A stretch of 64,000 bases of DNA from an uncultured Candidatus Actinomarina sp. GTDB lineage: Bacteria > Actinomycetota > Acidimicrobiia > Actinomarinales > Actinomarinaceae. This document shows positions 1-64,000 of this stretch, piece by piece. The notes below the pieces were generated by a model, which was given only the letters and a program-made list of their open reading frames with translations, had not been told where the DNA came from and ran no database searches. The stretch is from NCBI GenBank assembly GCA_902510055.1, contig CABWZY010000003.1, forward strand, positions 15,067 through 79,066, written 5' to 3'. Made by a program: the position numbers and the translations under genes. Numbering within the stretch: position 1 is the first letter of the stretch; every line of letters begins with the position of its first letter.

Positions 1-522
1 CGGTCGCTGGTCGTACTTAGCCTTACGAGGTGGTCCTCGCAGATTCACAAGGAATATCCTCCTTGTTACTTGGGGTGACTCATATAAGTAATTATATTTT
101 CAAATACGTGACTATTACACTCTATGGTTTATCTTTCCAGATAATTTTTCTAACATAACTATTTGTAACTTATTGAAAGATCTGATGCTCTTTCATTGAG
201 GCCCCACAACACCGAATAAACAACGACATCAGTCTTATACATTTATTCGGTTTAGGCTCTTCCCGTTTCGCTCGCCACTACTCAGGGAGTCGCTGTTGCT
301 TTCCTTTCCTCTAGGTACTGAGATGTTTCACTTCCCCTAGTTCCCTCTACCTATCCTATATATTCAGATAGGAGTAATTTATAAATAAATTGGGTTTCCC
401 CATTCGGAAATCTACGGTTCAAAGTTTGTTTGACAACTAACCGTAGCTTATCGCAGTCTTCCACGTCCTTCATCGGCTTCCAGCGCCAAGGCATCCACCA
501 ATAGCCCTTAGTAGCTTGAACT
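1..522 (-). rRNA. rrl: 23S rRNA, 5' portion (continues beyond window start)
   Basis: Reverse complement contains GGTGGATGCCTTGGC near the 5' end, GGGGAAGTGAAACATCTCAGTACC (23S ~pos 190) and GTAGTGGCGAGCGAAACGGGAAG. The ORFs predicted inside it are spurious. Confidence 0.9.
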
Positions 523-651
523 ATATGAATACTTTTGCAATTGCGCTTGCTATACAATTTTCAAAAAGCCTAATTCTTTGACTCTTTCACAGCTGAGTAG
601 AATATCAGTCTATACAGACAACCAGTGATTGACCTTAGGACTTGCGTCCTA

Positions 652-2187
<1,536 letters not shown>

Positions 2188-2395
2188 AAATCTTTGAATT
2201 TTAATCTGACCAAAGAATCAACATGGGTTTTATCCCATATTATGGTTAAAAACCATAACCAACTTTTTCCTAAAAAGTTGACAAAAAAAGAGTGCTAGAA
2301 AATTAATTCTGCACTACCGGCGTTCATACTCTACTCAGTTGTCAAAAAGCCAAATTTCTTAAGTACTAGAGTAACACTAATAGGTTTAAAGTGTA
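2188..2395 (-). promoter_or_regulatory. rRNA operon leader/promoter region, with two leader hairpins (2240-2258 TTATGGTT-AAA-AACCATAA and 2257-2278 ACTTTTT-AGG-AAAAAGT inverted repeats)
   Basis: Non-coding interval between the tyrS stop and the 16S 5' end. Minus-strand TTGACA/TTGTCA hexamers are present but I could not pin a clean -10/-35 pair. Confidence 0.3.
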
Positions 2396-3598
2396 TTATT
2401 TCTTAATAATTCTAACGAAATTACGTTTTCCTATTTGTAATGTTTTATCGATAAGAGAATCTGAATTAATATCTAAATCTTTATATTTTTCATCATTAAT
2501 TTTAAAAGCTCCTGATGAAATAAGCCTTCTTCCTTCAGAATTAGACTTTATTATGTTGTTATCTAGAAGAAATTTAGGTAAATGTAGTTCAATATTGCTA
2601 TTAATTGCAATATTTTCTATTTCATCTGGAATATTTTTATTTATAGTAATATTTTCAAAAGATTCATACGCTTTTGTTGATGCTTGATCATCAAATAATT
2701 CTGAAATTATTAAATTACCAAGTAGTTTTTTTAAATTAAACGGATTTTCTTTATTTGCTTTAACATCGTTTTTGTAGTTTTGTATCTCTTTAATTTCTAA
2801 ATCTGTAAGCATCAGAAAATAATCCCACATAGTATCATCTGGTATGCTCATTATCTTACCAAATATGGTTTCAGGATTATCAGTAATAGATATATAGTTA
2901 TCATAAGATTGAGACATTTTTTTCTTACCATCAGTACCTATAAGAAGTGGAAAAGTTATAGCAATCTGTGGATCAATATTATAAAACTTTTGAATTTCCC
3001 TTCCAAGCATTAAATTCCAAAGTTGATCATTTCCACCAATTTCTATATCTGATTTTACTGCAACAGAATCATAACCTTGGAAAAGTGGATAAAAGAACTC
3101 TAACAATGATATTGGATTTTTATTATCATACCTGTTAGAAAAATCGTCTCTCTCTAGCATCTGAGCCAAAGTTGTTGATGATGCTAAATGCATCATCTCG
3201 TTAATTGTTAATTTAGATAGCCAGTCTTTATTTGAAACAACTTCTAAGTTATCTTTATGTAAAATAGATTTAATGATTGGAAGAACTCCTTCAGAATTGG
3301 CACCTATACTATCATCATCTAAAACATTTCTTGTTTCTGATTTACCCGATGGGTCTCCAACTTTGGCTGTAAACTCTCCTAAAATTAATACTACTTCATG
3401 TCCATATTCTTGAAATTTTCTTAAAGCTCTTATAACGGCATACCAACCTAATGTAACATCAGGTGCAGTCGGATCAACACCAAGTTTGACTCTCAATTTT
3501 TTCTTAGACTTTAATAAATTTTGGTAATCTTCAAGTGGATTGATTACTGACGAACGCTCTTCTATATATTTCATTTTAATATTAAGGAAAATCTCCAC
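2396..3598 (-). CDS. tyrS: tyrosine--tRNA ligase
   Basis: 400 aa. Class I aaRS with a C-terminal S4-like domain. Position is adjacent to mpg as in Mycobacterium (Rv1688-1689). Confidence 0.88.
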   Translation of the reverse strand: MEIFLNIKMKYIEERSSVINPLEDYQNLLKSKKKLRVKLGVDPTAPDVTLGWYAVIRALRKFQEYGHEVVLILGEFTAKVGDPSGKSETRNVLDDDSIGANSEGVLPIIKSILHKDNLEVVSNKDWLSKLTINEMMHLASSTTLAQMLERDDFSNRYDNKNPISLLEFFYPLFQGYDSVAVKSDIEIGGNDQLWNLMLGREIQKFYNIDPQIAITFPLLIGTDGKKKMSQSYDNYISITDNPETIFGKIMSIPDDTMWDYFLMLTDLEIKEIQNYKNDVKANKENPFNLKKLLGNLIISELFDDQASTKAYESFENITINKNIPDEIENIAINSNIELHLPKFLLDNNIIKSNSEGRRLISSGAFKINDEKYKDLDINSDSLIDKTLQIGKRNFVRIIKK

Positions 3599-4149
3599 AG
3601 ATGTTTATCTCGTGGTTTAGAATTTTTTCTTTGTTTTGCTATTGCTTTATCTGCTGGATGGATTCTTGGTGATAAGTTAATAGGTCCATCTAAAATATTA
3701 TCACCATCATTTTTCAAATTAATTCCTAAGGCTTTTGTTATATTTCCAGGACCGGTTAAATTGTCAGTCTTCATTTTTGTTTTCCTTCTTACTTCTATAT
3801 AATTTTTTCCTAACAATACTTTTCCCGATCTGATTAGTACTGCTTCACAGGAACCCTTTTTAGACGTTAAAAGATATAAACTTTTATTTGATCCATATGA
3901 TTTAAGAATTAATACTGAAGGTGGTCCTAATGGTAAATTTTTTGGTATTTTTCTACTTAATTGAGTAGCTAAAGACATTTGATCTGTATTGGCTCTACCG
4001 AAAGCTTCTGTTTCAGTAATAAGTATCTCAGTAAATTTTCCATTAAAATTTGTTGACAGTCTCATGCCTAATAAATCAACAGCAGCTTTAGAAGATTTTT
4101 GTGATAGAAGTTGATAAACCCTATTATCTAAACCACTAATATCGTTCAT
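3571..4149 (-). CDS. mpg: DNA-3-methyladenine glycosylase (MPG/AAG family)
   Basis: 192 aa. An ETEAF motif (ETEAY in AAG) and a conserved C-terminal block (GPGNITKALGINLK). ATGA overlap with pheT. Synteny with tyrS. Confidence 0.7.
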   Translation of the reverse strand: MNDISGLDNRVYQLLSQKSSKAAVDLLGMRLSTNFNGKFTEILITETEAFGRANTDQMSLATQLSRKIPKNLPLGPPSVLILKSYGSNKSLYLLTSKKGSCEAVLIRSGKVLLGKNYIEVRRKTKMKTDNLTGPGNITKALGINLKNDGDNILDGPINLSPRIHPADKAIAKQRKNSKPRDKHLWRFSLILK

Positions 4150-6509
4150 GATTTGCTCATATTCAATTTTATTTTAAATTTACTTTGTATTTTTTCAGCA
4201 AGCATTTCCAAAAGCCCTCTTGTTTCTTCTTCGTTATAAGTTTGTCCATAGTTTCTTGTACTTATTCTAATTCCTAAATTACGAGATTTCTCTTTTACAT
4301 AATCATCAAAAATATCGATCTTATTTTCATTATCTTCAAGGAGTGATTTAACGTAAGCTACTAATTCAATGGCTTTAAATTCTATAGGAACGATAAATGA
4401 TAAATCAAACTTAATAAACGGATATTGTGCAAGAGGAACATATTCAGTTTTAGTACTAATGTCATTTTCTAAAGAATCGATATCTATTTGTATTAAAAAA
4501 ATTGGACTTTCTATATTCATTTCTTCCATTAAATCGTATGCTAATTGTCCAAAAATTCCTACGTTTTTACCGTTTTTAATAATCAAATATGAATAATTTT
4601 GATGAAATCCTGGTTTTGATAAACTTTTTAATTCATAATCTCCAATTAAATTATCGATTATATGTTTTACATAATGAATATCATAATGTAAAAATTCCCC
4701 ACGTAGATCGTTATTAGTTACATTTGAGGGTGTTATTATACCTACAGAATAAGTTTGATTAGGTATCATCTCATAATGTCTATGTTTTGAATTATCAAAT
4801 ATAGTATTAATTTCAAAAAATTTTGCAGAAATATTATTTTGCTCAAGATTAAATTTATATATATTTAATAACGATGAAAATAAATTAGATCTCAAATATT
4901 TGTTGTTTGTATCTATAGGATTGAATACTTGTACATATTTTTTCTCAGGGCTGAATCTACTATTGCTTTTTTCATCGACAAATGACAAGGTTTGAACTTC
5001 CTGATAGTCATTTGCTCTTAATTTACTACTAAAATATTTTTTTAAATTCCAAATTTCACCAGTATTATTTTTATTGTTTCCATATGGAAGTGTGCTATCA
5101 AAATTATTAAATCCAAAATGTTTAGCTAATTCTTCAATTATATCTATAGGTCTTTCTAAATCGTATCTCCATGATGGTGATACGAATGAAATATTTTCTT
5201 TATCAATACTGTGTTCAATATTTAATCTTGATAAAGTTTTAGTTATAAATTTAGAATCCAATTTAGTTCCAAGGATATTGTAAATTTCACTATCATTAAA
5301 TGAGACATTTTTATTTTTTATTTTCTTCTTGTCGTCTATTAAAATGTTTGAGTATTTTATTTCTTGATTTGATGAGAAAAGTTCAATAAATCTCACTAAG
5401 GCATCTTCTTGTATTTTGTAATCAATTCCTCTTTCAAATCTTATTGATGCGTCTGATATTAAATTTAATTTTCTAGATGTATTCATAATTGAAACTTTAT
5501 CAAAGTATGCACTCTCAATTAAAAGGTTGATTGTATTTTCAGATACTTCAGTATCAAGACCACCCATAACACCTGCTAATGCAATTGGCTTATCATTATC
5601 AGTAATCAATAAATCACTCTCATCAAGATTTCTTACTTGACTATCTAATGTAGTTATTTTTTCTTTATTTTTTGCTTGTCTTACAGAAATAGTACCAAAT
5701 ATTCGATCTCGATCAAAAGCATGAAGAGGTTGTCCAATGTCATATAAAACATAGTTAGTTAGGTCAACAACATTGTTTATTACTCTTGTTCCAACTTGTG
5801 AAAGCCTGTATCTTATAAAAAATGGTGAATCAGTTATTTTAAAGCCTTCTATTTCAACTGAAGCATAAGAGTTACATTCAATTATCTTTCCACTATTAGT
5901 ACTAAGAACATTCTCTATTGATGGAGTAATTTTAAAACTATTTGCATTAAGTTTTAAGTCAAAATAATTACTAAGTTCCCTTGCAACCCCTAAGTGAGAC
6001 ATGCAATCTCCTCTATTAGGCGTTACACCTATTTCCCAGGATGTATCATATGAACTATAAGTGGAACTAAAATCTGTACCTGGTTTTATATTTTCATCCA
6101 AAATTAAAATTCCATCATGTTCTTCCCATAGTCCAAGTTCTTTAGCTGAACATATCATTCCATTCGATACAACACCTCTAATTTCTCTTTTCTCAATTAA
6201 AAAATTATCAAAAATATGCGATTTTGGTAATGCAACTGGAACAACTGCACCAATTTCAAAATTCCATGCACCACAAACAATTTCATAAGTGTTATTTCCA
6301 ACATCTACTTGTGTCACTCTTAATTTGTCCGCGTTATTATGTGGATAAATATCTACTACTTTACCAACAACTATATTTTTATAATTTGGTTCTATAATAT
6401 TCATATTTTCAATTTCAAAACCTAGAGATTCTAAACCATCAGAAATTTCATAATCACTAATATCTGATAAATCAATCCATTCATTTATCCATGATTTTAA
6501 AATAATCAT
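4146..6509 (-). CDS. pheT: phenylalanine--tRNA ligase beta subunit
   Basis: 787 aa. tRNA-binding, B3/B4, B5 and FDX-ACB domain layout. Follows pheS. Confidence 0.95.
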   Translation of the reverse strand: MIILKSWINEWIDLSDISDYEISDGLESLGFEIENMNIIEPNYKNIVVGKVVDIYPHNNADKLRVTQVDVGNNTYEIVCGAWNFEIGAVVPVALPKSHIFDNFLIEKREIRGVVSNGMICSAKELGLWEEHDGILILDENIKPGTDFSSTYSSYDTSWEIGVTPNRGDCMSHLGVARELSNYFDLKLNANSFKITPSIENVLSTNSGKIIECNSYASVEIEGFKITDSPFFIRYRLSQVGTRVINNVVDLTNYVLYDIGQPLHAFDRDRIFGTISVRQAKNKEKITTLDSQVRNLDESDLLITDNDKPIALAGVMGGLDTEVSENTINLLIESAYFDKVSIMNTSRKLNLISDASIRFERGIDYKIQEDALVRFIELFSSNQEIKYSNILIDDKKKIKNKNVSFNDSEIYNILGTKLDSKFITKTLSRLNIEHSIDKENISFVSPSWRYDLERPIDIIEELAKHFGFNNFDSTLPYGNNKNNTGEIWNLKKYFSSKLRANDYQEVQTLSFVDEKSNSRFSPEKKYVQVFNPIDTNNKYLRSNLFSSLLNIYKFNLEQNNISAKFFEINTIFDNSKHRHYEMIPNQTYSVGIITPSNVTNNDLRGEFLHYDIHYVKHIIDNLIGDYELKSLSKPGFHQNYSYLIIKNGKNVGIFGQLAYDLMEEMNIESPIFLIQIDIDSLENDISTKTEYVPLAQYPFIKFDLSFIVPIEFKAIELVAYVKSLLEDNENKIDIFDDYVKEKSRNLGIRISTRNYGQTYNEEETRGLLEMLAEKIQSKFKIKLNMSKS

Positions 6510-7501
6510 TAAAATTGCCTAAGAAATCTTAAATCGTTATCATAGAAATTTTTTATATGATCAATATTGTGTCTTAACATTGCTAGTCGTTCAACACCAA
6601 CACCAAAAGCAAAGCCTTGAGTACCTTTTTTAAAACCAACTTTTTCAAATACATTAGGATCAACCATTCCACATCCAAGAATTTCTAGCCAGTTATTATC
6701 TTTCCAACTAACTAATACTTCAGCTGAGGGTTCTGTAAATGGAAAAAAGTGAGGAATAAATTTTGTTTTAATATCTTTACCAAAAAATTCTTTAACAAAA
6801 AATTCTAATGTACCTTTTAAATCAGTAAAAGATATTGCATCATCAACAGCTAATCCTTCAATTTGATGAAATACAGGTGAATGTGTTGAATCAAGTTGGT
6901 CTGATCTATATACCCTTCCAGGGGAAACTATATAAATAGGTGGTTTGTTTTCTTGCATGTGTCTTACTTGCACAGTACTTGTCTGCGTCCTCAGCAAGTT
7001 ATCTAATTTTTTATCTAAATACAAGGTATCTGATTCGTACCTTGCTGGATGCCAAATAGGTGTATTTAAAGCATCAAAATTATGCCAAGAAGTTTCGGCT
7101 TCTGGTCCGTGAGCAACTGTATAACCGATAGATGAAAATATTTGTACTACTTCTTCCATCACGGATGAAATTATATGTTCTTTTGTTCCAGTACTTTCAA
7201 ACCAATCGATAGTAATATCTGTAAATTCTTTTTCTTCTCTTTCCTTATATTTAGCTTTAACTAGTTTTAATTTATGAGATTCAATGGCATTTACAATATT
7301 TTCAGTAATTTCTTTTATTTTTTGACCGTACTTTTTTTTATCAAGAGCACTTAAATTTGCAAGGCTTTTACGTTCTTGAGAAATAACAGAATTTCTACCT
7401 AGAAATTCTTTTTGAATATCAATTAATTTATCAAGTGTATCAGTTTCTTCGATAGCTAATAAGAATGAAGAATATATTTTATCTAAATTTAATTCAGCCA
7501 T
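6509..7501 (-). CDS. pheS: phenylalanine--tRNA ligase alpha subunit
   Basis: 330 aa. Class II motifs (FPFTEPSAEV, GFAFGVGVERLAM). Confidence 0.95.
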   Translation of the reverse strand: MAELNLDKIYSSFLLAIEETDTLDKLIDIQKEFLGRNSVISQERKSLANLSALDKKKYGQKIKEITENIVNAIESHKLKLVKAKYKEREEKEFTDITIDWFESTGTKEHIISSVMEEVVQIFSSIGYTVAHGPEAETSWHNFDALNTPIWHPARYESDTLYLDKKLDNLLRTQTSTVQVRHMQENKPPIYIVSPGRVYRSDQLDSTHSPVFHQIEGLAVDDAISFTDLKGTLEFFVKEFFGKDIKTKFIPHFFPFTEPSAEVLVSWKDNNWLEILGCGMVDPNVFEKVGFKKGTQGFAFGVGVERLAMLRHNIDHIKNFYDNDLRFLRQF

Positions 7502-7853
7502 TTATATTTTTTTTTGCTAAATCTACAAGTTTTTTAAATCCTTTTGGGTCATTAATTGCTAAATCAGCAAGAATTTTTCTATCAACCTTTATCTCAGCAT
7601 TATTTAATCCATTAATAAACTTTGAATAAGATAATCCGTGTGTACGTGAAGCAGCATTTATTCTACTAATCCACAATCTTCTAAAATCGCCTTTTTTATC
7701 TTTTCTATGTGTAAACGCATCGGCACCAGCATGCATGACTTGTTCTTTAGCAGCTCTTAATCTCTTACTTCTTGCTCCTGTATAGCCTTTAGCTTTTTTT
7801 AAAACTTTTTTTCTTGATTTCCTACTACTTACAGAAGAATTAATTCTTACCAT
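7494..7853 (-). CDS. rplT: 50S ribosomal protein L20
   Basis: 119 aa. Basic protein in the infC-rpmI-rplT context. Confidence 0.95.
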   Translation of the reverse strand: MVRINSSVSSRKSRKKVLKKAKGYTGARSKRLRAAKEQVMHAGADAFTHRKDKKGDFRRLWISRINAASRTHGLSYSKFINGLNNAEIKVDRKILADLAINDPKGFKKLVDLAKKNING

Positions 7854-8042
7854 TTAACTCAACAACTTTCTTATTTTTTTACTATCACCTTTAGAAGCCT
7901 GTACATCTCTTTTTAGCCTTGCCCATGTGTTGCTACCTTTAGCTAATTTATAGTGTGATGTGTGTGATCTTTTTCTCATAAATTTACCTGTACCAGTAAC
8001 TCTTATTCTTTTTTTCATTCCCTTATGTGTTCTACGTTTCAT
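7854..8042 (-). CDS. rpmI: 50S ribosomal protein L35
   Basis: 62 aa, highly basic. Lies between infC and rplT. Confidence 0.9.
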   Translation of the reverse strand: MKRRTHKGMKKRIRVTGTGKFMRKRSHTSHYKLAKGSNTWARLKRDVQASKGDSKKIRKLLS

Positions 8043-8569
8043 TTCTTTACTCCATTCGGCGCTAATACCATAGTTAAAGATTTGCCATCTGGTTTTGAAG
8101 TTGACTCTACTTCAGCAATATCACTTAGCTTATCTTTGAAGTTATCAAGCACCCTCTGACCAAACTCAGGATGTTCAACTTCTCTTCCTCTAAATCTCAT
8201 TGTAAATTTAACTTTATCGCCTTCACTTAAAAACTTTATAGATTGATTAAGTTTGTTTTGAAAATCATGTGTATCAATTTTAGGTTTTAGCTGTACCTCT
8301 TTAACATTGATCTTTACTTGATTTTTTCTTGATGATTTTGCTTTTTGAGATAACTCGTATTTATATTTTCCATAATCCATAAGTCTTGCAACTGGTGGTT
8401 TACTTTCTGGAGATACCTCAACTAAATCTAATTCCAATTCTTCAGCAACAATTATTGCTTTTTTTAATTCTAATACTCCAATCTGCACTCCATCTGGAGC
8501 AATAACTAGTAATTTTTTAGATTTAATCTCATCATTAATATTAAGTTCCGGTATAAGTACTCCTTCCAT
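8039..8569 (-). CDS. infC: translation initiation factor IF-3
   Basis: 176 aa. IF3 N- and C-domain similarity (PPVARLMDYGKYKYE, RFRGRE). Confidence 0.9.
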   Translation of the reverse strand: MEGVLIPELNINDEIKSKKLLVIAPDGVQIGVLELKKAIIVAEELELDLVEVSPESKPPVARLMDYGKYKYELSQKAKSSRKNQVKINVKEVQLKPKIDTHDFQNKLNQSIKFLSEGDKVKFTMRFRGREVEHPEFGQRVLDNFKDKLSDIAEVESTSKPDGKSLTMVLAPNGVKK

Positions 8570-8594
8570 AAAAAAAACAGCACGAAGCTGTTTT
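8570..8594 (-). terminator. intrinsic terminator-like hairpin (AAAACAGC-UUCGU-GCUGUUUU) plus U-tract, directly abutting the infC AUG
   Basis: On the minus strand, an 8-bp stem and 5-nt loop are followed by U8 that runs straight into the infC start codon. It is 73 nt downstream of the ribH stop. Confidence 0.5.
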
Positions 8595-8666
8595 ACTTAC
8601 TCCACTATTACTCACAGTGGGTGGAACAATGTTCGCTTAATCAATTATATCTTATAATAAATTAAA

Positions 8667-9059
8667 TCAAGCAAATAATAAATTTATAGCTTTAGCTGCT
8701 TCAGAACCTTTGTTCTTATTGTCATCAGCACGTTTTTTTGCTTGTTCTATGTTATGTACATTTAGCACACAGTTTGCAATATAAACAGACTTACTAATTG
8801 ATAAATTAATAAGACCATTAGCTACTGCATTAGAGATATATTCATAATGATCTGTTTCGCCTTTGCATATAACACCAACAGCAATAAAGATCTTATAATC
8901 TTTTGATAAAGTATTAATTTTATATACTATATCCCAACTTCCAGGCACCTTAAAAGTAGAAAGTTCAAAAGAATTATCTATAACTTTATTTATACCATTT
9001 AAGAGATTTTCATTTATCTCTGGATAATATCCGGTATGTACAATAGCTACCTTATTCAT
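8667..9059 (-). CDS. ribH: 6,7-dimethyl-8-ribityllumazine synthase
   Basis: 130 aa. Similar to RibH (VAIV..G, FEYV/HYEYIS core). N-terminus is short. Confidence 0.85.
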   Translation of the reverse strand: MNKVAIVHTGYYPEINENLLNGINKVIDNSFELSTFKVPGSWDIVYKINTLSKDYKIFIAVGVICKGETDHYEYISNAVANGLINLSISKSVYIANCVLNVHNIEQAKKRADDNKNKGSEAAKAINLLFA

Positions 9060-10254
9060 CTGTATACTTATGCCCCATTTTTTGTTTTTTTGTTTCTAAA
9101 TATGACTCATTTTCTTTAGTTTTATTTCCAATAAGAGGTGTACGTTTTGTAATATTTAAACCAAAACCTTCTAGACCAGCTCTTTTTGATGGATTATTAG
9201 TTAAGATGTTCATATTAGTTATTCCTAAATCTCGTAAAATTAAAGCACCAGTACCATAGTCACGTTGATCCATTTTAAATCCTAATTTTAAATTAGCATC
9301 GACAGTATCTTCTCCATCATCTTGTAAGGAATAAGCTTTAATTTTATTCCCTAAACCTATACCTCTGCCTTCATGTCCTCTCATATAAAGCAATACTCCA
9401 GAACCATATTGTGTTATAGCTTTAAAAGCGTTTTCTAATTGAGAACCACAATCACATTTATTAGAAAATAAGACATCACCAGTAAGGCATTCTGAATGGA
9501 CCCTAACCATTGTTTCATTGTTTTGAAGATAATCATTAAATGTTAAGGCTATATGTTCAGTATTATCTATATTGTCTTTATACACATGAGCAGTAAATTC
9601 TCCATACTCAGTTGGTACTTGTGCTTTTGAGACGAAAGATACCATATCGGTTTTCTTGATTCTGTATTCAATTAAATCCTTAATTGTTCCAATAGGTAAA
9701 TTATGTTCTTTAGAAAAATTAATTAAATCATCATAACGCGCCATAGTTCCATCTTCATTAATTATTTCACATATGACTGCAACTGGATAATGCTCTGATA
9801 TCTTACATAAATCTATAGCTGCCTCTGTATGACCAGCCCTACGTAGAACTCCCCCATCCATAGATTGAAGCGGGAAAATGTGACCAGGTACATTAAAATT
9901 ATCTCTAGTTGAATTTTCATTACATAAACCTTTAATAGTTTTATATCTATCTTCAGCAGATATTCCAGTAGTAACACCATCGCCATTTAAGTCAACTGAA
10001 GCAGTAAATTGAGTTTCAGTCTCGTTATTGACACCTTTCATTAGTGATAAATCTAACTTTTGAGATATTTCTGTAGCAATAGGTGCACAGACTAATCCTT
10101 TACCCTTAGTAATCATAAAATTAATATGATCAGGAGTTAAGTATTCAGAAGATACTACAAGGTCACCTTCATTTTCTCTTTCTTCATCATCAATAAGGAT
10201 GATCATTTCTCCAGATTTAAATTTACTTATAATTGTTTCAATATCAGTTATCAT
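9052..10254 (-). CDS. ribBA: bifunctional 3,4-dihydroxy-2-butanone-4-phosphate synthase / GTP cyclohydrolase II
   Basis: 400 aa. DDEERENEGDL (DHBP synthase) and C-terminal GTP cyclohydrolase II cysteines (CDCGSQ). Confidence 0.9.
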   Translation of the reverse strand: MITDIETIISKFKSGEMIILIDDEERENEGDLVVSSEYLTPDHINFMITKGKGLVCAPIATEISQKLDLSLMKGVNNETETQFTASVDLNGDGVTTGISAEDRYKTIKGLCNENSTRDNFNVPGHIFPLQSMDGGVLRRAGHTEAAIDLCKISEHYPVAVICEIINEDGTMARYDDLINFSKEHNLPIGTIKDLIEYRIKKTDMVSFVSKAQVPTEYGEFTAHVYKDNIDNTEHIALTFNDYLQNNETMVRVHSECLTGDVLFSNKCDCGSQLENAFKAITQYGSGVLLYMRGHEGRGIGLGNKIKAYSLQDDGEDTVDANLKLGFKMDQRDYGTGALILRDLGITNMNILTNNPSKRAGLEGFGLNITKRTPLIGNKTKENESYLETKKQKMGHKYTDE

Positions 10255-10822
10255 TTATCAATCTTTCAACATATTTAGATAAAATATCATATTCAATATT
10301 AACTTGAGTACCGGGTTCTAAGTATTGAAAATTTGTTCTTTTGTAGGTTTCTTGAATTATAGCAATAGTAAATTCACTTTCATTTGGTCTGTTTGTAGTT
10401 AGTGATACACCATTTATTGCTACAGATCCTTTATCTACTAAATATTTAGAATTGTTACTTGAAAATATGTATTCCCAAAGATTATTATCTTGTTCAATTA
10501 TATCGATGACCTTTGCTACTTCATCTACGTGACCTTGTACTATATGACCACTTAAGAAATCTTTAGCTGTTACTGGAGTTTCTAAATTAACATAAGAATC
10601 TATTTTATAATTTTTAATAATACTTCTATTAATACTTTCGTTTGAAATTTGAAAGTTAATATTATTGCCTTCTAGAGATGTTAAAGTTAGACAAACTCCA
10701 TCAACAGCTACGCTAGTTCCAGTATCGATATTTTTAAATAGTTTATTTTCTGTATTAATAGATAATAAATTGTCACTAACACTTGTAACAACACCCATAT
10801 TATTGATTATTCCTGTAAACAT
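10244..10822 (-). CDS. ribE: riboflavin synthase alpha subunit
   Basis: 192 aa. Internally duplicated lumazine-binding halves (MFTGII.., G.SLT). Confidence 0.85.
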   Translation of the reverse strand: MFTGIINNMGVVTSVSDNLLSINTENKLFKNIDTGTSVAVDGVCLTLTSLEGNNINFQISNESINRSIIKNYKIDSYVNLETPVTAKDFLSGHIVQGHVDEVAKVIDIIEQDNNLWEYIFSSNNSKYLVDKGSVAINGVSLTTNRPNESEFTIAIIQETYKRTNFQYLEPGTQVNIEYDILSKYVERLINDN

Positions 10823-11838
10823 TATTTTCTAGTATAAATAACTAATTCATTATCTTTAAGGAGAAATTTATTCTCTTCTTTATACGCTTCGTTAAATCCA
10901 CTTTGACTTAGGTAGTCCATAGATAAACCATTATTAATAATATTTTTTGAGCGAAATTCATAAAATTTAAGATAATTATTATTTATTAATAACAATTCAT
11001 GTATGTACTTACCACCCTCAACAAGAACAGACCTACAATTATTTTTAATTAATGTATTTTCTAACTCTTTTATTGAGTTTGTTTCAACAAATAAATATTC
11101 ATTAAATTTTTCATTTTTTTTAATTTCAATAGGTACTTCTGATCCCCACCAAACAACTTTTAACGGTTTATTTGTTGAATCTTTTAATTCATCATTCCTA
11201 ATATTTAAAACTGGTTTATCAATAATGAAGGTATTTTTACCAACCAATATAGCGTCACTAGTTGCTCTTAAAATATGAGAGATGTCAAGAGAAATATCGT
11301 TCGTTATATATCTATAATCAGAATCAGAATCGTATATAAAATTATTGTTTGAAATTCCAATTTTTCCAACATATGTTATAGGTAAGGATGTAGTGCTGGA
11401 ATTATAATATGGATTAATAAGTTGGTTAATTCCGTTTTCTATAGATACGTTTATATCATTGTCTACTAATAGTTCATAACTTTTACCAAATGTTCTAATG
11501 TCCATATCAATATCTCCTATGATAATATTTTTAATATTTGTATTTAATAATTCTTTTGCACATGATGGTGAAGTATCCTCATGGAAACATGGCTCTAATG
11601 TAACATATAGGTAATCACTATCTTCAATCTTCGATTCTTTAATTAGAGCAACTTCAGCATGATCTTGACCTTTTTTTAAATGATGAGTTTTATGTTTTAA
11701 ATTCATATTTTTATCAAACAATGCAGCTCCAACCTTTGGATTTGGATTGGGGTTGCTCTTTAATGCTTCTAAAGCAGCAATTGACATACCCCTAGAGATG
11801 TTTAAATAATTTAAATTATTAACCAAAAATTGCTCCAC
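10822..11838 (-). CDS. ribD: bifunctional riboflavin deaminase/reductase
   Basis: 338 aa. Cytidine/dCMP deaminase zinc motif HAEV...LEPC..H....C, then a reductase domain. Confidence 0.8.
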   Translation of the reverse strand: MEQFLVNNLNYLNISRGMSIAALEALKSNPNPNPKVGAALFDKNMNLKHKTHHLKKGQDHAEVALIKESKIEDSDYLYVTLEPCFHEDTSPSCAKELLNTNIKNIIIGDIDMDIRTFGKSYELLVDNDINVSIENGINQLINPYYNSSTTSLPITYVGKIGISNNNFIYDSDSDYRYITNDISLDISHILRATSDAILVGKNTFIIDKPVLNIRNDELKDSTNKPLKVVWWGSEVPIEIKKNEKFNEYLFVETNSIKELENTLIKNNCRSVLVEGGKYIHELLLINNNYLKFYEFRSKNIINNGLSMDYLSQSGFNEAYKEENKFLLKDNELVIYTRK

Positions 11839-12430
11839 CTTGTACTGATATATCTACATTAAGCTCTTTTAGTTCTCCTAACATACTATCTGTAACACCA
11901 CCATCTATCATAATTTCACCTTCATAGTTTGGAAATGTTCGTTTAAATTCCTTAACTCTTTCTACTGGGGAGACAATAGGTGTTTGATTTGAAAAACCAG
12001 GCATCACACAAAGTAATAAAATATAATGAATATTAAATATTTTATTATTAATAAAACTTTTTAAAATATTTAAATCAGAAGTTCCTAAAACCCCGATACC
12101 TGTTTTGATATTGCTTTGCTTTCTCATTTCAGTTAGAAATTTATTAATTGAATTTGATTCGACATGAAGAGATGCTCTGGAAATATTGTTACTTTGAGTT
12201 AACAGTTTATTTAATATCTCTGGGAAATCATTAGTCATAAAATGCATATCAATTAATAAATTGAAATCTTCTATGAGTTTAAATACAATTTCATGTGAGA
12301 TTCCATATGTTTGACAAAATTCATTATCACCTATATCTACATGAACATAATCATATTTATCTTTTTTCATTTTAAGTTCTTCAAATAGAGTTAGTTGATC
12401 TGCAGCTAGTATGCTTGCTGAAATTTTCAT
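11819..12430 (-). CDS. rpe: ribulose-phosphate 3-epimerase
   Basis: 203 aa. SASILAAD.., HVDIGDNEF and DMHFM motifs match Rpe. Actinobacterial order fmt-(sun)-rpe-ribD. Confidence 0.8.
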   Translation of the reverse strand: MKISASILAADQLTLFEELKMKKDKYDYVHVDIGDNEFCQTYGISHEIVFKLIEDFNLLIDMHFMTNDFPEILNKLLTQSNNISRASLHVESNSINKFLTEMRKQSNIKTGIGVLGTSDLNILKSFINNKIFNIHYILLLCVMPGFSNQTPIVSPVERVKEFKRTFPNYEGEIMIDGGVTDSMLGELKELNVDISVQGGAIFG

Positions 12431-13260
12431 CTAATACCTCTTAAGTAATCTACTACAGGCATTCTATTTTTTCCTTCAGGAGTTATTTCAATAGGATAAA
12501 TATAATCATCTAAAATTTTAAAATCTAAACCATGGCTTTTCAAAGAATATTTATGGATTTTGAAGACTTTATTATTATGAATATAATATGCGGGCCCAAT
12601 TATATCAAAAGCTCTAATTTTTTTTAAAGCTACTTCATTAGTGTCATCATTTATACATAGATCATTCTTTTCAAATTTTTTAGTAAAAGTTTCATTTGAA
12701 TCATTCTGATTTTCTAGCGGATTTGTAATATTAATTATTTCATCGTAAGAATTAATAAAGTCTTCAAAAATTAAGTTATATATATCAGATGCATAGTGAG
12801 TTTCTAATAAGTTCATTTCTTTAGAGAACATTACTGGACCAGCATCAACATACTTATTAATTTTGAATATTGTATAACCAGTTTTAGTTTCTCCATTTAG
12901 AATTTGTGTCTCAACAGGTGAAGGTCCTTTGTATTTTGGCAATAAACTCAAATGCAGGTTATAAATATCTTTGTTATTGTTTAAAAAATTATCACTGAAG
13001 ATATTTTTAAAACTGACACAAAAAGCATTTACCATATCTTCATATATATCGTTTTGATTAAAATATTTAATATTGATACTATTTTTTATACAGAATAATT
13101 CAATATCGTTTGGTTTTAATTTTTTTCCTCTACCGGCTTCTACGGGTTTTGTTGTCACAACTGTTATATCTTTATTTTTATTATATAAAAATTTCAGATA
13201 GTTAGTACTTCTTTCATCAGAACCAAAAAAATAATTAAACATCTTTACCTGGAAAACCAT
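12427..13260 (-). CDS. fmt: methionyl-tRNA formyltransferase
   Basis: 277 aa. HLSLLPKYKGPSPV motif (HASLLPRWRG in E. coli Fmt). Lies downstream of def. Confidence 0.8.
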   Translation of the reverse strand: MVFQVKMFNYFFGSDERSTNYLKFLYNKNKDITVVTTKPVEAGRGKKLKPNDIELFCIKNSINIKYFNQNDIYEDMVNAFCVSFKNIFSDNFLNNNKDIYNLHLSLLPKYKGPSPVETQILNGETKTGYTIFKINKYVDAGPVMFSKEMNLLETHYASDIYNLIFEDFINSYDEIINITNPLENQNDSNETFTKKFEKNDLCINDDTNEVALKKIRAFDIIGPAYYIHNNKVFKIHKYSLKSHGLDFKILDDYIYPIEITPEGKNRMPVVDYLRGIR

Positions 13261-13729
13261 TTAATGAAATATCTTTTAAAGCTTGTTTGCGTGTTTTTCT
13301 ATCGAGGCATGTAAGCAAAACCTTACCTTTTAAATGATCTAATTCATGTTGAAGCACCCTACCAAGTAGATCATCTCCTTCATAAATTATTTTATTTCCT
13401 TTTAAGTCAAAACATTCCATTTTTGCATGTTCTGATCTTGAAATCTCCCAATAATACCCTGGTAACGAAAGGCAACCCTCAAGAAAGTTAATTTTGCCTG
13501 ATTTTTTAATTGATTTTGGATTAACAGCTATATTTGGACCATCACCAACATCGAAAACAAAAATATTTTTATTAATCCCTATTTGAGGTGCAGCTAAACC
13601 AACTCCCGGAGCAGCGTACATAATTTCCAACATCATGTCTGTTAGGTTTTTTAATTCGATGTCAAAAGAATTAACGTCATTAGATTTCATTTTTAATGAA
13701 GGATGTCCGAATGTAACAATATCTAACAT
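13235..13729 (-). CDS. def: peptide deformylase
   Basis: 164 aa. GVGLAAPQIG, EGCLSLPG and HELDHL motifs. Confidence 0.92.
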   Translation of the reverse strand: MLDIVTFGHPSLKMKSNDVNSFDIELKNLTDMMLEIMYAAPGVGLAAPQIGINKNIFVFDVGDGPNIAVNPKSIKKSGKINFLEGCLSLPGYYWEISRSEHAKMECFDLKGNKIIYEGDDLLGRVLQHELDHLKGKVLLTCLDRKTRKQALKDISLNGFPGKDV

Positions 13730-13730
13730 T

Positions 13731-15098
13731 TCAAATATTTCTTATTTTAATTGGTTCAAACTTACTTACATCAGAAAATAAACTCATTATCTTATTGTAA
13801 TTAAGATTATTACTTAAAATTAATCTGATTTCATACTGAAATAAGTCTTTACTAATTTTAGGACCTAATATATAGTCTTTAAAATTATTATTAATGTATT
13901 CATCTTTTGTTATAAAAGAAAAAACTTTAATATTTATATTTGGACCGTAATCAACACGTTCTTGAATCTCTTTATCTGCTAATTTATTAATATTATCAAT
14001 AGACAATAAATCATTAAAATTTTCTTCTTTGGTAGATAGCATTGTTACTTCGATATCATTATTTTTACAAAATTCTAACTGTTTCAATAAAGAAATTAAT
14101 CTTATTGAGTTAAGCGTATTGTTGGTTGATATTTTAGGATTAAATAGTAGAAACATATTATTTTCTTTTTCATCAAAATTTTCAGTAAAATTAAAGTCAG
14201 AAAGTTTATCTTTTACTATATCAGAGAATGTAAACGGTTTTATAAGACTACTATCAAATTTAGTTCGGAATATATTAATACATTCTTCTAAATTATTTCC
14301 ATATAAGTAAGTTACTTTATTATCAATATCTAATTTATTAATATGCTGAATAGAGTTAAAAACATCAAGCGCTGGAAATTTGTTATAAAATATAAAATTT
14401 CCACCAAAAATCATATTCTTATAAACTGCTAATTCTACAATGTTCATAGAATTTAATTTTGGAAGATTGAAAGCGATGTTATTAGTATCATAAAAATGAA
14501 AAATAGTATCATCTTCTAATTCAAAATAGTTGAAATTGTTAGAAAGAATAATTATGTTTTTAACTTTTAACTCTTTAGATAGAATTGTTTCAATCTCATT
14601 TTTACCACCAGTTTTTTGAAAAAAATCAATAATTATATTTTCATTAGTTAATCTATTATTTAATTTCATACATTGTTCTAATGAAGAAACTATAAATATA
14701 TTTTTATGATTATCTGAAACGTTATCTTTCAATGTTTCTAAGTTCATTAGCTTATATTTTTTGTCATTAATTTTATTTTGCTTTATAAATGTATCTAAAT
14801 TAAAAATATTTGAAAGCAACATGCCAATGTTAAGATAGTTTGCAATCGCAAGTGTTTTTATATAATTAAATTGCCTTTTAGATAAGTTATATACCAATTT
14901 CTTAATTTCATTAGTTTTTATATTATTTGATAATTTAACATTAGTTTCGACAACAACTGCATTATATTTTTTATTCCTAAAAATAACTTCTACGATTGAA
15001 CCTATCTCTATTTTATTTGTAAACTTTTTAGGTACTTTATACGTAAATTGAATAAATTTATATGTATTGTTATAGATTAATTCAACATTGATATACAC
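13731..15098 (-). CDS. priA: PriA-like primosomal protein N' with degenerate helicase core
   Basis: 455 aa. N-terminal 50 aa fit the PriA 3'-DNA-binding domain pattern. Lies between coaBC and def as in Actinobacteria. I found no GxGKT Walker A, no DExH motif and no Cys4 zinc finger by eye. Confidence 0.55.
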   Translation of the reverse strand: MYINVELIYNNTYKFIQFTYKVPKKFTNKIEIGSIVEVIFRNKKYNAVVVETNVKLSNNIKTNEIKKLVYNLSKRQFNYIKTLAIANYLNIGMLLSNIFNLDTFIKQNKINDKKYKLMNLETLKDNVSDNHKNIFIVSSLEQCMKLNNRLTNENIIIDFFQKTGGKNEIETILSKELKVKNIIILSNNFNYFELEDDTIFHFYDTNNIAFNLPKLNSMNIVELAVYKNMIFGGNFIFYNKFPALDVFNSIQHINKLDIDNKVTYLYGNNLEECINIFRTKFDSSLIKPFTFSDIVKDKLSDFNFTENFDEKENNMFLLFNPKISTNNTLNSIRLISLLKQLEFCKNNDIEVTMLSTKEENFNDLLSIDNINKLADKEIQERVDYGPNINIKVFSFITKDEYINNNFKDYILGPKISKDLFQYEIRLILSNNLNYNKIMSLFSDVSKFEPIKIRNI

Positions 15099-15103
15099 AA
15101 TAT

Positions 15104-16213
15104 TTAAAAAGTATTATTGATAATATGCTTAGCAATTATATATTTATTTTCATTATTAGATTCAAATATTAATTTTTCTTGATCAATTATTAAAATTTTG
15201 TTGTTATCTGATCCAAAATCATTTGTCTGCAGGTTATTTATTACAAGAAAGTCACTATTTTTTTCAGAGATCTTTTCATAATTCAAATCGTTATTTAACT
15301 GTGCAGAGAAAGCTATCACTTTAATATCCTTATGTTTTTCTTTAATTGATTTAATAATATCAATGTTGGGTGACAATTTTATATTCACCTCACCATCTTT
15401 CCTACTCAACTTTCCTTTATATATTTCTGGTATAAAATCAGATACAGCTGACGTCATATATATTTTGGTAACATCTTCAATATTATTTAGAATTTCATTA
15501 TTTAAATCATTAGAAGAAATGTATTTAACGTTAGTAGCATGAGGTACGGGATCAATTTTATCAGAATGAATATATGTTACTTCAAATCCTCTTGATAACA
15601 GTTCAAAAGCTATTGCCCTCCCCTGTTTACCACTTGATGAGTTTGTAACACCTCTTACAGAATCAATTTTCTCATAAGTTGGCCCGGCAGTAACAATCAC
15701 TTTTTCATTATTACCATTTAAAATTGTAAGTATTTCAGTAGGTTCTAAAAGTCTTCCTAACCCCTGATCTCCAATATCTAAATTTCCATAACGAGGTCCA
15801 CAAAAAATATGTCTTTTCGATAAGTTTGCAATGTTAGCTTGTGTTTCTCTATCTAGATACATCTCTTCATGCATGGCTGGTGCTATATAGATGCTTTTTT
15901 TATACATAAGCATTGTTGATAAAAGTAGGTCATCAGAAATACCAGTGCTTAATTTTGCAATAAAATTTGCTGTTGCGGGGTAAACTATAACTTTGTCAGC
16001 CCATCGTGATAATTCAATATGTGGTGAACCAGGAGCATCTTCCCAGGAAGATAATACATTATTATTAGTAATAAAACTTTTACTTACATATTTTAGACCT
16101 TCAGTAGTTGAAATGATCTTAAGGTTATAAGAATCTACAAGTAGCGAATGTAGTTCCTCTGTTTTAGAAGCAGCAATACTACCTGTAATACCAAGTAGTA
16201 AGTTGTTATTCAT
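15104..16213 (-). CDS. coaBC: bifunctional phosphopantothenoylcysteine decarboxylase / phosphopantothenate-cysteine ligase
   Basis: 369 aa. Flavoprotein N-domain (LLLGITGSIAA) plus a CoaB domain. Confidence 0.85.
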   Translation of the reverse strand: MNNNLLLGITGSIAASKTEELHSLLVDSYNLKIISTTEGLKYVSKSFITNNNVLSSWEDAPGSPHIELSRWADKVIVYPATANFIAKLSTGISDDLLLSTMLMYKKSIYIAPAMHEEMYLDRETQANIANLSKRHIFCGPRYGNLDIGDQGLGRLLEPTEILTILNGNNEKVIVTAGPTYEKIDSVRGVTNSSSGKQGRAIAFELLSRGFEVTYIHSDKIDPVPHATNVKYISSNDLNNEILNNIEDVTKIYMTSAVSDFIPEIYKGKLSRKDGEVNIKLSPNIDIIKSIKEKHKDIKVIAFSAQLNNDLNYEKISEKNSDFLVINNLQTNDFGSDNNKILIIDQEKLIFESNNENKYIIAKHIINNTF

Positions 16214-16219
16214 TGGAAA

Positions 16220-16447
16220 CTACTCTTTTTCTGAAACCTCGACCTTACCAGCAGCAATTTCTTCAAAGGCAACTGTTAATGGTTTTCTACTTAAACTTTG
16301 AACTTGTGGCGGTGTATATGCACCAATTCCTTCTCCAAGTTGATTAAAATATGAGTTAATATCTTTAGCTCTTCTTGCTGATGCTATAACTAATGCAAAT
16401 CTACCTGGTGTTTTTTCTAATAATTCTTCAATAGGTGGTTTTATCAT
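16220..16447 (-). CDS. rpoZ: DNA-directed RNA polymerase subunit omega
   Basis: 75 aa. RFALVIASARRAKDIN omega signature. gmk-rpoZ order. Confidence 0.85.
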   Translation of the reverse strand: MIKPPIEELLEKTPGRFALVIASARRAKDINSYFNQLGEGIGAYTPPQVQSLSRKPLTVAFEEIAAGKVEVSEKE

Positions 16448-16977
16448 GATTCCTCTAACTTACATATTAGATCAAGTATTTTTTTAACAGTAGTGTTTAT
16501 ATCAACATTCTTTATTATATAATCGAATTCTTTAATTTTACTTCGTTGTTCATTAGCTAGATCCATTCTTTTTGTTATAAAATCATCATCGTGACCTCTA
16601 GTTTTTAACCTTTTGATTAATTCGTTGTTATCAATATCTATAAATATTCCTACAAATTCTGTATTTTCTTTTAGTAGTTTAGTTGCACCATTTACTTCAA
16701 CATCTAAAACTGTAATTAGATCATTTTTAACTAATTGATCTTTACCTGTACCATAAAAATCCGTTCCGTACTTTTCATACTCTATAAAAAAATCATTATT
16801 TATTAAATTAGTAAAATCTTGATCTGTAACAAAAAAATAATCTTCACCTTCTTTTTCGTTATGACGTTTTTCTCTTGTCGTATGAGATACAGAAAAATAT
16901 AAATTCTTATATTTTATCAACTCGTTAATAATAGTTGACTTACCTACTCCTGATGGACCACTAAATATAATTATCAT
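16444..16977 (-). CDS. gmk: guanylate kinase
   Basis: 177 aa. P-loop GPSGVGKST. Confidence 0.9.
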   Translation of the reverse strand: MIIIFSGPSGVGKSTIINELIKYKNLYFSVSHTTREKRHNEKEGEDYFFVTDQDFTNLINNDFFIEYEKYGTDFYGTGKDQLVKNDLITVLDVEVNGATKLLKENTEFVGIFIDIDNNELIKRLKTRGHDDDFITKRMDLANEQRSKIKEFDYIIKNVDINTTVKKILDLICKLEES

Positions 16978-17267
16978 TTGTTATTAATAAATTCTGCTAT
17001 TTTTATTATCTTGCTTTCATTTAGTTCTGATATTTTTGTATTTTCACTTAACTCTATAGTTTGTAAAAATTTTGCTGTTGTAACTTTACCTAATTTTTTA
17101 TTGTATGTTAGATACTTATGTGCTCTTATAGAATTTATTGAGTTATTGTTAACTGCTTTAATAAGTGAATCATATACATATTCATTATCTATATCAAATT
17201 TACTTATGAAATCACGGCGCTTTTTTTTAATTACTTCGATTTCTTTAAGTATATCTTTATATTTCAT
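16974..17267 (-). CDS. mihF: integration host factor (actinobacterial mIHF-like)
   Basis: 97 aa. Block similarity to Mycobacterium mIHF (LPKVGKVKAQEIM vs NKKLGKVTTAKFL). Lies upstream of gmk as in Mtb (Rv1388). Confidence 0.5.
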   Translation of the reverse strand: MKYKDILKEIEVIKKKRRDFISKFDIDNEYVYDSLIKAVNNNSINSIRAHKYLTYNKKLGKVTTAKFLQTIELSENTKISELNESKIIKIAEFINNK

Positions 17268-17625
17268 TACTTATTTTATCCAGTATACCATTAACAAATT
17301 TAGCTCCTTTAGAAGATGAGTGTTTATCAGTTATCTTAACCCATTCTGATATAACAACGTTCTTTGGAGTTAAACCCATAATTAATTCAGAAATTCCTAG
17401 TTTGAGCGAAATTAGTTCAACTTTACCAATCCTTTCGTATGACCAATTATCAGAATATGTTTGTATTGAATTTATTATTCTTTCTATATTATCTTGAGTA
17501 TTTTTTATCAATTGTTCTGCACGCAACGTTTGATTTGAAGATAATTCATATTCTACATTTTGTAAATCATTTAAATCATTCTCAAAAAGTATTTGGAAAC
17601 AAGTATATCTAAAGTCTCTAATCAT
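17257..17625 (-). CDS. nusB: transcription antitermination factor NusB
   Basis: 122 aa helical protein with NusB-like conserved blocks. Adjacent to efp as in Actinobacteria. Confidence 0.65.
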   Translation of the reverse strand: MIRDFRYTCFQILFENDLNDLQNVEYELSSNQTLRAEQLIKNTQDNIERIINSIQTYSDNWSYERIGKVELISLKLGISELIMGLTPKNVVISEWVKITDKHSSSKGAKFVNGILDKISNEI

Positions 17626-18179
17626 ACTCTTGTAATGTAATTAGAATTTTTTGTATCAATTTTTATAACTTCTTTTTCCTCAATAAACATAGGTACGCTT
17701 ATTTCGAGACCTGTTTCACAAGTCACTACTTTATTAGTCGATGTAACTGTATCGCCTTTAACTGCTGGTTCGGCTTTTGTTACTAGTAATTCAACAGTAG
17801 CTGGTAGCAAAATATCAATAGGCGAATCATTATACATTTGAATAGTTATTTCTTGATTTTCTTTCATAAATAAATATTTTTTTTCAATTACGCTTTCAGG
17901 CAATGAAATTTGTTCATATGTATTTTTATTCATAAAAATAAAATTTGTACCGTCTTTGTATAAGTATTGAAATGATTGTTTATCAATAAAAGCTTGTTCG
18001 ACATTTTCATCAGCCCTAAATGTTTTATCAATTACTCCACTGTCGCTCAAATTCTTTAATTTTGTTTTAACAAAAGCTTTTCCTTTACCAGGCTTAACAT
18101 GCTGGTATTCAAGAATTAAATACACTGAATCATCTATCAGTATTGATTGTCCTGGACGTATGTCATTAGTAGAAACCAT
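17622..18179 (-). CDS. efp: elongation factor P
   Basis: 185 aa. KPGKG loop (VKPGKGKAFV). Confidence 0.92.
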   Translation of the reverse strand: MVSTNDIRPGQSILIDDSVYLILEYQHVKPGKGKAFVKTKLKNLSDSGVIDKTFRADENVEQAFIDKQSFQYLYKDGTNFIFMNKNTYEQISLPESVIEKKYLFMKENQEITIQMYNDSPIDILLPATVELLVTKAEPAVKGDTVTSTNKVVTCETGLEISVPMFIEEKEVIKIDTKNSNYITRV

Positions 18180-19252
18180 TAAGGAATAACACCTTCTTCT
18201 TTAGCTTTATTTTTCATATTAATAAAATCTGAATAGTTATCTGTAAAAGACATTTTCCCATCTTTTTCTGTTAATAAATAATAAATAAAATCACTTTCTG
18301 GAGCGTTTATTGTAGCTAATATTGACCTCTCTCCAAATCCAGATATTGGTGTTGGAGGTAATCCAGAATACTTATATGTGTTGTAGCTTGAATCTACTTG
18401 CAGGTCAATCAGCAGTACTTGAGATTTTCTTTTTTGTAAGGCATATAAAACAGTTGCATCAATCTGTAATAACATATCATCATAGAGTCTATTTTTAATT
18501 ACTGATGCTACCAAAGGTCTATCTGTCTCTAATTTTGATTCTGCCTCAACTAAGCTAGCTATAGTAAATAGTTCATTGTAACTATCAATCCAATAAGGAA
18601 GTTCATTATTTGCGAAAATTCTATCAACTACAATTTCTAATTCAGATACTAGTACCTGTAATATTTCTTCACCGTTTGCTTCTACATTGATTTCGTAAGT
18701 GTTTGGATATATAAGACCTTCCCAATTCTGCAGTATTTTATAATTTCCTAGGTATACATATTTACTATCAACAAGACCTGATACGAGTGAATTCTCTAAA
18801 GAAGCAACATCGAAACCAGTTTGTGAAGATATAGATGTTAATGTTTCAGAAATCCATAATCCTTCTGGAATTGTTATATTGTATGTTTTTAATGGTGGAC
18901 CTTTAAGCAAAACTGCAGTTAATTCATCGAATTCTAAATTATTTGGAATTTCGTAGTTGCCAGCTCTTAATTTGTCCGACATGTTTTCATTTCTTAAATA
19001 TATTTCATAAGCTAAAGAAGAACTAATTACACCTTTGTTATCTAATATTGATGTTATATCAGTAGCAGAAGATCCTTGAGGTATAGAGATATATACAATT
19101 TTTAGCTCTTTTAAATTTTCTGTACTAACTGAATCTATACTTTTCTCAACCAAAGAAGCCGCGTTACTTGCAAACATTATTGATAATGTTAGAGACAGAC
19201 ATGTAATAACAATATAAAAATATGATCTGTATTTATAATAAAAATTATTCAT
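18179..19252 (-). CDS. mltG: endolytic murein transglycosylase MltG (YceG family)
   Basis: 357 aa. N-terminal TM and a YceG-like domain. mltG-ruvX-alaS synteny. Confidence 0.8.
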   Translation of the reverse strand: MNNFYYKYRSYFYIVITCLSLTLSIMFASNAASLVEKSIDSVSTENLKELKIVYISIPQGSSATDITSILDNKGVISSSLAYEIYLRNENMSDKLRAGNYEIPNNLEFDELTAVLLKGPPLKTYNITIPEGLWISETLTSISSQTGFDVASLENSLVSGLVDSKYVYLGNYKILQNWEGLIYPNTYEINVEANGEEILQVLVSELEIVVDRIFANNELPYWIDSYNELFTIASLVEAESKLETDRPLVASVIKNRLYDDMLLQIDATVLYALQKRKSQVLLIDLQVDSSYNTYKYSGLPPTPISGFGERSILATINAPESDFIYYLLTEKDGKMSFTDNYSDFINMKNKAKEEGVIP

Positions 19253-19625
19253 TAGAACAAAATGTTTCTAGAATCTTAACAGCAGATAAATCGTCCATTC
19301 TTTTATAAGAATCATTTTTAATAACTTTTGATGTTAATCTTTCATCTACTTTCACTACAGGAATATCGAAATTATTTTTAAGTTCATTATCAATAAAATT
19401 ATCAACTAATTTACTCATCCTTGTTTCTTTGTTCATTAATCCTTTAGGGTACCCTATAATTATTTTTGTAATACATTCTTCTTTTGTGATATTTATCAAT
19501 TCAGTAATTAAATTTGTAAAATTGGTATCTATAATTTTATGTGCATAAGGAATATTTAGATTATGTTTTTTTATAGCTAAACCTATAAATCGTTCTCCGA
19601 AATCAATACCTAACAAGTTATTCAA
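19245..19625 (-). CDS. ruvX: Holliday junction resolvase-like RNase YqgF/RuvX
   Basis: 126 aa. LGIDFGERFIGLA N-terminal signature. Confidence 0.85.
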   Translation of the reverse strand: MNNLLGIDFGERFIGLAIKKHNLNIPYAHKIIDTNFTNLITELINITKEECITKIIIGYPKGLMNKETRMSKLVDNFIDNELKNNFDIPVVKVDERLTSKVIKNDSYKRMDDLSAVKILETFCSNE

Positions 19626-19626
19626 T

Positions 19627-22170
19627 TTAAATATGTTTAGTAAACTCTTGAGTTACATACTCAATACATTTATTATCATCATATTCTGACGGTCCACCAC
19701 CAATTGACAAAACTGGATCTTTTGAAGCACCTCCGCCGTAAAGTTTTGATGCGTTACTTACAATTTCTGATACATCAAATTTATCTAAACTTTCAGAGTT
19801 TTTGCATCCAACAATAACAGTTTTAGTTTCAATCTTGGCTATTAGGAAAACAAAGTCAAGGTTATGAGATTTTATAGACTGAACGGCTATATCTTTAGCT
19901 TCAGTAGAATCAGAAACGTTAACTTTACCTATATAAGTAATTAAATTATTAATCTCGTGTCCTTCGTTAATGATTCTATTTAGTTCCTTACCGCTTTCTT
20001 GTTTGTTGTAAGTTTCTAACTTTTTTTTAATATCTTCATAAGTTTCCATAAAAATTTTTAATTTTTCAGGAACTTGCTCAATATTAGTTTGTAGCAATTC
20101 GCTCACTGATTTATATGATTTATAAGCATTACTCATAAAACTATAAGCTTGTTCACCAGATAACATTTCAATTCTTCTTAAATTAGAACCAATAGATGAT
20201 TCGTTTAAAAGTACTATCAAACCAATTTCATTAGAATTATGAACATGTGTACCACCACATAACTCTTTAGAGAAGTTACCTATATTAACTACCCGTACAT
20301 CATCATCGTATTTATCACCAAAAAAAGCTAACGCACCTTCATCTTTTGCTTTTTTTATATCCATAACATTTGTATCAACTGATAAATCTTTGTAAATATT
20401 ATCGTTACTCATTTGAAAAATCTCTTCCAGTTCCTCTTTTTTTACTTTTTCTGTATGGCTAAAATCAAATCGAAATTTTCCAGGAGCTACGTGAGAACCA
20501 GCTTGGGCAACATGTTCTCCTAATATGTTTCTTAATGACGAGTGAACAATATGAGCAGCTGTGTGACTTTTTGAAACAGAACTTCTGAAAGATTTATCAA
20601 CATTTAATGTAATCTTATCTCCTATTTTTATATTATTATTTTCAATTAGCAACCCAGTTGAACCTGTGTCTGATTGAATAACATCTTTTACATCAATTAT
20701 TTTGTCATTAAATTGTATTGAACCTTTATCAGATATTTGCCCACCTGCTTCGTAATAAAAAGGATTTTGATTAGTAAAAATGACACAATTTTTATCTGCT
20801 TCTTCTATATGAAAAACTTCTGATTCTATAGATATTGAATCGTAACCAACAAATTTGTTAATATCCACACCTTTAATTTTATTGCCTGTTTCAGATTTTA
20901 TACCTGTATTTGATTTTTTTCTATGTTCATCAAGTAAGATATTAAATTTATCAATGTTAATAGATAGCCCATGTTCGAGTGCTGATTCTTGTGTTAATTC
21001 AAATGGAAAACCAAATGTTTCAAATAAATAAAACGCATCTTTTTCATCAATATAGTTTTTATTACTAAGCATATTGGTAATTTCTTGATTACCTTTAACA
21101 AGAGTATTTTGAAATAATTCTTCTTCTTTTTTGAACAGTTTAATTATTTTTGATTTGTTTTGGTCTAACTCTGGGTATGTACTTTTATAATCATCAACTA
21201 CTATTTTAATTAAAAAGTCAAGAGACTTTAGCTCATCAGTTAACCTATACATTGCTCTGGCAGCTCTTCTAATGATTCTTCTTAATATATAACCTCTTCC
21301 TTCATTAGTTGGTACAACTCCATCAGATATCATAAAGGTTGATGACTTTACATGGTCAAGGACTATTCTTTCATATTTTTTATCATTTTTTTGTATAACT
21401 TTATTAAGTTCTTCATACATAGAACTAAATGTATCGATCTCAAAAGGTGAATCTTTTTCTTGTAAAACCATAGCCATTCTCTCTAAACCCATTCCAGTAT
21501 CTATATTTTTAGCTGGTAAATCATCTATAACTTGATAAGGTTCGTCTTGAATTGATTCCATAAATACTAAGTTCCATATTTCAATAAACCTATCTTCACC
21601 TCCTCCAATTGGACCTCCTTCTTCACCAAATTCCTTTCCTCTGTCAATAAATATTTCAGAACAAGGACCACATGGCCCTGGAATATTCATATGCCAGAAA
21701 TTATCTTTATCCCCTTTTTGAATACGATCTTCAGGAATACCTATTTTTTTTCTCCAGATATTATAAGATTCTTCATCATTTTTATAAACTGTGAACCAAA
21801 GGTCTTTTTTATCAACACCTAATTCATTAGTTATAAATTCATATGACAACCTCATTGCATCCTCTTTGAAATAATTATCAATACTAAAATTTCCTAACAT
21901 TTCAAAAAATGTTAGATGTCTATCTGTATCTCCTACTATATCTATATCAACGGTCCTGATACATTTTTGAGATGAAGTTAAATTATTATGAGGCGGTTCT
22001 TTAGATCCCATAAAAAATTCTTTTAAAGGAACCATTCCAGCTGCTGTGAATAATAATGTCTCATCGTGTGGAATTAATGAAGATGATTCTAAAATTTTGT
22101 GATCGTTATCTTCAAAATATTTTAAGAATTTACTTCTTATTTGATCGCTATTCATCTTCTTCCCACTCAA
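19627..22170 (-). CDS. alaS: alanine--tRNA ligase
   Basis: 847 aa. Class II catalytic, editing (HTAAH..) and C-terminal DHHA1-like domains. Confidence 0.95.
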   Translation of the reverse strand: MSGKKMNSDQIRSKFLKYFEDNDHKILESSSLIPHDETLLFTAAGMVPLKEFFMGSKEPPHNNLTSSQKCIRTVDIDIVGDTDRHLTFFEMLGNFSIDNYFKEDAMRLSYEFITNELGVDKKDLWFTVYKNDEESYNIWRKKIGIPEDRIQKGDKDNFWHMNIPGPCGPCSEIFIDRGKEFGEEGGPIGGGEDRFIEIWNLVFMESIQDEPYQVIDDLPAKNIDTGMGLERMAMVLQEKDSPFEIDTFSSMYEELNKVIQKNDKKYERIVLDHVKSSTFMISDGVVPTNEGRGYILRRIIRRAARAMYRLTDELKSLDFLIKIVVDDYKSTYPELDQNKSKIIKLFKKEEELFQNTLVKGNQEITNMLSNKNYIDEKDAFYLFETFGFPFELTQESALEHGLSINIDKFNILLDEHRKKSNTGIKSETGNKIKGVDINKFVGYDSISIESEVFHIEEADKNCVIFTNQNPFYYEAGGQISDKGSIQFNDKIIDVKDVIQSDTGSTGLLIENNNIKIGDKITLNVDKSFRSSVSKSHTAAHIVHSSLRNILGEHVAQAGSHVAPGKFRFDFSHTEKVKKEELEEIFQMSNDNIYKDLSVDTNVMDIKKAKDEGALAFFGDKYDDDVRVVNIGNFSKELCGGTHVHNSNEIGLIVLLNESSIGSNLRRIEMLSGEQAYSFMSNAYKSYKSVSELLQTNIEQVPEKLKIFMETYEDIKKKLETYNKQESGKELNRIINEGHEINNLITYIGKVNVSDSTEAKDIAVQSIKSHNLDFVFLIAKIETKTVIVGCKNSESLDKFDVSEIVSNASKLYGGGASKDPVLSIGGGPSEYDDNKCIEYVTQEFTKHI

Positions 22171-23851
22171 CTTTTATGTTATATTCAAGTAAATCTTCGT
22201 CTGATAATTTAGCTGGCGCATTTGTTAACGGATCTAATCCCGATTGTGTTTTAGGAAATGGTATTACATCCCGAATAGATTCTGCATTCACCATTTCAGC
22301 TATTAATCTATCAATGCCTATTGCAAAACCTGCATGTTGTGGAGAACCATATGATAAAGCCTCAATAAACCAACCAAAACGTTCCTCTATTTCATTATCA
22401 GATAATCCCCATTTACTTAAAACAATAGTCTGCATATTTGGATCATTTATTCTTTGTGATCCTGAACCGAGTTCTACGCCGTTAAGAACAAGGTCATAAT
22501 GTAATGCAGTAGCATTTTCTGGGTTAATATTAAATTCCTTTGTATTTTTAGGTGCAGTAAATGGGTGATGAGAAGGTTGCAATTCACCATTTTCGTATTC
22601 AAAATATGGAAATTCATCTATCCAGACAAATTCATATTGATCTTTTTTTTCTTTTTCATAAAGCTTTCTTCGGAGTGTATCAAGAATAGAAGCTGTTTCT
22701 GTTGAATTGCCTGCTTGAAATATTACTGTACTATTGTTATATTTTTTTATTTTGTTTATCTCGTTGTCTTTTAATATATTTGTTAGGGGTCCGGATATTT
22801 CATTATCAGTGATTTTAAACCACCCTAAACCAGCGCTTCCTTCTTCTTTAACAAGCTTATCCAGATTATCTATTTCAGATCTAGTTAATAGTTTATCTAA
22901 GATAAAACCACGTACTGAGCCTTTATTGTTAATGCTATTTTTTATGAAAGAAATTTCAGTGTCTATAAATATGTCTGTTAAATCTGTAATTGTTTCAGTT
23001 ATTCTTAAATCAGGTTTATCAGTACCGTATAGCATTAATGACTCTTGATATGAAAGTTTTTTGAATGGAGTTTTTATCTGAATAGAATATACGGATTTAA
23101 GTAGATACTTCATAGTTTTTTCAATTAAATTTTGAACAGTTTGAGGATCGGCATTAGCTATTTCAATATCTAATTGTGTAAATTCAGGTTGTCTATCTTT
23201 TCTCGAATCCTCGTCGCGGTAGCATTTTGCTATTTGATAATAATTTTTAAGACCTGACAACATAAATAATTGCTTATACATTTGGGGAGACTGCGGTAAC
23301 GCGTAGAAATTACCTGGTGATTTTCTTGAAGGTACAACAAAATCTTTAGCACCTTCTGGTGTTGATTTGATTAATGTTGGTGTGTCAATTTCATCTATAC
23401 CAAGTTTGTTCATTGCTTCTCTAATACTTTTAAATGTTTTAGATCTAGCTAAAATATTATTTTTCATTTCATTTCTTCTTATGTCCAAATATCGATGTTT
23501 TAGTCTTATCTGCTCATCTACGTCAATACCATCATCGATTTGAAATGGAAGAACTTTACTCTGAGAGATAACATTTAAGGTTTCTAACTCTATCTCAATA
23601 TCTCCATATTCCTCATCTGAATTTATATTATCTTTTTGACGTTTAATAAGACTTCCTGATACTGATACATAATATTCATTTTTTATGCTTTCAAAATCAT
23701 CAGGTTTATCTGTTACGACTTGTACTTTAGAGTCGTGATCTCTCAATTCAAAAAAAAGTAATCCACCATGATGTCTAATGGTGTCTACCCAACCTCTTAT
23801 ATCATCTACTTCATCATTATTTTTTACATTACTTATATCTGATATATACAT
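22148..23851 (-). CDS. aspS: aspartate--tRNA ligase
   Basis: 567 aa. OB-fold N-domain, QSPQ motif, FAIGIDRL motif 3. Confidence 0.95.
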   Translation of the reverse strand: MYISDISNVKNNDEVDDIRGWVDTIRHHGGLLFFELRDHDSKVQVVTDKPDDFESIKNEYYVSVSGSLIKRQKDNINSDEEYGDIEIELETLNVISQSKVLPFQIDDGIDVDEQIRLKHRYLDIRRNEMKNNILARSKTFKSIREAMNKLGIDEIDTPTLIKSTPEGAKDFVVPSRKSPGNFYALPQSPQMYKQLFMLSGLKNYYQIAKCYRDEDSRKDRQPEFTQLDIEIANADPQTVQNLIEKTMKYLLKSVYSIQIKTPFKKLSYQESLMLYGTDKPDLRITETITDLTDIFIDTEISFIKNSINNKGSVRGFILDKLLTRSEIDNLDKLVKEEGSAGLGWFKITDNEISGPLTNILKDNEINKIKKYNNSTVIFQAGNSTETASILDTLRRKLYEKEKKDQYEFVWIDEFPYFEYENGELQPSHHPFTAPKNTKEFNINPENATALHYDLVLNGVELGSGSQRINDPNMQTIVLSKWGLSDNEIEERFGWFIEALSYGSPQHAGFAIGIDRLIAEMVNAESIRDVIPFPKTQSGLDPLTNAPAKLSDEDLLEYNIKVEWEEDE

Positions 23852-23853
23852 AT

Positions 23854-24804
23854 TTATTCTAAATCCATTATTCTATCAATACCGAATGCAACACCAAATC
23901 CATTTATTTCTTTGCCTCCAAGTAAACTAGACAGTCTATCATACTGACCACCGCCACCTAAAGCATCCTGGCTACCGGTGCTTTCATTGGGTACGATTTC
24001 AAAAGTAAAATCATTATAATAATCTAAACCTCTAACTAATAATGGATTTTCTTTATATGAGATTTTTGCATCAGAAATCATTTTAATTATTTTTTCATAG
24101 TTATCATTTGATTTGTCGGATCTATATTCAGATAACTTAGGCGCGTTTACTAATATTTCTGTATCGTTTTGGTTTTTAGAATCAAGAATCCTTAGTGGGT
24201 TACTTTCTAATCTTTTTAATGAGTCTTCAGATAAATTATCTTTGTAATCTTTTAGATACTTTACAAGGACTTGATTGTATTTAATCCTATCTTCACTATT
24301 ACCAATTGAATTAATTTCGAATGTAAAATTTGAATCTACAGGTATGCAGGACTCTAAGAAGTCGTTACTTAATTGTATAATTGAAAATACTTCATTTAAT
24401 GAGTCACTTTTGTAACCTAATGTTTCTGCGCCTACTTGATGAAATTCTCTATACCTACCTTTTTGCGGTCTTTCGTAGCGAAACATTTGATCTGAATAAT
24501 AATAATTTTTAGTTTTGGAATATTTCTTTTCAATATGATGTCTCACAATTCCTGCTGTTCCTTCTGGTCTTAATACTAAGTTTCTACCCTTTTTATCAGG
24601 AAATGTATACATTTGTTTAGTAACAATATCAGTATGTTCACCAACTGATCTTGTAAAAAGTTCTTCTTTTTCCAAAGTCGGTATTTTAATGTAATTAAAC
24701 TCATATTTTTTAGCTACGATATGAAAGGTATTAACAATTTCTAAATATCTTTTTGCCTCATCACCTTCGATAGCTCTTGTACCTCTAACACCATCAATCA
24801 TCAA
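23854..24804 (-). CDS. hisS: histidine--tRNA ligase, catalytic domain only (no anticodon-binding domain)
   Basis: 316 aa. Motif 1/2 (LRPEGTAGIVR) and motif 3 (GGGGQYDRL...GFGVAFGIDRI) present. The ORF stops right after motif 3, 2 nt before the aspS start. Confidence 0.85.
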   Translation of the reverse strand: MMIDGVRGTRAIEGDEAKRYLEIVNTFHIVAKKYEFNYIKIPTLEKEELFTRSVGEHTDIVTKQMYTFPDKKGRNLVLRPEGTAGIVRHHIEKKYSKTKNYYYSDQMFRYERPQKGRYREFHQVGAETLGYKSDSLNEVFSIIQLSNDFLESCIPVDSNFTFEINSIGNSEDRIKYNQVLVKYLKDYKDNLSEDSLKRLESNPLRILDSKNQNDTEILVNAPKLSEYRSDKSNDNYEKIIKMISDAKISYKENPLLVRGLDYYNDFTFEIVPNESTGSQDALGGGGQYDRLSSLLGGKEINGFGVAFGIDRIMDLE

Positions 24805-25420
24805 TAAATTCCTTTAAATAGTCATTATAGTTAAGAATATTAGAGACAGTGTCACTATCACCATGACCGGGGAAAACTTCCAAACCTTTATCAAATGATA
24901 AGAACACACTGTTGACTGAATCTTTCATTTCTTCATAACTACCACTAAACAAATCAGTTCTACCAATACCTTGAGAAAAGACAAAATCACCTGTAAAAAC
25001 TACTCCTACTTCGACGAATTCATATGATATGCTACCTTTTGTATGTCCAGGATTTTTATATACCTTTACGACATCATTATTAAACGAATCAATATTTAAT
25101 AATGGTCCTTTATACTCTTCAATTAATAGTTCTTCGTTAGTAAATTGACTAAGTTGTTCTTGAGGATTTCTCGCTAAAAATTCATCATCCATATTTAGAT
25201 AAATATTACCATCTACTTTAGGCGCCCCTAAAGCGTGGTCATAATGCCCGTGAGTTAATAAATAGCCACCAACGGATAAATTCCTATCTTTTATATATTC
25301 AATAGCTGGCTCTACATCCGGAGGTAAATCTATTACATAGCATATATCAATTTGCGGATCTGGTTGAACTACATAACAGTTGGAAGTAGTAAAGCTAGTG
25401 AAAGTTTCAATAGTGTTCAT
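24794..25420 (-). CDS. MBL-fold metallo-hydrolase (glyoxalase II-like)
   Basis: 208 aa. THGHYDH metal-binding motif. Same position as Mtb Rv2581c between relA and hisS. Confidence 0.7.
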   Translation of the reverse strand: MNTIETFTSFTTSNCYVVQPDPQIDICYVIDLPPDVEPAIEYIKDRNLSVGGYLLTHGHYDHALGAPKVDGNIYLNMDDEFLARNPQEQLSQFTNEELLIEEYKGPLLNIDSFNNDVVKVYKNPGHTKGSISYEFVEVGVVFTGDFVFSQGIGRTDLFSGSYEEMKDSVNSVFLSFDKGLEVFPGHGDSDTVSNILNYNDYLKEFIDD

Positions 25421-25423
25421 AGA

Positions 25424-27589
25424 TTAGTCTCCTTTACCTGGAAATACTCTTTTTGCATCAAACACGTTTTCAATATCTTTAGAATCAGCAATAATAGACT
25501 CTAGTTGTATGTTGTCACTTAACTCAATCTGAAAAAGTAAAGAAACGATTCTTTTACTGTTAGTTACTGATTTAGCAACAAGTATATTTCCACCATTATC
25601 AGAAATAGCGATTGTAGCGTCTCTTAATAGGTATGGTCTGTCTATAGCTTCAATCTCAACCCAGACAATTGAACCAGTGTGTGTATTAAGCCCCCAACTA
25701 ACATCTACAATACGTTCACCTTGAGAGTTATCTATATTAACGTTTAGACAATCAGATCGATGTATTGATATACCATTATTAATTGTTACAAAGCCAAGTA
25801 TGTCATCTCCAGGTACAGGAACACAGCATCTTGCCATTCTTACTTTTATATCGTCATACCCTTCAACTAAAACCAGTTGGGAACTACTGCTAGGTGTGGA
25901 TTCTGGAGATAAAATATCTTCTTCTGCTGAAATTTCTTCTGGAAAAACAAATTTTCTAATTCTATTACCTAAGTTATTAATTTTTAAATTGTTATTTCCC
26001 AAATTTAAATACAAAGTTTCATAATTAGGGTATTTATAGTCAGATAATAAATAATCTAGAATACTTTCTTTATTTGAAAAATTTAATATATCAGTATTTT
26101 CATCAAGCCAAGTATTTAAAAGTTGCTTGCCTCTTTGAATGTCCTCATCCTTCATTTGTTTTTGATGCCATTGCTTTATTTTTGACCTAGCACGTGTTGT
26201 TTTTACAAATCCTAACCAATCCCTGCTAGGTCCTTTATCCATATCTTTAGTTGTTAAGATTTCGACAGTATCACCAGTTTTTAATAAAGTACCTAAATTT
26301 ACTAGTTTTCCATTTATTTTTGCTCCAATAAGTTTTTCTCCTACTTGTGTATGTACTGCAAAAGCAAAATCTACTGGAGAAGCACCAGTAGGTAAAGTTA
26401 TTACATCTCCATTAGGGGTTAAGCAAAATATCTCTTGCTCATATAAGTCAAGTTTCATATGAGATAAAAATTCATTTGGTTCTGGGTATTCTTCAGAGAT
26501 ACTATTCAAATCATTCGTCCATTCTTGTAAATCATTTTTTGGTTTTTCTTTATATTTCCAGTGTGAAGCAACTCCAAATTCTGCTCTGTAATGCATATCA
26601 TGTGTCCTTATTTGAATCTCCATTCTTTGACCTTCTGTTGTTAAAACAGTCGTATGCAAACTTTGATATAGATTAAATTTTGGCATGGATATAAAGTCTT
26701 TAAATCTACCAAGAACAGGTTGAAAGTTAGCATGTATTAACCCAAGTATTGTATAACAATTTTTTACGTCGTCAGTAAGTATACGTATACCGACTAAGTC
26801 ATTTATTTCATTAAATGAAAGTCCACTATTTATAATTTTTTTATAAATTGAATAATTATGTTTAGGTCTACCTACTACTTCAGCTGATAAAGAGTTGTCT
26901 GTTAACAACTTTTGAATAATAGATATAGATTCATTAATGTTTTTATCTCTATTTGGAGCCGATTTAGAAATTAAATTGTTAATTTCTTCATTTTGATTTT
27001 TAAATAAAATATTAAAAGATACATCTTCTAAAGTGTGCTTTATATTTTGCAATCCTAATCTGTGAGCTAATGGAGCATAGACGTAGAGTGTCTCTTGAGC
27101 AATTTTTTCCTTTTTCCATTCATTAAGATAATCAATCGTCTCAATATTGTGTAATCTGTCAGCTAATTTTAAAATTAGTACTCTAATATCCTTCGACATA
27201 GCAATAACCATTTTTCTAATGGCATCAGCTTTAGCCTCTTCTTTTGAATTATAATTTATCTTATCTAATTTGGTTACACCATCAACGATGTCAGCAATTT
27301 CCTTACCGAATTCTTTTTTTAGTTGACTATAGGTAATATCTGTATCTTCAATTAAATCATGTAAAATTGCAGCAACAATCGATTCAATATCCATACTTAA
27401 ATTTGAAAGATATATTGCAACATGTAAAGGATGTGTAATATAAGGCTCACCTGAATGTCTTTTCTGATTATTATGCCCAGCTAAAGCTAAATCAAAAGCT
27501 TTCTTTAATAAAGCTATTTCATCTTTAGAGTAACCATTAATAAGTTTTTCAAATAGATTATCTACCTGTTTAATTGACGTATTACTCAT
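25424..27589 (-). CDS. relA: bifunctional (p)ppGpp synthetase/hydrolase RelA/SpoT
   Basis: 721 aa. HD domain (HDLIEDT), synthetase, TGS and ACT regions. Confidence 0.92.
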   Translation of the reverse strand: MSNTSIKQVDNLFEKLINGYSKDEIALLKKAFDLALAGHNNQKRHSGEPYITHPLHVAIYLSNLSMDIESIVAAILHDLIEDTDITYSQLKKEFGKEIADIVDGVTKLDKINYNSKEEAKADAIRKMVIAMSKDIRVLILKLADRLHNIETIDYLNEWKKEKIAQETLYVYAPLAHRLGLQNIKHTLEDVSFNILFKNQNEEINNLISKSAPNRDKNINESISIIQKLLTDNSLSAEVVGRPKHNYSIYKKIINSGLSFNEINDLVGIRILTDDVKNCYTILGLIHANFQPVLGRFKDFISMPKFNLYQSLHTTVLTTEGQRMEIQIRTHDMHYRAEFGVASHWKYKEKPKNDLQEWTNDLNSISEEYPEPNEFLSHMKLDLYEQEIFCLTPNGDVITLPTGASPVDFAFAVHTQVGEKLIGAKINGKLVNLGTLLKTGDTVEILTTKDMDKGPSRDWLGFVKTTRARSKIKQWHQKQMKDEDIQRGKQLLNTWLDENTDILNFSNKESILDYLLSDYKYPNYETLYLNLGNNNLKINNLGNRIRKFVFPEEISAEEDILSPESTPSSSSQLVLVEGYDDIKVRMARCCVPVPGDDILGFVTINNGISIHRSDCLNVNIDNSQGERIVDVSWGLNTHTGSIVWVEIEAIDRPYLLRDATIAISDNGGNILVAKSVTNSKRIVSLLFQIELSDNIQLESIIADSKDIENVFDAKRVFPGKGD

Positions 27590-27610
27590 AATTTAATGGT
27601 AGTAAGTTTT

Positions 27611-28516
27611 TTATCTTTTAATTATTTTTGATAAAAATGGGATAGTAACGAAAATTGAGCTATATGTTCCAGACAATATACCGATAAATAAAGGTAAAGC
27701 AAAATCGGTTAAGGCTCCAGATAAACCAAGATAATTACCAATAAATAAAATAGAAGCTATTGGAATAACAGAAGTAATAGATGTATTAATACTCCTCATT
27801 AATACTGCATTGAAAGTATTATTTAAAGTTTCAATATTAATATTATTTTGCTTATTAATTTTCTTAGAATCGTTAAGTTTATCAAAAAGGATAACAGTGT
27901 CGTATAAAGAATAACCTAATATTGTTAGCAAGGCGATTACAGTAGAAGGAGTTATCTCTAAATTTAGTAATAAATATACACTTAAACAAAGTAAGAGATC
28001 GTGTATAAGTGCAATTAAAGCAATTAGTGAAAATTTAAATTCATATCTATAGGTAATTAAAATTACTATAAAACTTAAGAATATAATTAAAGCTCTTAAA
28101 CCTTTTTCCGTAATTTCATCTCCAAATGTTGGTCCAACTCTTTGAAACTCAATATTTGCATCAGAAATATTAAATTTAGTTGATAAGTAAGTTAAAAACT
28201 CTGCTTCTTTATCGGATGTAGATTCTGTTGCTCTAAAAATTATTGAGGTTGAGTTATCAAAAGTTTGATACCTTGAAACTTCTAATATTTTACTATTCAT
28301 TACTTCATTTATATCATCTGTTGAGTATTCAGTTTCAAGTTGATATGTAGTACCGCCTGTAAAATCAACAGAGAGATTCAATTCAAGTATATTTGTAAAA
28401 GTTAAAACTAATACAGTTGAAAATAATATTATTTCAACAATGAATATTTTATAAAATATGTTACCGATTTTATAAAAATCTATTTTTGTATCACCTAGAA
28501 ATAGTTTTTTAAACAT
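27611..28516 (-). CDS. secF: protein translocase subunit SecF
   Basis: 301 aa polytopic membrane protein. secD-secF order. Confidence 0.85.
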   Translation of the reverse strand: MFKKLFLGDTKIDFYKIGNIFYKIFIVEIILFSTVLVLTFTNILELNLSVDFTGGTTYQLETEYSTDDINEVMNSKILEVSRYQTFDNSTSIIFRATESTSDKEAEFLTYLSTKFNISDANIEFQRVGPTFGDEITEKGLRALIIFLSFIVILITYRYEFKFSLIALIALIHDLLLCLSVYLLLNLEITPSTVIALLTILGYSLYDTVILFDKLNDSKKINKQNNINIETLNNTFNAVLMRSINTSITSVIPIASILFIGNYLGLSGALTDFALPLFIGILSGTYSSIFVTIPFLSKIIKR

Positions 28517-29954
28517 CTTGTAAATCCTTATTTGTTATTGGAAAACACATTCTTGGGTTCTTACTAAAATTAGAGATTAGAGGTACAGAGTTTCTTGTAT
28601 AAATTCTTGTAAATAGTAAATCAAATGTAGTTGCTAAGCCTAGTGCTAAGGCAAACCCTCTAATTGGTCCAATAGCAAGAATGTATAATAGAAAAGCTGC
28701 TGATATAGAAACAAAATCTGCAATCAATATAGTTTTCCATGCATCTTGAACTGCTTTGTTAGCCGCAAATTCAAACGACCTACCTATTTTAAGTTCATCT
28801 TTAAACTTTTCAAATGTAACAATATATGAATCTGCTGCTAAACCAATCGATACTATAGCTCCAGCTATACCAGCAAGAGTTAATGTATAGCCTTGGAATT
28901 TACCAAGTAAAGAAATAACAGAATAAAATAAAAAACCAAATGAAGAAAGACCAAAAATAGCAATTAAGCCAAGAAGTCTATAATAAAGAAGTAACAAAGT
29001 TGAAACTATAATTAATCCAAATACACCAGCTTGAAGACCTAAATTTAATGTATTTTCCCCTAAGGTAGCAGATACCTTTTGTATTGAGGATCTTTCAAAA
29101 GCAACTGGTAAGGCACCATATCTTAATATGACTGCTAAATTATTTGCAGACTCTCCTGCATCAGCATTACCCATAGATATAGCTGCTGTTCCACCTGTTA
29201 TGCCAACATTAGGATCTACGTCAAAAGCTATACCGGGCGCTGAGACAACCTCTCCATCAAGAACAATAGCAATTTTTCTTTGGTCACCTGATTTAGAAGC
29301 AAGTTCTTTAGTAAGGTTAGTAAATTTACTTTCTGCTTCAGAATTTAATTCTAAAGACACTATCCATTCATTATCTGGATAAACAGCAATTGCATCTGAA
29401 ATATCACTACCTGTCAAAGCAGCTGGTCCAAGTTCGTAGATAACTGGAAATCCACTATTAACGCCTAATAGATAAGAAATTGTTGAAGGGTTATCATCAA
29501 GGCTTACCCCAACTAAATCATCTACACCAGCAGGTACAGTTTTAATCGGATTATCAGGATCATCTGGGTTAGGACTATATTCAAATGCTGGTGAGTAACC
29601 AGTATTTAATGAAGAATCTAATACGGGTCTAAATGTTAATAAACCAGTAGTACCAAGTGCTTCAATTGCTTTGTTTTGATCAGTAACTCCTGGTAACTGT
29701 ACTAATACTGACCTATCACCACTTATTGAAATTTCAGGTTCCTGTACATCACCAAAAGCCTCTATACGTGTTCTCATAATCTCTACAGCTTTTATTAGAA
29801 GTTCTTCTTCTGTGCCTTCAGGAGCAGTTAGTATTACAGATATTCCTCCTTGTAGGTCTAGACCTAATTTTGGTTTTATATCGAAAGCTATTGTGTAGTA
29901 AAACAAACCAAATGCAACAAGTGGTAAAAGAAATATTTTAATTATATTTTTCAT
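28509..29954 (-). CDS. secD: protein translocase subunit SecD
   Basis: 481 aa. Large periplasmic loop plus six C-terminal TM helices. Confidence 0.9.
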   Translation of the reverse strand: MKNIIKIFLLPLVAFGLFYYTIAFDIKPKLGLDLQGGISVILTAPEGTEEELLIKAVEIMRTRIEAFGDVQEPEISISGDRSVLVQLPGVTDQNKAIEALGTTGLLTFRPVLDSSLNTGYSPAFEYSPNPDDPDNPIKTVPAGVDDLVGVSLDDNPSTISYLLGVNSGFPVIYELGPAALTGSDISDAIAVYPDNEWIVSLELNSEAESKFTNLTKELASKSGDQRKIAIVLDGEVVSAPGIAFDVDPNVGITGGTAAISMGNADAGESANNLAVILRYGALPVAFERSSIQKVSATLGENTLNLGLQAGVFGLIIVSTLLLLYYRLLGLIAIFGLSSFGFLFYSVISLLGKFQGYTLTLAGIAGAIVSIGLAADSYIVTFEKFKDELKIGRSFEFAANKAVQDAWKTILIADFVSISAAFLLYILAIGPIRGFALALGLATTFDLLFTRIYTRNSVPLISNFSKNPRMCFPITNKDLQDV

Positions 29955-30202
29955 GGTTTTTCTTGAATGTGGCTTTTATTAATTATGATTTCACCTTTTT
30001 TTAATACTAGTGTTAACTGTTCTTTATTTATTGTTGTTACTCGTCCATGGATTCCAGATTCAGTTACAACATTGTCACCTATTTGTATGTTGTCTATAAA
30101 TTCTCGATGTTTTTTGTTTCGTCTTCTTTGAGGAATATATAATAATGCATAAAAAAATATGAAAATCGTAATTAAAGGCAGCAATGTTATTAAATCATTC
30201 AT
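29951..30202 (-). CDS. yajC: preprotein translocase subunit YajC
   Basis: 83 aa, single TM. Upstream of secD. Confidence 0.8.
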   Translation of the reverse strand: MNDLITLLPLITIFIFFYALLYIPQRRRNKKHREFIDNIQIGDNVVTESGIHGRVTTINKEQLTLVLKKGEIIINKSHIQEKP

Positions 30203-31280
30203 GTTGATATCTCTTTTTAAATTGATTAAAACTTGATTCTAATATACTTCTCCTAGCTTCATCAAGGATAATCTCAGTTTGAATTAAGTTGTGTACTGTT
30301 AAATAAAGCCATGCAGATGTATTTTCATTATGTATTAAATGTCTTAAATAAGCTTTTGAAAAATTCTTGCATGTAAAACATGGGCAGTCTTTATTAATTG
30401 GATTAGGATCATTTTCATATCTTTTATTTTTAATGTTTATATAATCATTTCCATCAACTAACTTTCCATGCCTAGCTAGTCTTGCGGGCCAAACACAGTC
30501 AAATATATCAATACCTTCTTCTATTAAATCCACGATTCCATGAAGGTCACCCAATCCCATTACATATCTAGGTTTATTTTCAGGTAACAACTTAGTAGTA
30601 AAGTTAACAATATCTTTTCTTTCAGATCTTGTCTCCCCTATTGCCAGTCCACCTATTGCATAACCGTCATAATTTTGTTCAATCATATATTTTGCTGATA
30701 ACTCTCTTAAATCTTTATGTAAACCACCTTGCAATATGCCAAACAAAGATTGATTCCTATTACCATGTTTTTCTTTTGATTTTAATCCCCATGCTCTTGT
30801 AAGATTTATTGCAGCTAATTGTTTTTCTTTAGGGTCGTTTATATCGATCAGACAGTCAAATATCATTGCTATATCGCTTCCAAGTTTATTTTGAGTTTCT
30901 ATAGACATCTCTGGAGTCATCTCAAATGATGAACCATCATATACATTTTTAAAAATAACTCCATCATCGTTTATTTTTGTAGGTATCGACCAAGCTTGAA
31001 AACCACCAGAATCTGTAAGAATAACTTTGTCCCAATTCATAAATTTATGAATTCCACCTAAATCTTTAATTATGTCTGAACCAGGTCTTAAATGTAAATG
31101 ATATGTATTTGCTAACAATACATCTGTATTATTAAGAAACATATGAGGTGTTGACTTTATTGCGCCTCTTGTTGCAACCGGCATAAAGCTAGGTGTTTTA
31201 ATTATCTTATTATTAACAATAATCTCTGTTGCTCTAGCGTTTCCATCTTTTTCAATTATTTTTAATTTTAAGTTACTCAT
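30195..31280 (-). CDS. tgt: queuine tRNA-ribosyltransferase
   Basis: 361 aa. Zinc site CPCFTC...H, DSGGFQ motif. Confidence 0.9.
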   Translation of the reverse strand: MSNLKLKIIEKDGNARATEIIVNNKIIKTPSFMPVATRGAIKSTPHMFLNNTDVLLANTYHLHLRPGSDIIKDLGGIHKFMNWDKVILTDSGGFQAWSIPTKINDDGVIFKNVYDGSSFEMTPEMSIETQNKLGSDIAMIFDCLIDINDPKEKQLAAINLTRAWGLKSKEKHGNRNQSLFGILQGGLHKDLRELSAKYMIEQNYDGYAIGGLAIGETRSERKDIVNFTTKLLPENKPRYVMGLGDLHGIVDLIEEGIDIFDCVWPARLARHGKLVDGNDYINIKNKRYENDPNPINKDCPCFTCKNFSKAYLRHLIHNENTSAWLYLTVHNLIQTEIILDEARRSILESSFNQFKKRYQHE

Positions 31281-32275
31281 TTTATTTCAAATAATACAGC
31301 ATCGCCAAAACTTAAAAATTTAAGTTTAGATCTCTGAGCATATTTATATAATTCTTTCCATTTTTTTCCATATATTGTTAATACAATTGACAAAAGAGTG
31401 CTTCTAGGTGCATGAAAATTAGTTATTAACAAATCTACAACTTTAAATTTATAACCTGGTTTTATAAATAAACTTGTTTGTCCTTTGTAAACATTAGTGT
31501 TAGCTACTGTTTCTAATGTTCTCAATACAGTTGTACCAACTGATATAATCTTATAACCTTTATTTTTAAGTTTTAATAATTCTGAAAATTCTTTTTTTGA
31601 TACTGAGTAATTTTCTTCATGAATTTTATAATTTTCTAAATATTCTGTATCTATTGATTTAAAAGTCCCTAAACCAATATCTAAATTTATGTATTTTACG
31701 ATTACATCATTATTTTCTAGATGTGCAATCAACGGTTTATCAAAATGTAAGCCTGCTGTAGATGCAGCAACGGAAAATCCTTTATCCTCAAATTCGGTTT
31801 TATAATATTTATATTTTGATTCTTTGTCATTTATGTATGGAGGTAAAGGAGTTTTACCGAATTTTGAAATAATCAAATCAATACTTAAGTTTGATTCAAT
31901 TTCAAAACTAGAGTTATTTTTTTTAATTATTTTAAAATTTAATAATTCTGTTTCAATATAACTTCCAACGGTCTTTGTGCCCCTAAATTTAAGTAAACAC
32001 TCACAGATGTTTTCAGATATTTTTCTTAAAATAAATATTTCAACTTTTCCTTTAGTGTTTAATTTATTCGTTTTTATTCTTACATCTTGTAACTTACTTT
32101 TATTAAGAACTATTACAGATTTATTAGGCAACACAGTCAATAAATGTTTAAATTGAATTATTTTTTTTGTATTAGCTATTAACAATTTTGAATTTTCAGC
32201 TTTTTTATACCTGTCTTGGGCTATGTCATTTTTATTTAGTTTGTAGAATAATTCTTCAGTTAAAGTTTTTTTCAA
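31277..32275 (-). CDS. queA: S-adenosylmethionine:tRNA ribosyltransferase-isomerase
   Basis: 332 aa. queA-tgt-yajC-secDF order. VGTTVLRTLE block. Confidence 0.75.
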   Translation of the reverse strand: MKKTLTEELFYKLNKNDIAQDRYKKAENSKLLIANTKKIIQFKHLLTVLPNKSVIVLNKSKLQDVRIKTNKLNTKGKVEIFILRKISENICECLLKFRGTKTVGSYIETELLNFKIIKKNNSSFEIESNLSIDLIISKFGKTPLPPYINDKESKYKYYKTEFEDKGFSVAASTAGLHFDKPLIAHLENNDVIVKYINLDIGLGTFKSIDTEYLENYKIHEENYSVSKKEFSELLKLKNKGYKIISVGTTVLRTLETVANTNVYKGQTSLFIKPGYKFKVVDLLITNFHAPRSTLLSIVLTIYGKKWKELYKYAQRSKLKFLSFGDAVLFEIK

Positions 32276-32629
32276 TTATTTATTTAAAAGTTTAATAAAT
32301 AGTTCGTAAGACATAGAAATAACTTCTGGCATTCCGTCGTTTGTTCTTCTTTTGTTATCGCCTTTTCTTTTTAATTTTTTCCAAAATAAAACAGTGTTGA
32401 TATTACCAGATTTTTCGATTGCTTTATCTAAAGATTGATGAAGGTTTAAATTTTGTCTTGATTTAGCTTCTATAAAATACTCTTCATCTTTTGCAAATAA
32501 TTGTATATCACCTAAATCGTTCGAACCACCCTCAGCAAATCTTTGAGATCGTAAATTTACATTTTCATTTAAACGATTTACTATATTCGTTTCGTAATTT
32601 GTACCTTGTTTTTTTGCTTTGTTAACCAT
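32276..32629 (-). CDS. Hjc-like PD-(D/E)xK nuclease (putative archaeal-type Holliday junction resolvase) sitting where ruvC normally lies
   Basis: 117 aa. K7xG..E13...RS28..GGS36..D41-x12-E54-A-K56 lines up with Pyrococcus Hjc E9/D33/E46/K48, including the GSxxxD and IExK blocks. Lies immediately downstream of yebC. Confidence 0.6.
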   Translation of the reverse strand: MVNKAKKQGTNYETNIVNRLNENVNLRSQRFAEGGSNDLGDIQLFAKDEEYFIEAKSRQNLNLHQSLDKAIEKSGNINTVLFWKKLKRKGDNKRRTNDGMPEVISMSYELFIKLLNK

Positions 32630-32648
32630 TTTATAATTTTAACAATTT

Positions 32649-33392
32649 TTAAATTGTTAATGCAGTATCTAAAAGTTTATCGTCAATATCGAAATTTGAA
32701 TATACATTTTGTACATCGTCTAGTTCTTCTAAAGCCTCAATAAGCTTGCTAACATCTTTGAACATCTTTATGTCCAACATAACCGAACTATCAGGAATAT
32801 AAGCTACTTCAGAATTTGTAGAAATAAATTTATTTGTTTTAAATAATTCATCTATTTTTTTAAAATCGTTTGGTTCAAATTCTAAATTTAATGAATCATT
32901 TACTTCATTAATATCTAAACAGTTATTTTCTATTGCTAAATTTATCAAGTTATCATTAACTTCTTCAAATTGAAAAATAGCTTTACGGTTAAAGAGGTAA
33001 TTTACACTACCAGGGGTTCCTGTGCTTCCATTGTTTCTATTAAAAGCAGCTTTAACATCTGATGAAGTACGGTTTTTATTATCTGTTAAACATTCAACTA
33101 GTATGGCAACACCATGAGGTCCATATCCTTCATAGTGTACTTCTTGAAATTCTATTCCGTCACTATCACCGCTTAGTCTTTTTAATGCTCTTTCAATATT
33201 TTCATTAGGTACTGAATTTGATTTTGCTTTTGAAATTGCTTGATATAAAGAAGCATTATTAACAGGATCAGCCCCACCATTTCGCGCCGCTACCTCTATT
33301 CCTCTTATTAATTTTGCAAATAATTTACCTCTTTTGACATCATTGGCACCTTTTTTTCTTTTTATAGTTGACCATTTAGAGTGACCCGACAT
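32649..33392 (-). CDS. yebC: YebC/PmpR family transcriptional regulator
   Basis: 247 aa. MSGHSKW N-terminus typical of the family. Confidence 0.9.
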   Translation of the reverse strand: MSGHSKWSTIKRKKGANDVKRGKLFAKLIRGIEVAARNGGADPVNNASLYQAISKAKSNSVPNENIERALKRLSGDSDGIEFQEVHYEGYGPHGVAILVECLTDNKNRTSSDVKAAFNRNNGSTGTPGSVNYLFNRKAIFQFEEVNDNLINLAIENNCLDINEVNDSLNLEFEPNDFKKIDELFKTNKFISTNSEVAYIPDSSVMLDIKMFKDVSKLIEALEELDDVQNVYSNFDIDDKLLDTALTI

Positions 33393-33960
33393 TAGTACCT
33401 TCTTCTATAAAACTGGTTAGCCAATTTAAATAATTTTCATCATTAGTTAACTCAGGATGAAAAGTAAAACCAGTTATATTTTCTTGTCTTATACCGACTA
33501 ATTCTTCTTCAAGATATGCTATTTTGTGAATATTTTTCCCCGTTGAAATAATTCTTGGTGCTCTTATAAAACAATACATTTGTGTATTTTTATTAAAAGT
33601 TACTAAGCCTTCAAATGAATCATTCTGTCTTCCGTAAGCGTTTCTTTCGACTACACAATTTAATAAATTCAAAGAAACTTTGCCATCTAAAACATCTTTT
33701 GATAATAAAATTAAACCTGCGCAAGTACCTAAAGTTGGTATACCTTCGTTGATTTTATCTTGTAATTTTTTAAATAATTCTTCGTTTTCTTGGATTTTAA
33801 TCATTGAAGATGATTCTCCACCAGGAAGGATTAAAGAATCAATATTTTCTATGTCACTTGTATTCTTAATAAAAATGTATTCTTTACTAATTAATTCTAA
33901 GCTCTTAGAATGTTCACGAAAGTTACCTTGCAAAGCAAGTATTCCAGTAGGCATTACCAA
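33376..33960 (-). CDS. pdxT: pyridoxal 5'-phosphate synthase glutaminase subunit
   Basis: 194 aa. GTCAG catalytic Cys motif. Confidence 0.9.
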
Positions 33961-34880
33961 CCTCTTTTAGCTAATTTCTCCGCTTCATCTAAGTCATCTA
34001 TGTTTATACCAACCATTGGTTCTCCTAGATTTTTAGAAACTTCAACTATTTTTGATGGATCATCATAGTTAGTTGTTGCTATAACAATTGCTTCAGCTCT
34101 TTCAGCAGGATCTCCACTTTTAAATATTCCAGACCCTACGAAAACTCCATCACAGCCTAATTGCATCATAAGAGCTGCATCTGCTGGTGTAGCTATTCCT
34201 CCTGCAGCAAAGTTAACTACAGGTAATTTTCCATTTTTCTTAATTTCTTTCAGTACTTCATATGGTGCTGAATACTCTTTTGCTAAGGACATTAATTGGT
34301 TCTTATCAGAAGAGATAATTCTGTTTATTCCATGAGTCATACTTCTCATATGTTTTACAGCTTCTATAATATTCCCTGTTCCGGCTTCTCCTTTAGTTCT
34401 TATCATCGCTGCGCCTTCACCAATTCTCCTACATGCTTCTCCAATATTTGTAGCTCCGTTAACAAATGGTGTTTTTATATCATGTTTATCAATATGATTT
34501 TTATCATCAGCAGGTGTTAGCACTTCACTTTCATCAATAAAATCTATACCTAATTCCTCTAACATTTGAGCTTCGACAAAATGCCCTATTCTTGATTTAG
34601 CCATTACTGGTATAGACACAGAAGACATTATTTGCTGGATCATTTCTACTGATGACATTCTTGCCACACCGCCTTCGGCACGTATATCAGCAGGAACTCT
34701 TTCTAATGCCATAACTGCTGCAGCACCTGCTTTTTCTGCAGTTAAAGCTTGTTCTGCGTTAACAACATCCATTATCACGCCACCTTTTAGCATCTCTGCT
34801 AAACCTTTTTTAATTTTAAATGTTGATTGTACTTTCATAGACTTAATATTAACTAGTAATGCGTATAGACAGAAATCCAT
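33954..34880 (-). CDS. pdxS: pyridoxal 5'-phosphate synthase lyase subunit
   Basis: 308 aa. Highly conserved PdxS/SNZ sequence. Confidence 0.95.
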
Positions 34881-35839
34881 TTATTAATTAACTTATCAAT
34901 ATCATACTTTTTAATATGTTGATATTGTTTTACCCATTGATCCTTTAAATTATTATTAGTACAATAATTAATAGCTTTTTCCAACGATGTAATATCATTA
35001 TTTTTAAAATAGATTGCTGTATCATCCATAACTTCTTTAAAACAATCTAGATTAGAAGCAATAAGTAAATTTCCATTATTAACTGCTTCTATTGAGGATA
35101 TTCCAAAACTTTCGTTAGATTTATTCAGTGCTAAGTAATAAGCAGTATTAGTCATTATTTTGTGTTTCTGTTTCTCATCTAGATTTAATAAGTAATTTAC
35201 ATTCTTATTACTTCCTTTTTTATTCGTGATAGCTATAAAATTATATAAACCATTTAACATCTTATTATTTGATAATTTTTCAAATAATTTAATATTTTTT
35301 CGTCTTTCATTCCTGCCTACAAATAAAAGATTATAAGAATGTATAAAAGTTGCTTGTTGATTAATTCTTATAGCATTATTAATTACTAATGATTTCTTTG
35401 ATAATGTGTATGCATTTTTAAGAGCTTCTTTACTAACTGCTGTCGATACTATCTTTTGGTTAGTAAATAGGAATAGTAATTCTTGAATTATTAAGTAAAA
35501 CTTATTTAAAGATGCATGATGTGTAACTATAGTTTTTTTTGAGGTACTGTATCTCCACACGAATAAAGGAATAAATGGTTCGTGAATATGAATAATATCA
35601 GCCCATTTAATAGCTTCTTTAAGTATTTTTCTATTTGGAAATAAACTAATCGGGGCAATTGATTTATTAAATGGTAAATTTACAGTGAAGCCTAAATTAT
35701 AATTTTCTGCATTAGGAGCACATATTTTCGTATTGTAATTAAGAGAGTTTAGTTTATCAGATAATAGATTAATTTGATTCTGCACTCCACCATGTTTTTT
35801 CATGTCGTAAGCTGTAAGCAATAATATCTTAGTATTCAT
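34853..35839 (-). CDS. GT4 glycosyltransferase (PimA-like mannosyltransferase)
   Basis: 328 aa. GT-B fold with an EX7E-like C-terminal motif. Same position as Mtb pimA (Rv2610c). Confidence 0.6.
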
Positions 35840-36692
35840 TTGACCATATAGGTTGAATAGAATGCCACTGATTAGGAGCTAAAGATATTAATTTTTCGAA
35901 AGACTTAGCTAAAGTTTTTAACCCCTGCTGTATGCTTGTTGATTCATTTTCAAATAGGGGAACATAAAATGGCTTTTCGAATATAAGACTATACTTTCCA
36001 TCAATTTTTAAAAATGCAGTAGGTACTATTGGTAACTGTGTTTTTAACGCTAAAGCTACTGGTCCTTTTGGAAAAGCAGCTAAATTACTAAAAAACTCAG
36101 TACCAACTCCTGTCTTGTTAATACTTCGTTCTGAAAGCAAGCATACATGTTTTCCATCTTCTAATTTTTGTATTATCTTTTCAAAAGTGTTTTGTCCTTT
36201 CCCTCCAATAACAATTTCACAACCTAAGTCTTCTCTTAATTCTTTAAACCAAGAAAGTAAATATTGATTTTTTAAAGGTTCAGCTACAGCTAGTAAGTCT
36301 AGATTTATATGATTCCCAACTGGTATTGCCATTTCCCAGTTACCGATATGAGGTAAAGCAAATATTGCTCCATTTTTTTTTATTGTTTTTATATAATCTT
36401 CGTTGACAATATTTACATTATCTAATATTTTTTTATTAAAGTTTGTTTTTGTTAACCAAAGTACTTCAATCCAATATTTGGCATAATTAATTTTTACTAA
36501 AATAGGGTTATATTTTTTATCTAATATTTTATTTAAAACTCTTGATCTTTTAAACAATTTAGTGGTATTTCTAGGGGAAATTAAAGAGTATATTAATCCA
36601 ATTGGATAACTTAAAAGGAGTAGGATATTTAAATTAATTCTCTTCATTAAATTATGTAAATTTTTAATTAATATGTACTGTAATTTTTTCAT
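35829..36692 (-). CDS. LpxL/HtrB-family lipid acyltransferase (PatA-like)
   Basis: 287 aa. H(I)GNWE acyltransferase motif. Same position as Mtb Rv2611c. Confidence 0.7.
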   Translation of the reverse strand: MKKLQYILIKNLHNLMKRINLNILLLLSYPIGLIYSLISPRNTTKLFKRSRVLNKILDKKYNPILVKINYAKYWIEVLWLTKTNFNKKILDNVNIVNEDYIKTIKKNGAIFALPHIGNWEMAIPVGNHINLDLLAVAEPLKNQYLLSWFKELREDLGCEIVIGGKGQNTFEKIIQKLEDGKHVCLLSERSINKTGVGTEFFSNLAAFPKGPVALALKTQLPIVPTAFLKIDGKYSLIFEKPFYVPLFENESTSIQQGLKTLAKSFEKLISLAPNQWHSIQPIWSNEY

Positions 36693-37261
36693 TCAATGCT
36701 CTTATAAAGTTTATAAAATCTTTGTAATACTGTAATCCAAGTTAAGCAAGCAAAAATGTAGACATAAATAAAAGAAAAATCATAATACATATATAAAACA
36801 GCAAAAATTACCCTCTCAGGTCTTGGTGTTATCCCGATTTTATTGTCAACTTTAAAATATTCACCCTTAGCCCTTAAGTACGGTATTAATCCTGATGCAG
36901 TAACTATTGAAATAACTGTGAAAAGTTCTAAATCTGTTTCTACATAGTTTATACAAATAACAGACCATATTATTAATTCACCAATTCTGTCAATTGTTGA
37001 ATCTAATATAGCTCCTTTTTTTGATTCTAAATTTAAAGTTCTAGCTAAAGGTCCATCCAATCCATCAATTGCACTTCCAAGAAATATAAAAATTACACCG
37101 TATAATGTATTTACTGTGAAAAAGAAATAGGAACCAACAAATATAATAAATAAACCAACTATTGATAAAAAGTTAGGCTTGATTTTTAAAATAACACATA
37201 TCTTTATAAATGGAATTGCAAATGTTTCTGAATAAGTTTTTAAATATTTTTCAAGCATCAA
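36689..37261 (-). CDS. CDP-alcohol phosphatidyltransferase (phosphatidylinositol synthase-like)
   Basis: 190 aa. DGxDGxxAR..G motif (DGLDGPLAR). Same position as Mtb pgsA1 (Rv2612c). Confidence 0.75.
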   Translation of the reverse strand: MMLEKYLKTYSETFAIPFIKICVILKIKPNFLSIVGLFIIFVGSYFFFTVNTLYGVIFIFLGSAIDGLDGPLARTLNLESKKGAILDSTIDRIGELIIWSVICINYVETDLELFTVISIVTASGLIPYLRAKGEYFKVDNKIGITPRPERVIFAVLYMYYDFSFIYVYIFACLTWITVLQRFYKLYKSIE

Positions 37262-37742
37262 CTACTTCTTCTGTATAAACATCAGAAATAATTGCTTTAG
37301 TAAAAGCATCAAATTCAATTATTGATTTTTCTTTAGGTGGATTGTTGTGGTCATAAACAATTACAGTCCAAATTGGTTTTAATATTTTTGGTGGCAAATT
37401 AAAATTAAAAGTAAGCGCTATAGAATAATATCCAATAGAGTGAGGTATATATTTACCTATATATTCAATAATCTCTTTTTGTTCTATTATTTTATTATTT
37501 TCGATAAACTTTATAAATAAAGATAACATAAGCAACAATACGGACGCCGGATATAAATTAATCCATGTATTCAAATATGTTATTATGAATGAAATAACAG
37601 ACAAGGTAATAAATATATAAAAATAACGGCTTCGAATTACAGGGTTCGGAATTTCATAACTTCCAACTGCAAGAGAATTTAGGTCATCTGGTACTAATTC
37701 TTTCTCAGCAGCATCAAGTTCAATATTTATACCATCTTTCAT
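37251..37742 (-). CDS. membrane protein (two TM helices plus a ~90-aa soluble domain; bacterial PH-like?)
   Basis: 163 aa. Overlaps both neighbours by 1-10 nt. Confidence 0.4.
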   Translation of the reverse strand: MKDGINIELDAAEKELVPDDLNSLAVGSYEIPNPVIRSRYFYIFITLSVISFIITYLNTWINLYPASVLLLMLSLFIKFIENNKIIEQKEIIEYIGKYIPHSIGYYSIALTFNFNLPPKILKPIWTVIVYDHNNPPKEKSIIEFDAFTKAIISDVYTEEVVDA

Positions 37743-39673
37743 CAGAGTTTAAATACTGGTTCTTTTAATATATTTTTTATTGATTTCATACCCTCACTGA
37801 TTTCAATATCTTTAGTTTCGATACCATCAATGTAGTTAATTGCTATTGTTTTATTTTTAGCATCATTTTCACCGATAATTAGAGTTATAGGAATTTTTGA
37901 CTTTTTAGAATCATGAATTTTTTCTCCTAACCTTATATTTCTATCATCAATATTTATCCTGTAATTACTTAATTTTTTAGAAATTGTCTTTAGATAATCT
38001 TCTACATTTCCAATTGTTAATATGTTTATTTGAGTAGGAGCAAGCCAACCAGGGAAAAATCCAGCATAATGTTCAGTAAGAATCCCTGTAAATCTTTCAA
38101 TAGATCCTAGAAGAGCTCGATGAATCATTACAGGTGTAACTTTTTTATTATCAGAATTTATATATTCTAACGAGAAATTATCTGGTTGAGCAAAATCAAT
38201 TTGAATTGTTGTTAGTTGCCATCTTCTACCAATTGCATCTTTTACGTGTAAGTCAATTTTAGGTCCATAAAAAGCTCCTTCACCATGTGCAATCTTATAA
38301 GAAATTTTTTGTACGTTTAATGCATCCTCTAAACTTTGAGTAGCAATTTCCCAATCTTTATCTTCACCTATTGAGTCTTCTGGTCTAGTTGACAAATCTG
38401 CTTCAATATTTTCAAAACCAAAACAATTAAGAAGTTTTATTGAGAATGTTAATAAATTTAATATTTCATTGTTTAAATCTTCAGTAGTTGTAAATATATG
38501 TGCGTCGTCTTGTGTAAACCCTCTAGCTCTTAATAGACCATGAAGGACCCCTGTTTTTTCCATTCTATATACTGACCCAAGCTCGAAATATCTTATAGGT
38601 AATTCTCTATAAGATCTTATATCATTTTTATATACAAGAATATGAAAAGGACAGTTCATAGGTTTTAAATAATATTCATCATCTGCATTGTTATCTTTTA
38701 ATGCTGGATACATGCCCTCCTTATAGTGAGATAGATGTCCTGATGTTTCCCATAATATTGACCTACCTATATGTGGAGTGTTAACAAAATCATAACCATT
38801 TTTAATATGAGCTTTTTTACTAAAAGATTCTATTTCATTTCTAAGAATTGCTCCGTTTGGTTGCCATAAAAATTGACCTGGACCTAACTCATCGGCAGTA
38901 GTGAATAATTTTAATTCCTTACCTATTTTTCTATGGTCTCTTTTTTCAGCCTCTTCTTGACGTGTAAGATATTTGTTTAAATCATCTTTCGTAAACCAAG
39001 ATGTTCCATAAATTCTTTGCAATTGCGGATTTGTTTCTTTACCTCTCCAATAAGCTCCAGCAACTTTTGTTAATTTAAAATGTTTGAGATATCCAGTATT
39101 AGGAATATGTGGACCTTTACATAAATCTTTAAATTTATCATTTTTATAAATGGATACTTCATTATTGGCAACTCCCTCTTCTTTATCAGCAGTATTTATT
39201 AACTCTTTCTTAAATTTTTGATCTTTAAAAAGTTCTGTTGCTTTTTCAGTACTTGTATATTCTTTTATAAATGTTTGTTTTTTACTAATAATATTATTCA
39301 TTTCATTTTCAATGCTTGATAAATCATCTTCGCTTATATTGTTTTCGAATAAGAAATCATAATAGAATCCATCTTCAATTGCTGGTCCTACTCCATACTG
39401 TGTATTTGGATATATATTAATCACAGCTTGAGCAAGAATATGAGCTGATGAATGTCTTAAGATTTCTAAAGCAGTTTGATCTTTTAGTGTAAATATTTTA
39501 CATTTAACGTCACTAGATATTGTCTGGTGAAGATCTGTCAGTATTCCATCAATTTCAATACAGATTGCATCTTTTGCTAAGTTTCTTCCTATATCTGAAG
39601 CAAGTTCATAACCAGTAATTTCTTTTTCATATGTTCTTACTGATTTATCAGGAAGTGTAATTCTTATACTCAT
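37742..39673 (-). CDS. thrS: threonine--tRNA ligase
   Basis: 643 aa. TGS and N2 editing domains, class II core and anticodon-binding domain. Confidence 0.95.
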   Translation of the reverse strand: MSIRITLPDKSVRTYEKEITGYELASDIGRNLAKDAICIEIDGILTDLHQTISSDVKCKIFTLKDQTALEILRHSSAHILAQAVINIYPNTQYGVGPAIEDGFYYDFLFENNISEDDLSSIENEMNNIISKKQTFIKEYTSTEKATELFKDQKFKKELINTADKEEGVANNEVSIYKNDKFKDLCKGPHIPNTGYLKHFKLTKVAGAYWRGKETNPQLQRIYGTSWFTKDDLNKYLTRQEEAEKRDHRKIGKELKLFTTADELGPGQFLWQPNGAILRNEIESFSKKAHIKNGYDFVNTPHIGRSILWETSGHLSHYKEGMYPALKDNNADDEYYLKPMNCPFHILVYKNDIRSYRELPIRYFELGSVYRMEKTGVLHGLLRARGFTQDDAHIFTTTEDLNNEILNLLTFSIKLLNCFGFENIEADLSTRPEDSIGEDKDWEIATQSLEDALNVQKISYKIAHGEGAFYGPKIDLHVKDAIGRRWQLTTIQIDFAQPDNFSLEYINSDNKKVTPVMIHRALLGSIERFTGILTEHYAGFFPGWLAPTQINILTIGNVEDYLKTISKKLSNYRINIDDRNIRLGEKIHDSKKSKIPITLIIGENDAKNKTIAINYIDGIETKDIEISEGMKSIKNILKEPVFKL

Positions 39674-39748
39674 TTACTTAATATTAATGACAATTCTTAT
39701 CTATTTTTATAGTAAGAGAAATTGTAAATATTATGTTTTAATTAGTAC

Positions 39749-40315
39749 ATGAGAAAAAATATAAATATCATATTAAATGGTAAATATATAGACGTTAAGT
39801 TTAATAATGAGCTAAAAAATCATAATATTTTAATGAGATTTGAAATTGTTAACCCATATCAGATGAAATGTGTATCTTTAAAGATAGTAAATACAAAAGA
39901 TTATGAAATTTCATCAACAGATATAAGAACGATAAATATACATACTCTCATTAAAAAAGCTTTAAAAACTATACATTCATTTAAAAAACTAGATAGAAAA
40001 GAATTTAATAAAAAAACTAAAGGTTATTTACATGATAATTTAGATTATAAAATAATTGTTAAAGACATTAAAAATAGAAATATTAAAGATAGGAATACCT
40101 TTCTTTCTTTATATTCTTATATTTATCAGCATGAATCTCGTAACTACGGAGATAATGTTTCTAATAGATTATCTATTTTATTAGATTACTCAGAAGGTTA
40201 TGTAAAAAATATAACTAAAGAAGCGTTCAATAAGAACTATATAAATAAAAATAATAAAGGAGTAGCTGGAGGACTGCTTTCTACAAAATCATTGAAAATA
40301 CTTAATTCTCTTTAA
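39749..40315 (+). CDS. hypothetical Lys/Asn-rich protein (possible C-terminal HTH)
   Basis: 188 aa. No recognisable family. Divergent from thrS. Confidence 0.35.
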   Translation: MRKNINIILNGKYIDVKFNNELKNHNILMRFEIVNPYQMKCVSLKIVNTKDYEISSTDIRTINIHTLIKKALKTIHSFKKLDRKEFNKKTKGYLHDNLDYKIIVKDIKNRNIKDRNTFLSLYSYIYQHESRNYGDNVSNRLSILLDYSEGYVKNITKEAFNKNYINKNNKGVAGGLLSTKSLKILNSL

Positions 40316-40937
40316 TTTCAATACTTTCAATCACAACATCACTAACAGGCCTGTCACCTTCTGCTGTTTCAACTGAAGCTATCTTATCAACAATATCTAA
40401 TCCATCTGTAACTTTTCCAAATATTGTATATTGATACGGTAGTGGATAATCTACATGCATAATAAAAAATTGACTCCCATTAGTATTAGGTCCAGCATTA
40501 GCCATAGCTAAGATTCCTTTTTCATAAGGTTGCTTATTATTTAATTCATCATCAAATTTATAACCAGGATATTTTCCCATTTCACCATGTCCGGTACCAC
40601 TTGGGTCCCCGCCTTGAATCATAAAACCATTAATGACACGGTGGAAGATTACGTCGTTATAGTATCCATCTTTTGATAAATTTATAAAATTATTAACAGT
40701 CATAGGTGCATCGTTTGTAAAAAATTCAACGGTTATATCTCCCATATTTGTTTGCATTACAGCTGTATATTTTTTATTTAAATCAATATTCATTTCTGGT
40801 ACTGATATATATACTTTATCTTCATTCATCTCTGTCTCCATTTCTATATTTTCTATTTCTAAATTATTATTAACAACTTCTTCTTGAGCTGAGCAACTTA
40901 TAAATAAAATTATTATTAGATATAAATATTTTTTCAT
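40302..40937 (-). CDS. cyclophilin-type peptidyl-prolyl cis-trans isomerase, lipoprotein
   Basis: 211 aa. Lipobox LFISC. Cyclophilin core FHRVINGFMIQGGDP. Confidence 0.9.
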   Translation of the reverse strand: MKKYLYLIIILFISCSAQEEVVNNNLEIENIEMETEMNEDKVYISVPEMNIDLNKKYTAVMQTNMGDITVEFFTNDAPMTVNNFINLSKDGYYNDVIFHRVINGFMIQGGDPSGTGHGEMGKYPGYKFDDELNNKQPYEKGILAMANAGPNTNGSQFFIMHVDYPLPYQYTIFGKVTDGLDIVDKIASVETAEGDRPVSDVVIESIEIKEN

Positions 40938-40939
40938 AT

Positions 40940-41059
40940 TTAACTACCTGATGAGCCCATAAATATGTTAGGTACATATTCTCCGTAATTCTGTTCATCG
41001 TCATAGTTGCCACTACACGATACTATTAGAATAAGTACAATAAATAATTTAAGGATCAT
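40940..41059 (-). CDS. small putative lipoprotein (39 aa), missing from the ORF track
   Basis: MILKLFIVLILIVSCSGNYDDEQNYGEYVPNIFMGSSGS. Lipobox IVSC. Its ATG overlaps the thioesterase TGA stop (ATGA). Its stop is 2 nt before the cyclophilin ATG. Confidence 0.35.
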   Translation of the reverse strand: MILKLFIVLILIVSCSGNYDDEQNYGEYVPNIFMGSSGS

Positions 41060-41466
41060 TTATTTCCTAGATTAGTCATTCTCACAGTTGATTTAGCACA
41101 TAATTTATCGTTATTGAATATTTCCGCTTCCCATAGTTGAGATCTTTTTCCTAGTTTAATTGGTTTGGCTTTAAGTATTAAGGTGCCTTTAGTAGCACTA
41201 GCAATAAAATCTGTATTATTGTTTACACCAGCCCAAATTGATTTTTGATTTATTGACGCTCCATAAGAGATAGCAGATTCTGCCATTGCAGAGTAAACAC
41301 CACCATGTACTAAACCAAATGGTTGCAAGTGTGATTCGTTAATTTCTAATTTTGTTTCAACATAGTTTTCTTCTAATTGAACTAACTTGTGCCCAATTAA
41401 ACCATCAAATGTGTCATTAGGAAATTCCATACCTTCAATTATTTTTACATATTTATCTGTACTCAT
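41056..41466 (-). CDS. PaaI/hotdog-fold thioesterase
   Basis: 136 aa. GLVHGGV..A.AE motif. Confidence 0.75.
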   Translation of the reverse strand: MSTDKYVKIIEGMEFPNDTFDGLIGHKLVQLEENYVETKLEINESHLQPFGLVHGGVYSAMAESAISYGASINQKSIWAGVNNNTDFIASATKGTLILKAKPIKLGKRSQLWEAEIFNNDKLCAKSTVRMTNLGNK

Positions 41467-42028
41467 AAAAAACCTTTTCTAACTTTTTTTCACCATTTCC
41501 TAATAAAAACCACCATATACCAACAAATAATGTAACTAAAGTTATTAATACTAGAAAAAATAAGTAAATAACATCATATTTTATGATAATTAGCTCTCTT
41601 AGAGCAAAAATATATGTAAATATTCCAAAAAATGTAATAAATAACGTTACAAAACCAAACCATGTAAAATCACTACCTAACTTAGCTACTACTATTTTTC
41701 TATCTTGTATCGGAAATAAATAAGAATTTTCTAATTTATGGGCAATTAATACGTCATTTCCATAAATTTTATTTATTTTTTCCTCTAAAAATTGGCTGTA
41801 ATTACGTGTAAATATTAAATAATGCGCGTGAAAAGATAACAACACGGAACCAAATAAAGATATAAATGGAATTATTAGAATTGCATTCATATTAGTGCGA
41901 CTTAAGTAAAAAAATATAACTGTAAAAAAGAAGAGCAATCGTACATCTAATAGGAATTGCTTATGATAAAAATTATTCATTTGTCTCATTCGAGTTAATT
42001 GACTATTTAAAATATTTATTTCGTCCAT
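41453..42028 (-). CDS. polytopic membrane protein
   Basis: 191 aa, about 4 TM helices. Confidence 0.4.
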   Translation of the reverse strand: MDEINILNSQLTRMRQMNNFYHKQFLLDVRLLFFFTVIFFYLSRTNMNAILIIPFISLFGSVLLSFHAHYLIFTRNYSQFLEEKINKIYGNDVLIAHKLENSYLFPIQDRKIVVAKLGSDFTWFGFVTLFITFFGIFTYIFALRELIIIKYDVIYLFFLVLITLVTLFVGIWWFLLGNGEKKLEKVFYEYR

Positions 42029-42418
42029 TTGTTAAAGTTTATATTGGTTATGTTTAAATCAAAATATATAATATTTATTGTATTGATATTTATTTTTATA
42101 TCAGTTATAAATATATTTTCTATAGTGTATGTAGAATACAGTTCAGTCTCTCTAGTTAAATTTAAAGAACATAGAATTGAGTGTGGTCAGTTAATAGATA
42201 TTATTACAGATAAAATTGACTACTCTGAAAATCCAACATTAAGTATGAATAGAAACACGTGCATGAATATTGCTATAGTTACATTATTAAGCTCAGTTTC
42301 ATCAATATTATTTCTATCATTATTTTTATATTTATTAATAAAATATATTAAAAATCGAAAAGATTTTGAAGACCTCTCAGATTTAATTCAAATATTAAAA
42401 AATCGAAACTATAGATAA
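42029..42418 (+). CDS. small membrane protein (start probably downstream at MFKSKY)
   Basis: 129 aa. Two hydrophobic segments. Confidence 0.3.
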   Translation: MLKFILVMFKSKYIIFIVLIFIFISVINIFSIVYVEYSSVSLVKFKEHRIECGQLIDIITDKIDYSENPTLSMNRNTCMNIAIVTLLSSVSSILFLSLFLYLLIKYIKNRKDFEDLSDLIQILKNRNYR

Positions 42419-42430
42419 TATAATTTATAT

Positions 42431-43372
42431 ATGAAAATTGGAGCATTCATTCCACAAGGTTGGAGAATGGATTTAAATAATCTTGAACCTCATGAACAGT
42501 GGAATAATATTTTAGATTCTGCAAATAAAATAGAGAAGTATGGTTTCGAATCTCTTTGGGTTTACGACCATTTTCATACTGTTCCCTCTCCAACATTACA
42601 GCCTACTTATGAATGCTGGTCCTTAATGGCTGCGTTATCTCAATCCACAAAAACAATTAGATTAGGTCAAATGTGTACTTGTAATTCTTATCGAAATCCA
42701 GCATATCTTACTAAGGTAGCTTCAAATATAGATGTTATGTCAAATGGAAGACTTGATTTTGCAATTGGCGCTGGTTGGTATGACCAAGAATATACTGCTT
42801 ATGGTTATGACTACCCTACTGATGGTGAAAGATTAAAAATGCTTGAAGAGGCTCTATTAATATACATTGAAATGACAACTAAAGATGTAGCTACATTTAA
42901 CGGAAATTATTATAAAATTAATAAAGCAATAAACGAACCTAAGCCCATACAAAAACCATATCCTCCACTTTGGGTCTGTGGTGGTGGAGAAAAAGTAACT
43001 TTAAAATTATTAGCTAAATATGGTGATTATGGAAACTGGGATGTTGATCACGAAGGTTTTAAACATAAATCTGAAATTTTAGAAAAACATTGTGTAGAGG
43101 TTAATCGTGATTTTAATGAAATCGGAAGAACATTACACACAAATGTAATTATTGGTGAAAATAAAAATGATTTAAATTCTAAAATACAAAAAATCTCAAA
43201 TGAAACATCAATACCTGAATCTTATTTTATAAAGAGACCATTAGTTGGTACTAAAGATAAAGTTTTTGAAAGTTTAGATAAATTTGAAGATTTAGGTTGT
43301 GAGTATTTAATAGCTTATGTTGCTGATATAACTTGGGGCAACTCGCTTGAAATTTTAAAAGAAAGGTTGTAA
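42431..43372 (+). CDS. LLM-class flavin/F420-dependent oxidoreductase (luciferase-like)
   Basis: 313 aa. MKIGAFIPQGW.. N-terminus and LLM fold blocks. Confidence 0.8.
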   Translation: MKIGAFIPQGWRMDLNNLEPHEQWNNILDSANKIEKYGFESLWVYDHFHTVPSPTLQPTYECWSLMAALSQSTKTIRLGQMCTCNSYRNPAYLTKVASNIDVMSNGRLDFAIGAGWYDQEYTAYGYDYPTDGERLKMLEEALLIYIEMTTKDVATFNGNYYKINKAINEPKPIQKPYPPLWVCGGGEKVTLKLLAKYGDYGNWDVDHEGFKHKSEILEKHCVEVNRDFNEIGRTLHTNVIIGENKNDLNSKIQKISNETSIPESYFIKRPLVGTKDKVFESLDKFEDLGCEYLIAYVADITWGNSLEILKERL

Positions 43373-43400
43373 AAATCGGAAGCCCTCGTTAGAGGGCTTC
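43371..43400. terminator. GC-rich 10-bp hairpin (GGAAGCCCTC-gtta-GAGGGCTTCC), a bidirectional terminator candidate
   Basis: Perfect inverted repeat in an AT-rich setting. Flanked by an A5/T5 run on the minus side. Lies between convergent genes. Confidence 0.5.
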
Positions 43401-43476
43401 CCAACAGGGCTGCGTATCACACTTAATTGAAACGCACTAATAGAATACCATTTTTTTTTAGTAAAAGTAAAGTTAT

Positions 43477-45426
43477 TTAGCCAAAAGAAGGATTTTTTGT
43501 ATTTGGAACAAGGGAAATCCACACTTTTCCTTTTGGTACATACAATATATTGTCATTATTATCTACTATGTGGAATGGATCAAGATTTGAACCTCTTTTC
43601 CACTTTGCGTCAAGTAACTTACCTTTATGTAAAATAATTGCTCTACCTTCACCAACTGTTTTAACTGAAGGAAGCTGAAGGGGGTGGATATAAGGTTCAC
43701 AAAATAATGCAATAACAGTTGTTGCTGTAATTTGGCCTTGAGTTCCATTTTGGTTTATCCAATAGTGGATATTATTATCAGATGAATTTTTATATGCATC
43801 ATAATAGGTTCTAACATATGATGATCCATTCCAAGACCATGTTGTTGATGTATATGTTGAAAATGTTAATTTAAGAAAGGAATTGTAAGACCAACTATCT
43901 AAAGATGGATCACCCCATGGAAATAAAGGTTGTGGATTATTATATTTTTTATAACCTTTATTGATTGCAAGCTGTTTTAATTTCGATGTATCTGCATATA
44001 AATTATGTGGTGCATTTCTTGATGATATGCGAAAGTACTCTGGTCGTCTATCTGTTATTACTGGAACACCCATATCAATAATCTCAGGTATTAATCCTCC
44101 TGTAGCTCCGCTTGCAATTAATACTCCACCAACAGGTCTTAAAACAGTTGGATCTGTTGGCCTAGCTGATCTAATTGGTCCGTGATAACTTGTATCACTT
44201 TGGTAAAATATATTTATAAATCTAGTCATTCCTCCTTCAACCAAAACTTCAAAAACTGCATCTGCAGCTTGAGGTCCAGATTGAGGCCTGGCTCTAACAT
44301 TATTATCATTTTTAATGCCTATTACAATAGAGTTATTTGATCCAATTGGCATTGGAAGTCCGTTGACAGGTGAGTTATAACCCTCTGTATAATTTTGTGT
44401 AGGAACTGCGCCTAAGGAAGTATAAGTTTTTTCTTTTGTTAACGTCCAATTTTGATTCAAATATGCATCTAACTCTGCTTGTGAGTTTACTTGAGCAACA
44501 TTTCCATATCTATAAACGAATACAGGATAAAAACATGGATCAGGTACCCAGACATCATCATCGTTAACATACCCAACTAAACAGTCTAAATTAGGATTGT
44601 AGTTTATTAAATCAACAGTCAAACTTACATTTAAATTTACTGTTTCTTCTATATTTGTAACTTCTTCTGTAATAATATTTTCTTCATTAACTTCTACTGA
44701 TATAAAAGATTCTTTACCTTTATCTAAAGCTTGCTTTGTTTTAGGACCAAATATTCCATCAACCTCTAATCCTGCTTTTCTTTGAAATTCTTTAAGTGAA
44801 ACTTTTGTTTGGAATCCAAATACACCATCAATATCTCCTGTATATATTTCTAAATCTTTTAATTTTTTTTGTATATATTTTGCTTCATCAGAAATTTCAT
44901 AAAGATTTATATCTACAGTTTGTTGTCCTCCTATGTTTATATATGAACTTTCACCTTTCTTTAAAGCTTCTTTTGTCATAGGTCCTAATATTCCATCTTC
45001 AACTAACCCACTTCTTTTTTGAAATTCTTTAATCGCTAACTTTGTATATGTACCAATTACACCATCAATGTCACCTTGATAAATGAACAATTTTTTCAAT
45101 TCTCTCTGTGCATCTTCTATATTATTTACTACAACTGTTGGGATAGTTGTAGTGATTGTTGATTCTGTTGGGATAGTTGTAGTGATTGTTGATTCTGTTG
45201 GGATAGTTGTAGTGATTGTTGATTCTCTTGGGATAGTTGTAGTGATTGTTGATTCTGTTGGGATAGTTGTAGTGATTGTTGATTCTGTTGGGATAGTTGT
45301 AGTAGCTATATTTTGGCTACTTTCTATTGTGTTATTTCTGTTATTAAGGAATAAAATTAATGAAATCAAAACTAAAAAAATCAAAAAAGGGTTATTATTT
45401 TTGATTTTGTTTAAATATTTAAACAT
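43477..45426 (-). CDS. secreted/anchored protein: N-terminal TM, Thr-rich tandem-repeat linker, two peptidoglycan-binding (PG_binding_1-like) repeats, C-terminal DUF3048 (YerB-like) domain
   Basis: 649 aa. TTTIPTESTI repeated six times. GDIDGV.G..T...I..FQ PG-binding motifs. ARPQSG...VEGGMTRF...GPIRSARPTDP block shared with the neighbouring paralog. Confidence 0.75.
   Translation of the reverse strand: MFKYLNKIKNNNPFLIFLVLISLILFLNNRNNTIESSQNIATTTIPTESTITTTIPTESTITTTIPRESTITTTIPTESTITTTIPTESTITTTIPTVVVNNIEDAQRELKKLFIYQGDIDGVIGTYTKLAIKEFQKRSGLVEDGILGPMTKEALKKGESSYINIGGQQTVDINLYEISDEAKYIQKKLKDLEIYTGDIDGVFGFQTKVSLKEFQRKAGLEVDGIFGPKTKQALDKGKESFISVEVNEENIITEEVTNIEETVNLNVSLTVDLINYNPNLDCLVGYVNDDDVWVPDPCFYPVFVYRYGNVAQVNSQAELDAYLNQNWTLTKEKTYTSLGAVPTQNYTEGYNSPVNGLPMPIGSNNSIVIGIKNDNNVRARPQSGPQAADAVFEVLVEGGMTRFINIFYQSDTSYHGPIRSARPTDPTVLRPVGGVLIASGATGGLIPEIIDMGVPVITDRRPEYFRISSRNAPHNLYADTSKLKQLAINKGYKKYNNPQPLFPWGDPSLDSWSYNSFLKLTFSTYTSTTWSWNGSSYVRTYYDAYKNSSDNNIHYWINQNGTQGQITATTVIALFCEPYIHPLQLPSVKTVGEGRAIILHKGKLLDAKWKRGSNLDPFHIVDNNDNILYVPKGKVWISLVPNTKNPSFG
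45135..45307. repeat. about 5.8 perfect copies of a 30-bp tandem repeat (ctgttgggatagttgtagtgattgttgatt; one copy has a G>C change)
   Basis: Direct head-to-tail repeats inside the CDS, encoding (ESTITTTIPT)n on the minus strand. Confidence 0.95.
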
Positions 45427-45471
45427 TATCTAATAAATATAGGTGATTTTAATATTATTGTTTTAAATTAT

Positions 45472-46584
45472 TTAACTACTTGACCAATCTATTTTACCAT
45501 TATCTAAAGGTAATATATGTAACCACTGTTTACTTGGAGGTACATAAATAGCATTCTGCTCTTCATCGTAAAATTCAAATGGTTCACTTATATCATTTCG
45601 TCTCCAAGTTCCTTCAATATAATTACCATTGTTAAATATATACACAGGACCAACACCAACAGTTAAAACACTAGGTAAGGTTGTTGCTTCATCTATATAA
45701 ATTGGACCTTGGATAACAACAATTGTTTCTGTTTGTAAAATTTGAGTAGTTTCATCTCTGGTTATTATATTGTGAGCAACTGCTTCTTTTGAAGACGTAT
45801 ATCCGTCAATAATAAATCTTGAATACTTTGTACCATCTAATTTCCATATTATTGTTGTAAAATCACTATATTCAATTGTTACTCTGTTAGAACCTGAATT
45901 CCAGTTATTTTGATTTTTACCAAAACTATAAAGTGGTCCAGGTGGTGGATTGAAAGGAAATCCTTTCTCATCAACTAATTCTCTGATTAATTCTGTATCG
46001 CCATATAAATTATGTGGAGCACTTCTAGAAGTTATTCTAAACATAGCTGGAGCAGGTTGTTCTTCTAAAACAGCAACTCCTAATTCTCTTATTTGAGGTA
46101 CTAATCCTGGTGTTGCTCCAGACACTACTAAGATTCCACCGTATGGCCTTACTAAAGTTGGATCTGTTGGTCTTGCTGATCTAATTGGTCCAAGGTAATC
46201 ACTTGTTTTATCATAGAAAAAAGCTAAAAATCTTGTCATTCCACCTTCTACTAATATTTCATGTACTGAATCAGCATCTTCTAAACCTGACTGAGGTCTA
46301 GCGTTTAGATTGTTATCTATTTTGAAAGCTAATATTCTTCTTGGTCTTTTTAACCATAATTCAGGAGGAAGTTCTAACCCTGTAAAGGGAGACATCTTTT
46401 CTTCATCAAATACATATAATTCCGCAATTGAGGTAGTAGTAGTATCACTTACTTCTTTTTCTATAGTTGTAACCGTAGTTGTTACTTTATCTGTTATATC
46501 AGAATTTTGGGATTCATCATTATTATCTGCTGATGAACAAGATAGAATAATAAAAGCAAGTAAAAGAACTTTTAAATTTTTCAT
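45472..46584 (-). CDS. DUF3048 (YerB-like) lipoprotein, paralog of the upstream gene
   Basis: 370 aa. Lipobox ILSC. Thr-rich linker. The same ARPQSG/VEGGMTRF/GPIRSARPTDP/SRSAPHNLY blocks. Confidence 0.75.
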   Translation of the reverse strand: MKNLKVLLLAFIILSCSSADNNDESQNSDITDKVTTTVTTIEKEVSDTTTTSIAELYVFDEEKMSPFTGLELPPELWLKRPRRILAFKIDNNLNARPQSGLEDADSVHEILVEGGMTRFLAFFYDKTSDYLGPIRSARPTDPTLVRPYGGILVVSGATPGLVPQIRELGVAVLEEQPAPAMFRITSRSAPHNLYGDTELIRELVDEKGFPFNPPPGPLYSFGKNQNNWNSGSNRVTIEYSDFTTIIWKLDGTKYSRFIIDGYTSSKEAVAHNIITRDETTQILQTETIVVIQGPIYIDEATTLPSVLTVGVGPVYIFNNGNYIEGTWRRNDISEPFEFYDEEQNAIYVPPSKQWLHILPLDNGKIDWSSS

Positions 46585-46628
46585 AATTTTATATTAGCCG
46601 GTTAATACATATTTAATATAAATATTTT

Positions 46629-48278
46629 TTATAGAACAGCTGAAAAGCCAAGTTTAATAAAGTTTATTATTGTTTTATCTATTTGAAAATAAGTTAAGTT
46701 TTTAAAGACTTTTTTTCCTTTTTTATTAGTAACAAACCATAAAGGATCTATAAGATTTGACATTCTAAATTTTGAATAAACAATACCATTTTCAACAGAT
46801 TCAAAAAACAATGAATTGTGGACAAAATCTTGACCGCTTTGTATATCATTATCTTTATTTCCGGGAAAACCTCCCCATGGCAATGTTGGAATGATAAAAC
46901 CAATCGCAGACCATTCATTTATAGCAACTGTTCCATATTTTAATTCATTCACGTAGAGGTCTGAAATATGTTTATTTTTCTTATTTTTGTATTTTTTAAA
47001 TAAAACAGTAGCTCCTAAGTTACCCCATAAAGTATTGTTACAATAATCAATTACATTTTGTGCGTACTCAAAATCATTGGTGAAAGGTATTTGCTTAAAA
47101 TATATTGATGTTCCCCACACTTCACTGGTTTCAAATTTACTATAAGCTTTTATTTCTCTAGATAAGTGAGGTGTTGCACATGTAACATCATTTAATCTTT
47201 CATAATTATTATCTTTTTCAAGAGAACTTAATTTTTCTATACTATTTGGATAATAAGAAAATCTATCATCTATATTTTTCATATAGTGTTTAACGTATTT
47301 CATTAATTTTTTAGTATGTTTCCAACCATCGGGTAAAACCACGATTTGCGCTGATATACAATTAAAACCACCGTTATTTAATTTTGCTGTAACTATTTTT
47401 CGAGCCTGGTGCTTGATCTCGGAATTTGTCCAATTTCCTGGATGAATAATAATTGGTGTAACATTACCTAGTTCACTTGAAAATGATTTTTTATTTTTTT
47501 TAGTTAATGTTTTGAGACTTTTATCTTTTTCTTTTAATTTTTTACCATAAACTATATTTTCATAAGTTTCATCAGATCCAGTTAAGTGGATATGGTCTAT
47601 ACCTTTATGGTCAACCATATATTTTGATTCTTCAGTGGTACCTTTAGTAACAACCATGTATCCTAGTGAAATAAAATTTTCAAATACTTTTTCATATACA
47701 GGTAGGAGATATTCGTTTACAGGATTTAATTTTAAATATATAACTGATCTTTTTGTAACTAGATGAAAAATGGTATCAAGCAGTGGTATGCATGAAACAT
47801 TTCCAGCACCTAATACTAAAGTTGTAGATGGCTTATGAGGATATCTCATAGCAAAACCTCTATAATTTTCAATTTCATTAAAGTTAATATTTTTGTTAAA
47901 TTTAACTTCTGCAGAAATAAATGGAAAAAATATTTTTTCTAAATTATTATTAGGAAAAACTTTATAAGTATTATTTTTATAATTAAATAAATCTTTATCC
48001 AAAGGTTTATTAAAATCTTTCAAAGTTTCAATATAATATTGTAATGCGAAAACTGACGCAAAAGGGCCTCCTAACCATTCTTCTCCTTCAGCTATAGTAT
48101 TTGTAACTCCTTTATTTTCTGCTGCTACTGTGGCCCAATAATATGCAATACTTTTAATATTCTGAATACATTCTTCAAACATTGTTATTAATTTTGCATT
48201 ATCAATTTCTGAAAATTCTTTTGCATTAACTCTCAATGAATTAATATTTCTGTCAATATCTAATTTTGTTAAGACCAT
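46629..48278 (-). CDS. divergent aldehyde dehydrogenase-superfamily protein
   Basis: 549 aa. GAGNVS, ELGNVTP and NGGFNCISAQ motifs resemble the ALDH ELGGKSP and catalytic-Cys motifs. Lies 9 nt downstream of gcvPB. Confidence 0.5.
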   Translation of the reverse strand: MVLTKLDIDRNINSLRVNAKEFSEIDNAKLITMFEECIQNIKSIAYYWATVAAENKGVTNTIAEGEEWLGGPFASVFALQYYIETLKDFNKPLDKDLFNYKNNTYKVFPNNNLEKIFFPFISAEVKFNKNINFNEIENYRGFAMRYPHKPSTTLVLGAGNVSCIPLLDTIFHLVTKRSVIYLKLNPVNEYLLPVYEKVFENFISLGYMVVTKGTTEESKYMVDHKGIDHIHLTGSDETYENIVYGKKLKEKDKSLKTLTKKNKKSFSSELGNVTPIIIHPGNWTNSEIKHQARKIVTAKLNNGGFNCISAQIVVLPDGWKHTKKLMKYVKHYMKNIDDRFSYYPNSIEKLSSLEKDNNYERLNDVTCATPHLSREIKAYSKFETSEVWGTSIYFKQIPFTNDFEYAQNVIDYCNNTLWGNLGATVLFKKYKNKKNKHISDLYVNELKYGTVAINEWSAIGFIIPTLPWGGFPGNKDNDIQSGQDFVHNSLFFESVENGIVYSKFRMSNLIDPLWFVTNKKGKKVFKNLTYFQIDKTIINFIKLGFSAVL

Positions 48279-48287
48279 ATCTATATC

Positions 48288-49793
48288 TTATTCAGTAATT
48301 TCAAGAAGTTCAAAATCTCCCCAGTTAACAGTCAGATGTTTTGCAGGAATTAGTTCATTTGGTCGCCCAACTGGTAGATTTTTAGGATATTGTGTTAATT
48401 TATCATTATTAATTTTTAAATCTTCAATAATTTCATTTAAAGTCTGTGCTAATTCATCTAATGTTTCTAATGTTTGCGTTTCTGTTGGTTCAAACATTAA
48501 TGCTTCATCAATTATTAAAGGAAAATAAATTGTTGGAGAGTGAAATCCTCTATCTAATAATGCCTTTCCTATATCGTAAGCTTTTATTTTATGTGATTTT
48601 TTTAGTTTTTTAGAGGTACTTACAAATTCATGCATACAAGGTTTTGTATAAGCTAATGGCAAAACTTTAGATATAACTGATGACAAATATCTTGCATTTA
48701 ATACAGCAAATGATCCTAGAGTATCTAGACCTTCTTTCCCCAATAATTTCATATAAGCCAATGCTCGTAAAGCAACTAGAAAGTTGCCATGATATCCATG
48801 CATCCTTCCAATTGATTTTTCAGGGAAGTACCATTCATAATCTTCTTTACTTTTCTTAACTATAGGCCCAGGTAAATATTCTTTTAAAAATTCTTTAACT
48901 GCTACTGGACCTGATCCTGGTCCACCACCACCATGAGGAGTAGCAAATGTTTTATGTAAGTTTGAATGTACAATATCGAAACCCATATCGCCTGGTCTGC
49001 ATATACCTACTATTGCATTAAGATTTGCTCCGTCATAATATAATAAGCCATCAACACTATGAATAATGTCAGCTATTTCAATAATATCTTCTTCAAATAA
49101 TCCACCAGTATTTGGGTTAGTTAACATTAAACCTGCTGTATCTTTATTTACTAATTTCTTTAATTCTTGAACATCAATTAAACCTTCTTCATTGGTGGCA
49201 ACCTCTATAACTTCAAAACCTGCCATTTTTGCTGATGCAGGATTAGTACCATGTGCTGAATCAGGAACTATTATATTTTTTTTATTATCAAAGTTATTTT
49301 CAATTAAATATTTTTTAATAATTAACAGGCCTGTTAATTCACCAGATGCTCCAGCAGGTGGTTGAAAGCTTGCATAATCCATACCTGTTATTTTTGTTAA
49401 ATAATCTTCCAAAACATTTAATACTTCTAACGCTCCTTGAGTCTGTTTTTGCGGAGCTGCTGGGTGCAGATTGGAAAACCCGTCTAATGAAGCAACCCAA
49501 TCAGCAAACCTAGGGTTGTATTTCATCGTGCAGGAACCTAATGGATAAAAACCTAAATCAACAGCAAAATTACGATGAGCTAGTCTAGAGAAATGCATCA
49601 CTAAATCATGTTCTGATACCTCAGGTAATGGAGCTTTCTCAATCTTTAAACATTCATGATCTATTGTCTCCTCATCAACGTCTAGTTTTGGATAATTGAA
49701 TGCTCTTCTACCAGGTTTTGATAATTCTTTAATGGTTGGCTCAGGTAAACCTCCTACTAAAGGTAATGAACTTGCGTTACCACCACTAATCAT
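48288..49793 (-). CDS. gcvPB: glycine dehydrogenase (decarboxylating) subunit 2
   Basis: 501 aa. PLP-binding C-terminal half of the P-protein. Confidence 0.9.
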   Translation of the reverse strand: MISGGNASSLPLVGGLPEPTIKELSKPGRRAFNYPKLDVDEETIDHECLKIEKAPLPEVSEHDLVMHFSRLAHRNFAVDLGFYPLGSCTMKYNPRFADWVASLDGFSNLHPAAPQKQTQGALEVLNVLEDYLTKITGMDYASFQPPAGASGELTGLLIIKKYLIENNFDNKKNIIVPDSAHGTNPASAKMAGFEVIEVATNEEGLIDVQELKKLVNKDTAGLMLTNPNTGGLFEEDIIEIADIIHSVDGLLYYDGANLNAIVGICRPGDMGFDIVHSNLHKTFATPHGGGGPGSGPVAVKEFLKEYLPGPIVKKSKEDYEWYFPEKSIGRMHGYHGNFLVALRALAYMKLLGKEGLDTLGSFAVLNARYLSSVISKVLPLAYTKPCMHEFVSTSKKLKKSHKIKAYDIGKALLDRGFHSPTIYFPLIIDEALMFEPTETQTLETLDELAQTLNEIIEDLKINNDKLTQYPKNLPVGRPNELIPAKHLTVNWGDFELLEITE

Positions 49794-51093
49794 TATTTAC
49801 CTCTATGTAATTGTCGATATATTTATCTATTTCTTTTTTTGTACGTTTCTCAGTAACAGCAATTAATAAATGATTATCATCATATTTTATTCCAGCAAGA
49901 ATCCCTTTCTCAGCCATTAAATCAATAATAATTTCAGGATCTTTCGTTGTTTCTATTACGAATTCTCGTATTGAAGAGTCTTTGTTAATAACATTAACCT
50001 TTTTATCTATAAACAATTTTTTCATATAATTTGCTTTTTGCATTGCATGATAACCCATTGAATATATGCCTTCAGGTCCCAACCAACATAAATGTATTGC
50101 AGACCCAATTGCATTTAATGTCTGATTAGTACATATATTTGATGATGCTTTTTCTCTTCTTATGTCCTGTTCTCTTGCTCTTAGTGTCATAACATAAGTT
50201 TTAAGATTATTTGAATCTCTCGTTTCACCAATTATTCTTCCAGGAACTAACCTTGCAAATTCTTTTTTTGTAGCGAACCAACCTACAGTTGGTCCACCGT
50301 ATGATAACGGTGTTCCTATAGACTGACCTTCAGCAACTACAATATCAAATCCCATATTTCCAGGAGTTTTTAATATTCCTAAAAGAGTTGGATCCACGTA
50401 ACAGATAGAAACAACTCCTTTATCCTTAGCTCTCGTAACTAAATCTGTTAAATCTTGTGCTGATCCGTTGTAATGTGGATAACTAACAACAAACGCTGCA
50501 TCATCTTCTGTAAATAAATAATCATCTGGAAATCTATCATCTTTGAGGGTTATATATTTTAAATTAAATTTATCTGAATCAATTAAGGTATCAACTACTT
50601 CTTTACTATTGGGATTAAAACTATTAGATATAACTACCCCATCTCGTTTTGTTTTATTTATAGCAACAGAAATGGCTTCTGCAATTGATGTAGCACCATC
50701 GTAAAGCGAAGCATTAGCTAATTCCATTTCAGTTAAATCACACACTAGAGACTGAAACTCAAATAAAGCTTGCAATACTCCTTGTGATATTTCAGGTTGA
50801 TAAGGTGTGTAAGATGTCATAAACTCTGGTCTCATAGTTAAAGTTTTTACAGTATGAGGTAAGAAAACATCATAATGTCCCCCACCAGCGAAACATATTA
50901 AATCTGTTTTATTTTTGTTGGATATTTTTTCAAAATATTCTATTGCTTCTAATTCAGAAATTGAATCAGGTACATCTATACCTTTTTCTAACAAAAGCTG
51001 TTTGGGTATGTGTGTAAATAGTTCATCTAATGAACTAATTTTTAACTCTTTAAATATTCTTTTTATGTCAATGTCAGAGTGTGGTACATACAT
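49786..51093 (-). CDS. gcvPA: glycine dehydrogenase (decarboxylating) subunit 1
   Basis: 435 aa. N-terminal half of the P-protein. Confidence 0.9.
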   Translation of the reverse strand: MYVPHSDIDIKRIFKELKISSLDELFTHIPKQLLLEKGIDVPDSISELEAIEYFEKISNKNKTDLICFAGGGHYDVFLPHTVKTLTMRPEFMTSYTPYQPEISQGVLQALFEFQSLVCDLTEMELANASLYDGATSIAEAISVAINKTKRDGVVISNSFNPNSKEVVDTLIDSDKFNLKYITLKDDRFPDDYLFTEDDAAFVVSYPHYNGSAQDLTDLVTRAKDKGVVSICYVDPTLLGILKTPGNMGFDIVVAEGQSIGTPLSYGGPTVGWFATKKEFARLVPGRIIGETRDSNNLKTYVMTLRAREQDIRREKASSNICTNQTLNAIGSAIHLCWLGPEGIYSMGYHAMQKANYMKKLFIDKKVNVINKDSSIREFVIETTKDPEIIIDLMAEKGILAGIKYDDNHLLIAVTEKRTKKEIDKYIDNYIEVNND

Positions 51094-52115
51094 TAGTTTA
51101 AAAACCTTTTATTTATTATTTGTCCTTCTAATAAGTTACCACGTATATCAAACTCTAATAAATTACTTTCAGGGAGACTATCTAATAATACGAAACCAAT
51201 GGATTTTTCTAATATTGGTGAGTAATTCCCAGAAGTCACAACCCCGGAAACATTATTATTCTTCACCTCTGTACCCGTTCTTGGTATTCTTTTTGATTCG
51301 AGTATAAATTTTTTTAAATATTTATGTTCTCCGCTTTTGATTTGCTCATCAATTTTATTTTTACCTAAATAGTTATCATTATTATTAATTACCCATTTCA
51401 AATTAGCTTCAACAGGAGATATTTTTTCAGTAAGTTCAAAACCATACAGTGGTAAAGAAGCCTCCAATCTAAGAGTATCTCTTGAACCTAAACCACATGG
51501 TTTTATATTGTTTTCTATTAAAAATTTTAAAACTTGATCTGTATGTATGTTTTCATACATTATTTCAAGACCGTCTTCTCCTGTGTAGCCTGTCCTTGCA
51601 TATGTAAAAGTTTTATTATATTTTGTAGAAAATTTATCAGGTATTTCTAATAAAGTTTTTAATAATTCAATAGATTGAGGTCCTTGTATAGCTATCAATG
51701 AAGTTTCAAATGTAATATCTTTATATGAAATTTCATTATTAGTTAAATGCGTAGTAATTTTATCTCTATTTATTGCATTACATATTAATATTATGTGCGT
51801 TTCAAATTTCCAAAATATAACGTCATCCAAAGCATTTCCTTCTTCGTTAGTAAATATTGAATACATTGCTTTAGTGCTTTTTAATTTTATTAAGTCAGAG
51901 CATATTAATTTATTAACATTTTCTATTTCATTATTTTCTATATATATTCTGCCCATATGTGAAACATCAAAAAAACCTGATTCAGTTCTTACATAATTGT
52001 GTTCTTTAATTGTTCCTTCATAAGAAAAAGGCATAAGCCAACCTGCAAATTCTATCATTTTTGCTTTTTGTTCTTGGTGGAATTTATATAAGGATGTGGT
52101 TAGCAAGTCATTCAT
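51093..52115 (-). CDS. gcvT: aminomethyltransferase (glycine cleavage T protein)
   Basis: 340 aa. GcvT fold blocks (FDVSHMG). Confidence 0.9.
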   Translation of the reverse strand: MNDLLTTSLYKFHQEQKAKMIEFAGWLMPFSYEGTIKEHNYVRTESGFFDVSHMGRIYIENNEIENVNKLICSDLIKLKSTKAMYSIFTNEEGNALDDVIFWKFETHIILICNAINRDKITTHLTNNEISYKDITFETSLIAIQGPQSIELLKTLLEIPDKFSTKYNKTFTYARTGYTGEDGLEIMYENIHTDQVLKFLIENNIKPCGLGSRDTLRLEASLPLYGFELTEKISPVEANLKWVINNNDNYLGKNKIDEQIKSGEHKYLKKFILESKRIPRTGTEVKNNNVSGVVTSGNYSPILEKSIGFVLLDSLPESNLLEFDIRGNLLEGQIINKRFLN

Positions 52116-52477
52116 TAAGATATGAAAGATTCATATTCTTGATAACTCATTCCAGTATCATCTAAATTTTTTATATCAGCTTTAACAAGCCAGCCTGTAC
52201 CACAAGGATCCGTATTAATAATTTCTGGTTGACTATCTAAGTCTAAATTTATTTCAGTTATTACACAATCCATAGGTGCGTATGCCTCTGCGACAGTTTT
52301 TGTTGCCTCAATTTCTATCATTGAATCACCTTTGTTAAATTCTTCACCTACATTAGGTAATGTAACAAATACAATATCTCCAAGTTCACCTTGTGCGAAA
52401 TCTGATATACCAACAGTAATATTGTTATCATTAATTGAATACCATTCATGAGTTTCTAAATATTTTTTATCTGTCAA
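52115..52477 (-). CDS. gcvH: glycine cleavage system H protein
   Basis: 120 aa. Lipoyl-lysine motif (EATKTV). Confidence 0.9.
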   Translation of the reverse strand: MTDKKYLETHEWYSINDNNITVGISDFAQGELGDIVFVTLPNVGEEFNKGDSMIEIEATKTVAEAYAPMDCVITEINLDLDSQPEIINTDPCGTGWLVKADIKNLDDTGMSYQEYESFIS

Positions 52478-52551
52478 TGTTCTCCTATTTATTATTTACA
52501 AATGGAATTATATCATTTTTTATTAAAATTTAATAAAGCACTTAGCTGTTT

Positions 52552-53820
52552 TTATATATCTAATTCGTTATTTTTAGATATTTCACCAAACCAAATAGCT
52601 GACTTATGTGGTTTTCTCTCAAATGTTTCTTTATCAACCTCAACAAGTCCAAAATTCATTTGATAACCAAGATCCCATTCGAAATTATCTAACAATGACC
52701 AATACAAATAACCAATAACATTCTTATTTGTATCTAAATAATTGTGAATATCATTAAGTACTGTAGAAACAAACTCAATTCGTTCCTCGTCATTATCAGT
52801 TGCAATTCCATTTTCAGTTATAAAAATATCTTTTCCATCAAAAAACTTGGTCAAACGTTCTATATTGTAAAGAACTGCTTCTGGTCTATATTCATAGCCC
52901 ATTTTGGTTGTGCGAGTATCAGTATCAATTCTTCCATTTCGTCCAGCAAATATTTGTAAAATTCTTGGTAGTATAAATCTTCTTACAATTGGGATATCTA
53001 ATAAAAAGGGAGTAGCAATTGATAAGAGTATGCTTCTAGGAAATCTAACTATGGTATAAGTTTGTAAACCAATAAAATCATCATCTTTAGAGGCTTCAAG
53101 GAATTTATCTTCTAAATTATATTTAAGATATTGTTTAATTCTTTTATTATCATCGTCTTCCCATTCTTGTAAAGCATGAGTCATGCCTACTTTTGCATTA
53201 GGATTGTATTTCTTTATAGTGTTTCTTGCTTTTTTATGAGCTTCTATAACATTGTTTGATGCTTTAAACAATACTTTTTCATCGGCAATACCTGGTGGAA
53301 ATTTATTAGTTGAAAAATAACCAAAAAATGTAAATATTCCAGGTTCATTAATTGTATTAAAGTATTGAACTTCTTTAGGAAGACTTTTCATTATTTTTTC
53401 TACATAATTATTGAAATAACCTATAACATTATTATTTGCCCATGATCCTTCATCAGAAACCCATTGAGGTGTAGTGAAATGATGGAATGTAATAATAGGT
53501 AATATATTTTCTGATAAAAGTTTTTTAGTTTTATCAATATAATGTTTTATTTCCTTTTCGTCAAAGTTGTTCTTTGATGGCTCTACCCTACTCCATTCAA
53601 TTGAAAATCTAAAAGCATTTATTCCTAATGTTTTAAGTAAATTTATGTCTGTGTCAATTAACTCATAATGTTTACAGGCTTCACCACATTGTTCTTCGCA
53701 TTTTGAATTTTTATTATTCTCCCATGCAGTCCAGTCATTATTATAAATACCGCCTTCAACCTGATATGAAGCAACAGCTGTACCAAAAATAAAATTATTT
53801 GGAAATTTTTTATTAACCAT
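52552..53820 (-). CDS. GH1 beta-glucosidase/beta-galactosidase
   Basis: 422 aa. FIFGTAVASYQVEGG N-terminal signature, NEP acid/base motif, ITENG nucleophile motif. Confidence 0.85.
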   Translation of the reverse strand: MVNKKFPNNFIFGTAVASYQVEGGIYNNDWTAWENNKNSKCEEQCGEACKHYELIDTDINLLKTLGINAFRFSIEWSRVEPSKNNFDEKEIKHYIDKTKKLLSENILPIITFHHFTTPQWVSDEGSWANNNVIGYFNNYVEKIMKSLPKEVQYFNTINEPGIFTFFGYFSTNKFPPGIADEKVLFKASNNVIEAHKKARNTIKKYNPNAKVGMTHALQEWEDDDNKRIKQYLKYNLEDKFLEASKDDDFIGLQTYTIVRFPRSILLSIATPFLLDIPIVRRFILPRILQIFAGRNGRIDTDTRTTKMGYEYRPEAVLYNIERLTKFFDGKDIFITENGIATDNDEERIEFVSTVLNDIHNYLDTNKNVIGYLYWSLLDNFEWDLGYQMNFGLVEVDKETFERKPHKSAIWFGEISKNNELDI

Positions 53821-54181
53821 ATTTATAAATGATATAAGTTATATAAATTAATACAATTTGAAGTATTAGTCTTACAGTGTGTTGTGCGTTTGAAAAATAA
53901 TTTTTACCATAAGGTAAATTATTTATCCATACATGTAAATTTCCTAAATAAAGTATGACTATGAAGGCAATCATTACTATTGCAGCAACTGTTCTGTATT
54001 TTGTTAATAAAAATAATGGAATTATTACCTCAAGTACTCCAACTAGCAAATGAGCTATACGTGGGAAAGGTATATAACTTGGAACAATCGAATCATAAAA
54101 ATAAGGATGCCTGAAGTGATTTAAACCTGCATATATGAAAAACAATATATATATGTAAGTAGTTAATTTGATTAAATCCAT
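53813..54181 (-). CDS. DoxX-like small membrane protein
   Basis: 122 aa, four TM segments. Overlaps glpK and the GH1 gene. Confidence 0.4.
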   Translation of the reverse strand: MDLIKLTTYIYILFFIYAGLNHFRHPYFYDSIVPSYIPFPRIAHLLVGVLEVIIPLFLLTKYRTVAAIVMIAFIVILYLGNLHVWINNLPYGKNYFSNAQHTVRLILQIVLIYITYIIYKYG

Positions 54182-55641
54182 TTTTTTGATCTCTCTATAG
54201 CTTTATTCCATTTAGTTAAATGATTCTTTCTTATTTCTGTATTCATATTAGGAGCCCAAGAAGAAGGGTTATTGAATTTAATATCAACTTCATTTATATT
54301 AATTTTATTTAAAAATATATATGAAGCTAAGGCTGCTCCATATGCTGTAATTTCTTTTATTTCTCTAGCTACTATATTTTTATTTAATATATCAGCTTGA
54401 AATTGCATAAGTAAATTGTTTTCTACCATGCCTCCATCAACTTTTAATTCATTAAAAGTTATGTCTAAATCTTTTTCCATTGATTCTAGAAGCTCATAAC
54501 TTTGATACGCAACACTTTCAAGTACTGCTCTTGATATATGATGTTTATTAGAATGTCTCGATAGACCAACTAATACTCCACGAGCTGTTGGGTCCCAATG
54601 AGGTGAAAATAATCCAGAAAATGCAGGTACGAAATAAACTCCGCCATTATCTTTTACGGATAATGCTATTTTTTCAATTTCTTCACTAGTTTCTATAATA
54701 TTTAAATTATCTCTTAACCATTGAACACCAGCACCCGCTATTGCAACTGATCCTTCAATAGCGTAATTAGGTTTATCGTTTCCATATTGATAGGCAATAG
54801 TTGTCAGTAAACCATTTTTAGAATATACAATATCTTCACCTGTATTTGTTAGAGCAAAACATCCAGTACCGTAAGTATTTTTAACATTCCCTTTTGTAAA
54901 GCAATGCTGTCCAAACAAGGAAGCTTGTTGGTCTCCCATTACAGCTGTAATTGGAATCTCATTAAGTATATTTTTACTAAAGCCAAACTCGGATAATGAA
55001 GGCTTAACATTAGCTAAAGAATCTATAGGGATATTATATTTATTCAATATATTTTCATTCCAGCGGAGAGATTCAATATCAAACATTAAAGTTCTACTTG
55101 CATTTGTAACATCAGTTTGAAACGTACCAGTTAACTTATAAATTAACCAAGTATCTACCGTACCAAATATTACATCATTTCTATCTAGACTTGGTTTAAT
55201 TTCAGGTACATTTTTTATAAGCCAGATTATTTTTGATAATGAGAAATAAGTAGCTACAGGTAACCCTGTTTTAGATAAATCATTTCTAATAGTTTCATCC
55301 TTCATAATTTCTTCGCAGATGTCTTGAGTGCGTGTATCTTGCCAAACTATTGCATTATAAAATGGTTTTCCAGTAGATTTTGACCAAGCTATAGTTGTTT
55401 CTCTTTGGTTTGTAATTCCTAATGATTTTATTTTCTTAATATCAAATCTACTTGAAACTTCATTTATGCTTTTAACTACGCTATCCCATATTTCTTCAGG
55501 GTCGTGTTCAACACAATTTTCGGAAGGAAAATATTGATTAAATTCTATTTGATGTTGATCTTCAACATTTCCGTTTTGATCAAATACAATAAATCTGCTA
55601 CTTGTTGTACCTTGATCTATTGATGCAAAGTATTCCATCAA
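54172..55641 (-). CDS. glpK: glycerol kinase
   Basis: 489 aa. FGGY kinase with SIDQGTTSSR N-terminus. Confidence 0.95.
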   Translation of the reverse strand: MMEYFASIDQGTTSSRFIVFDQNGNVEDQHQIEFNQYFPSENCVEHDPEEIWDSVVKSINEVSSRFDIKKIKSLGITNQRETTIAWSKSTGKPFYNAIVWQDTRTQDICEEIMKDETIRNDLSKTGLPVATYFSLSKIIWLIKNVPEIKPSLDRNDVIFGTVDTWLIYKLTGTFQTDVTNASRTLMFDIESLRWNENILNKYNIPIDSLANVKPSLSEFGFSKNILNEIPITAVMGDQQASLFGQHCFTKGNVKNTYGTGCFALTNTGEDIVYSKNGLLTTIAYQYGNDKPNYAIEGSVAIAGAGVQWLRDNLNIIETSEEIEKIALSVKDNGGVYFVPAFSGLFSPHWDPTARGVLVGLSRHSNKHHISRAVLESVAYQSYELLESMEKDLDITFNELKVDGGMVENNLLMQFQADILNKNIVAREIKEITAYGAALASYIFLNKININEVDIKFNNPSSWAPNMNTEIRKNHLTKWNKAIERSKKWI

Positions 55642-55662
55642 CTTATGATAAATAATTAATGT

Positions 55663-56193
55663 CTAATAAGCTTTGATATTAATTGTTTTTATTTTGTTAT
55701 AGCTTTTATATTTATCAGTCTTTTTTATTAACAAATATTTCACATTTACTTTTTCTTCAAACTCTATTGTTAAAACTTCATCTATGCAGTCAAAATTTTC
55801 AGATACAATTACAACTGGACTATGTTCATAATTTCTTGTTGGTTCAACTGTTGTGGATTTAGATATTATTTTTAATCCATTAGATACTTCAATATCCTCA
55901 ACTCTTATACGTACAATATCATTATTAATTCTATTTCTTAAAGTACCAAAAATATATATTTCTTCTGTTTTACAAAGTGACTGTCTGTTGTTTATATAAA
56001 TTTCATTAATTTGTATATCTATACTAGAAACATTCTTAATGTCTAAATCAATTTTAGTATTTGCTGATTTAGATACATTAAATTGTCCTAAGTTCCTTTC
56101 GTTAGTTTCTACTGAAGAATAGAAAATTAATGTAATAAAAAATATAGCAAACAATAAATAAAAATATATATATCTTGGGGGCTTATAAGACAT
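55663..56193 (-). CDS. hypothetical signal-anchored protein
   Basis: 176 aa. N-terminal TM. No family recognised. Confidence 0.4.
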   Translation of the reverse strand: MSYKPPRYIYFYLLFAIFFITLIFYSSVETNERNLGQFNVSKSANTKIDLDIKNVSSIDIQINEIYINNRQSLCKTEEIYIFGTLRNRINNDIVRIRVEDIEVSNGLKIISKSTTVEPTRNYEHSPVVIVSENFDCIDEVLTIEFEEKVNVKYLLIKKTDKYKSYNKIKTINIKAY

Positions 56194-56453
56194 TAGAGTC
56201 CGTTTATAGCTCCGAATGGTCCAATAATTGTTCCAACAATAAAACCATAAAGAAAACCGTATGTAAGACCTATTTTTAAATACTTTAATGTTTCATAAGT
56301 AAACAGTTCTTTACCATATTCTTGGATTCGAAATTTAGATCTATATTTCTCTGAGGCTAGATGTTTCAAAATAGGATAAAGAAAAAATATGGTTCCAATG
56401 CCTATTCCTGATAATATTCCTTGTATTGATCTTGCTATTACTATTTGTATCAT
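56193..56453 (-). CDS. small membrane protein (2 TM)
   Basis: 86 aa. Start/stop overlap with the downstream gene. Confidence 0.35.
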   Translation of the reverse strand: MIQIVIARSIQGILSGIGIGTIFFLYPILKHLASEKYRSKFRIQEYGKELFTYETLKYLKIGLTYGFLYGFIVGTIIGPFGAINGL

Positions 56454-56510
56454 TTTTATTTATAATTATTATCAAGTAACTATGAAAATATTTATAAAAG
56501 ATTTTAGCAA

Positions 56511-57260
56511 ATGAATTTAACGTATGACGATTCAACTGTTTATATTATTTTGTTTTTAGTAGCGTTTATTGCATCAGTTATTGACTCTATAGCAGGTGGT
56601 GGTGGTTTATTAGTTGTACCAACTATGTTAGTTTTAGGATTAAATCCACTTACAGCGCTTGGAACAAACAAACTACAATCTTGCTTCGGAACAGCAACAT
56701 CATCATTTAATTATTATAAAAATAATCTACTAAAAGAAAAAAATATCAGATTTTTAGTGTTGCTGTCGTTTTTCGGGTCAGGTGCTGGAACACTACTTGT
56801 TAGCCAACTTTCAAATGAAATTTTGAATAATATAATTCCAATACTTTTAATTTCTGCAGCTGTATTTCTAGTAATTAATAAAAATACTAAAAAAAATACC
56901 AATAACTTATTGTCGATATTGTTCATACCATTTATTTTTCTTATTGGCTTTTATGATGGTTTTTTTGGACCTGGAACTGGTACTTTTTTTGTTATAACTT
57001 TTCTAGTTTTAAAACAGAGGAATTTAATGGAAGCCACGGCTGCAACAAAACTATTAAATTTTTCTTCAAATTTTGCTTCATTTTTAGTTTTTTCATATAA
57101 AGGATATGTAATTTGGCAATTAGGTTTAATTATGGCAATTGCTCAGATACTTGGTGCATACATTGGTTCGAAACTAGCTATAACAAATGGTGATAAATTT
57201 GTTCGTCCAATAATCGTTTTAATTTCTATTATTCTTTCTATAAGAATTTTATTAAGTTAG
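56511..57260 (+). CDS. TSUP family (TauE/SafE) sulfite/anion exporter
   Basis: 249 aa. IAGGGGLLVVP motif. Polytopic. Confidence 0.75.
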   Translation: MNLTYDDSTVYIILFLVAFIASVIDSIAGGGGLLVVPTMLVLGLNPLTALGTNKLQSCFGTATSSFNYYKNNLLKEKNIRFLVLLSFFGSGAGTLLVSQLSNEILNNIIPILLISAAVFLVINKNTKKNTNNLLSILFIPFIFLIGFYDGFFGPGTGTFFVITFLVLKQRNLMEATAATKLLNFSSNFASFLVFSYKGYVIWQLGLIMAIAQILGAYIGSKLAITNGDKFVRPIIVLISIILSIRILLS

Positions 57261-57261
57261 T

Positions 57262-58239
57262 TTAAACTTTTACTTTCATATGTTTATTTAAAAATTCACC
57301 AAACATTTCAAAAGATTTAGTTGTTTCTGGTAGTTTTGCCTCAATATGAAAAACATGCCACATGCCTTCCCATTCGTAATATTCATATTCGCAATTACTA
57401 TTTTCAAATGCAATTTTCATAGATTTTGAATCTGATAAAAGACACTCATCTCCACCTACTTGGATCATAGTTGGTGGACAATCTGTAAAATCCCCGTGTA
57501 TTGGAGAAATATATGGATTATTTGGATCCATGTCATCATCTTTAATATAATATCCTCCAAAACCATCATGTTTATATTTAGCCCATTGTTTTTTCATAAT
57601 CGGACCTAGTAGTAGATCTTTATCAGCCATTTCTTCGGTATATGTATCACCGGTAGCTGCTGGATCAGCCCAAGGAGAGATACAAATAACTGCTGCTGGT
57701 AAGTCTATACCAAGCTCTTTAAGTTTTAGAATAGTAACGAGTGATAAGTTTCCTCCTGCAGAATCTCCACCTATTACAACTTGATTACTGTTATAATTTT
57801 CATCTACTAAAAGAGCTTCATAAGCTTTGACACCATCTTCTAGTTGAGCTGGAAAATAATGTTCAGGTGCAAGTCTATAATCTGGAACATAAACGGTTGT
57901 ACCTGTAATATCTGCTAAATGACTAGCTATAGAGTAATAACCTTTTGGACCACCTACTATATATGCACCACCATGAAAATAAAGTATCGCTTTATTAGGA
58001 TCAGAGTTAGGTGTAGTTACCTTCCATGTTTCTATCCCGTTTAGTGTTAAAATCTCCTTCTGACAATTTTTAGCTTTTGGTTGTAAACCGGTAATCATAT
58101 TAAAGTTTAATCTTTGACCCCAAACTTTTAATTTTGATACATTATTTGGATCATATGCAAAAGCACTTACTAATCCTCCTAATTTGGAATATCTTTTTTT
58201 TAGCTTTATAGCTTCATCGCTCAACATGTTCCCCCTCAA
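57262..58239 (-). CDS. alpha/beta hydrolase (HSL-family esterase/lipase)
   Basis: 325 aa. HGGA oxyanion motif and GDSAGG nucleophile elbow. Confidence 0.75.
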   Translation of the reverse strand: MRGNMLSDEAIKLKKRYSKLGGLVSAFAYDPNNVSKLKVWGQRLNFNMITGLQPKAKNCQKEILTLNGIETWKVTTPNSDPNKAILYFHGGAYIVGGPKGYYSIASHLADITGTTVYVPDYRLAPEHYFPAQLEDGVKAYEALLVDENYNSNQVVIGGDSAGGNLSLVTILKLKELGIDLPAAVICISPWADPAATGDTYTEEMADKDLLLGPIMKKQWAKYKHDGFGGYYIKDDDMDPNNPYISPIHGDFTDCPPTMIQVGGDECLLSDSKSMKIAFENSNCEYEYYEWEGMWHVFHIEAKLPETTKSFEMFGEFLNKHMKVKV

Positions 58240-58291
58240 GAAATCGCAAGGTAGAAAACATCTATTAGTATAAATTTATCTATTTTATTTA

Positions 58292-58310
58292 TAAAATGTC
58301 GGACATTTTA
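58292..58310. promoter_or_regulatory. perfect 9-1-9 palindrome TAAAATGTC-G-GACATTTTA upstream of the esterase gene (candidate operator)
   Basis: Seen about 55-70 nt upstream of the esterase start codon, in a 190-nt intergenic region. Confidence 0.3.
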
Positions 58311-58429
58311 TAAATTTGTATAAATTGAAAAGGCTAATATAAATGTCCAAATTGTATTTTCTAAACGTTTAGTTATCCATATTTTGTTATATTTTTTGTG
58401 AATTCCAATAGTAAACAACAATTTTTTAA

Positions 58430-59299
58430 TCATTTCCATATTTTTAAAAATAAAATAGGAGTATTTTTTTTATATTGAACATATTCTGTTAAGTGACCGT
58501 ATCTTTCATCCGCAATTTTTTCAAGCATATTAATTCCACTCATCCTTGTTAGTAGAACGTATACAAAAATTGGTGAAATAATAGTAAAATATTCAATTCC
58601 AGAAAATGATGAAAAAGAAATAATATATATTCCTAACCAAAGAGTTATCTCTCCAAAATAATTTGGATGTCTCGATTTTGACCACAACCCTCTTGAAATA
58701 AATGTTTTATTTGTATTTTCACTTTTTTTAAATTTACTTTTTTGTAAATCTGCTATTACTTCTACACTAAAACCAATTAACCAGATTAATACACCAATTA
58801 TTACGTATATATTTAGAGAATTATTTTCAGATTTTAAAATAGATATCACAGCAGCACAAGAAGTAATCGAAACCCATAAGGCTTGTCCCATCCAATATTG
58901 TAAAAACCAAAAAAAGTTTTTCTTCGCTTTTTCAAATCGTACATCTTCTTTATCTCTTTGGATTCTTTTAAACAAATATGTACCAAGTCTGAATCCCCAA
59001 ATCAAAACGAATAAAAATAATATTGTATCTGTAATAGTTTTATTAGAAATTGAATAATATGCGAAAGATATTACCACTATATATGTTGAACTGCCTATTA
59101 AGTCATACAACCTTTCTGTTTTAAAGATATATGAAGGAATAAAGAATACTAATTGAATTAAAACTGATAAAAGTAGTAAAAAAGTAAAACTGTTTATACC
59201 TTGAATTGTTGATTTTATATTAATTCCTAAAAAAGAAAGGAAATATATAGCAAATAAAAATACTACAGATGTTATTGCTGATCTAATTTCTTTATTCAT
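58430..59299 (-). CDS. ICMT/PEMT-like methyltransferase-family membrane protein
   Basis: 289 aa polytopic. RHPNYFGE motif near the C-terminus. Confidence 0.5.
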   Translation of the reverse strand: MNKEIRSAITSVVFLFAIYFLSFLGINIKSTIQGINSFTFLLLLSVLIQLVFFIPSYIFKTERLYDLIGSSTYIVVISFAYYSISNKTITDTILFLFVLIWGFRLGTYLFKRIQRDKEDVRFEKAKKNFFWFLQYWMGQALWVSITSCAAVISILKSENNSLNIYVIIGVLIWLIGFSVEVIADLQKSKFKKSENTNKTFISRGLWSKSRHPNYFGEITLWLGIYIISFSSFSGIEYFTIISPIFVYVLLTRMSGINMLEKIADERYGHLTEYVQYKKNTPILFLKIWK

Positions 59300-59306
59300 A
59301 ATTTTG

Positions 59307-59380
59307 TGGGAGATACAAGATTTGAACTTGTGACCCCTTGCTTGTCGAGCAAGTGCTCTGCCAGACTGAGCTAATCTCCC
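59307..59380 (-). tRNA. tRNA-Val (anticodon GAC), with C at position 33
   Basis: Folded by hand: acceptor GGGAGAU/AUCUCCC, D arm GCUC/GAGC, anticodon stem CUUGC/GCAAG with loop UCGACAA, T arm ACAAG/CUUGU with UUCAAAU loop, discriminator A. Confidence 0.75.
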
Positions 59381-59423
59381 GTATTAAAAAATATAACAGT
59401 TTGAATTATATTTGTAATTATAT

Positions 59424-59627
59424 TTATCTTTCAACAGTATTTATAGATTTATTAAATCTATTTAGTATTCTTTCACAAATTTCAATAACTAAATTTAAAA
59501 TCCATAACCCTATATACATCGCTATAAATAAATTTAATAACTTAAGAAGTAAATAAACTATACCTAAATAGATAAATATCCATGTAATTGTAAATTTAAA
59601 AGAATAAATTGGAGATTGTTTATTCAA
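59424..59627 (-). CDS. small membrane protein (67 aa, 2 TM), start overlaps the SRAP stop
   Basis: 4-nt overlap with the upstream SRAP gene. Hydrophobic helices. Confidence 0.35.
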   Translation of the reverse strand: MNKQSPIYSFKFTITWIFIYLGIVYLLLKLLNLFIAMYIGLWILNLVIEICERILNRFNKSINTVER

Positions 59628-60268
59628 AATGGTAACTCTGAATATTCTTTATATAAATTTTCATTATTATTCTTTGGATTATTAACAGCAACATCTACTC
59701 TATGGTAGTTAATATTGTTTATTTCTAAATTTAGTTGCTCTTGTAGATATTTAATATCAGTGTCAAAATTATTCCAATAACTAAGTAATTCTTCATTTAA
59801 TACAACTGGCATTCTTTCATGTATATTTTTTAATTCAGATATAGAATTTTTTGTCAAAATGCATGTTTCTATAGATTCATCACTTCTTTTGTTATAAATG
59901 CCAGCAACTTTTATTACTTTATTATTTTCTTTAAAAAAAGCATACGGTATTTTTGATTCACCTTCTTTTTTCCATTCATACCAACCAGACATTAATATTA
60001 TGCATCTTCTTTTTTCAAATGGAGTTTTAAAGGTCTTTTTCTCTAAAACAGTTTCCAATCTTGCATTAATTAAAGGTTTAGAGTCCTTCATTTCTTTTAA
60101 CCAAGTAGGATAAAAACCCCACTTTGCATTAACTATTTGATTGTCTATTACAATAGCAACTTGAGACGAAGGGACAATATTATAATTTTTAAATTCATTA
60201 ATAATTTCATTGTTAGTTAAATATGATAATTCCTCATCTGAAATAAAATTGTAATATCGTCCACACAT
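59624..60268 (-). CDS. SOS response-associated peptidase (SRAP/YedK family, abasic-site processing protein)
   Basis: True start is at MCGRY (catalytic Cys2). The upstream in-frame extension in the ORF track overlaps the tRNA genes and is spurious. About 214 aa. Confidence 0.8.
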   Translation of the reverse strand: MCGRYYNFISDEELSYLTNNEIINEFKNYNIVPSSQVAIVIDNQIVNAKWGFYPTWLKEMKDSKPLINARLETVLEKKTFKTPFEKRRCIILMSGWYEWKKEGESKIPYAFFKENNKVIKVAGIYNKRSDESIETCILTKNSISELKNIHERMPVVLNEELLSYWNNFDTDIKYLQEQLNLEINNINYHRVDVAVNNPKNNNENLYKEYSELPF

Positions 60269-60282
60269 AATTATAAGCCTTG

Positions 60283-60353
60283 AGGCGACGACGAGAATCG
60301 AACTCGTGTAAACGGTTTTGCAGACCGCTGCGTAGCCACTCCGCCACGTCGCC
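60283..60353 (-). tRNA. tRNA-Cys (GCA)
   Basis: Hand fold: acceptor GGCGACG/CGUCGCC, anticodon stem GCGGU/ACCGU with loop CUGCAAA, T arm ACGAG/CUCGU with UUCGAUU, discriminator U73 and G13:A22 as in tRNA-Cys. Confidence 0.85.
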
Positions 60354-60357
60354 AATG

Positions 60358-60430
60358 AGCGGAAGACGGGATTCGAACCCGCGGCCTCAACCTTGGCAAG
60401 GTTGCGCTCTACCAGCTGAGCTACTTCCGC
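60358..60430 (-). tRNA. tRNA-Gly (GCC)
   Basis: Hand fold: acceptor GCGGAAG/CUUCCGC, D arm GCUC/GAGC, anticodon stem CAACC/GGUUG with loop UUGCCAA, T loop UUCGAAU, discriminator U. Confidence 0.85.
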
Positions 60431-60476
60431 ACTAATTTTATATTACATGTTATACATTAATATTTGAAAGTAAGAT

Positions 60477-60914
60477 TTATCCTGTTGATCCGAATCCTTT
60501 ATCTGATCTATCAGTATTTTTTAATTTTTTTACTAAATTAAAAGACACGTTTTCTACATTAATAATTACTAACTGTGCGAATCTTTCTCCCTTTTCTAAG
60601 GTATATTCTTTATTTGAGTGATTGATTAACGGAATTATTAACTCTCCTGTATATCCTGGATCAACTAATCCAGGTGAATTTATTGAAGTAATACTATGTT
60701 TAGAAGCTAAACCTGATCTAGGTAATATAAACCCTCCCATATTAGGAGGAAGTTCAATTTTTACACCTGTATGTATTCGTGTAATTTTTTTTGTTGAAAG
60801 TGTATATTCCTGTATCGAAAATATATCGTAGCCTATATCTAATTCGTGTTGTTTTTCTGGTATTTTTGCATTTTTATTAAGGAGTACAATATTTATGTTA
60901 ATATTTTTATTCAA
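60477..60914 (-). CDS. dut: dUTP diphosphatase
   Basis: 145 aa. dUTPase motifs (PRSGLASK, GLVDPGYTGE). Confidence 0.85.
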   Translation of the reverse strand: MNKNININIVLLNKNAKIPEKQHELDIGYDIFSIQEYTLSTKKITRIHTGVKIELPPNMGGFILPRSGLASKHSITSINSPGLVDPGYTGELIIPLINHSNKEYTLEKGERFAQLVIINVENVSFNLVKKLKNTDRSDKGFGSTG

Positions 60915-61983
60915 TGCTACCCTTTCAATGATGAATATTAGAGATTATATTTTTATAAATAAAGCTAAAAATCTAAATAAGATAAGAATTTTAGAAATAT
61001 TAGGTTTTGAATCTAATACTTTTATTAGTCAATCCCCTGAAAATATTAAGCATATTGCTAAAACTATAAATGAAGAAGAAGAATTTGACTTAGAATTTGA
61101 CAATAAAGAACCTTTCAATTCTGAACACTCTTTAATTGATAATATCGATGATAAAACAAAAATAATTGATAATGCTCTAACTGAAACATTCGAACCTATT
61201 AATGTTACTTCAAAAATAAAAAAAATCTGGACTGATATTGAAAGAAGAAGGCAATGGGTAGTACCAGCAGTTTTATTTGTTTCAACATTAATTTTGATAA
61301 CTACTGCATCTTCAGTATTTCTTAATAATAGAAATGCAACAAAAGAAATCGATATATTGTATGAGTCACTTACTTTAGAATCAAATAAACTAATAAATGA
61401 GTTGCCGGAAATAATTTCTATCTCTACAGATATTTTTTACTCTAAATATGATGTCTCAAACGCAAGTGCTAGTTTACAGATTATTGAATCTACTGTTATG
61501 GAATATGGTAGGAACTTAAATAACAGAGAAGGTTTTTCTAACAATTCTGAATTAACCGAAAATTTATCAAATATTTTTCTTTTGATAGATGATTTAGATG
61601 ATTTAATAAGTTACCGAATATTAAGATCTGAAATTTTAATTTATAACGATTTATTAGTTATAAATGATAATTTAGATATTGATCAATTATCCAATCAGTT
61701 ATCAGAGATTTCGGCTAAAAGTAACAGAAATTATGATATTTTGCCGATGATTAATGAATTTAATAATCATTATTTATTATTAGAAGAAACATTAAAGTCT
61801 GCTGAAGATTTGCATGGGAGATTAATTGCCGCATTAAGAAATAACGAATTTGAATTAGGGAAATCATTAATACTGGCTATTAAAATGAATAAGGATATTG
61901 AAACTACTAATTTTGAAAAATCTTTAATTAAATTTAAAGATAATAAAACTAACTTATACAACAATATATATATATTGCCTTAA
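60895..61983 (+). CDS. hypothetical single-pass membrane protein (start likely at the downstream MMNIRD)
   Basis: 362 aa. Central TM (VVPAVLFVSTLILITTASSVFL). Helical extracytoplasmic C-terminal half. Divergent from dut. Confidence 0.4.
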   Translation: MLIFLFNATLSMMNIRDYIFINKAKNLNKIRILEILGFESNTFISQSPENIKHIAKTINEEEEFDLEFDNKEPFNSEHSLIDNIDDKTKIIDNALTETFEPINVTSKIKKIWTDIERRRQWVVPAVLFVSTLILITTASSVFLNNRNATKEIDILYESLTLESNKLINELPEIISISTDIFYSKYDVSNASASLQIIESTVMEYGRNLNNREGFSNNSELTENLSNIFLLIDDLDDLISYRILRSEILIYNDLLVINDNLDIDQLSNQLSEISAKSNRNYDILPMINEFNNHYLLLEETLKSAEDLHGRLIAALRNNEFELGKSLILAIKMNKDIETTNFEKSLIKFKDNKTNLYNNIYILP

Positions 61984-62420
61984 TTAAATTCTGCTACTTC
62001 TTTCTCGAAGTCAGAAGCATCTGAAAATTCTTTATATACGGATGCATACCTTAAATATGCAACTTCATTAAATTCTTTTAAATGTGCTAATACTTTTTCC
62101 CCTATGAAACTACTTTTTACTTTTTTTCCCTCATCTTTAATCTCACTATATATATTGTCAACTAAGGATTTAAGTTGCTTTTCTGTAATATCTTGACCAC
62201 CAAAGGCACTATCTATACCTTTTTGAAGTTTTTCAATTTGAAATTCCTCTAGTTGACCGCTTCTTTTTTCAACAATTAATTCAATTTCAGTTTTCTCATA
62301 AGTCGTGAATCGTGAACTGCATTTAGGACATTTTCTTCTTCTTCTTACTGAAGAACCTTCACTGTTTCTTCTTGAATCTATTACTGCTGTATCATCTGCA
62401 TTACAGAATGGACATACCAT
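61980..62420 (-). CDS. nrdR: transcriptional repressor NrdR
   Basis: 146 aa. Zinc ribbon CPFC...CPKC plus an ATP-cone. Confidence 0.9.
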   Translation of the reverse strand: MVCPFCNADDTAVIDSRRNSEGSSVRRRRKCPKCSSRFTTYEKTEIELIVEKRSGQLEEFQIEKLQKGIDSAFGGQDITEKQLKSLVDNIYSEIKDEGKKVKSSFIGEKVLAHLKEFNEVAYLRYASVYKEFSDASDFEKEVAEFN

Positions 62421-62466
62421 ATATAGTGTATTATAGTTTTTAAGAAAAGTTGATTCAAATAGTTCT

Positions 62467-62658
62467 TTAGTTATTTATTGAAAACCTTGAGAGATAATCC
62501 CAAATATCTTCTGCAACTACTATTTCTACCCTATTTCCTATTGAATTTAAGCTAAAATTTTTAATAATAGGGGTAGATATTGAGGTATAAATCATTATTA
62601 ATATTGCGATTATTATCTTATCTTGCATAATTTTCATAATAATTATTAGGTATGACAC
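62467..62658 (-). CDS. small membrane protein divergent from lexA (candidate SOS-regulated protein)
   Basis: 63 aa. N-terminal TM. Start codon is 7 nt from the SOS-box-like operator. Sits in the position of Mtb chiZ (Rv2719c) between lexA and nrdR. Confidence 0.4.
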   Translation of the reverse strand: MSYLIIIMKIMQDKIIIAILIMIYTSISTPIIKNFSLNSIGNRVEIVVAEDIWDYLSRFSINN

Positions 62659-62664
62659 TTTTTA

Positions 62665-62680
62665 TCGAACATTTGTACTA
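62665..62680. promoter_or_regulatory. LexA operator-like site TCGAAC-ATTT-GTACTA (Cheo-box-like GAAC-N4-GTAC)
   Basis: Lies 11 nt upstream of the lexA ATG. Matches the actinobacterial and Gram-positive SOS box consensus TCGAAC-N4-GTTCGA at 10 of 12 positions. Confidence 0.4.
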
Positions 62681-62690
62681 TAATTAACAT

Positions 62691-63278
62691 ATGGTTAGTA
62701 AGAAACAGCAAGAAATTTTAAATTTCATTAATAAAAATATTGAAATAAAAGGATATTCACCCACAGTGAGGGAAATTTGTAAAGAAGTTAATTTAAAATC
62801 TACAAGTACTGTTCAATATCATTTAAACAAACTTATAAATTTAGGTTTTTTACAAAAAAGTAACAATATCTCTAGATCTATTCAAAGTTTAAACATGAAA
62901 AGTAAGTACAGTATTCCAATTCTAGGTGAAATTTCTGCTGGCCAACCGTTGATAGCTGAAGAAAATTATATAGGGGAACTACCTTATTTCGGTAAAGAAA
63001 GGAATAATGAGTTAATAGCATTAAAAATAAATGGAGATTCTATGATAGAAGCTGGTTTATTTGATGATGACTTAGTAGTGATTGATAAATCTATTATGCC
63101 GACAGATGGTGATATAGGTGCTTTTTTAATTAACAACACTGAAGCTACAGTTAAATACATTGACACTATTGAAAAAAAGAAATATTTAATACCTGCAAAT
63201 AAAAATTATAACAATTTAATCGTTGATGAAAACATAAGTTCTATAGGAAAAGTTATATCCTTATTTAGAGATATGTAA
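62691..63278 (+). CDS. lexA: LexA repressor
   Basis: 195 aa. N-terminal winged HTH. C-terminal S24 peptidase (GDSM... and a downstream K). Confidence 0.9.
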   Translation: MVSKKQQEILNFINKNIEIKGYSPTVREICKEVNLKSTSTVQYHLNKLINLGFLQKSNNISRSIQSLNMKSKYSIPILGEISAGQPLIAEENYIGELPYFGKERNNELIALKINGDSMIEAGLFDDDLVVIDKSIMPTDGDIGAFLINNTEATVKYIDTIEKKKYLIPANKNYNNLIVDENISSIGKVISLFRDM

Positions 63279-63999
63279 CTTCACCTTTTAAATGAATCAT
63301 ATTATTTTTAAAACTCATTTCCAGCTTGCCACCTGGATAAACGACTATAGAATTATTATCTGTTTTATTTGTATCAAATAAATAATAAAACATACATATT
63401 GCACCTGAACCACAAGCATCAGTTTCACCTACACCCCTCTCATGCACTCTTGCAGTTATAAATTTATTATCATTTAGTTCATATATTTCTATATTAGTTT
63501 CACCTTTTAAAATTTCTGATTTATTAACTTTGTCTGCAAAATCATTTAAATCAAAATTTTTAACATTTGAAACTTCAGTCAACAAATGAGGATTCCCAAT
63601 ATTAGCTATTATGCATTCTTGATTATCTATAATTATTTTATCCTTATGATAAGAAGGCAATTTAATTTCTATTGAAACATCGTGTTCATCAACTTTTGTT
63701 TCAACTTCCCCGATAGGTGCTATAACTTTAATATTTGAAGAATTTACAAGTTTATTGTCAATTGAATATTTTGCAACACATCTAATTCCATTAACACATA
63801 ATTCTGCGGTTGAACCATCAACATTAAAATAATGCATCTTTACTGTAATATTATTAATTTTTTCGATAAATATAACACCATCAATATCATAAATTGAATC
63901 AGCAACCATTGATATAATTTCTATTTCAGTTTTTTCACCTGTATATTCACTCATTAAAAAATTGTTTCCAGTACCTGACATATATTGAAAATTATTCAT
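63265..63999 (-). CDS. dapF: diaminopimelate epimerase
   Basis: 244 aa. SGTGNNF and GETDACGSGA active-site Cys motifs. The N-terminus is at the window edge. Confidence 0.8.
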   Translation of the reverse strand: MNNFQYMSGTGNNFLMSEYTGEKTEIEIISMVADSIYDIDGVIFIEKINNITVKMHYFNVDGSTAELCVNGIRCVAKYSIDNKLVNSSNIKVIAPIGEVETKVDEHDVSIEIKLPSYHKDKIIIDNQECIIANIGNPHLLTEVSNVKNFDLNDFADKVNKSEILKGETNIEIYELNDNKFITARVHERGVGETDACGSGAICMFYYLFDTNKTDNNSIVVYPGGKLEMSFKNNMIHLKGEVTYL

Positions 64000-64000
64000 T

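Follow-up and report, generated by a model that had tools for sequence, protein, structure and literature searches.

A histidyl-tRNA synthetase reduced to its catalytic core in Candidatus Actinomarina: a likely housekeeping enzyme predicted to select tRNA-His through the acceptor end

The histidyl-tRNA synthetase (HisRS) of Candidatus Actinomarina consists of the class II catalytic core and ends shortly after motif 3, at the point where other bacterial HisRS continue into a linker and a C-terminal anticodon-binding domain. The explanation that we consider likely, and hold with good confidence, is that this protein is the housekeeping HisRS of the organism, that the missing domain was deleted in place, and that the remaining core is an active enzyme, predicted to select tRNA-His by its acceptor end. 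According to this scheme the ancestor would have been a normal actinobacterial hisS gene of about 408 codons, which descended in place while the C-terminal anticodon-binding domain and the linker were wholly deleted. The remaining 315-aa protein, made up of the class II catalytic core and the HisRS-specific insertion domain, would still activate histidine and transfer it to tRNA-His. The tRNA would be selected through the acceptor end alone, i.e. the extra G-1 paired with C73 together with the 5′ phosphate, and the anticodon would not be inspected. Reading of the acceptor end would fall to the motif 2 loop, the insertion domain and an N-terminal arginine, in an enzyme that would still be dimeric.

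The hisS gene and its missing domain

The window, i.e. the whole 64,000-nucleotide stretch of DNA that was analysed, has a G+C content of about 29% and includes a 16S rRNA gene as well as the beginning of a 23S gene. The hisS ORF of 316 codons described in a first-pass annotation is present both in the ORF list and in the sequence (Table 1). Its second codon is an ATG at which all relatives begin (MIDGVRG..., 315 aa), and for this reason position 24801, rather than the TTG at 24804, is probably the true start of the gene; translation from 24801 gives an 8-nt overlap with the stop of the upstream gene. The annotation also described a protein that ends shortly past motif 3, an aspS gene that starts 2 nt later and the absence of an anticodon-binding domain of about 100 aa, and each of these points is borne out. 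The stop lies five residues beyond the motif 3 arginine (C-terminus ...GFGVAFGIDRIMDLE, followed by TAA), a two-nucleotide spacer, AT, leads to the aspS ATG at 23849-23851, and about 100 C-terminal residues are missing, with no PF03129 and no remnant downstream.

Table 1. Features of the hisS region and of the ThrRS control in the window (positions in the window, strand in brackets)
Feature	Position	Length or residues	Remarks
hisS, core-only HisRS	23854..24804 (-)	316 aa from TTG at 24804; 315 aa from ATG at 24801	TAA at 23854-23856
Class II motif 2 and loop, FRYERPQKGRYREFHQVGAE	24424..24483 (-)	residues 108-127	residues invariant in the truncated clade
HisRS-specific helical insertion domain	24121..24297 (-)	about residues 170-228	retained; limits from PMC4357726
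HisA motif, RGLDYY	24016..24033 (-)	residues 258-263	catalytic arginine (E. coli R259); invariant in truncated and full-length sets
HisB motif, GGGGQYD	23938..23958 (-)	residues 283-289	Q287 (codon 23944-23946) in place of the GGRYD arginine (E. coli R287)
Class II motif 3, GFGVAFGIDRI	23869..23901 (-)	residues 302-312	invariant R311; then 5 residues (I + MDLE) to the stop
aspS	22148..23851 (-)	567 aa	begins 2 nt past the hisS stop; no space for a HisRS C-terminal domain
MBL-fold (Lactamase_B) hydrolase	24794..25420 (-)		upstream; stop overlaps hisS start; part of the conserved relA-MBL-hisS-aspS block
ThrRS	37742..39673 (-)	643 aa	internal control; PF03129 at residues 550-634

The extent of the loss is evident from alignments to complete enzymes. 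HisRS aligns to residues 6-313 of the 424 residues of the E. coli enzyme (1KMM; E = 1.6e-69), with its end aligned at about residue 316, and the match to the TIGR00442 profile covers positions 3-311 of 406; about 100 C-terminal residues are therefore missing. For comparison, the catalytic domain of T. thermophilus HisRS ends at Gly320 and its C-terminal domain extends from Leu331 to Gly421 (PMC4357726). Among Pfam domains, tRNA-synt_His (PF13393) is matched over residues 13-312 (E = 2.4e-32) and PF03129 has no match in the protein, while a tblastn search of all frames of the window, with nine HisRS C-terminal domains as queries, detected no remnant of such a domain. The missing Pfam match cannot be put down to AT-rich drift, because the ThrRS encoded in the same window keeps a detectable PF03129 domain, which is an anticodon-binding domain of the same class IIa type. 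The beta subunit of PheRS, likewise encoded in the window, retains its own anticodon-binding domain, and the domain loss is thus specific to HisRS among the window synthetases checked (ThrRS and PheRS beta).

Conservation and gene order across the Actinomarinales

The short hisS gene is not confined to one genome. All five Actinomarinales species representatives found among GTDB genomes carry the form of about 315 aa with the stop in the identical position, and a domain-less hisS with the same stop position is present at three further metagenomic loci. In the closest genome, a single-cell genome of an uncultured Candidatus Actinomarina, HisRS is 95% identical, the neighbouring proteins are 94-98% identical and the gene order is the same. 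Altogether nine loci, from independent single-cell genomes, MAGs and metagenomes, have a common hisS end point, and at their hisS-aspS junctions aspS either begins 2-8 nt past the hisS stop or overlaps it. When 5.8 billion protein clusters were searched, 73 of them matched at 55-96% identity, none with PF03129; about 71 of them are 313-321 aa long, three others are shorter fragments, and some of these domain-less clusters stand for hundreds of assemblies. The next HisRS matches, at 44-48% identity, are either 416-aa proteins with PF03129 or 391-aa proteins, and the complete and intact hisS genes from the other taxa recovered all encode 397-434 aa, including eight Acidimicrobiia at about 408 aa. 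Among the best 150 representatives of 1.84 billion protein clusters there is one domain-less HisRS, P0055, which is a member of the Actinomarinales clade; four other candidates (P0201, P0152, P0252 and P0114) were rejected as fragments whose break lies within the C-terminal domain or where it begins.

Since the short form is conserved across independent assemblies, a sequencing error is excluded, and the frameshift considered in the first-pass annotation can be dismissed. The broader notion that hisS is an artefact or pseudogene, created by a frameshift, a premature stop or a misassembly in one sequence, draws on the unusual length of the gene and on nothing further. It is contradicted by the identical end point in nine independent loci and about 71 clusters (56-96% identity), by the position of aspS close behind hisS in all nine loci and by a dN/dS ratio of about 0.1, and we give it practically no credence.

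The gene order secD-secF-relA-MBL hydrolase-hisS-aspS(-alaS-ruvX...) is common to Actinomarina and to two more distantly related lineages of Actinomarinales, represented by loci L038 (hisS of 313 aa) and L040 (321 aa); the aspS ortholog in L038 has the Pfam domains tRNA_anti-codon, tRNA-synt_2 and GAD. Other Acidimicrobiia have the same secD-secF-relA-MBL-hisS-aspS order, with the slot filled by a full-length hisS of about 408 aa. Because this order is shared with full-length Acidimicrobiia, the short gene is the positional ortholog of normal hisS, as had been proposed from the glyoxalase II-hisS-aspS arrangement alone.

Family assignment and structure

The protein scores 331.7 bits against the hisS equivalog model TIGR00442 (cut-off 286.75), despite the absence of a quarter of the profile, and 115.6 bits against the hisZ equivalog model TIGR00443 (cut-off 271.65); all other HisZ models are far under their cut-offs. 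Its closest solved structures are bacterial HisRS, and the match to HisZ is far weaker (E = 7e-10). An AF2 model built from a 29-sequence alignment (pLDDT 85, pTM 0.85) shows the catalytic fold in full together with the helical insertion domain, whose helices (residues 170-185, 193-198, 203-208, 212-218 and 224-227) were aligned to 1adj and 4rdx; the last element of the model is a helix after motif 3. In Foldseek comparisons the model matches T. thermophilus HisRS (1adj and the tRNA complex 4rdx) with a TM score of 0.83 at 36-39% identity, as against 0.65-0.67 at 20-22% identity for HisZ structures.

These results bear directly on the second possibility raised in the first-pass annotation, namely that the gene encodes a HisZ-like paralog, a regulatory subunit of ATP phosphoribosyltransferase. 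A length of about 315 aa, a similar domain composition and a weak HisZ profile match are what such a protein would have. HisZ functions solely with short-form HisG. There is no hisG in the window, and of 84 complete Actinomarina genomes none has K00765 (ATP phosphoribosyltransferase) or any further gene tested for histidine biosynthesis (preprint supplement, bioRxiv 10.64898/2026.04.03.716425), so that the hisG look-up suggested at the outset leaves no partner for a HisZ protein, and a HisZ role is excluded for this reason. The alignment to both families settles on HisRS, whose cut-off is passed, over HisZ, whose cut-off is not reached, the structure is nearer to HisRS, and all the HisRS catalytic residues are kept. 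The regulatory-subunit explanation is accordingly very improbable.

Conserved residues and selection

A residue-by-residue comparison was made between 72 domain-less sequences and 141 diverse full-length HisRS. Among the full-length enzymes about 47 positions are conserved at 95% or more, and only two of these are not kept in the truncated clade. The residues kept (E. coli numbering) include R113, E115, R116, Q118, R121, R123, Q127 and E131 of the motif 2 region, which serve in the binding of ATP and histidine and in contacts to G-1, G1 and C73 (PMC4357726), as well as R259, Y263, Y264, G285, G286, Y288 and R311. The RPEGT signature is likewise retained in the domain-less clade, and the equivalents of P44, R113, R121, R259, Y263, Y264 and R311 are invariant in all 72 truncated sequences. 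The set of residues that contact the acceptor end is conserved too, namely R112, Q114 and R119 (window numbering; E. coli R116, Q118 and R123), R7 and the glycine of DKKGR. In the tRNA complex of T. thermophilus HisRS, G-1 and G1 are held by an N-terminal arginine and by the counterparts of R116 and R123, the 3′ strand is held by those of Q118, K119 and R121, and the insertion domain clamps the acceptor stem (PMC4357726). Sequence comparison finds all of these acceptor-binding elements in the Actinomarina enzyme.

Judging by substitution rates, hisS is under strong purifying selection and is conserved like an essential gene: Nei-Gojobori dN/dS ratios are 0.085-0.117 for hisS and 0.10-0.18 for the adjacent aspS, a gene that is certainly essential, in the same pairs, in which synonymous divergence is unsaturated. 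The central claim of the first-pass annotation, a hisS gene cut down to its core without the anticodon-binding domain, is therefore upheld by the hisS profile score, the gene order, the structure, the conserved residues and purifying selection.

The position of E. coli R287, in the HisB motif, is the only strongly conserved one whose change tracks the loss of the domain. It is arginine in 94% of the 141 full-length HisRS and glutamine in none, whereas the 72 domain-less sequences have glutamine in 94% of cases and glutamate in some of the rest, with the adjacent G285, G286, Y288 and D289 kept. All four of the 391-aa forms have arginine here. R287 is suspected to contact the lost domain or the linker; its role is described neither in the paper on the T. 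thermophilus complex nor in one on HARS disease variants. In addition, the position of E. coli E66 is glutamine in domain-less HisRS.

A sister lineage with a shrunken C-terminal domain

The 391-aa form of HisRS is found in P0083, P0091 and P0197 and at locus L042, a Tara contig with 29% G+C, where hisS occupies the same slot and encodes a shrunken C-terminal domain of about 75-85 aa with a weak PF03129 match (19.1 bits; cut-off 21). Both the 391-aa and the core-only enzymes have this slot, an AT-rich streamlined background and clade-specific N-terminal features in common. The 391-aa form differs in that it keeps a shrunken C-terminal domain and the arginine of GGRYD, and that asparagine stands where E. 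coli has R116 and G120. We regard L042 hisS as a decayed intermediate of domain loss.

The phylogenetic position of L042 depends on the gene that is considered. In a hisS tree all the domain-less forms group together with L042 outside (98% bootstrap; neighbour-joining, few taxa), and the domain-less enzymes share three small insertions. By contrast, aspS and alaS combined (100% bootstrap), as well as all ten flanking genes, place L042 nearer to Actinomarina than L038 and L040 (again by neighbour-joining with few taxa). The conflict could reflect two parallel losses combined with long-branch effects, an exchange of hisS alleles, or accelerated evolution in L042. We consider it probable that the whole order translates its histidine codons with an anticodon-blind, core-only HisRS as its sole enzyme, and that the loss of the domain was coupled to the change of R287 to glutamine or glutamate; the conflict between the trees would then mean that the domain-less allele either arose twice or spread between lineages.

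Probable selection of tRNA-His without an anticodon-binding domain

HisRS is the class IIa enzyme that is least dependent on the anticodon. The identity of tRNA-His depends mainly on G-1:C73 and the 5′ phosphate and weakly on the anticodon, and minihelices and microhelices with these acceptor features are good HisRS substrates (PMC4357726, PMC9976931). Moreover, tRNAs with G-1 and a threonine anticodon are charged by E. coli HisRS (PMC5389517), and the catalytic domain of the E. coli enzyme on its own, as related in PMC4357726, aminoacylates with an efficiency of about 0.6%, roughly 170-fold below that of the full enzyme. The weak role of the anticodon, the dominance of G-1:C73 and the activity of the E. 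coli core make recognition through the acceptor end alone the most likely mode for the Actinomarina enzyme, with G-1:C73 being assumed for its tRNA-His. The natural core shows no electrostatic compensation for lost tRNA affinity (net charge −3.9 vs −2.7). A slow-growing oligotroph may simply tolerate a slower enzyme. Genome streamlining in a cell of this kind would have permitted the loss or even favoured it.

The low activity of the isolated E. coli domain and the lack of electrostatic compensation could equally mean that the core is inactive alone and that a separate tRNA-binding protein, either a split-off anticodon-binding domain or another factor, acts in trans; split and fused forms of synthetases are known in other families. 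A local tblastn search of 222 kb of Actinomarinales DNA, which represents part of the genome only, and of the window gave no HisRS-like C-terminal domain. The gradual decay in place that is seen in the 391-aa sister lineage suggests erosion over relocation, and a streamlined genome of 1.1 Mb is unlikely to retain an extra gene for such a purpose. A factor acting in trans therefore appears unlikely.

Another alternative is that a second, full-length HisRS does the housekeeping. The core-only copy would then have a different role, for example in regulation or in ligating an amino acid to something other than a tRNA. There is precedent in second synthetase copies that lack the anticodon-binding domain and have special roles, e.g. 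CysRS* in Desulfobacterales (PMC5389517). However, the core-only gene occupies the ancestral slot of the full-length hisS of its relatives, it keeps all the residues that contact the tRNA acceptor end, and it evolves as slowly as aspS. A second hisS was not detected in the same 222 kb, no other AT-rich HisRS of actinobacterial type is among the closest homologs listed, and the only near relatives with a C-terminal domain, the 391-aa forms, fill the same slot in their own lineage. A division of labour of this kind is thus rather unlikely, and the core-only protein would be the sole, and active, HisRS of the cell.

The need for such an enzyme follows from the physiology of the group. Actinomarinales are histidine auxotrophs (PMC7771536; also the 2026 preprint) and tRNAs for 20 amino acids are encoded in 84 of 84 complete Actinomarina genomes (2026 preprint); imported histidine must therefore be charged, and a HisRS is required. 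The tRNAs of the window are those for Val, Cys and Gly, with no tRNA-His among them, and 12 related loci are also devoid of tRNA-His. A metagenome scan with a degenerate tRNA-His pattern and an AT-rich upstream flank matched at least 120 stretches. When the matched contigs were ranked by tetranucleotide signature, the best candidates reached 0.64-0.67, compared with 0.70-0.85 for true Actinomarinales controls, and none among the matches listed (at least 120 stretches) was attributable to Actinomarina; a comparison of the tRNAs of candidate contigs with those of the window gave no link. The best CCA-less tRNA-His candidate, L090, was set aside because its gene order (cysS-tRNA cluster-tig-clpP-clpX) resembles that of an AT-rich gammaproteobacterium rather than Actinomarina.

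The oligomeric state of the enzyme matters for the same recognition step. The engineered E. coli HisRS core fragment is reportedly monomeric. Motif 1 is intact in core-only HisRS. In the T. thermophilus enzyme a loop with a glycine, contributed by the second subunit, completes the pocket for G-1 (PMC4357726). Core-only HisRS is probably a dimer.

Significance and comparison with known systems

The genetic code is enforced by aminoacyl-tRNA synthetases as its adaptors, and the anticodon-binding domains of these enzymes are considered almost universal accessories. In the literature searched, no natural HisRS is reported to serve as housekeeping enzyme without this domain, and core-only HisRS is not mentioned in either of the Actinomarinales genome papers (PMC7771536; 2026 preprint). 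If the proposed reading is true, acceptor-stem recognition, the 'operational RNA code', is sufficient for histidine identity in a living cell, and laboratory-built minimal synthetases have a natural counterpart. Actinomarina combines a tiny genome with a free-living lifestyle and counts among the bacterial groups that are most abundant in the surface ocean, which makes the case more than a marginal one. It would also be an example of streamlining inside an essential gene, with about 280 nt saved, for which a sister lineage still has a decayed intermediate. Engineered fragments could be compared with this evolved minimal class II enzyme as to how efficiency or dimerisation is restored and what role R287 plays. 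The findings are thus relevant to work on synthetases, tRNA identity and genome streamlining alike.

Canonical bacterial HisRS (TIGR00442; 1KMM, 1ADJ/4RDX) and the Actinomarina enzyme have in common motifs 1-3, HisA, the insertion domain and every residue involved in binding histidine, ATP and the acceptor stem, and the gene lies in the genomic slot of the full-length gene of related Acidimicrobiia. The Actinomarina form differs in lacking the interdomain linker and the C-terminal domain of about 95 aa (PF03129), in having GGQYD instead of GGRYD in HisB, and in the change of E66 to glutamine. An engineered E. coli HisRS fragment (residues about 1-320; Augustine and Francklyn 1997, as cited in PMC4357726) has almost the same boundaries and, in the account given there, still aminoacylates tRNA-His specifically, which argues that the architecture is workable. 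That fragment is a laboratory construct of about 0.6% efficiency, whereas the Actinomarina form is natural, order-wide, under purifying selection and presumably the sole HisRS.

HisZ (TIGR00443; L. lactis 1Z7M) is likewise derived from HisRS, has about 300-330 aa and lacks the anticodon-binding domain. Unlike the Actinomarina protein, it is a non-aminoacylating paralog that exists beside a real HisRS as the partner of HisG; the Actinomarina gene is below the HisZ cut-off, has its catalytic residues intact and belongs to a lineage without hisG. Finally, CysRS* of Desulfobacterales (PMC5389517) is a natural synthetase without an anticodon-binding domain that makes use of acceptor-stem features. 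It is, however, a class I enzyme and an extra copy for a special tRNA beside a normal CysRS, in contrast with the Actinomarina gene, which is the positional ortholog of the housekeeping synthetase.

Conflicting trees of hisS and its flanking genes

Trees were compared for the window interval 19627-24804 and the corresponding loci of L038 and L040, two more distant Actinomarinales, and of L042, a Tara contig (29% G+C) from an AT-rich sister lineage. In the hisS tree, all forms lacking the C-terminal anticodon-binding domain (PF03129) are grouped together and L042 falls outside them (98% bootstrap). In the aspS+alaS tree, by contrast, L042 is closer to Actinomarina than either L038 or L040 is (100% bootstrap), and all ten flanking genes show the same relationship. 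Parallel loss of the domain, transfer of the allele or rate acceleration could possibly account for this conflict.

The 391-aa form and altered conserved residues

In the sister lineage the hisS slot is occupied by a 391-aa form whose C-terminal domain is decayed (~75-85 aa), with a PF03129 score of 19.1 bits against a cut-off of 21. At the sites equivalent to E. coli R116 and G120, elsewhere invariant, this form has N; it looks like either an intermediate stage or a different route of decay. In the window HisRS, Q287 and Q64 are substitutions at two positions that are 94-98% conserved among full-length HisRS; Q or E at the first is confined to the domain-less proteins, and Q at the second is common to these and the 391-aa proteins.

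Features of the loci compared
Feature	Location	Strand	Remarks
Q287 codon of hisS	window 23944-23946		E. coli R287 equivalent
Q64 codon of hisS	window 24613-24615		E. coli E66 equivalent
391-aa hisS	L042:437-1612		AT-rich sister lineage; proteins P0083, P0091, P0197
alaS start/aspS end overlap	window 22148-22170		alaS TTG at 22170, as listed
Fragmented queA, relA, aspS	L040:3577-3780, 7230-9083 and 10959-12643		metagenomic scaffold
Adjacent DUF3048 paralogs	window 43477-45426 and 45472-46584	-
ORF of 455 aa, possibly a reduced PriA	window 13731-15098	-	Pfam
tRNA genes Val-GAC, Cys-GCA, Gly-GCC	window 59306-59380 and 60282-60430	-

Gene integrity and boundaries

In L040 hisS is unbroken (321 aa) and queA, relA and aspS are fragmented, the last into three ORFs; the broken genes are probably not pseudogenes but products of errors in assembly or sequencing. 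As listed, the end of aspS and the start of alaS in the window share 23 nt, and overlaps of 4-30 nt are common throughout. Because the alaS match in the related loci L002-L004 starts only from residues 5-6, the true start may lie a few codons 3' of the listed TTG.

Elsewhere, both DUF3048 paralogs carry the N- and C-terminal DUF3048 domains, the longer having two additional PG_binding_1 (peptidoglycan-binding) repeats. At a Pfam threshold of E <= 1e-5, the 455-aa ORF matches the PriA 3' DNA-binding domain and nothing else; with no helicase domain reported at that threshold, its sequence may represent a reduced PriA.

tRNA genes

None of the three tRNA genes in the window encodes the 3' CCA, CAA or CAT directly following the discriminator base, so that a CCA-adding enzyme is required. 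The tRNA-Cys and tRNA-Gly genes are 3 nt apart. A tRNA-Gly(GCC) sharing 89% identity with that of the window, and likewise without an encoded CCA, is found on the metagenome contig Ga0172368_10000972 (L087), which possibly derives from another streamlined actinobacterium, not Actinomarina.

Follow-up and report, generated by a model that had tools for sequence, protein, structure and literature searches.

Normally yebC precedes ruvC in bacteria, and yebC-ruvC-ruvA-ruvB is a textbook case of a conserved bacterial neighborhood; RuvAB itself is near-universal in bacteria. In the 64-kb stretch of Candidatus Actinomarina DNA analyzed here, referred to below as the window, the position after yebC is occupied by a gene for a protein of 117 residues, which raises the questions of what this protein is, where it came from, and what became of ruvCAB. 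The reading we favor, with a probability of about 0.6, is that a resolvase gene of the phage family phrog_244 was captured once and has been kept as the Holliday junction resolvase of the cell in the former ruvCAB slot.

The gene is located on the minus strand at positions 32276 to 32629, starts with ATG, and encodes an Hjc-fold PD-(D/E)xK nuclease of the phrog_244 family. An AT-rich spacer of 19 nt (32630 to 32648, minus strand) separates its start from the stop codon of yebC (32649 to 33392, minus strand; TACO1/YebC family), to which E. coli YebC aligns over the full length in tblastn (38% identity, E = 4e-56). The neighbors were named with the precomputed Pfam labels of an orthologous region, L001, on a 1.01-Mb contig (GCA_038147085.1, JAYQSV010000001.1). 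This region has the order thrS, CDP-alcohol phosphatidyltransferase, acyltransferase, glycosyltransferase, pdxS, pdxT, yebC (PF20772/PF01709), a small ORF, queA, tgt, yajC, secD, secF, relA, MBL-fold protein, hisS, and aspS. The window has the minus-strand order thrS ... pdxS, pdxT, yebC, the 117-residue ORF, queA, tgt, yajC, secD, secF, and relA. Specifically, the ORFs upstream of yebC are pdxT (33376 to 33960; orthologue with PF01174 SNO) and pdxS (33954 to 34880; PF01680 SOR_SNZ), while queA (31277 to 32275; PF02547), whose start directly abuts the stop codon of the nuclease gene, tgt (30195 to 31280; PF01702), yajC (29951 to 30202), secD (28509 to 29954), secF (27611 to 28516), and relA/spoT (25424 to 27589) follow downstream, all on the minus strand and the last four named by the Pfam labels of their L001 orthologues. 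The ORFs, the YebC alignment, and the Pfam labels thus bear out the first-pass annotation, which had placed a 117-residue ORF at these positions, 19 nt after yebC and ahead of queA-tgt-yajC. The G+C content is 29% for the window and 27% for the gene. No phage genes flank it among the window ORFs or the L001 labels, the window ORFs include no partner methylase or antitoxin next to it, and a promoter and terminator scan around the locus returned nothing above shuffled expectation.

To compare the slot across the order, the window YebC was scanned against one genome per GTDB species, which yielded 47 loci from Actinomarinales, each with flanks of up to 10 kb; the 46 loci that extend past yebC form the sample used below. 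None of the matches came from other Acidimicrobiia, and those beyond Actinomarinales belonged to a few unrelated bacteria. The order pdxT, yebC, 117-residue gene, queA, tgt was present in all 46 readable genomes. The gene was intact (117 to 119 residues) in 44 of them, the spacer to yebC measured 16 to 22 nt, mostly 19, in 45 (the exception, L046, has 52 nt), and the distance to queA was 0 or -1 nt in 41. Both short copies occur in long-read assemblies, in one of which many neighbors are also split. In this 1.01-Mb long-read contig (L001/L046, JAYQSV010000001.1), queA, secD, secF, and relA are split or shortened and the resolvase has 108 residues, a pattern better explained by indel errors left uncorrected than by true pseudogenes.

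The absence of ruvCAB from the slot after yebC, also claimed in the first-pass annotation, was confirmed in the window and in the 46 loci. Searches of the window by tblastn with E. coli RuvA, RuvB, and RuvC gave nothing beyond noise at E ≤ 10, and the same queries had no match in L001, where the YebC control was strong. Within ±10 kb of the locus, ruvA, ruvB, and ruvC were absent from 46/46 species-level genomes, and the same scan displayed yebC-ruvC-ruvA-ruvB at a gammaproteobacterial locus (L048) that served as positive control. Judged from general bacterial gene order, the ancestral slot was probably yebC-ruvC-ruvA-ruvB-queA-tgt-yajC-secDF; if this is correct, 354 bp now stand for about 2.2 kb of ruvCAB. 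RuvX/YqgF is retained, as had been reported: the ruvX/yqgF gene at 19245 to 19625 on the minus strand (PF03652, E = 1.5e-22), between alaS and mltG/yceG (PF01411 AlaS and PF02618 YceG), encodes a putative second junction nuclease.

The family of the 117-residue protein was determined with profile searches. The best assignment was phrog_244 ("RusA-like Holliday junction resolvase"), which matched the window protein with E = 1.4e-11 (residues 1 to 116 on profile positions 4 to 111) and 72 of 73 family members with a best E of 2.7e-18; PHROGs has no curated cutoff, and the "RusA-like" wording is a label, not a structural statement. Pfam Hjc (PF01870) did not match the window protein even at E ≤ 10 and gave weak matches to 2/73 relatives (best E = 0.0044). 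With PF24608 (PDDEXK_15, phage putative PDDEXK endonuclease), a score of 21.2 bits (E = 2.9e-4) was obtained, which does not reach the gathering cutoff of 27 and spans profile positions 1 to 74 of 164, covering the N-terminal half of the protein only; 11/73 relatives matched this profile weakly. A few relatives showed weak Mrr_cat or Vsr matches. NCBIfam returned no family for the window protein, the PADLOC defense-system profiles matched neither it nor the 73 family members, and the protein has neither the HMM match and specific stalk of RecU (PF03838) nor the fold and Asp triad of RusA (PF05866). Its homologues are named "hypothetical protein" by NCBI, and some are called "Holliday junction resolvase" by IMG. 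A search of the PDB with the single sequence gave noise only, but profiles built from the Actinomarinales homologues or from the broader 73 members returned Hjc proteins only as top matches (E of 0.013 to 0.16), namely, Hjc of Sulfolobus solfataricus and S. tokodaii, of Archaeoglobus (Afu), and of Thermus phage 15-6. These E values are each marginal; the alignments nonetheless stay in register with the catalytic residues defined by experiment.

In these profile alignments, E13, D41, E54, and K56 of the window protein (minus-strand codons 32591 to 32593, 32507 to 32509, 32468 to 32470, and 32462 to 32464, respectively) pair with E12, D42, E55, and K57 of S. solfataricus Hjc, and the further motif residues R30 and G34-G35-S36 with R28 and S32-G33-S34. 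The Hjc-like motif positions quoted in the first-pass annotation and the comparison with Pyrococcus Hjc are correct: 12 residues stand between D41 and E54, and the D-to-E spacing of 13 is identical in the two proteins. Catalysis by Pyrococcus furiosus Hjc requires E9, D33, E46, and K48 plus R25 (PMC10956419). All motif residues are invariant in an alignment (A4) of 57 sequences with 34 to 82% identity to the window protein, and since these sequences are diverse and profile and fold searches independently pick Hjc, the motif is more than a chance resemblance. The C-terminal third has invariant residues of its own in this alignment (W83, K84, R95, and G99), and 47 residues are invariant across the Actinomarinales copies.

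AlphaFold2 was used to predict the structure. A first prediction based on 30 close homologues reached a pLDDT of 65.6 and led to meaningless PII and kinase matches in Foldseek, and it was discarded. The second model, for which the 57-sequence alignment including phage-type relatives was supplied, reached a pLDDT of 82.8 and a pTM of 0.75. It features the topology α1, β1, β2, β3, α2, β4, β5, α3, with E13 in α1 (residues 6 to 21), D41 at the start of β2 (residues 42 to 46), and E54-x-K56 in β3 (residues 49 to 57), so that by topology the four residues lie on the expected elements, and the predicted active-site layout is canonical for PD-(D/E)xK enzymes. With this model, Hjc or Hje proteins made up 21 of the 22 top Foldseek matches, the best being 1gef (E = 3.6e-4, TM-score of about 0.48); the α-β-β-β-α-β core of the PD-(D/E)xK fold is thus closest to solved Hjc structures. 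The TM-scores to Hjc are modest (0.45 to 0.5), and the similarity extends over about 85 to 90 residues, the C-terminal third being different. A basic loop at residues 84 to 99 (WKKLKRKGDNKRRTNDG), modeled with low confidence, is a plausible DNA-contacting element. Overall, the protein is predicted to possess an Hjc-like fold and active site, yet it is outside Pfam Hjc by HMM criteria. The earlier description as an archaeal Hjc therefore stands for the fold and the catalytic architecture, and membership in PF01870 does not. Likewise, of the proposed archaeal or phage-type source, the phage part is upheld by phrog_244 and the phage-borne relatives, and the archaeal part is not; the phrog_244 membership places the source in a bacteriophage lineage.

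To assess the distribution of the family, 1.84 billion representative proteins were searched exhaustively with a profile (E ≤ 1e-3). Only about 257 clusters at 50% identity were found, so the family is small; a homologue search with a separate alignment (A1) mostly recovered known Actinomarinales proteins again. Outside Actinomarinales, members are about 115 to 140 residues long, and all genomic contexts inspected were contigs of phage type. P0134, which at 53% identity is the nearest of them, is encoded on a contig of 61% G+C, downstream of genes for an ERF recombinase, an SSB, and a WhiB protein. Another (P0278) is found on a 40-kb phage-like contig with genes for a PDDEXK_1 exonuclease, an AAA_25 protein, HNH, and VanY and a gene of 1,629 codons. 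While tblastn with the window protein gave no match among the INPHARED phage records, a high-GC family member as query was needed to reach cultured actinophages: P0146 matches genes in 15 records of Arthrobacter and Microbacterium phages, where they are named "Holliday junction resolvase," a name that is homology based. A scan of IMG/VR yielded 101 viral contigs with relatives; 76 of the 80 contigs kept (L064 to L143) have 32 to 38% G+C, many are about 30 to 45 kb long, and in one, the resolvase gene is preceded at a distance of about 2.6 kb by a gene for a phage exonuclease (phrog_284). These 76 low-GC contigs may come from phages that infect marine Actinobacteria of low G+C content, for example, Ca. 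Actinomarina, to which marine phages of about 35% G+C were assigned previously (PMC3861242).

Some family members show a deviating architecture. Four of them (P0241, P0245, P0267, and P0275) look circularly permuted, with K-x-QGT...E...GD first, then WKRL...G, and the E-x-K strand located C-terminally; each matched the profile in three stretches. Three others (P0169, P0192, and P0219), 246 to 261 residues long, possess an extension of about 115 residues N-terminal to the nuclease domain that resembles a sigma-70 region 4 or HTH segment, and a weak Sigma70_r4_2 match was obtained for the gene that directly precedes the resolvase gene on one phage contig (L003). The sequences suggest a recurring fusion or linkage of sigma-70 region 4 with the resolvase.

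Within Actinomarinales, the nuclease gene behaves as a conserved core gene under purifying selection. Pairwise Nei-Gojobori dN/dS was lowest for this gene (0.09), compared with 0.18 for yebC and 0.33 for queA. The Actinomarinales copies were monophyletic in 199 of 200 neighbor-joining bootstraps, with P0134 as the most frequent sister of the clade (96/200). Taken together, the gene order in 46/46 genomes, the low dN/dS, the single clade, the host-like G+C content, and the lack of flanking phage genes indicate that a phage gene was captured once, long ago, and has been a tightly constrained core gene ever since. The proposal that the gene is a functionless ORF, either left over from a decaying prophage or arisen by chance, could appeal to its short and AT-rich sequence, to the "hypothetical" names of its NCBI homologues, and to the truncated copies in 2/46 genomes. 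However, the gene is intact in the other 44, its dN/dS and its 47 residues invariant across the order speak for constraint, no other phage genes are nearby, and one of the truncated copies stems from the long-read assembly in which neighbors are also split; the conservation data effectively refute this proposal.

A comparison with known resolvases helps to define what the protein is. With archaeal Hjc and Hje (PF01870; PDB 1gef, 1hh1, 2wcw, and 1ob8), it shares the fold core and the catalytic register at about 15 to 24% identity in structural alignments, whereas a significant PF01870 match is missing, the C-terminal third with W83, K84, R95, and G99 differs, and the family is bacterial and phage borne rather than archaeal. 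Its true sequence family is phrog_244, whose phage members have the same length and the same invariant motifs. The phage genes sit in recombination and replication modules, whereas the Actinomarinales copy is chromosomal, has a host-like GC content, is fixed across the order, and occupies the ruvCAB slot. By sequence, the Thermus phage Tth15-6 enzyme Hjc_15-6 (PDB 7bgs) is from another family, with a match to Pfam Hjc/COG1591 and the motif E-SD-EVK instead of E-GD-EAK, and it is not known to have been taken up into a host chromosome. The classic non-orthologous displacement is that of RuvC by RecU, a PD-(D/E)xK resolvase of Firmicutes and Mollicutes; the replacement proposed here resembles it in that the resolvase taking the place of RuvC in one bacterial lineage would likewise be a PD-(D/E)xK enzyme. 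RusA, found in the DLP12 prophage of E. coli and on the chromosome of Aquifex aeolicus, has a fold and catalytic residues unrelated to those of the 117-residue nuclease, and its E. coli gene is silent and accessory, whereas the gene described here is a fixed core gene in the ruv slot. By analogy, RusA is nevertheless the closest functional precedent for the proposed mechanism, as it is likewise a small phage-derived resolvase and can substitute for RuvABC without RuvAB, via RecG (PMC10956419).

The proposed mechanism would begin with a single acquisition, in the ancestor of the sampled Candidatus Actinomarinales, of a gene for a small Mg2+-dependent PD-(D/E)xK endonuclease of the Hjc structural type from a phage phrog_244 resolvase; this gene would now be at host base composition between yebC and queA. 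Hjc, RecU, RusA, and T7 endonuclease I serve as models for the catalytic steps: a homodimer would bind the four-way junction. In each subunit, E13, D41, and E54 would hold the metal ion and K56 would complete the active site, and two symmetric nicks would release two ligatable duplexes. Phage resolvases act without RuvAB. RuvAB would thus not be needed, and any branch migration required could be driven by a different translocase, for example, RecG or RadA. In E. coli, mutants in ruvA, ruvB, or ruvC are rescued by RusA if RecG is present (PMC10956419), and by the same logic, one small gene could replace the whole operon. That Actinomarinales have in fact discarded the entire RuvABC, with junctions processed by a single 117-residue actinophage-derived resolvase without the RuvAB motor, we put forward tentatively and at slightly less than even odds; the phage gene may then have entered, or stayed at, precisely the site that the operon vacated. 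RuvX could itself be the junction nuclease. In mycobacteria, the activities of RuvX and RuvC on branched DNA are reported to complement each other (PMC11466669), and since RuvX is retained in the window, it may by analogy share junction work with the 117-residue nuclease.

Two other roles for the gene have to be weighed against its retention as the cell's resolvase. PD-(D/E)xK cores are common to enzymes with many substrates, and the protein might act on flaps, forks, or branched or damaged DNA, as a restriction-like enzyme or toxin, or in an RNA-directed function, with its position after yebC being incidental. The weak Mrr_cat or Vsr matches of a few relatives and the C-terminal third, for whose invariant W83-K84, R95, and G99 no Hjc counterpart was identified, would be in line with such a role. 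We consider it unlikely, as junction resolvases consistently come out best in both sequence and structure searches, the phage relatives adjoin recombinases, exonucleases, and SSB, neither a defense-profile match nor an adjacent methylase or antitoxin was found, and the gene is located exactly where a resolvase gene is expected.

It is also conceivable that the protein is a junction resolvase but an accessory one, so that RuvAB, and perhaps RuvC, are encoded elsewhere in the Actinomarinales genomes and only the position of the operon has changed. The absence of ruvCAB reported above covers ±10 kb around the locus in each genome, and coexistence has precedents, as E. coli has RusA beside RuvABC and Firmicutes pair RecU-type resolvases with RuvAB (PMC8583203). 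On the other hand, ruvA, ruvB, and ruvC are all gone together from the slot in 46/46 genomes. Actinomarinales genomes are highly streamlined at about 1 Mb (PMC7771536), in agreement with the contig sizes in our YebC scan, which makes redundancy less likely, and the constraint on the gene is tighter than that on its housekeeping neighbors, which would be unusual for a spare enzyme. We therefore regard an accessory role as quite unlikely and retain the view that the captured phage gene probably serves as the resolvase of the cell.

Further genes related to DNA repair and replication were observed in the window. A 455-residue ORF between coaBC and def (13731 to 15098, minus strand) matches the PriA 3′ DNA-binding domain only (PF17764, E = 4.3e-7), with no helicase domain at E ≤ 1e-5, and by its sequence may represent a shortened or degenerate PriA; a short PriA would bear on the handling of stalled forks in a genome that may lack RuvAB. 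A methylpurine-DNA glycosylase gene between pheT and tyrS (3571 to 4149, minus strand; PF02245, E = 3.4e-22) is a repair gene kept in a very small genome. A DNA damage cluster at 59624 to 63278 comprises genes for SRAP/YedK (59624 to 60355, minus strand), dUTPase (60477 to 60914, minus strand), NrdR (61980 to 62420, minus strand), and LexA (62691 to 63278, plus strand); the SOS regulator is thus present. No LexA box (GAAC-N4-GTTC) was found near the yebC/resolvase locus, the sole site in the window being inside ribH and no more than expected by chance. Between these regions, two adjacent DUF3048 paralogues are encoded on the minus strand (43477 to 45426 and 45472 to 46584), the larger of which also has two peptidoglycan-binding domains.

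Displacement of RuvC by unrelated resolvases is already established (RecU, RusA, and Hjc in archaea), and phages with Hjc enzymes of archaeal type have been described as well (PMC8805305). What appears to be new is a phage-origin Hjc-fold family as a core gene across a bacterial order, exactly at the ruvCAB site, together with the apparent loss of all three ruv genes from the post-yebC position. We found no paper on a resolvase in the Actinomarinales ruvCAB slot and no biochemical study of the 117-residue nuclease family in the literature; ruv genes, resolvases, and DNA repair in Actinomarinales are not mentioned in the main genome paper and its supplements or in the 2013 description, and the sister-order paper and the deep-sea Actinobacteriota paper are likewise silent on all three.

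Candidatus Actinomarinales are among the smallest free-living cells. Population genomics indicates that homologous recombination keeps Actinomarina species cohesive (PMC7771536), and the enzyme that finishes the exchange is therefore of direct interest. A single biochemical study of the small nuclease family would assign a function to the copies in the hosts and, at the same time, to those in hundreds of phages. If the reading proposed here is true, the late steps of homologous recombination can be much simplified under genome streamlining, and bacteria have a fourth solution to junction resolution beside RuvC, RecU, and RusA. In that case, the locus would also represent a minimal junction-processing system and a clear domestication of a phage gene into an essential-type core function, and a whole order of abundant free-living marine bacteria would recombine and repair its replication forks without RuvABC.

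Follow-up and report, generated by a model that had tools for sequence, protein, structure and literature searches.

Introduction

Small membrane proteins encoded beside lexA delay cell division in bacteria as different as Bacillus subtilis (YneA), Mycobacterium tuberculosis (ChiZ, Rv2719c), Staphylococcus aureus (SosA) and Corynebacterium glutamicum (DivS). The literature is split on how much these proteins need a LysM domain. YneA is a small bitopic protein whose membrane helix targets FtsW; its LysM domain and peptidoglycan binding are essential, and the helix alone reaches the divisome but does not inhibit division (PMC13396833). In contrast, the LysM domain of ChiZ was reported to be unnecessary for ChiZ function (PMC3989709), and SosA and DivS, both small, lexA-adjacent and with a single helix, are damage-induced proteins that still block division without any LysM domain (PMC6851548, PMC3989709). 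SosA depends on a conserved extracellular segment close to the membrane.

Control of these genes also differs. LexA alone controls YneA. In M. tuberculosis, most of the chiZ induction has been attributed to a promoter of the RecA-NDp/PafBC type that works independently of RecA/LexA, and LexA binds near Rv2719c and regulates it negatively (PMC3381160). Promoters of this type follow the consensus tTGTCRgtg-8 nt-TAnnnT (PMC5656591). PafB contacts the GTC within -23 to -28, and PafBC is present in almost every actinobacterial species (PMC8635444).

We analyzed a stretch of 64,000 nucleotides (the window) from a marine Candidatus Actinomarina, with a GC content of about 28%, in which a very small gene is transcribed divergently from lexA. 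With a probability of roughly 60%, we consider this gene to be the Actinomarina ortholog of the actinobacterial lexA-divergent membrane-plus-LysM gene, with a halved LysM domain, under control of DNA damage and with a probable role in delaying division. We see in it a modified form of a known system and not a new kind of system.

Gene order and start codon

The gene order in the window is nrdR (minus strand), small gene (minus strand) and lexA (plus strand). The lexA gene (62691..63278, 195 aa) has the Pfam domains LexA_DNA_bind and Peptidase_S24, and nrdR (61980..62420, 146 aa) has Zn_ribbon_NrdR and ATP-cone. A sequence-only reading of the same DNA had placed the small gene where M. tuberculosis has chiZ, and a comparison with the real M. 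tuberculosis locus, lexA (minus), chiZ (plus) and nrdR (plus), confirmed the match.

The same reading had assigned 63 amino acids to the small protein. A minus-strand open reading frame of this length with a GTG start is indeed present (62467..62658), but neither the GTG nor the length is conserved. The GTG falls within a conserved promoter element, GTGTCAT; its equivalent in one close relative (L001) is out of frame, and three others (L002 to L004) have an in-frame stop just 5' of a conserved ATG. The conserved N-terminus MK(D/E)K maps to this ATG at 62628, which is also fixed by the promoter spacing across loci. On the basis of the open reading frame listing and the orthologs, the gene thus spans 62467..62628 on the minus strand, with 53 codons plus stop, and its product is MQDKIIIAILIMIYTSISTPIIKNFSLNSIGNRVEIVVAEDIWDYLSRFSINN. 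Since the conserved start is the ATG at 62628, the start codons of lexA and the small gene are 62 nt apart, and not 32 nt as assumed earlier. Gene callers elsewhere chose a different ATG, at 62637, for a product of 56 aa.

The 53-aa product contains one strong hydrophobic segment, as had been claimed for the longer version. Residues 5-23 average 2.01 on the Kyte-Doolittle scale (19 residues) and are predicted to form a single membrane helix. It is followed by a variable linker and a conserved tail of 19 residues, which carries the motif A(E/D)(N/D)xWDYx(S/T)RFxxNN.

Orthology and loss of half of the LysM domain

The locus was compared with 19 other Actinomarinales loci, and the gene was found at the same position in all 20. 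Its length falls into two classes. The short form of 53-57 aa is confined to the window and five close relatives (L001 to L005), whereas every more distant relative (L006 to L012 and L024 to L033) has a long form of 84-100 aa that combines a single membrane helix with a complete LysM domain. Long forms match the Pfam LysM model with E-values from 1e-6 to 4e-10, and their best NCBIfam match is YneA, over the full length (E-values from 3e-9 to 2e-10), though these matches fall short of the curated cut-off. The window protein matches no Pfam model even at E <= 1 and no NCBIfam model, that of YneA included. High-GC relatives encode a membrane-plus-LysM protein of 93-142 aa at the same position.

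Profile comparison with hhalign matched the short protein over its entire length to positions 1-57 of the long forms (97% probability, E-value 1.2e-10). This end-to-end alignment indicates that the short form is a C-terminally truncated ortholog. According to the alignment, the conserved tail corresponds to the first strand and the first helix of the LysM domain, and the window protein stops at the equivalent of LysM residue ~20, so that helix 2 and strand 2, present in YneA, are missing. The distance from the start of the small gene to the start of nrdR is about 90-100 nt less in short forms than in long ones. The stretch between its stop codon and nrdR hardly differs in length between the two, and the pattern looks like a clean deletion. 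The clade has lost about 30 codons for the C-terminal half of the domain and kept the N-terminal membrane helix, a freely evolving linker and the tail, in which the conserved motif would be a new acquisition. The sequence-only reading had suggested a minimal analogue of known inhibitors. The alignments go beyond mere analogy and make it a homolog of the lexA-divergent membrane-plus-LysM gene in Actinomarinales and high-GC Acidimicrobiia, a gene with the architecture of Bacillus YneA.

The relationship to ChiZ is less direct. Comparisons were made with a database protein (P0117, 99% identical to the ChiZ query; 623 member sequences) and with a cluster annotated as "cell wall hydrolase ChiZ". 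Alignment of the long forms to ChiZ was confined to the generic LysM domain (82% probability), and direct profile comparison of the window family with the ChiZ family detected no similarity. The link to ChiZ runs via the Actinomarinales long forms, the gene order and the promoter architecture. When a long-form relative was compared with solved structures, the matches were generic LysM domains only.

The small protein is predicted to have the layout of ChiZ, a single membrane helix followed by an extracytoplasmic C-terminal part. ChiZ is much longer (165 versus 53 aa) and has a 64-residue, arginine-rich cytoplasmic region ahead of the helix, where the small protein has four residues; of the LysM domain, the small protein keeps only the first ~20 residues. 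Sequence homology to SosA or DivS is not expected, and unlike SosA (77 aa), the small protein is visibly LysM-derived and retains half of the domain.

Selection on the small gene

The short form looks to be under selection, as far as sequence comparison can tell. Its reading frame is open in all six short-form genomes, while in shuffled sequence of the same composition just 1% of 53-codon windows stay open. Among these six genomes, with synonymous divergence near saturation, dN/dS ranges from 0.32 to 0.79. Constraint is unevenly distributed along the protein: pN/pS is 0.41 in the tail and 0.52 in the membrane helix but reaches 1.07 in the linker. Residues W43, D44, Y45, R48, F49 and N52, all in the WDY..RF tail, are invariant in the short forms. 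Together with the conserved position in all loci, we take these data to show that the 53-aa reading frame is a genuine gene.

It could nevertheless be argued that the reading frame is the dead remnant of a LysM gene, and that selection merely keeps a damage-inducible promoter whose transcripts continue into nrdR. A complete LysM fold is impossible and no Pfam match is left, YneA without its LysM domain is inactive, the linker evolves neutrally, and dN/dS is several times above the values for the neighboring lexA and nrdR. Moreover, nrdR starts 46 nt downstream on the same strand, and no terminator-like site or hairpin was found in 61900-62800. Because no terminator follows the small gene, its transcript may indeed read through into nrdR. 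However, a good candidate promoter for nrdR itself lies in the 46-nt spacer (TTGAAT-17 nt-TATAAT at 62430..62458, minus strand; sigma-70-like, a match to the consensus in 10 of 12 positions in a consensus scan). A remnant is also hard to reconcile with the constancy of frame, length and stop position across six species-level genomes and several clusters from metagenomes, although synonymous divergence is nearly saturated and random frames soon close in such a genome. The same holds for the tail, where some residues never change and pN/pS is lower than in helix or linker. Finally, a streamlined 1-Mb genome would be expected to lose 160 bp that serve no purpose. We therefore regard a relic as unlikely and a functional truncated ortholog as the better reading.

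LexA operator

The sequence-only reading had pointed out a TCGAACATTTGTAC site in the divergent region, and this site is found at 62665-62678. The complete operator, TCGAACATTTGTACTA, extends over 62665..62680, with the core GAAC-N4-GTAC at 62667-62678. A LexA-type site upstream of lexA is conserved in 20/20 Actinomarinales loci. The short motif by itself would not stand out in AT-rich DNA, as the 12-mer GAAC-N4-GTWC has 4 matches in the window versus 1.4 expected and 11 of 100 shuffles reached the same count. The 16-mer consensus derived from the relatives occurs just once in the window, versus 0 expected. Two other sites, at 8704 and 20241, were considered as LexA boxes and dismissed as chance matches because both are within genes' coding sequence and agree badly with the extended consensus.

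Operators at recA were used for an independent comparison. The recA promoters of relatives, obtained through a MiaB-based metagenome scan, contain the perfect palindrome T(C/A)GAACAWATGTTC(G/T)A in 9/9 cases, from which the window operator, GAAC-ATTT-GTAC, differs by one mismatch in the right half-site. Two outcomes had been named that would speak against the original idea, absence of the small reading frame from relatives and absence of a matching LexA box at other SOS genes. As the frame is present in all 19 other loci and the box agrees with the recA palindrome, neither speaks against it.

The position of the operator suggests that it serves lexA. A lexA -10 hexamer, TATAAT (62679..62684, plus strand), abuts the box and is located 6 nt upstream of the lexA ATG, and the arrangement of TAnnAT, 5-7 nt and ATG is conserved at lexA in relatives. 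Transcription of lexA is therefore predicted to be leaderless, with the box at about -13 to -26. Such a box would overlap the core promoter and would give lexA autoregulation. A consensus scan proposed ATGACA as the lexA -35 element (ATGACA-18 nt-TACTAT). This candidate was rejected because, among relatives, the GACA shifts by up to 4 nt with respect to the lexA -10 hexamer but keeps a fixed distance to that of the small gene, and because conservation is limited to GACA and does not include the TTG required of a -35 element.

Promoter of the small gene

The small gene appears to have a promoter of a different kind. On the minus strand, a putative -10 hexamer, TATTAT (62636..62641), is located 7 nt upstream of the ATG and conforms to TAnnnT in 20/20 loci. 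Another 12 nt upstream is a PafBC-type "-26 element", TGTCATAC (62650..62657), with the TGTC at 62654-62657. The succession of TGTC, 12 nt, TAnnnT, 6 to 8 nt and ATG is invariant in all 20 loci, and no -35 element is present. With a -10 hexamer only 7 nt from the start codon, a leaderless small-gene mRNA is implied, the transcription start being inferred from this spacing. With the A of the conserved ATG as the first transcribed base, the GTC triplet would be at -27 to -25, within the stretch contacted by PafB.

TGTC, a gap of 12 nt, TAnnnT and the lack of a -35 element are all features of mycobacterial PafBC promoters. Differences concern the "gtg" of the mycobacterial consensus, which is not conserved in the Actinomarinales loci, and the fifth base of the element, which is A, G or T in these loci versus A or G in mycobacteria. 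The motif TGTCR-N11-TAnnnT is also found upstream of M. tuberculosis chiZ, where it follows, as in the window, an SOS box on the lexA side. In high-GC relatives it was found upstream of about 24 of 30 recA genes and 8 of 16 LysM genes, and at Actinomarinales recA the LexA palindrome is followed by TGTC in 9/9 loci. Within the window the motif is not enriched (5 matches versus 5.8 expected), so the case for the promoter rests on its conservation across loci. On this comparative basis, the small-gene promoter is of the mycobacterial PafBC (RecA-NDp) type and looks DNA-damage-inducible.

The sequence-only reading had described the gene as a candidate for SOS induction; on this model it would be a classical SOS gene controlled mainly by LexA at the TCGAACATTTGTAC operator. 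That the site is a LexA-type box was correct. The box is real, conserved and in agreement with the recA operator, it is just 7 nt from the small-gene promoter element, yneA, sosA and divS are under LexA control, and M. tuberculosis LexA also binds near Rv2719c and regulates it negatively. Yet the box adjoins the lexA -10 hexamer, and relative to the small gene its position is about -37 to -50, beyond the core promoter of that gene. Its distance to the promoter motif varies from 9 to 13 nt across the 20 loci, whereas the distance from TGTC to the -10 hexamer is fixed. In relatives, recA has the box between the promoter hexamers (TTGnnT, box, TAAAAT). A corresponding sigma-70 promoter on the small-gene strand, with the box in its spacer, was considered for the window and rejected since the would-be -10 hexamer is not conserved. 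Mostly RecA-independent induction of M. tuberculosis chiZ is also difficult to reconcile with a leading role of LexA, which we consider improbable here. The PafBC-type core promoter and the chiZ precedent suggest instead that induction via the LexA operator is probably a minor part of the control.

Together, these features are consistent with a compact bidirectional DNA damage control region in the 62 bp between the two genes. On one side, LexA would repress lexA. On the opposite strand, 7 bases from the box, a hybrid promoter without -35 element would drive the leaderless small-gene mRNA; by analogy with mycobacteria, a PafBC-like activator would switch it on after DNA damage, and LexA would add partial repression at most. 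Leaderless transcription would distinguish the small gene from chiZ, as would the lack of extra downstream SOS boxes. No WYL protein was detected with Pfam in the scanned subset of window open reading frames, which included those of 300-340 aa (the size of PafB and PafC), or among the cinA-side neighbors that precede recA in L031. In the Actinomarinales genome paper, supplements included, there is no mention of LexA, the proteasome, PafB, WYL or LysM.

The layout of a LexA box and a PafBC-type -26 promoter is thus recognizable at recA and at the chiZ-like gene of streamlined marine Acidimicrobiia with 28-33% GC, and it is squeezed here into the 62 bp that separate lexA from the small gene, both apparently leaderless. 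This likely extends the reach of the two-branch actinobacterial DNA damage response to abundant, UV-exposed ocean bacteria.

Function of the truncated protein

The peptide is expected to have its N-terminus inside and its C-terminus outside. As in YneA, the membrane helix would be the part that targets the divisome, and through it the peptide probably binds FtsW/FtsI, the synthase of septal peptidoglycan, to delay division, similar to YneA, ChiZ and SosA. The effector, or a turnover signal, would then reside in the conserved tail and not in peptidoglycan binding. According to the YneA model, a protein with half a LysM domain would be inactive, since YneA needs the entire domain. The closest functional precedent for a version without LysM is SosA/DivS.

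A more specific possibility, which we put forward only tentatively, is that the 53-aa peptide is a naturally minimized, active inhibitor, in which the helix and the 19-residue WDY..RF tail suffice to block FtsW/FtsI without peptidoglycan binding. If true, a checkpoint protein would have been pared to its core in one of the smallest free-living cells and would have gained a new effector motif. The conflict over the need for LysM would then be settled, and a very small natural peptide that targets FtsW/FtsI would be at hand. Independently of this possibility, the locus is a natural experiment in a single order, in which sister lineages have LysM or half-LysM forms at one and the same site, driven by a shared promoter type. 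Comparison of both forms in a model actinobacterium would directly show what LysM contributes.

Alternatively, the peptide could be functional without being a division inhibitor, either as a TisB-type peptide that is induced by damage and acts on membranes, or as a modulator or decoy that binds the divisome harmlessly because the inhibitory part, which bound peptidoglycan, is gone. The small protein is very short and hydrophobic and has a damage-type promoter, and the isolated YneA helix also localizes to the divisome without inhibiting it. An AlphaFold2 model of low confidence (mean pLDDT 65.6) has two helices, one of them at residues 2-25, and no LysM-like fold; with this pLDDT the model was too uncertain for a fold search. 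Against these alternatives, the ancestry of the protein is in bitopic LysM proteins and not in a toxin family. For a TisB-type toxin in particular, no antisense RNA or antitoxin-like feature was seen, and the polar and aromatic WDY..RF tail resembles a protein-contact motif more than a pore former. Hence, we deem a non-inhibitory peptide the least probable of the readings, and prefer a truncated ortholog that delays division.

The small protein may also differ from the bitopic model in one detail, as signal peptide cleavage may be possible after a conserved SxIS/T-TP motif.

Gene order and product of the small gene

The right end of the window (window GC ~28%) is an actinobacterial lexA neighbourhood. 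The small gene (62467..62628, minus strand) lies between nrdR (61980..62420, minus strand; Zn_ribbon_NrdR and ATP-cone domains) and lexA (62691..63278, plus strand; LexA_DNA_bind and Peptidase_S24 domains); the gene map places dapF (minus strand) after lexA, and miaA, miaB and recA come next in the loci of relatives. With the LexA of the window as query, 12 species-level Candidatus Actinomarina / Actinomarinales genomes (OCS155 marine Actinobacteria) were found, having LexA proteins 58-93% identical to it. A 362-aa ORF with one internal hydrophobic segment and without a Pfam family (60895-61983, plus strand) is convergent with nrdR, the stop codons overlapping by 4 nt.

The sequence-only reading had proposed a 63-aa SOS-induced analogue of known division inhibitors, divergent from lexA across a 32-nt gap. 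Its GTG ORF and its TCGAACATTTGTAC site were both found where it had placed them. The product is shorter, at 53 aa, because an MK(D/E)K N-terminus is common to all small-gene homologs, and because the GTG falls within a conserved promoter element (GTGTCAT) and is not conserved in frame. Among close relatives, the GTG counterpart is out of frame in L001, and an in-frame stop stands immediately 5' of the conserved ATG in L002-L004. The start codons of the small gene and lexA are 62 rather than 32 nt apart. One strongly hydrophobic segment spans residues 5-23, and the AlphaFold2 model of the product has two helices, at low confidence only.

The shared control region

The bare 12-mer operator is not significant in the AT-rich window. 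The 16-mer consensus occurs once (0 expected), the operator is present upstream of lexA in every relative, and recA carries a matching perfect palindrome, T(C/A)GAACAWATGTTC(G/T)A, in nine Actinomarinales metagenome loci, all of which argues against a chance site. The earlier proposal had depended on conservation of the ORF and on matching boxes at other SOS genes, and both were found, the box at recA.

In the lexA direction the box directly adjoins a TATAAT hexamer 6 nt before the ATG, so lexA looks leaderless and autoregulated. A conserved GACA was rejected as the lexA -35 element, since its distance to the -10 varies by 4 nt and the required TTG is not conserved. Within 62626-62693, lexA and the small gene each have a -10-like hexamer 6-7 nt before the ATG, without a Shine-Dalgarno sequence, and the -10-to-ATG spacing of both is the same in all relatives. 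They appear to be two divergent leaderless genes sharing a 62-bp control region.

Regulation of the small gene had been attributed mainly to the LexA operator. Alignment of 20 Actinomarinales intergenic regions on the small-gene strand points instead to a PafBC-type promoter, with the LexA box at -37 to -50. The order of elements is LexA box, A-rich spacer of 7-11 nt, TGTC, exactly 12 nt, TAnnnT, 6-8 nt and ATG; TGTC, TAnnnT and the 12 nt between them do not change over the 20 regions, while adjacent bases vary. This arrangement matches the consensus of mycobacterial RecA-independent promoters, tTGTCRgtg-8 nt-TAnnnT (PMC5656591). The same motif is now interpreted as the PafBC '-26 element' of promoters without a -35 element, with recognition of its GTC triplet at -23 to -28 (PMC8635444); the GTC of the small gene would be at -27 to -25 if transcription starts at the ATG. 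A loose promoter pattern is not enriched within the single window, so the argument for a PafBC-type promoter rests on conservation and position.

In high-GC relatives, the canonical motif was found upstream of recA (~24/30 loci) and of the LysM gene (8/16), always downstream of GAAC-N4-GTTC boxes. M. tuberculosis chiZ has TGTCGGTG-8 nt-TACCGT upstream of the gene and downstream of the lexA SOS box, and three degenerate SOS-box-like sites follow this promoter in the chiZ leader (L103:2400-2500, the M. tuberculosis locus). Unlike chiZ, the Actinomarinales small gene has neither downstream SOS boxes nor a leader, and for this reason its repression by LexA is expected to be weaker than that of chiZ, or absent. 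The locus is evidence that streamlined marine actinobacteria have kept the LexA-plus-PafBC promoter grammar.

Descent and constraint of the short form

A gene is present at the small-gene position in every Actinomarinales locus examined. It encodes 53-57 aa in the window and in the five relatives nearest to it (LexA >=78% identical). The longer Actinomarinales orthologs have a LysM domain (Pfam PF01476, E 1e-6 to 4e-10), and their top NCBIfam match, full length and under the curated cut-off, is 'cell division suppressor protein YneA'. Ilumatobacteraceae and other high-GC relatives encode membrane-plus-LysM proteins of 93-142 aa at the same position. In a profile-profile comparison, the short family aligned over its whole length to long-family residues 1-57 (97% probability, E 1.2e-10); in the short protein, LysM is cut off behind its first strand and first helix. 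Between the small-gene start and the nrdR start, short forms have ~90-100 nt less than long forms, and the post-stop spacer before nrdR is about equal, which suggests that the common ancestor of the short-form subclade underwent a clean deletion. When 1.84 billion representative proteins were searched exhaustively with a profile, only 13 matched, nearly all from the short family and one a long-form ortholog, so the short form is a narrow, lineage-specific variant. A repetitive 234-aa library protein from outside the window (P0015) matched the tail motif three times (EDLWQYLAEF, E 2e-4); this match is probably due to chance or composition and unrelated to the short family.

The small-gene frame is open in six genomes with near-saturated synonymous divergence; in shuffled sequence of the same composition, ~1% of 53-codon windows remain open. 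Judging by dN/dS (0.32-0.79, versus 0.06-0.23 for lexA and nrdR), the gene is constrained, though less than these neighbours. The linker evolves neutrally (pN/pS 1.07), as opposed to the membrane helix (0.52) and the tail (0.41), in which W, D, Y, R, F and N residues are invariant and depart from the LysM consensus. In this small sample, the pattern is more like that of a two-module peptide than that of a remnant in decay.

The gene order resembles that of the M. tuberculosis ChiZ locus, lexA(-), chiZ(+), nrdR(+), and position, descent and promoter are those of lexA-divergent membrane-plus-LysM genes (ChiZ locus, YneA architecture). Since the complete LysM domain that defines ChiZ/YneA-type genes is lacking, and no direct similarity of the short family to ChiZ was found, the small gene is classed as truncated, a variant and not a standard member of the group. 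The 'analogue' of the sequence-only reading is thus a homolog, by profile alignment to the long forms; its locus, operator and conservation hold, while product size and main mode of regulation do not.

Proposed mechanism

By analogy, we infer that DNA damage would lead a PafBC-like activator to switch on the -26/-10 hybrid promoter of the small gene, while LexA cleavage would derepress lexA and perhaps lift a partial interference at -37 to -50. Roles are reported to be split in the same way in M. tuberculosis, where induction of Rv2719c is thought to be mostly RecA_NDp despite LexA binding (PMC3381160). The leaderless mRNA would yield a 53-aa bitopic peptide, whose target, by homology and analogy, may be the septal peptidoglycan synthase. 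In YneA, the membrane helix binds FtsW transmembrane helix 7, with ChiZ and SosA predicted to do likewise (PMC13396833), and ChiZ interacts with FtsI and FtsQ (PMC3989709). YneA needs peptidoglycan binding by its LysM domain (PMC13396833), the ChiZ LysM domain is reported to be unnecessary (PMC3989709), and DivS and SosA have none (PMC6851548). The latter two are the nearest functional precedents, and the locus serves mainly as a natural test of whether LysM is required. The tail, with its newly acquired conservation, may act as an effector or may mark the peptide for turnover by a protease, as happens with YneA and SosA.

Other damage-response and neighbouring genes

A compact dual control region lies ~60-115 nt upstream of Actinomarinales recA (loci L024-L032, e.g. 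L025:4835-4900). The first promoter is sigma-70-like, TTGnnT-[perfect LexA palindrome]-TAAAAT; the second element, TGTC(A/T)TA-N9-TTTAAT (-10-like), begins 8-9 nt past the palindrome, and a leader of ~50 nt carries an AGGAG ribosome-binding site. Mycobacterial recA has a two-promoter layout, and the Actinomarinales arrangement resembles this pair, of which one promoter is LexA-regulated and one PafBC-dependent.

No terminator was found between the small gene and nrdR, which has its own TTGAAT-17 nt-TATAAT promoter. A 16-bp near-palindrome over the nrdR start codon (ACACTATATATGGTAT; 62414-62429, minus strand), half of it coding, is kept in close relatives. It agrees with the NrdR-box consensus, acaCwAtATaTwGtgt, at 14/16 positions, and could reflect nrdR autoregulation or coincidence.

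The gene for a YedK-like SOS-response-associated peptidase (SRAP; 59624-60268, minus strand) starts 14 nt downstream of genes for tRNA-Cys (60282-60353) and tRNA-Gly (60357-60430). It has no LexA box or TGTC motif of its own, so co-transcription with the tRNAs is possible. The longest listed SRAP ORF (243 aa, TTG start) is an artefact that extends across the tRNA-Cys gene.

At 32276-33392, a 117-aa ORF without a Pfam match comes after a yebC-like gene (32649-33392), with queA and tgt next. In many Actinobacteria ruvC-ruvA-ruvB come after yebC; this streamlined genome may have ruvABC at another place or lack them. Two adjacent DUF3048 paralogs (43477-46584, minus strand), the larger of 649 aa with two PG_binding_1 domains, are probably cell-wall-associated proteins.
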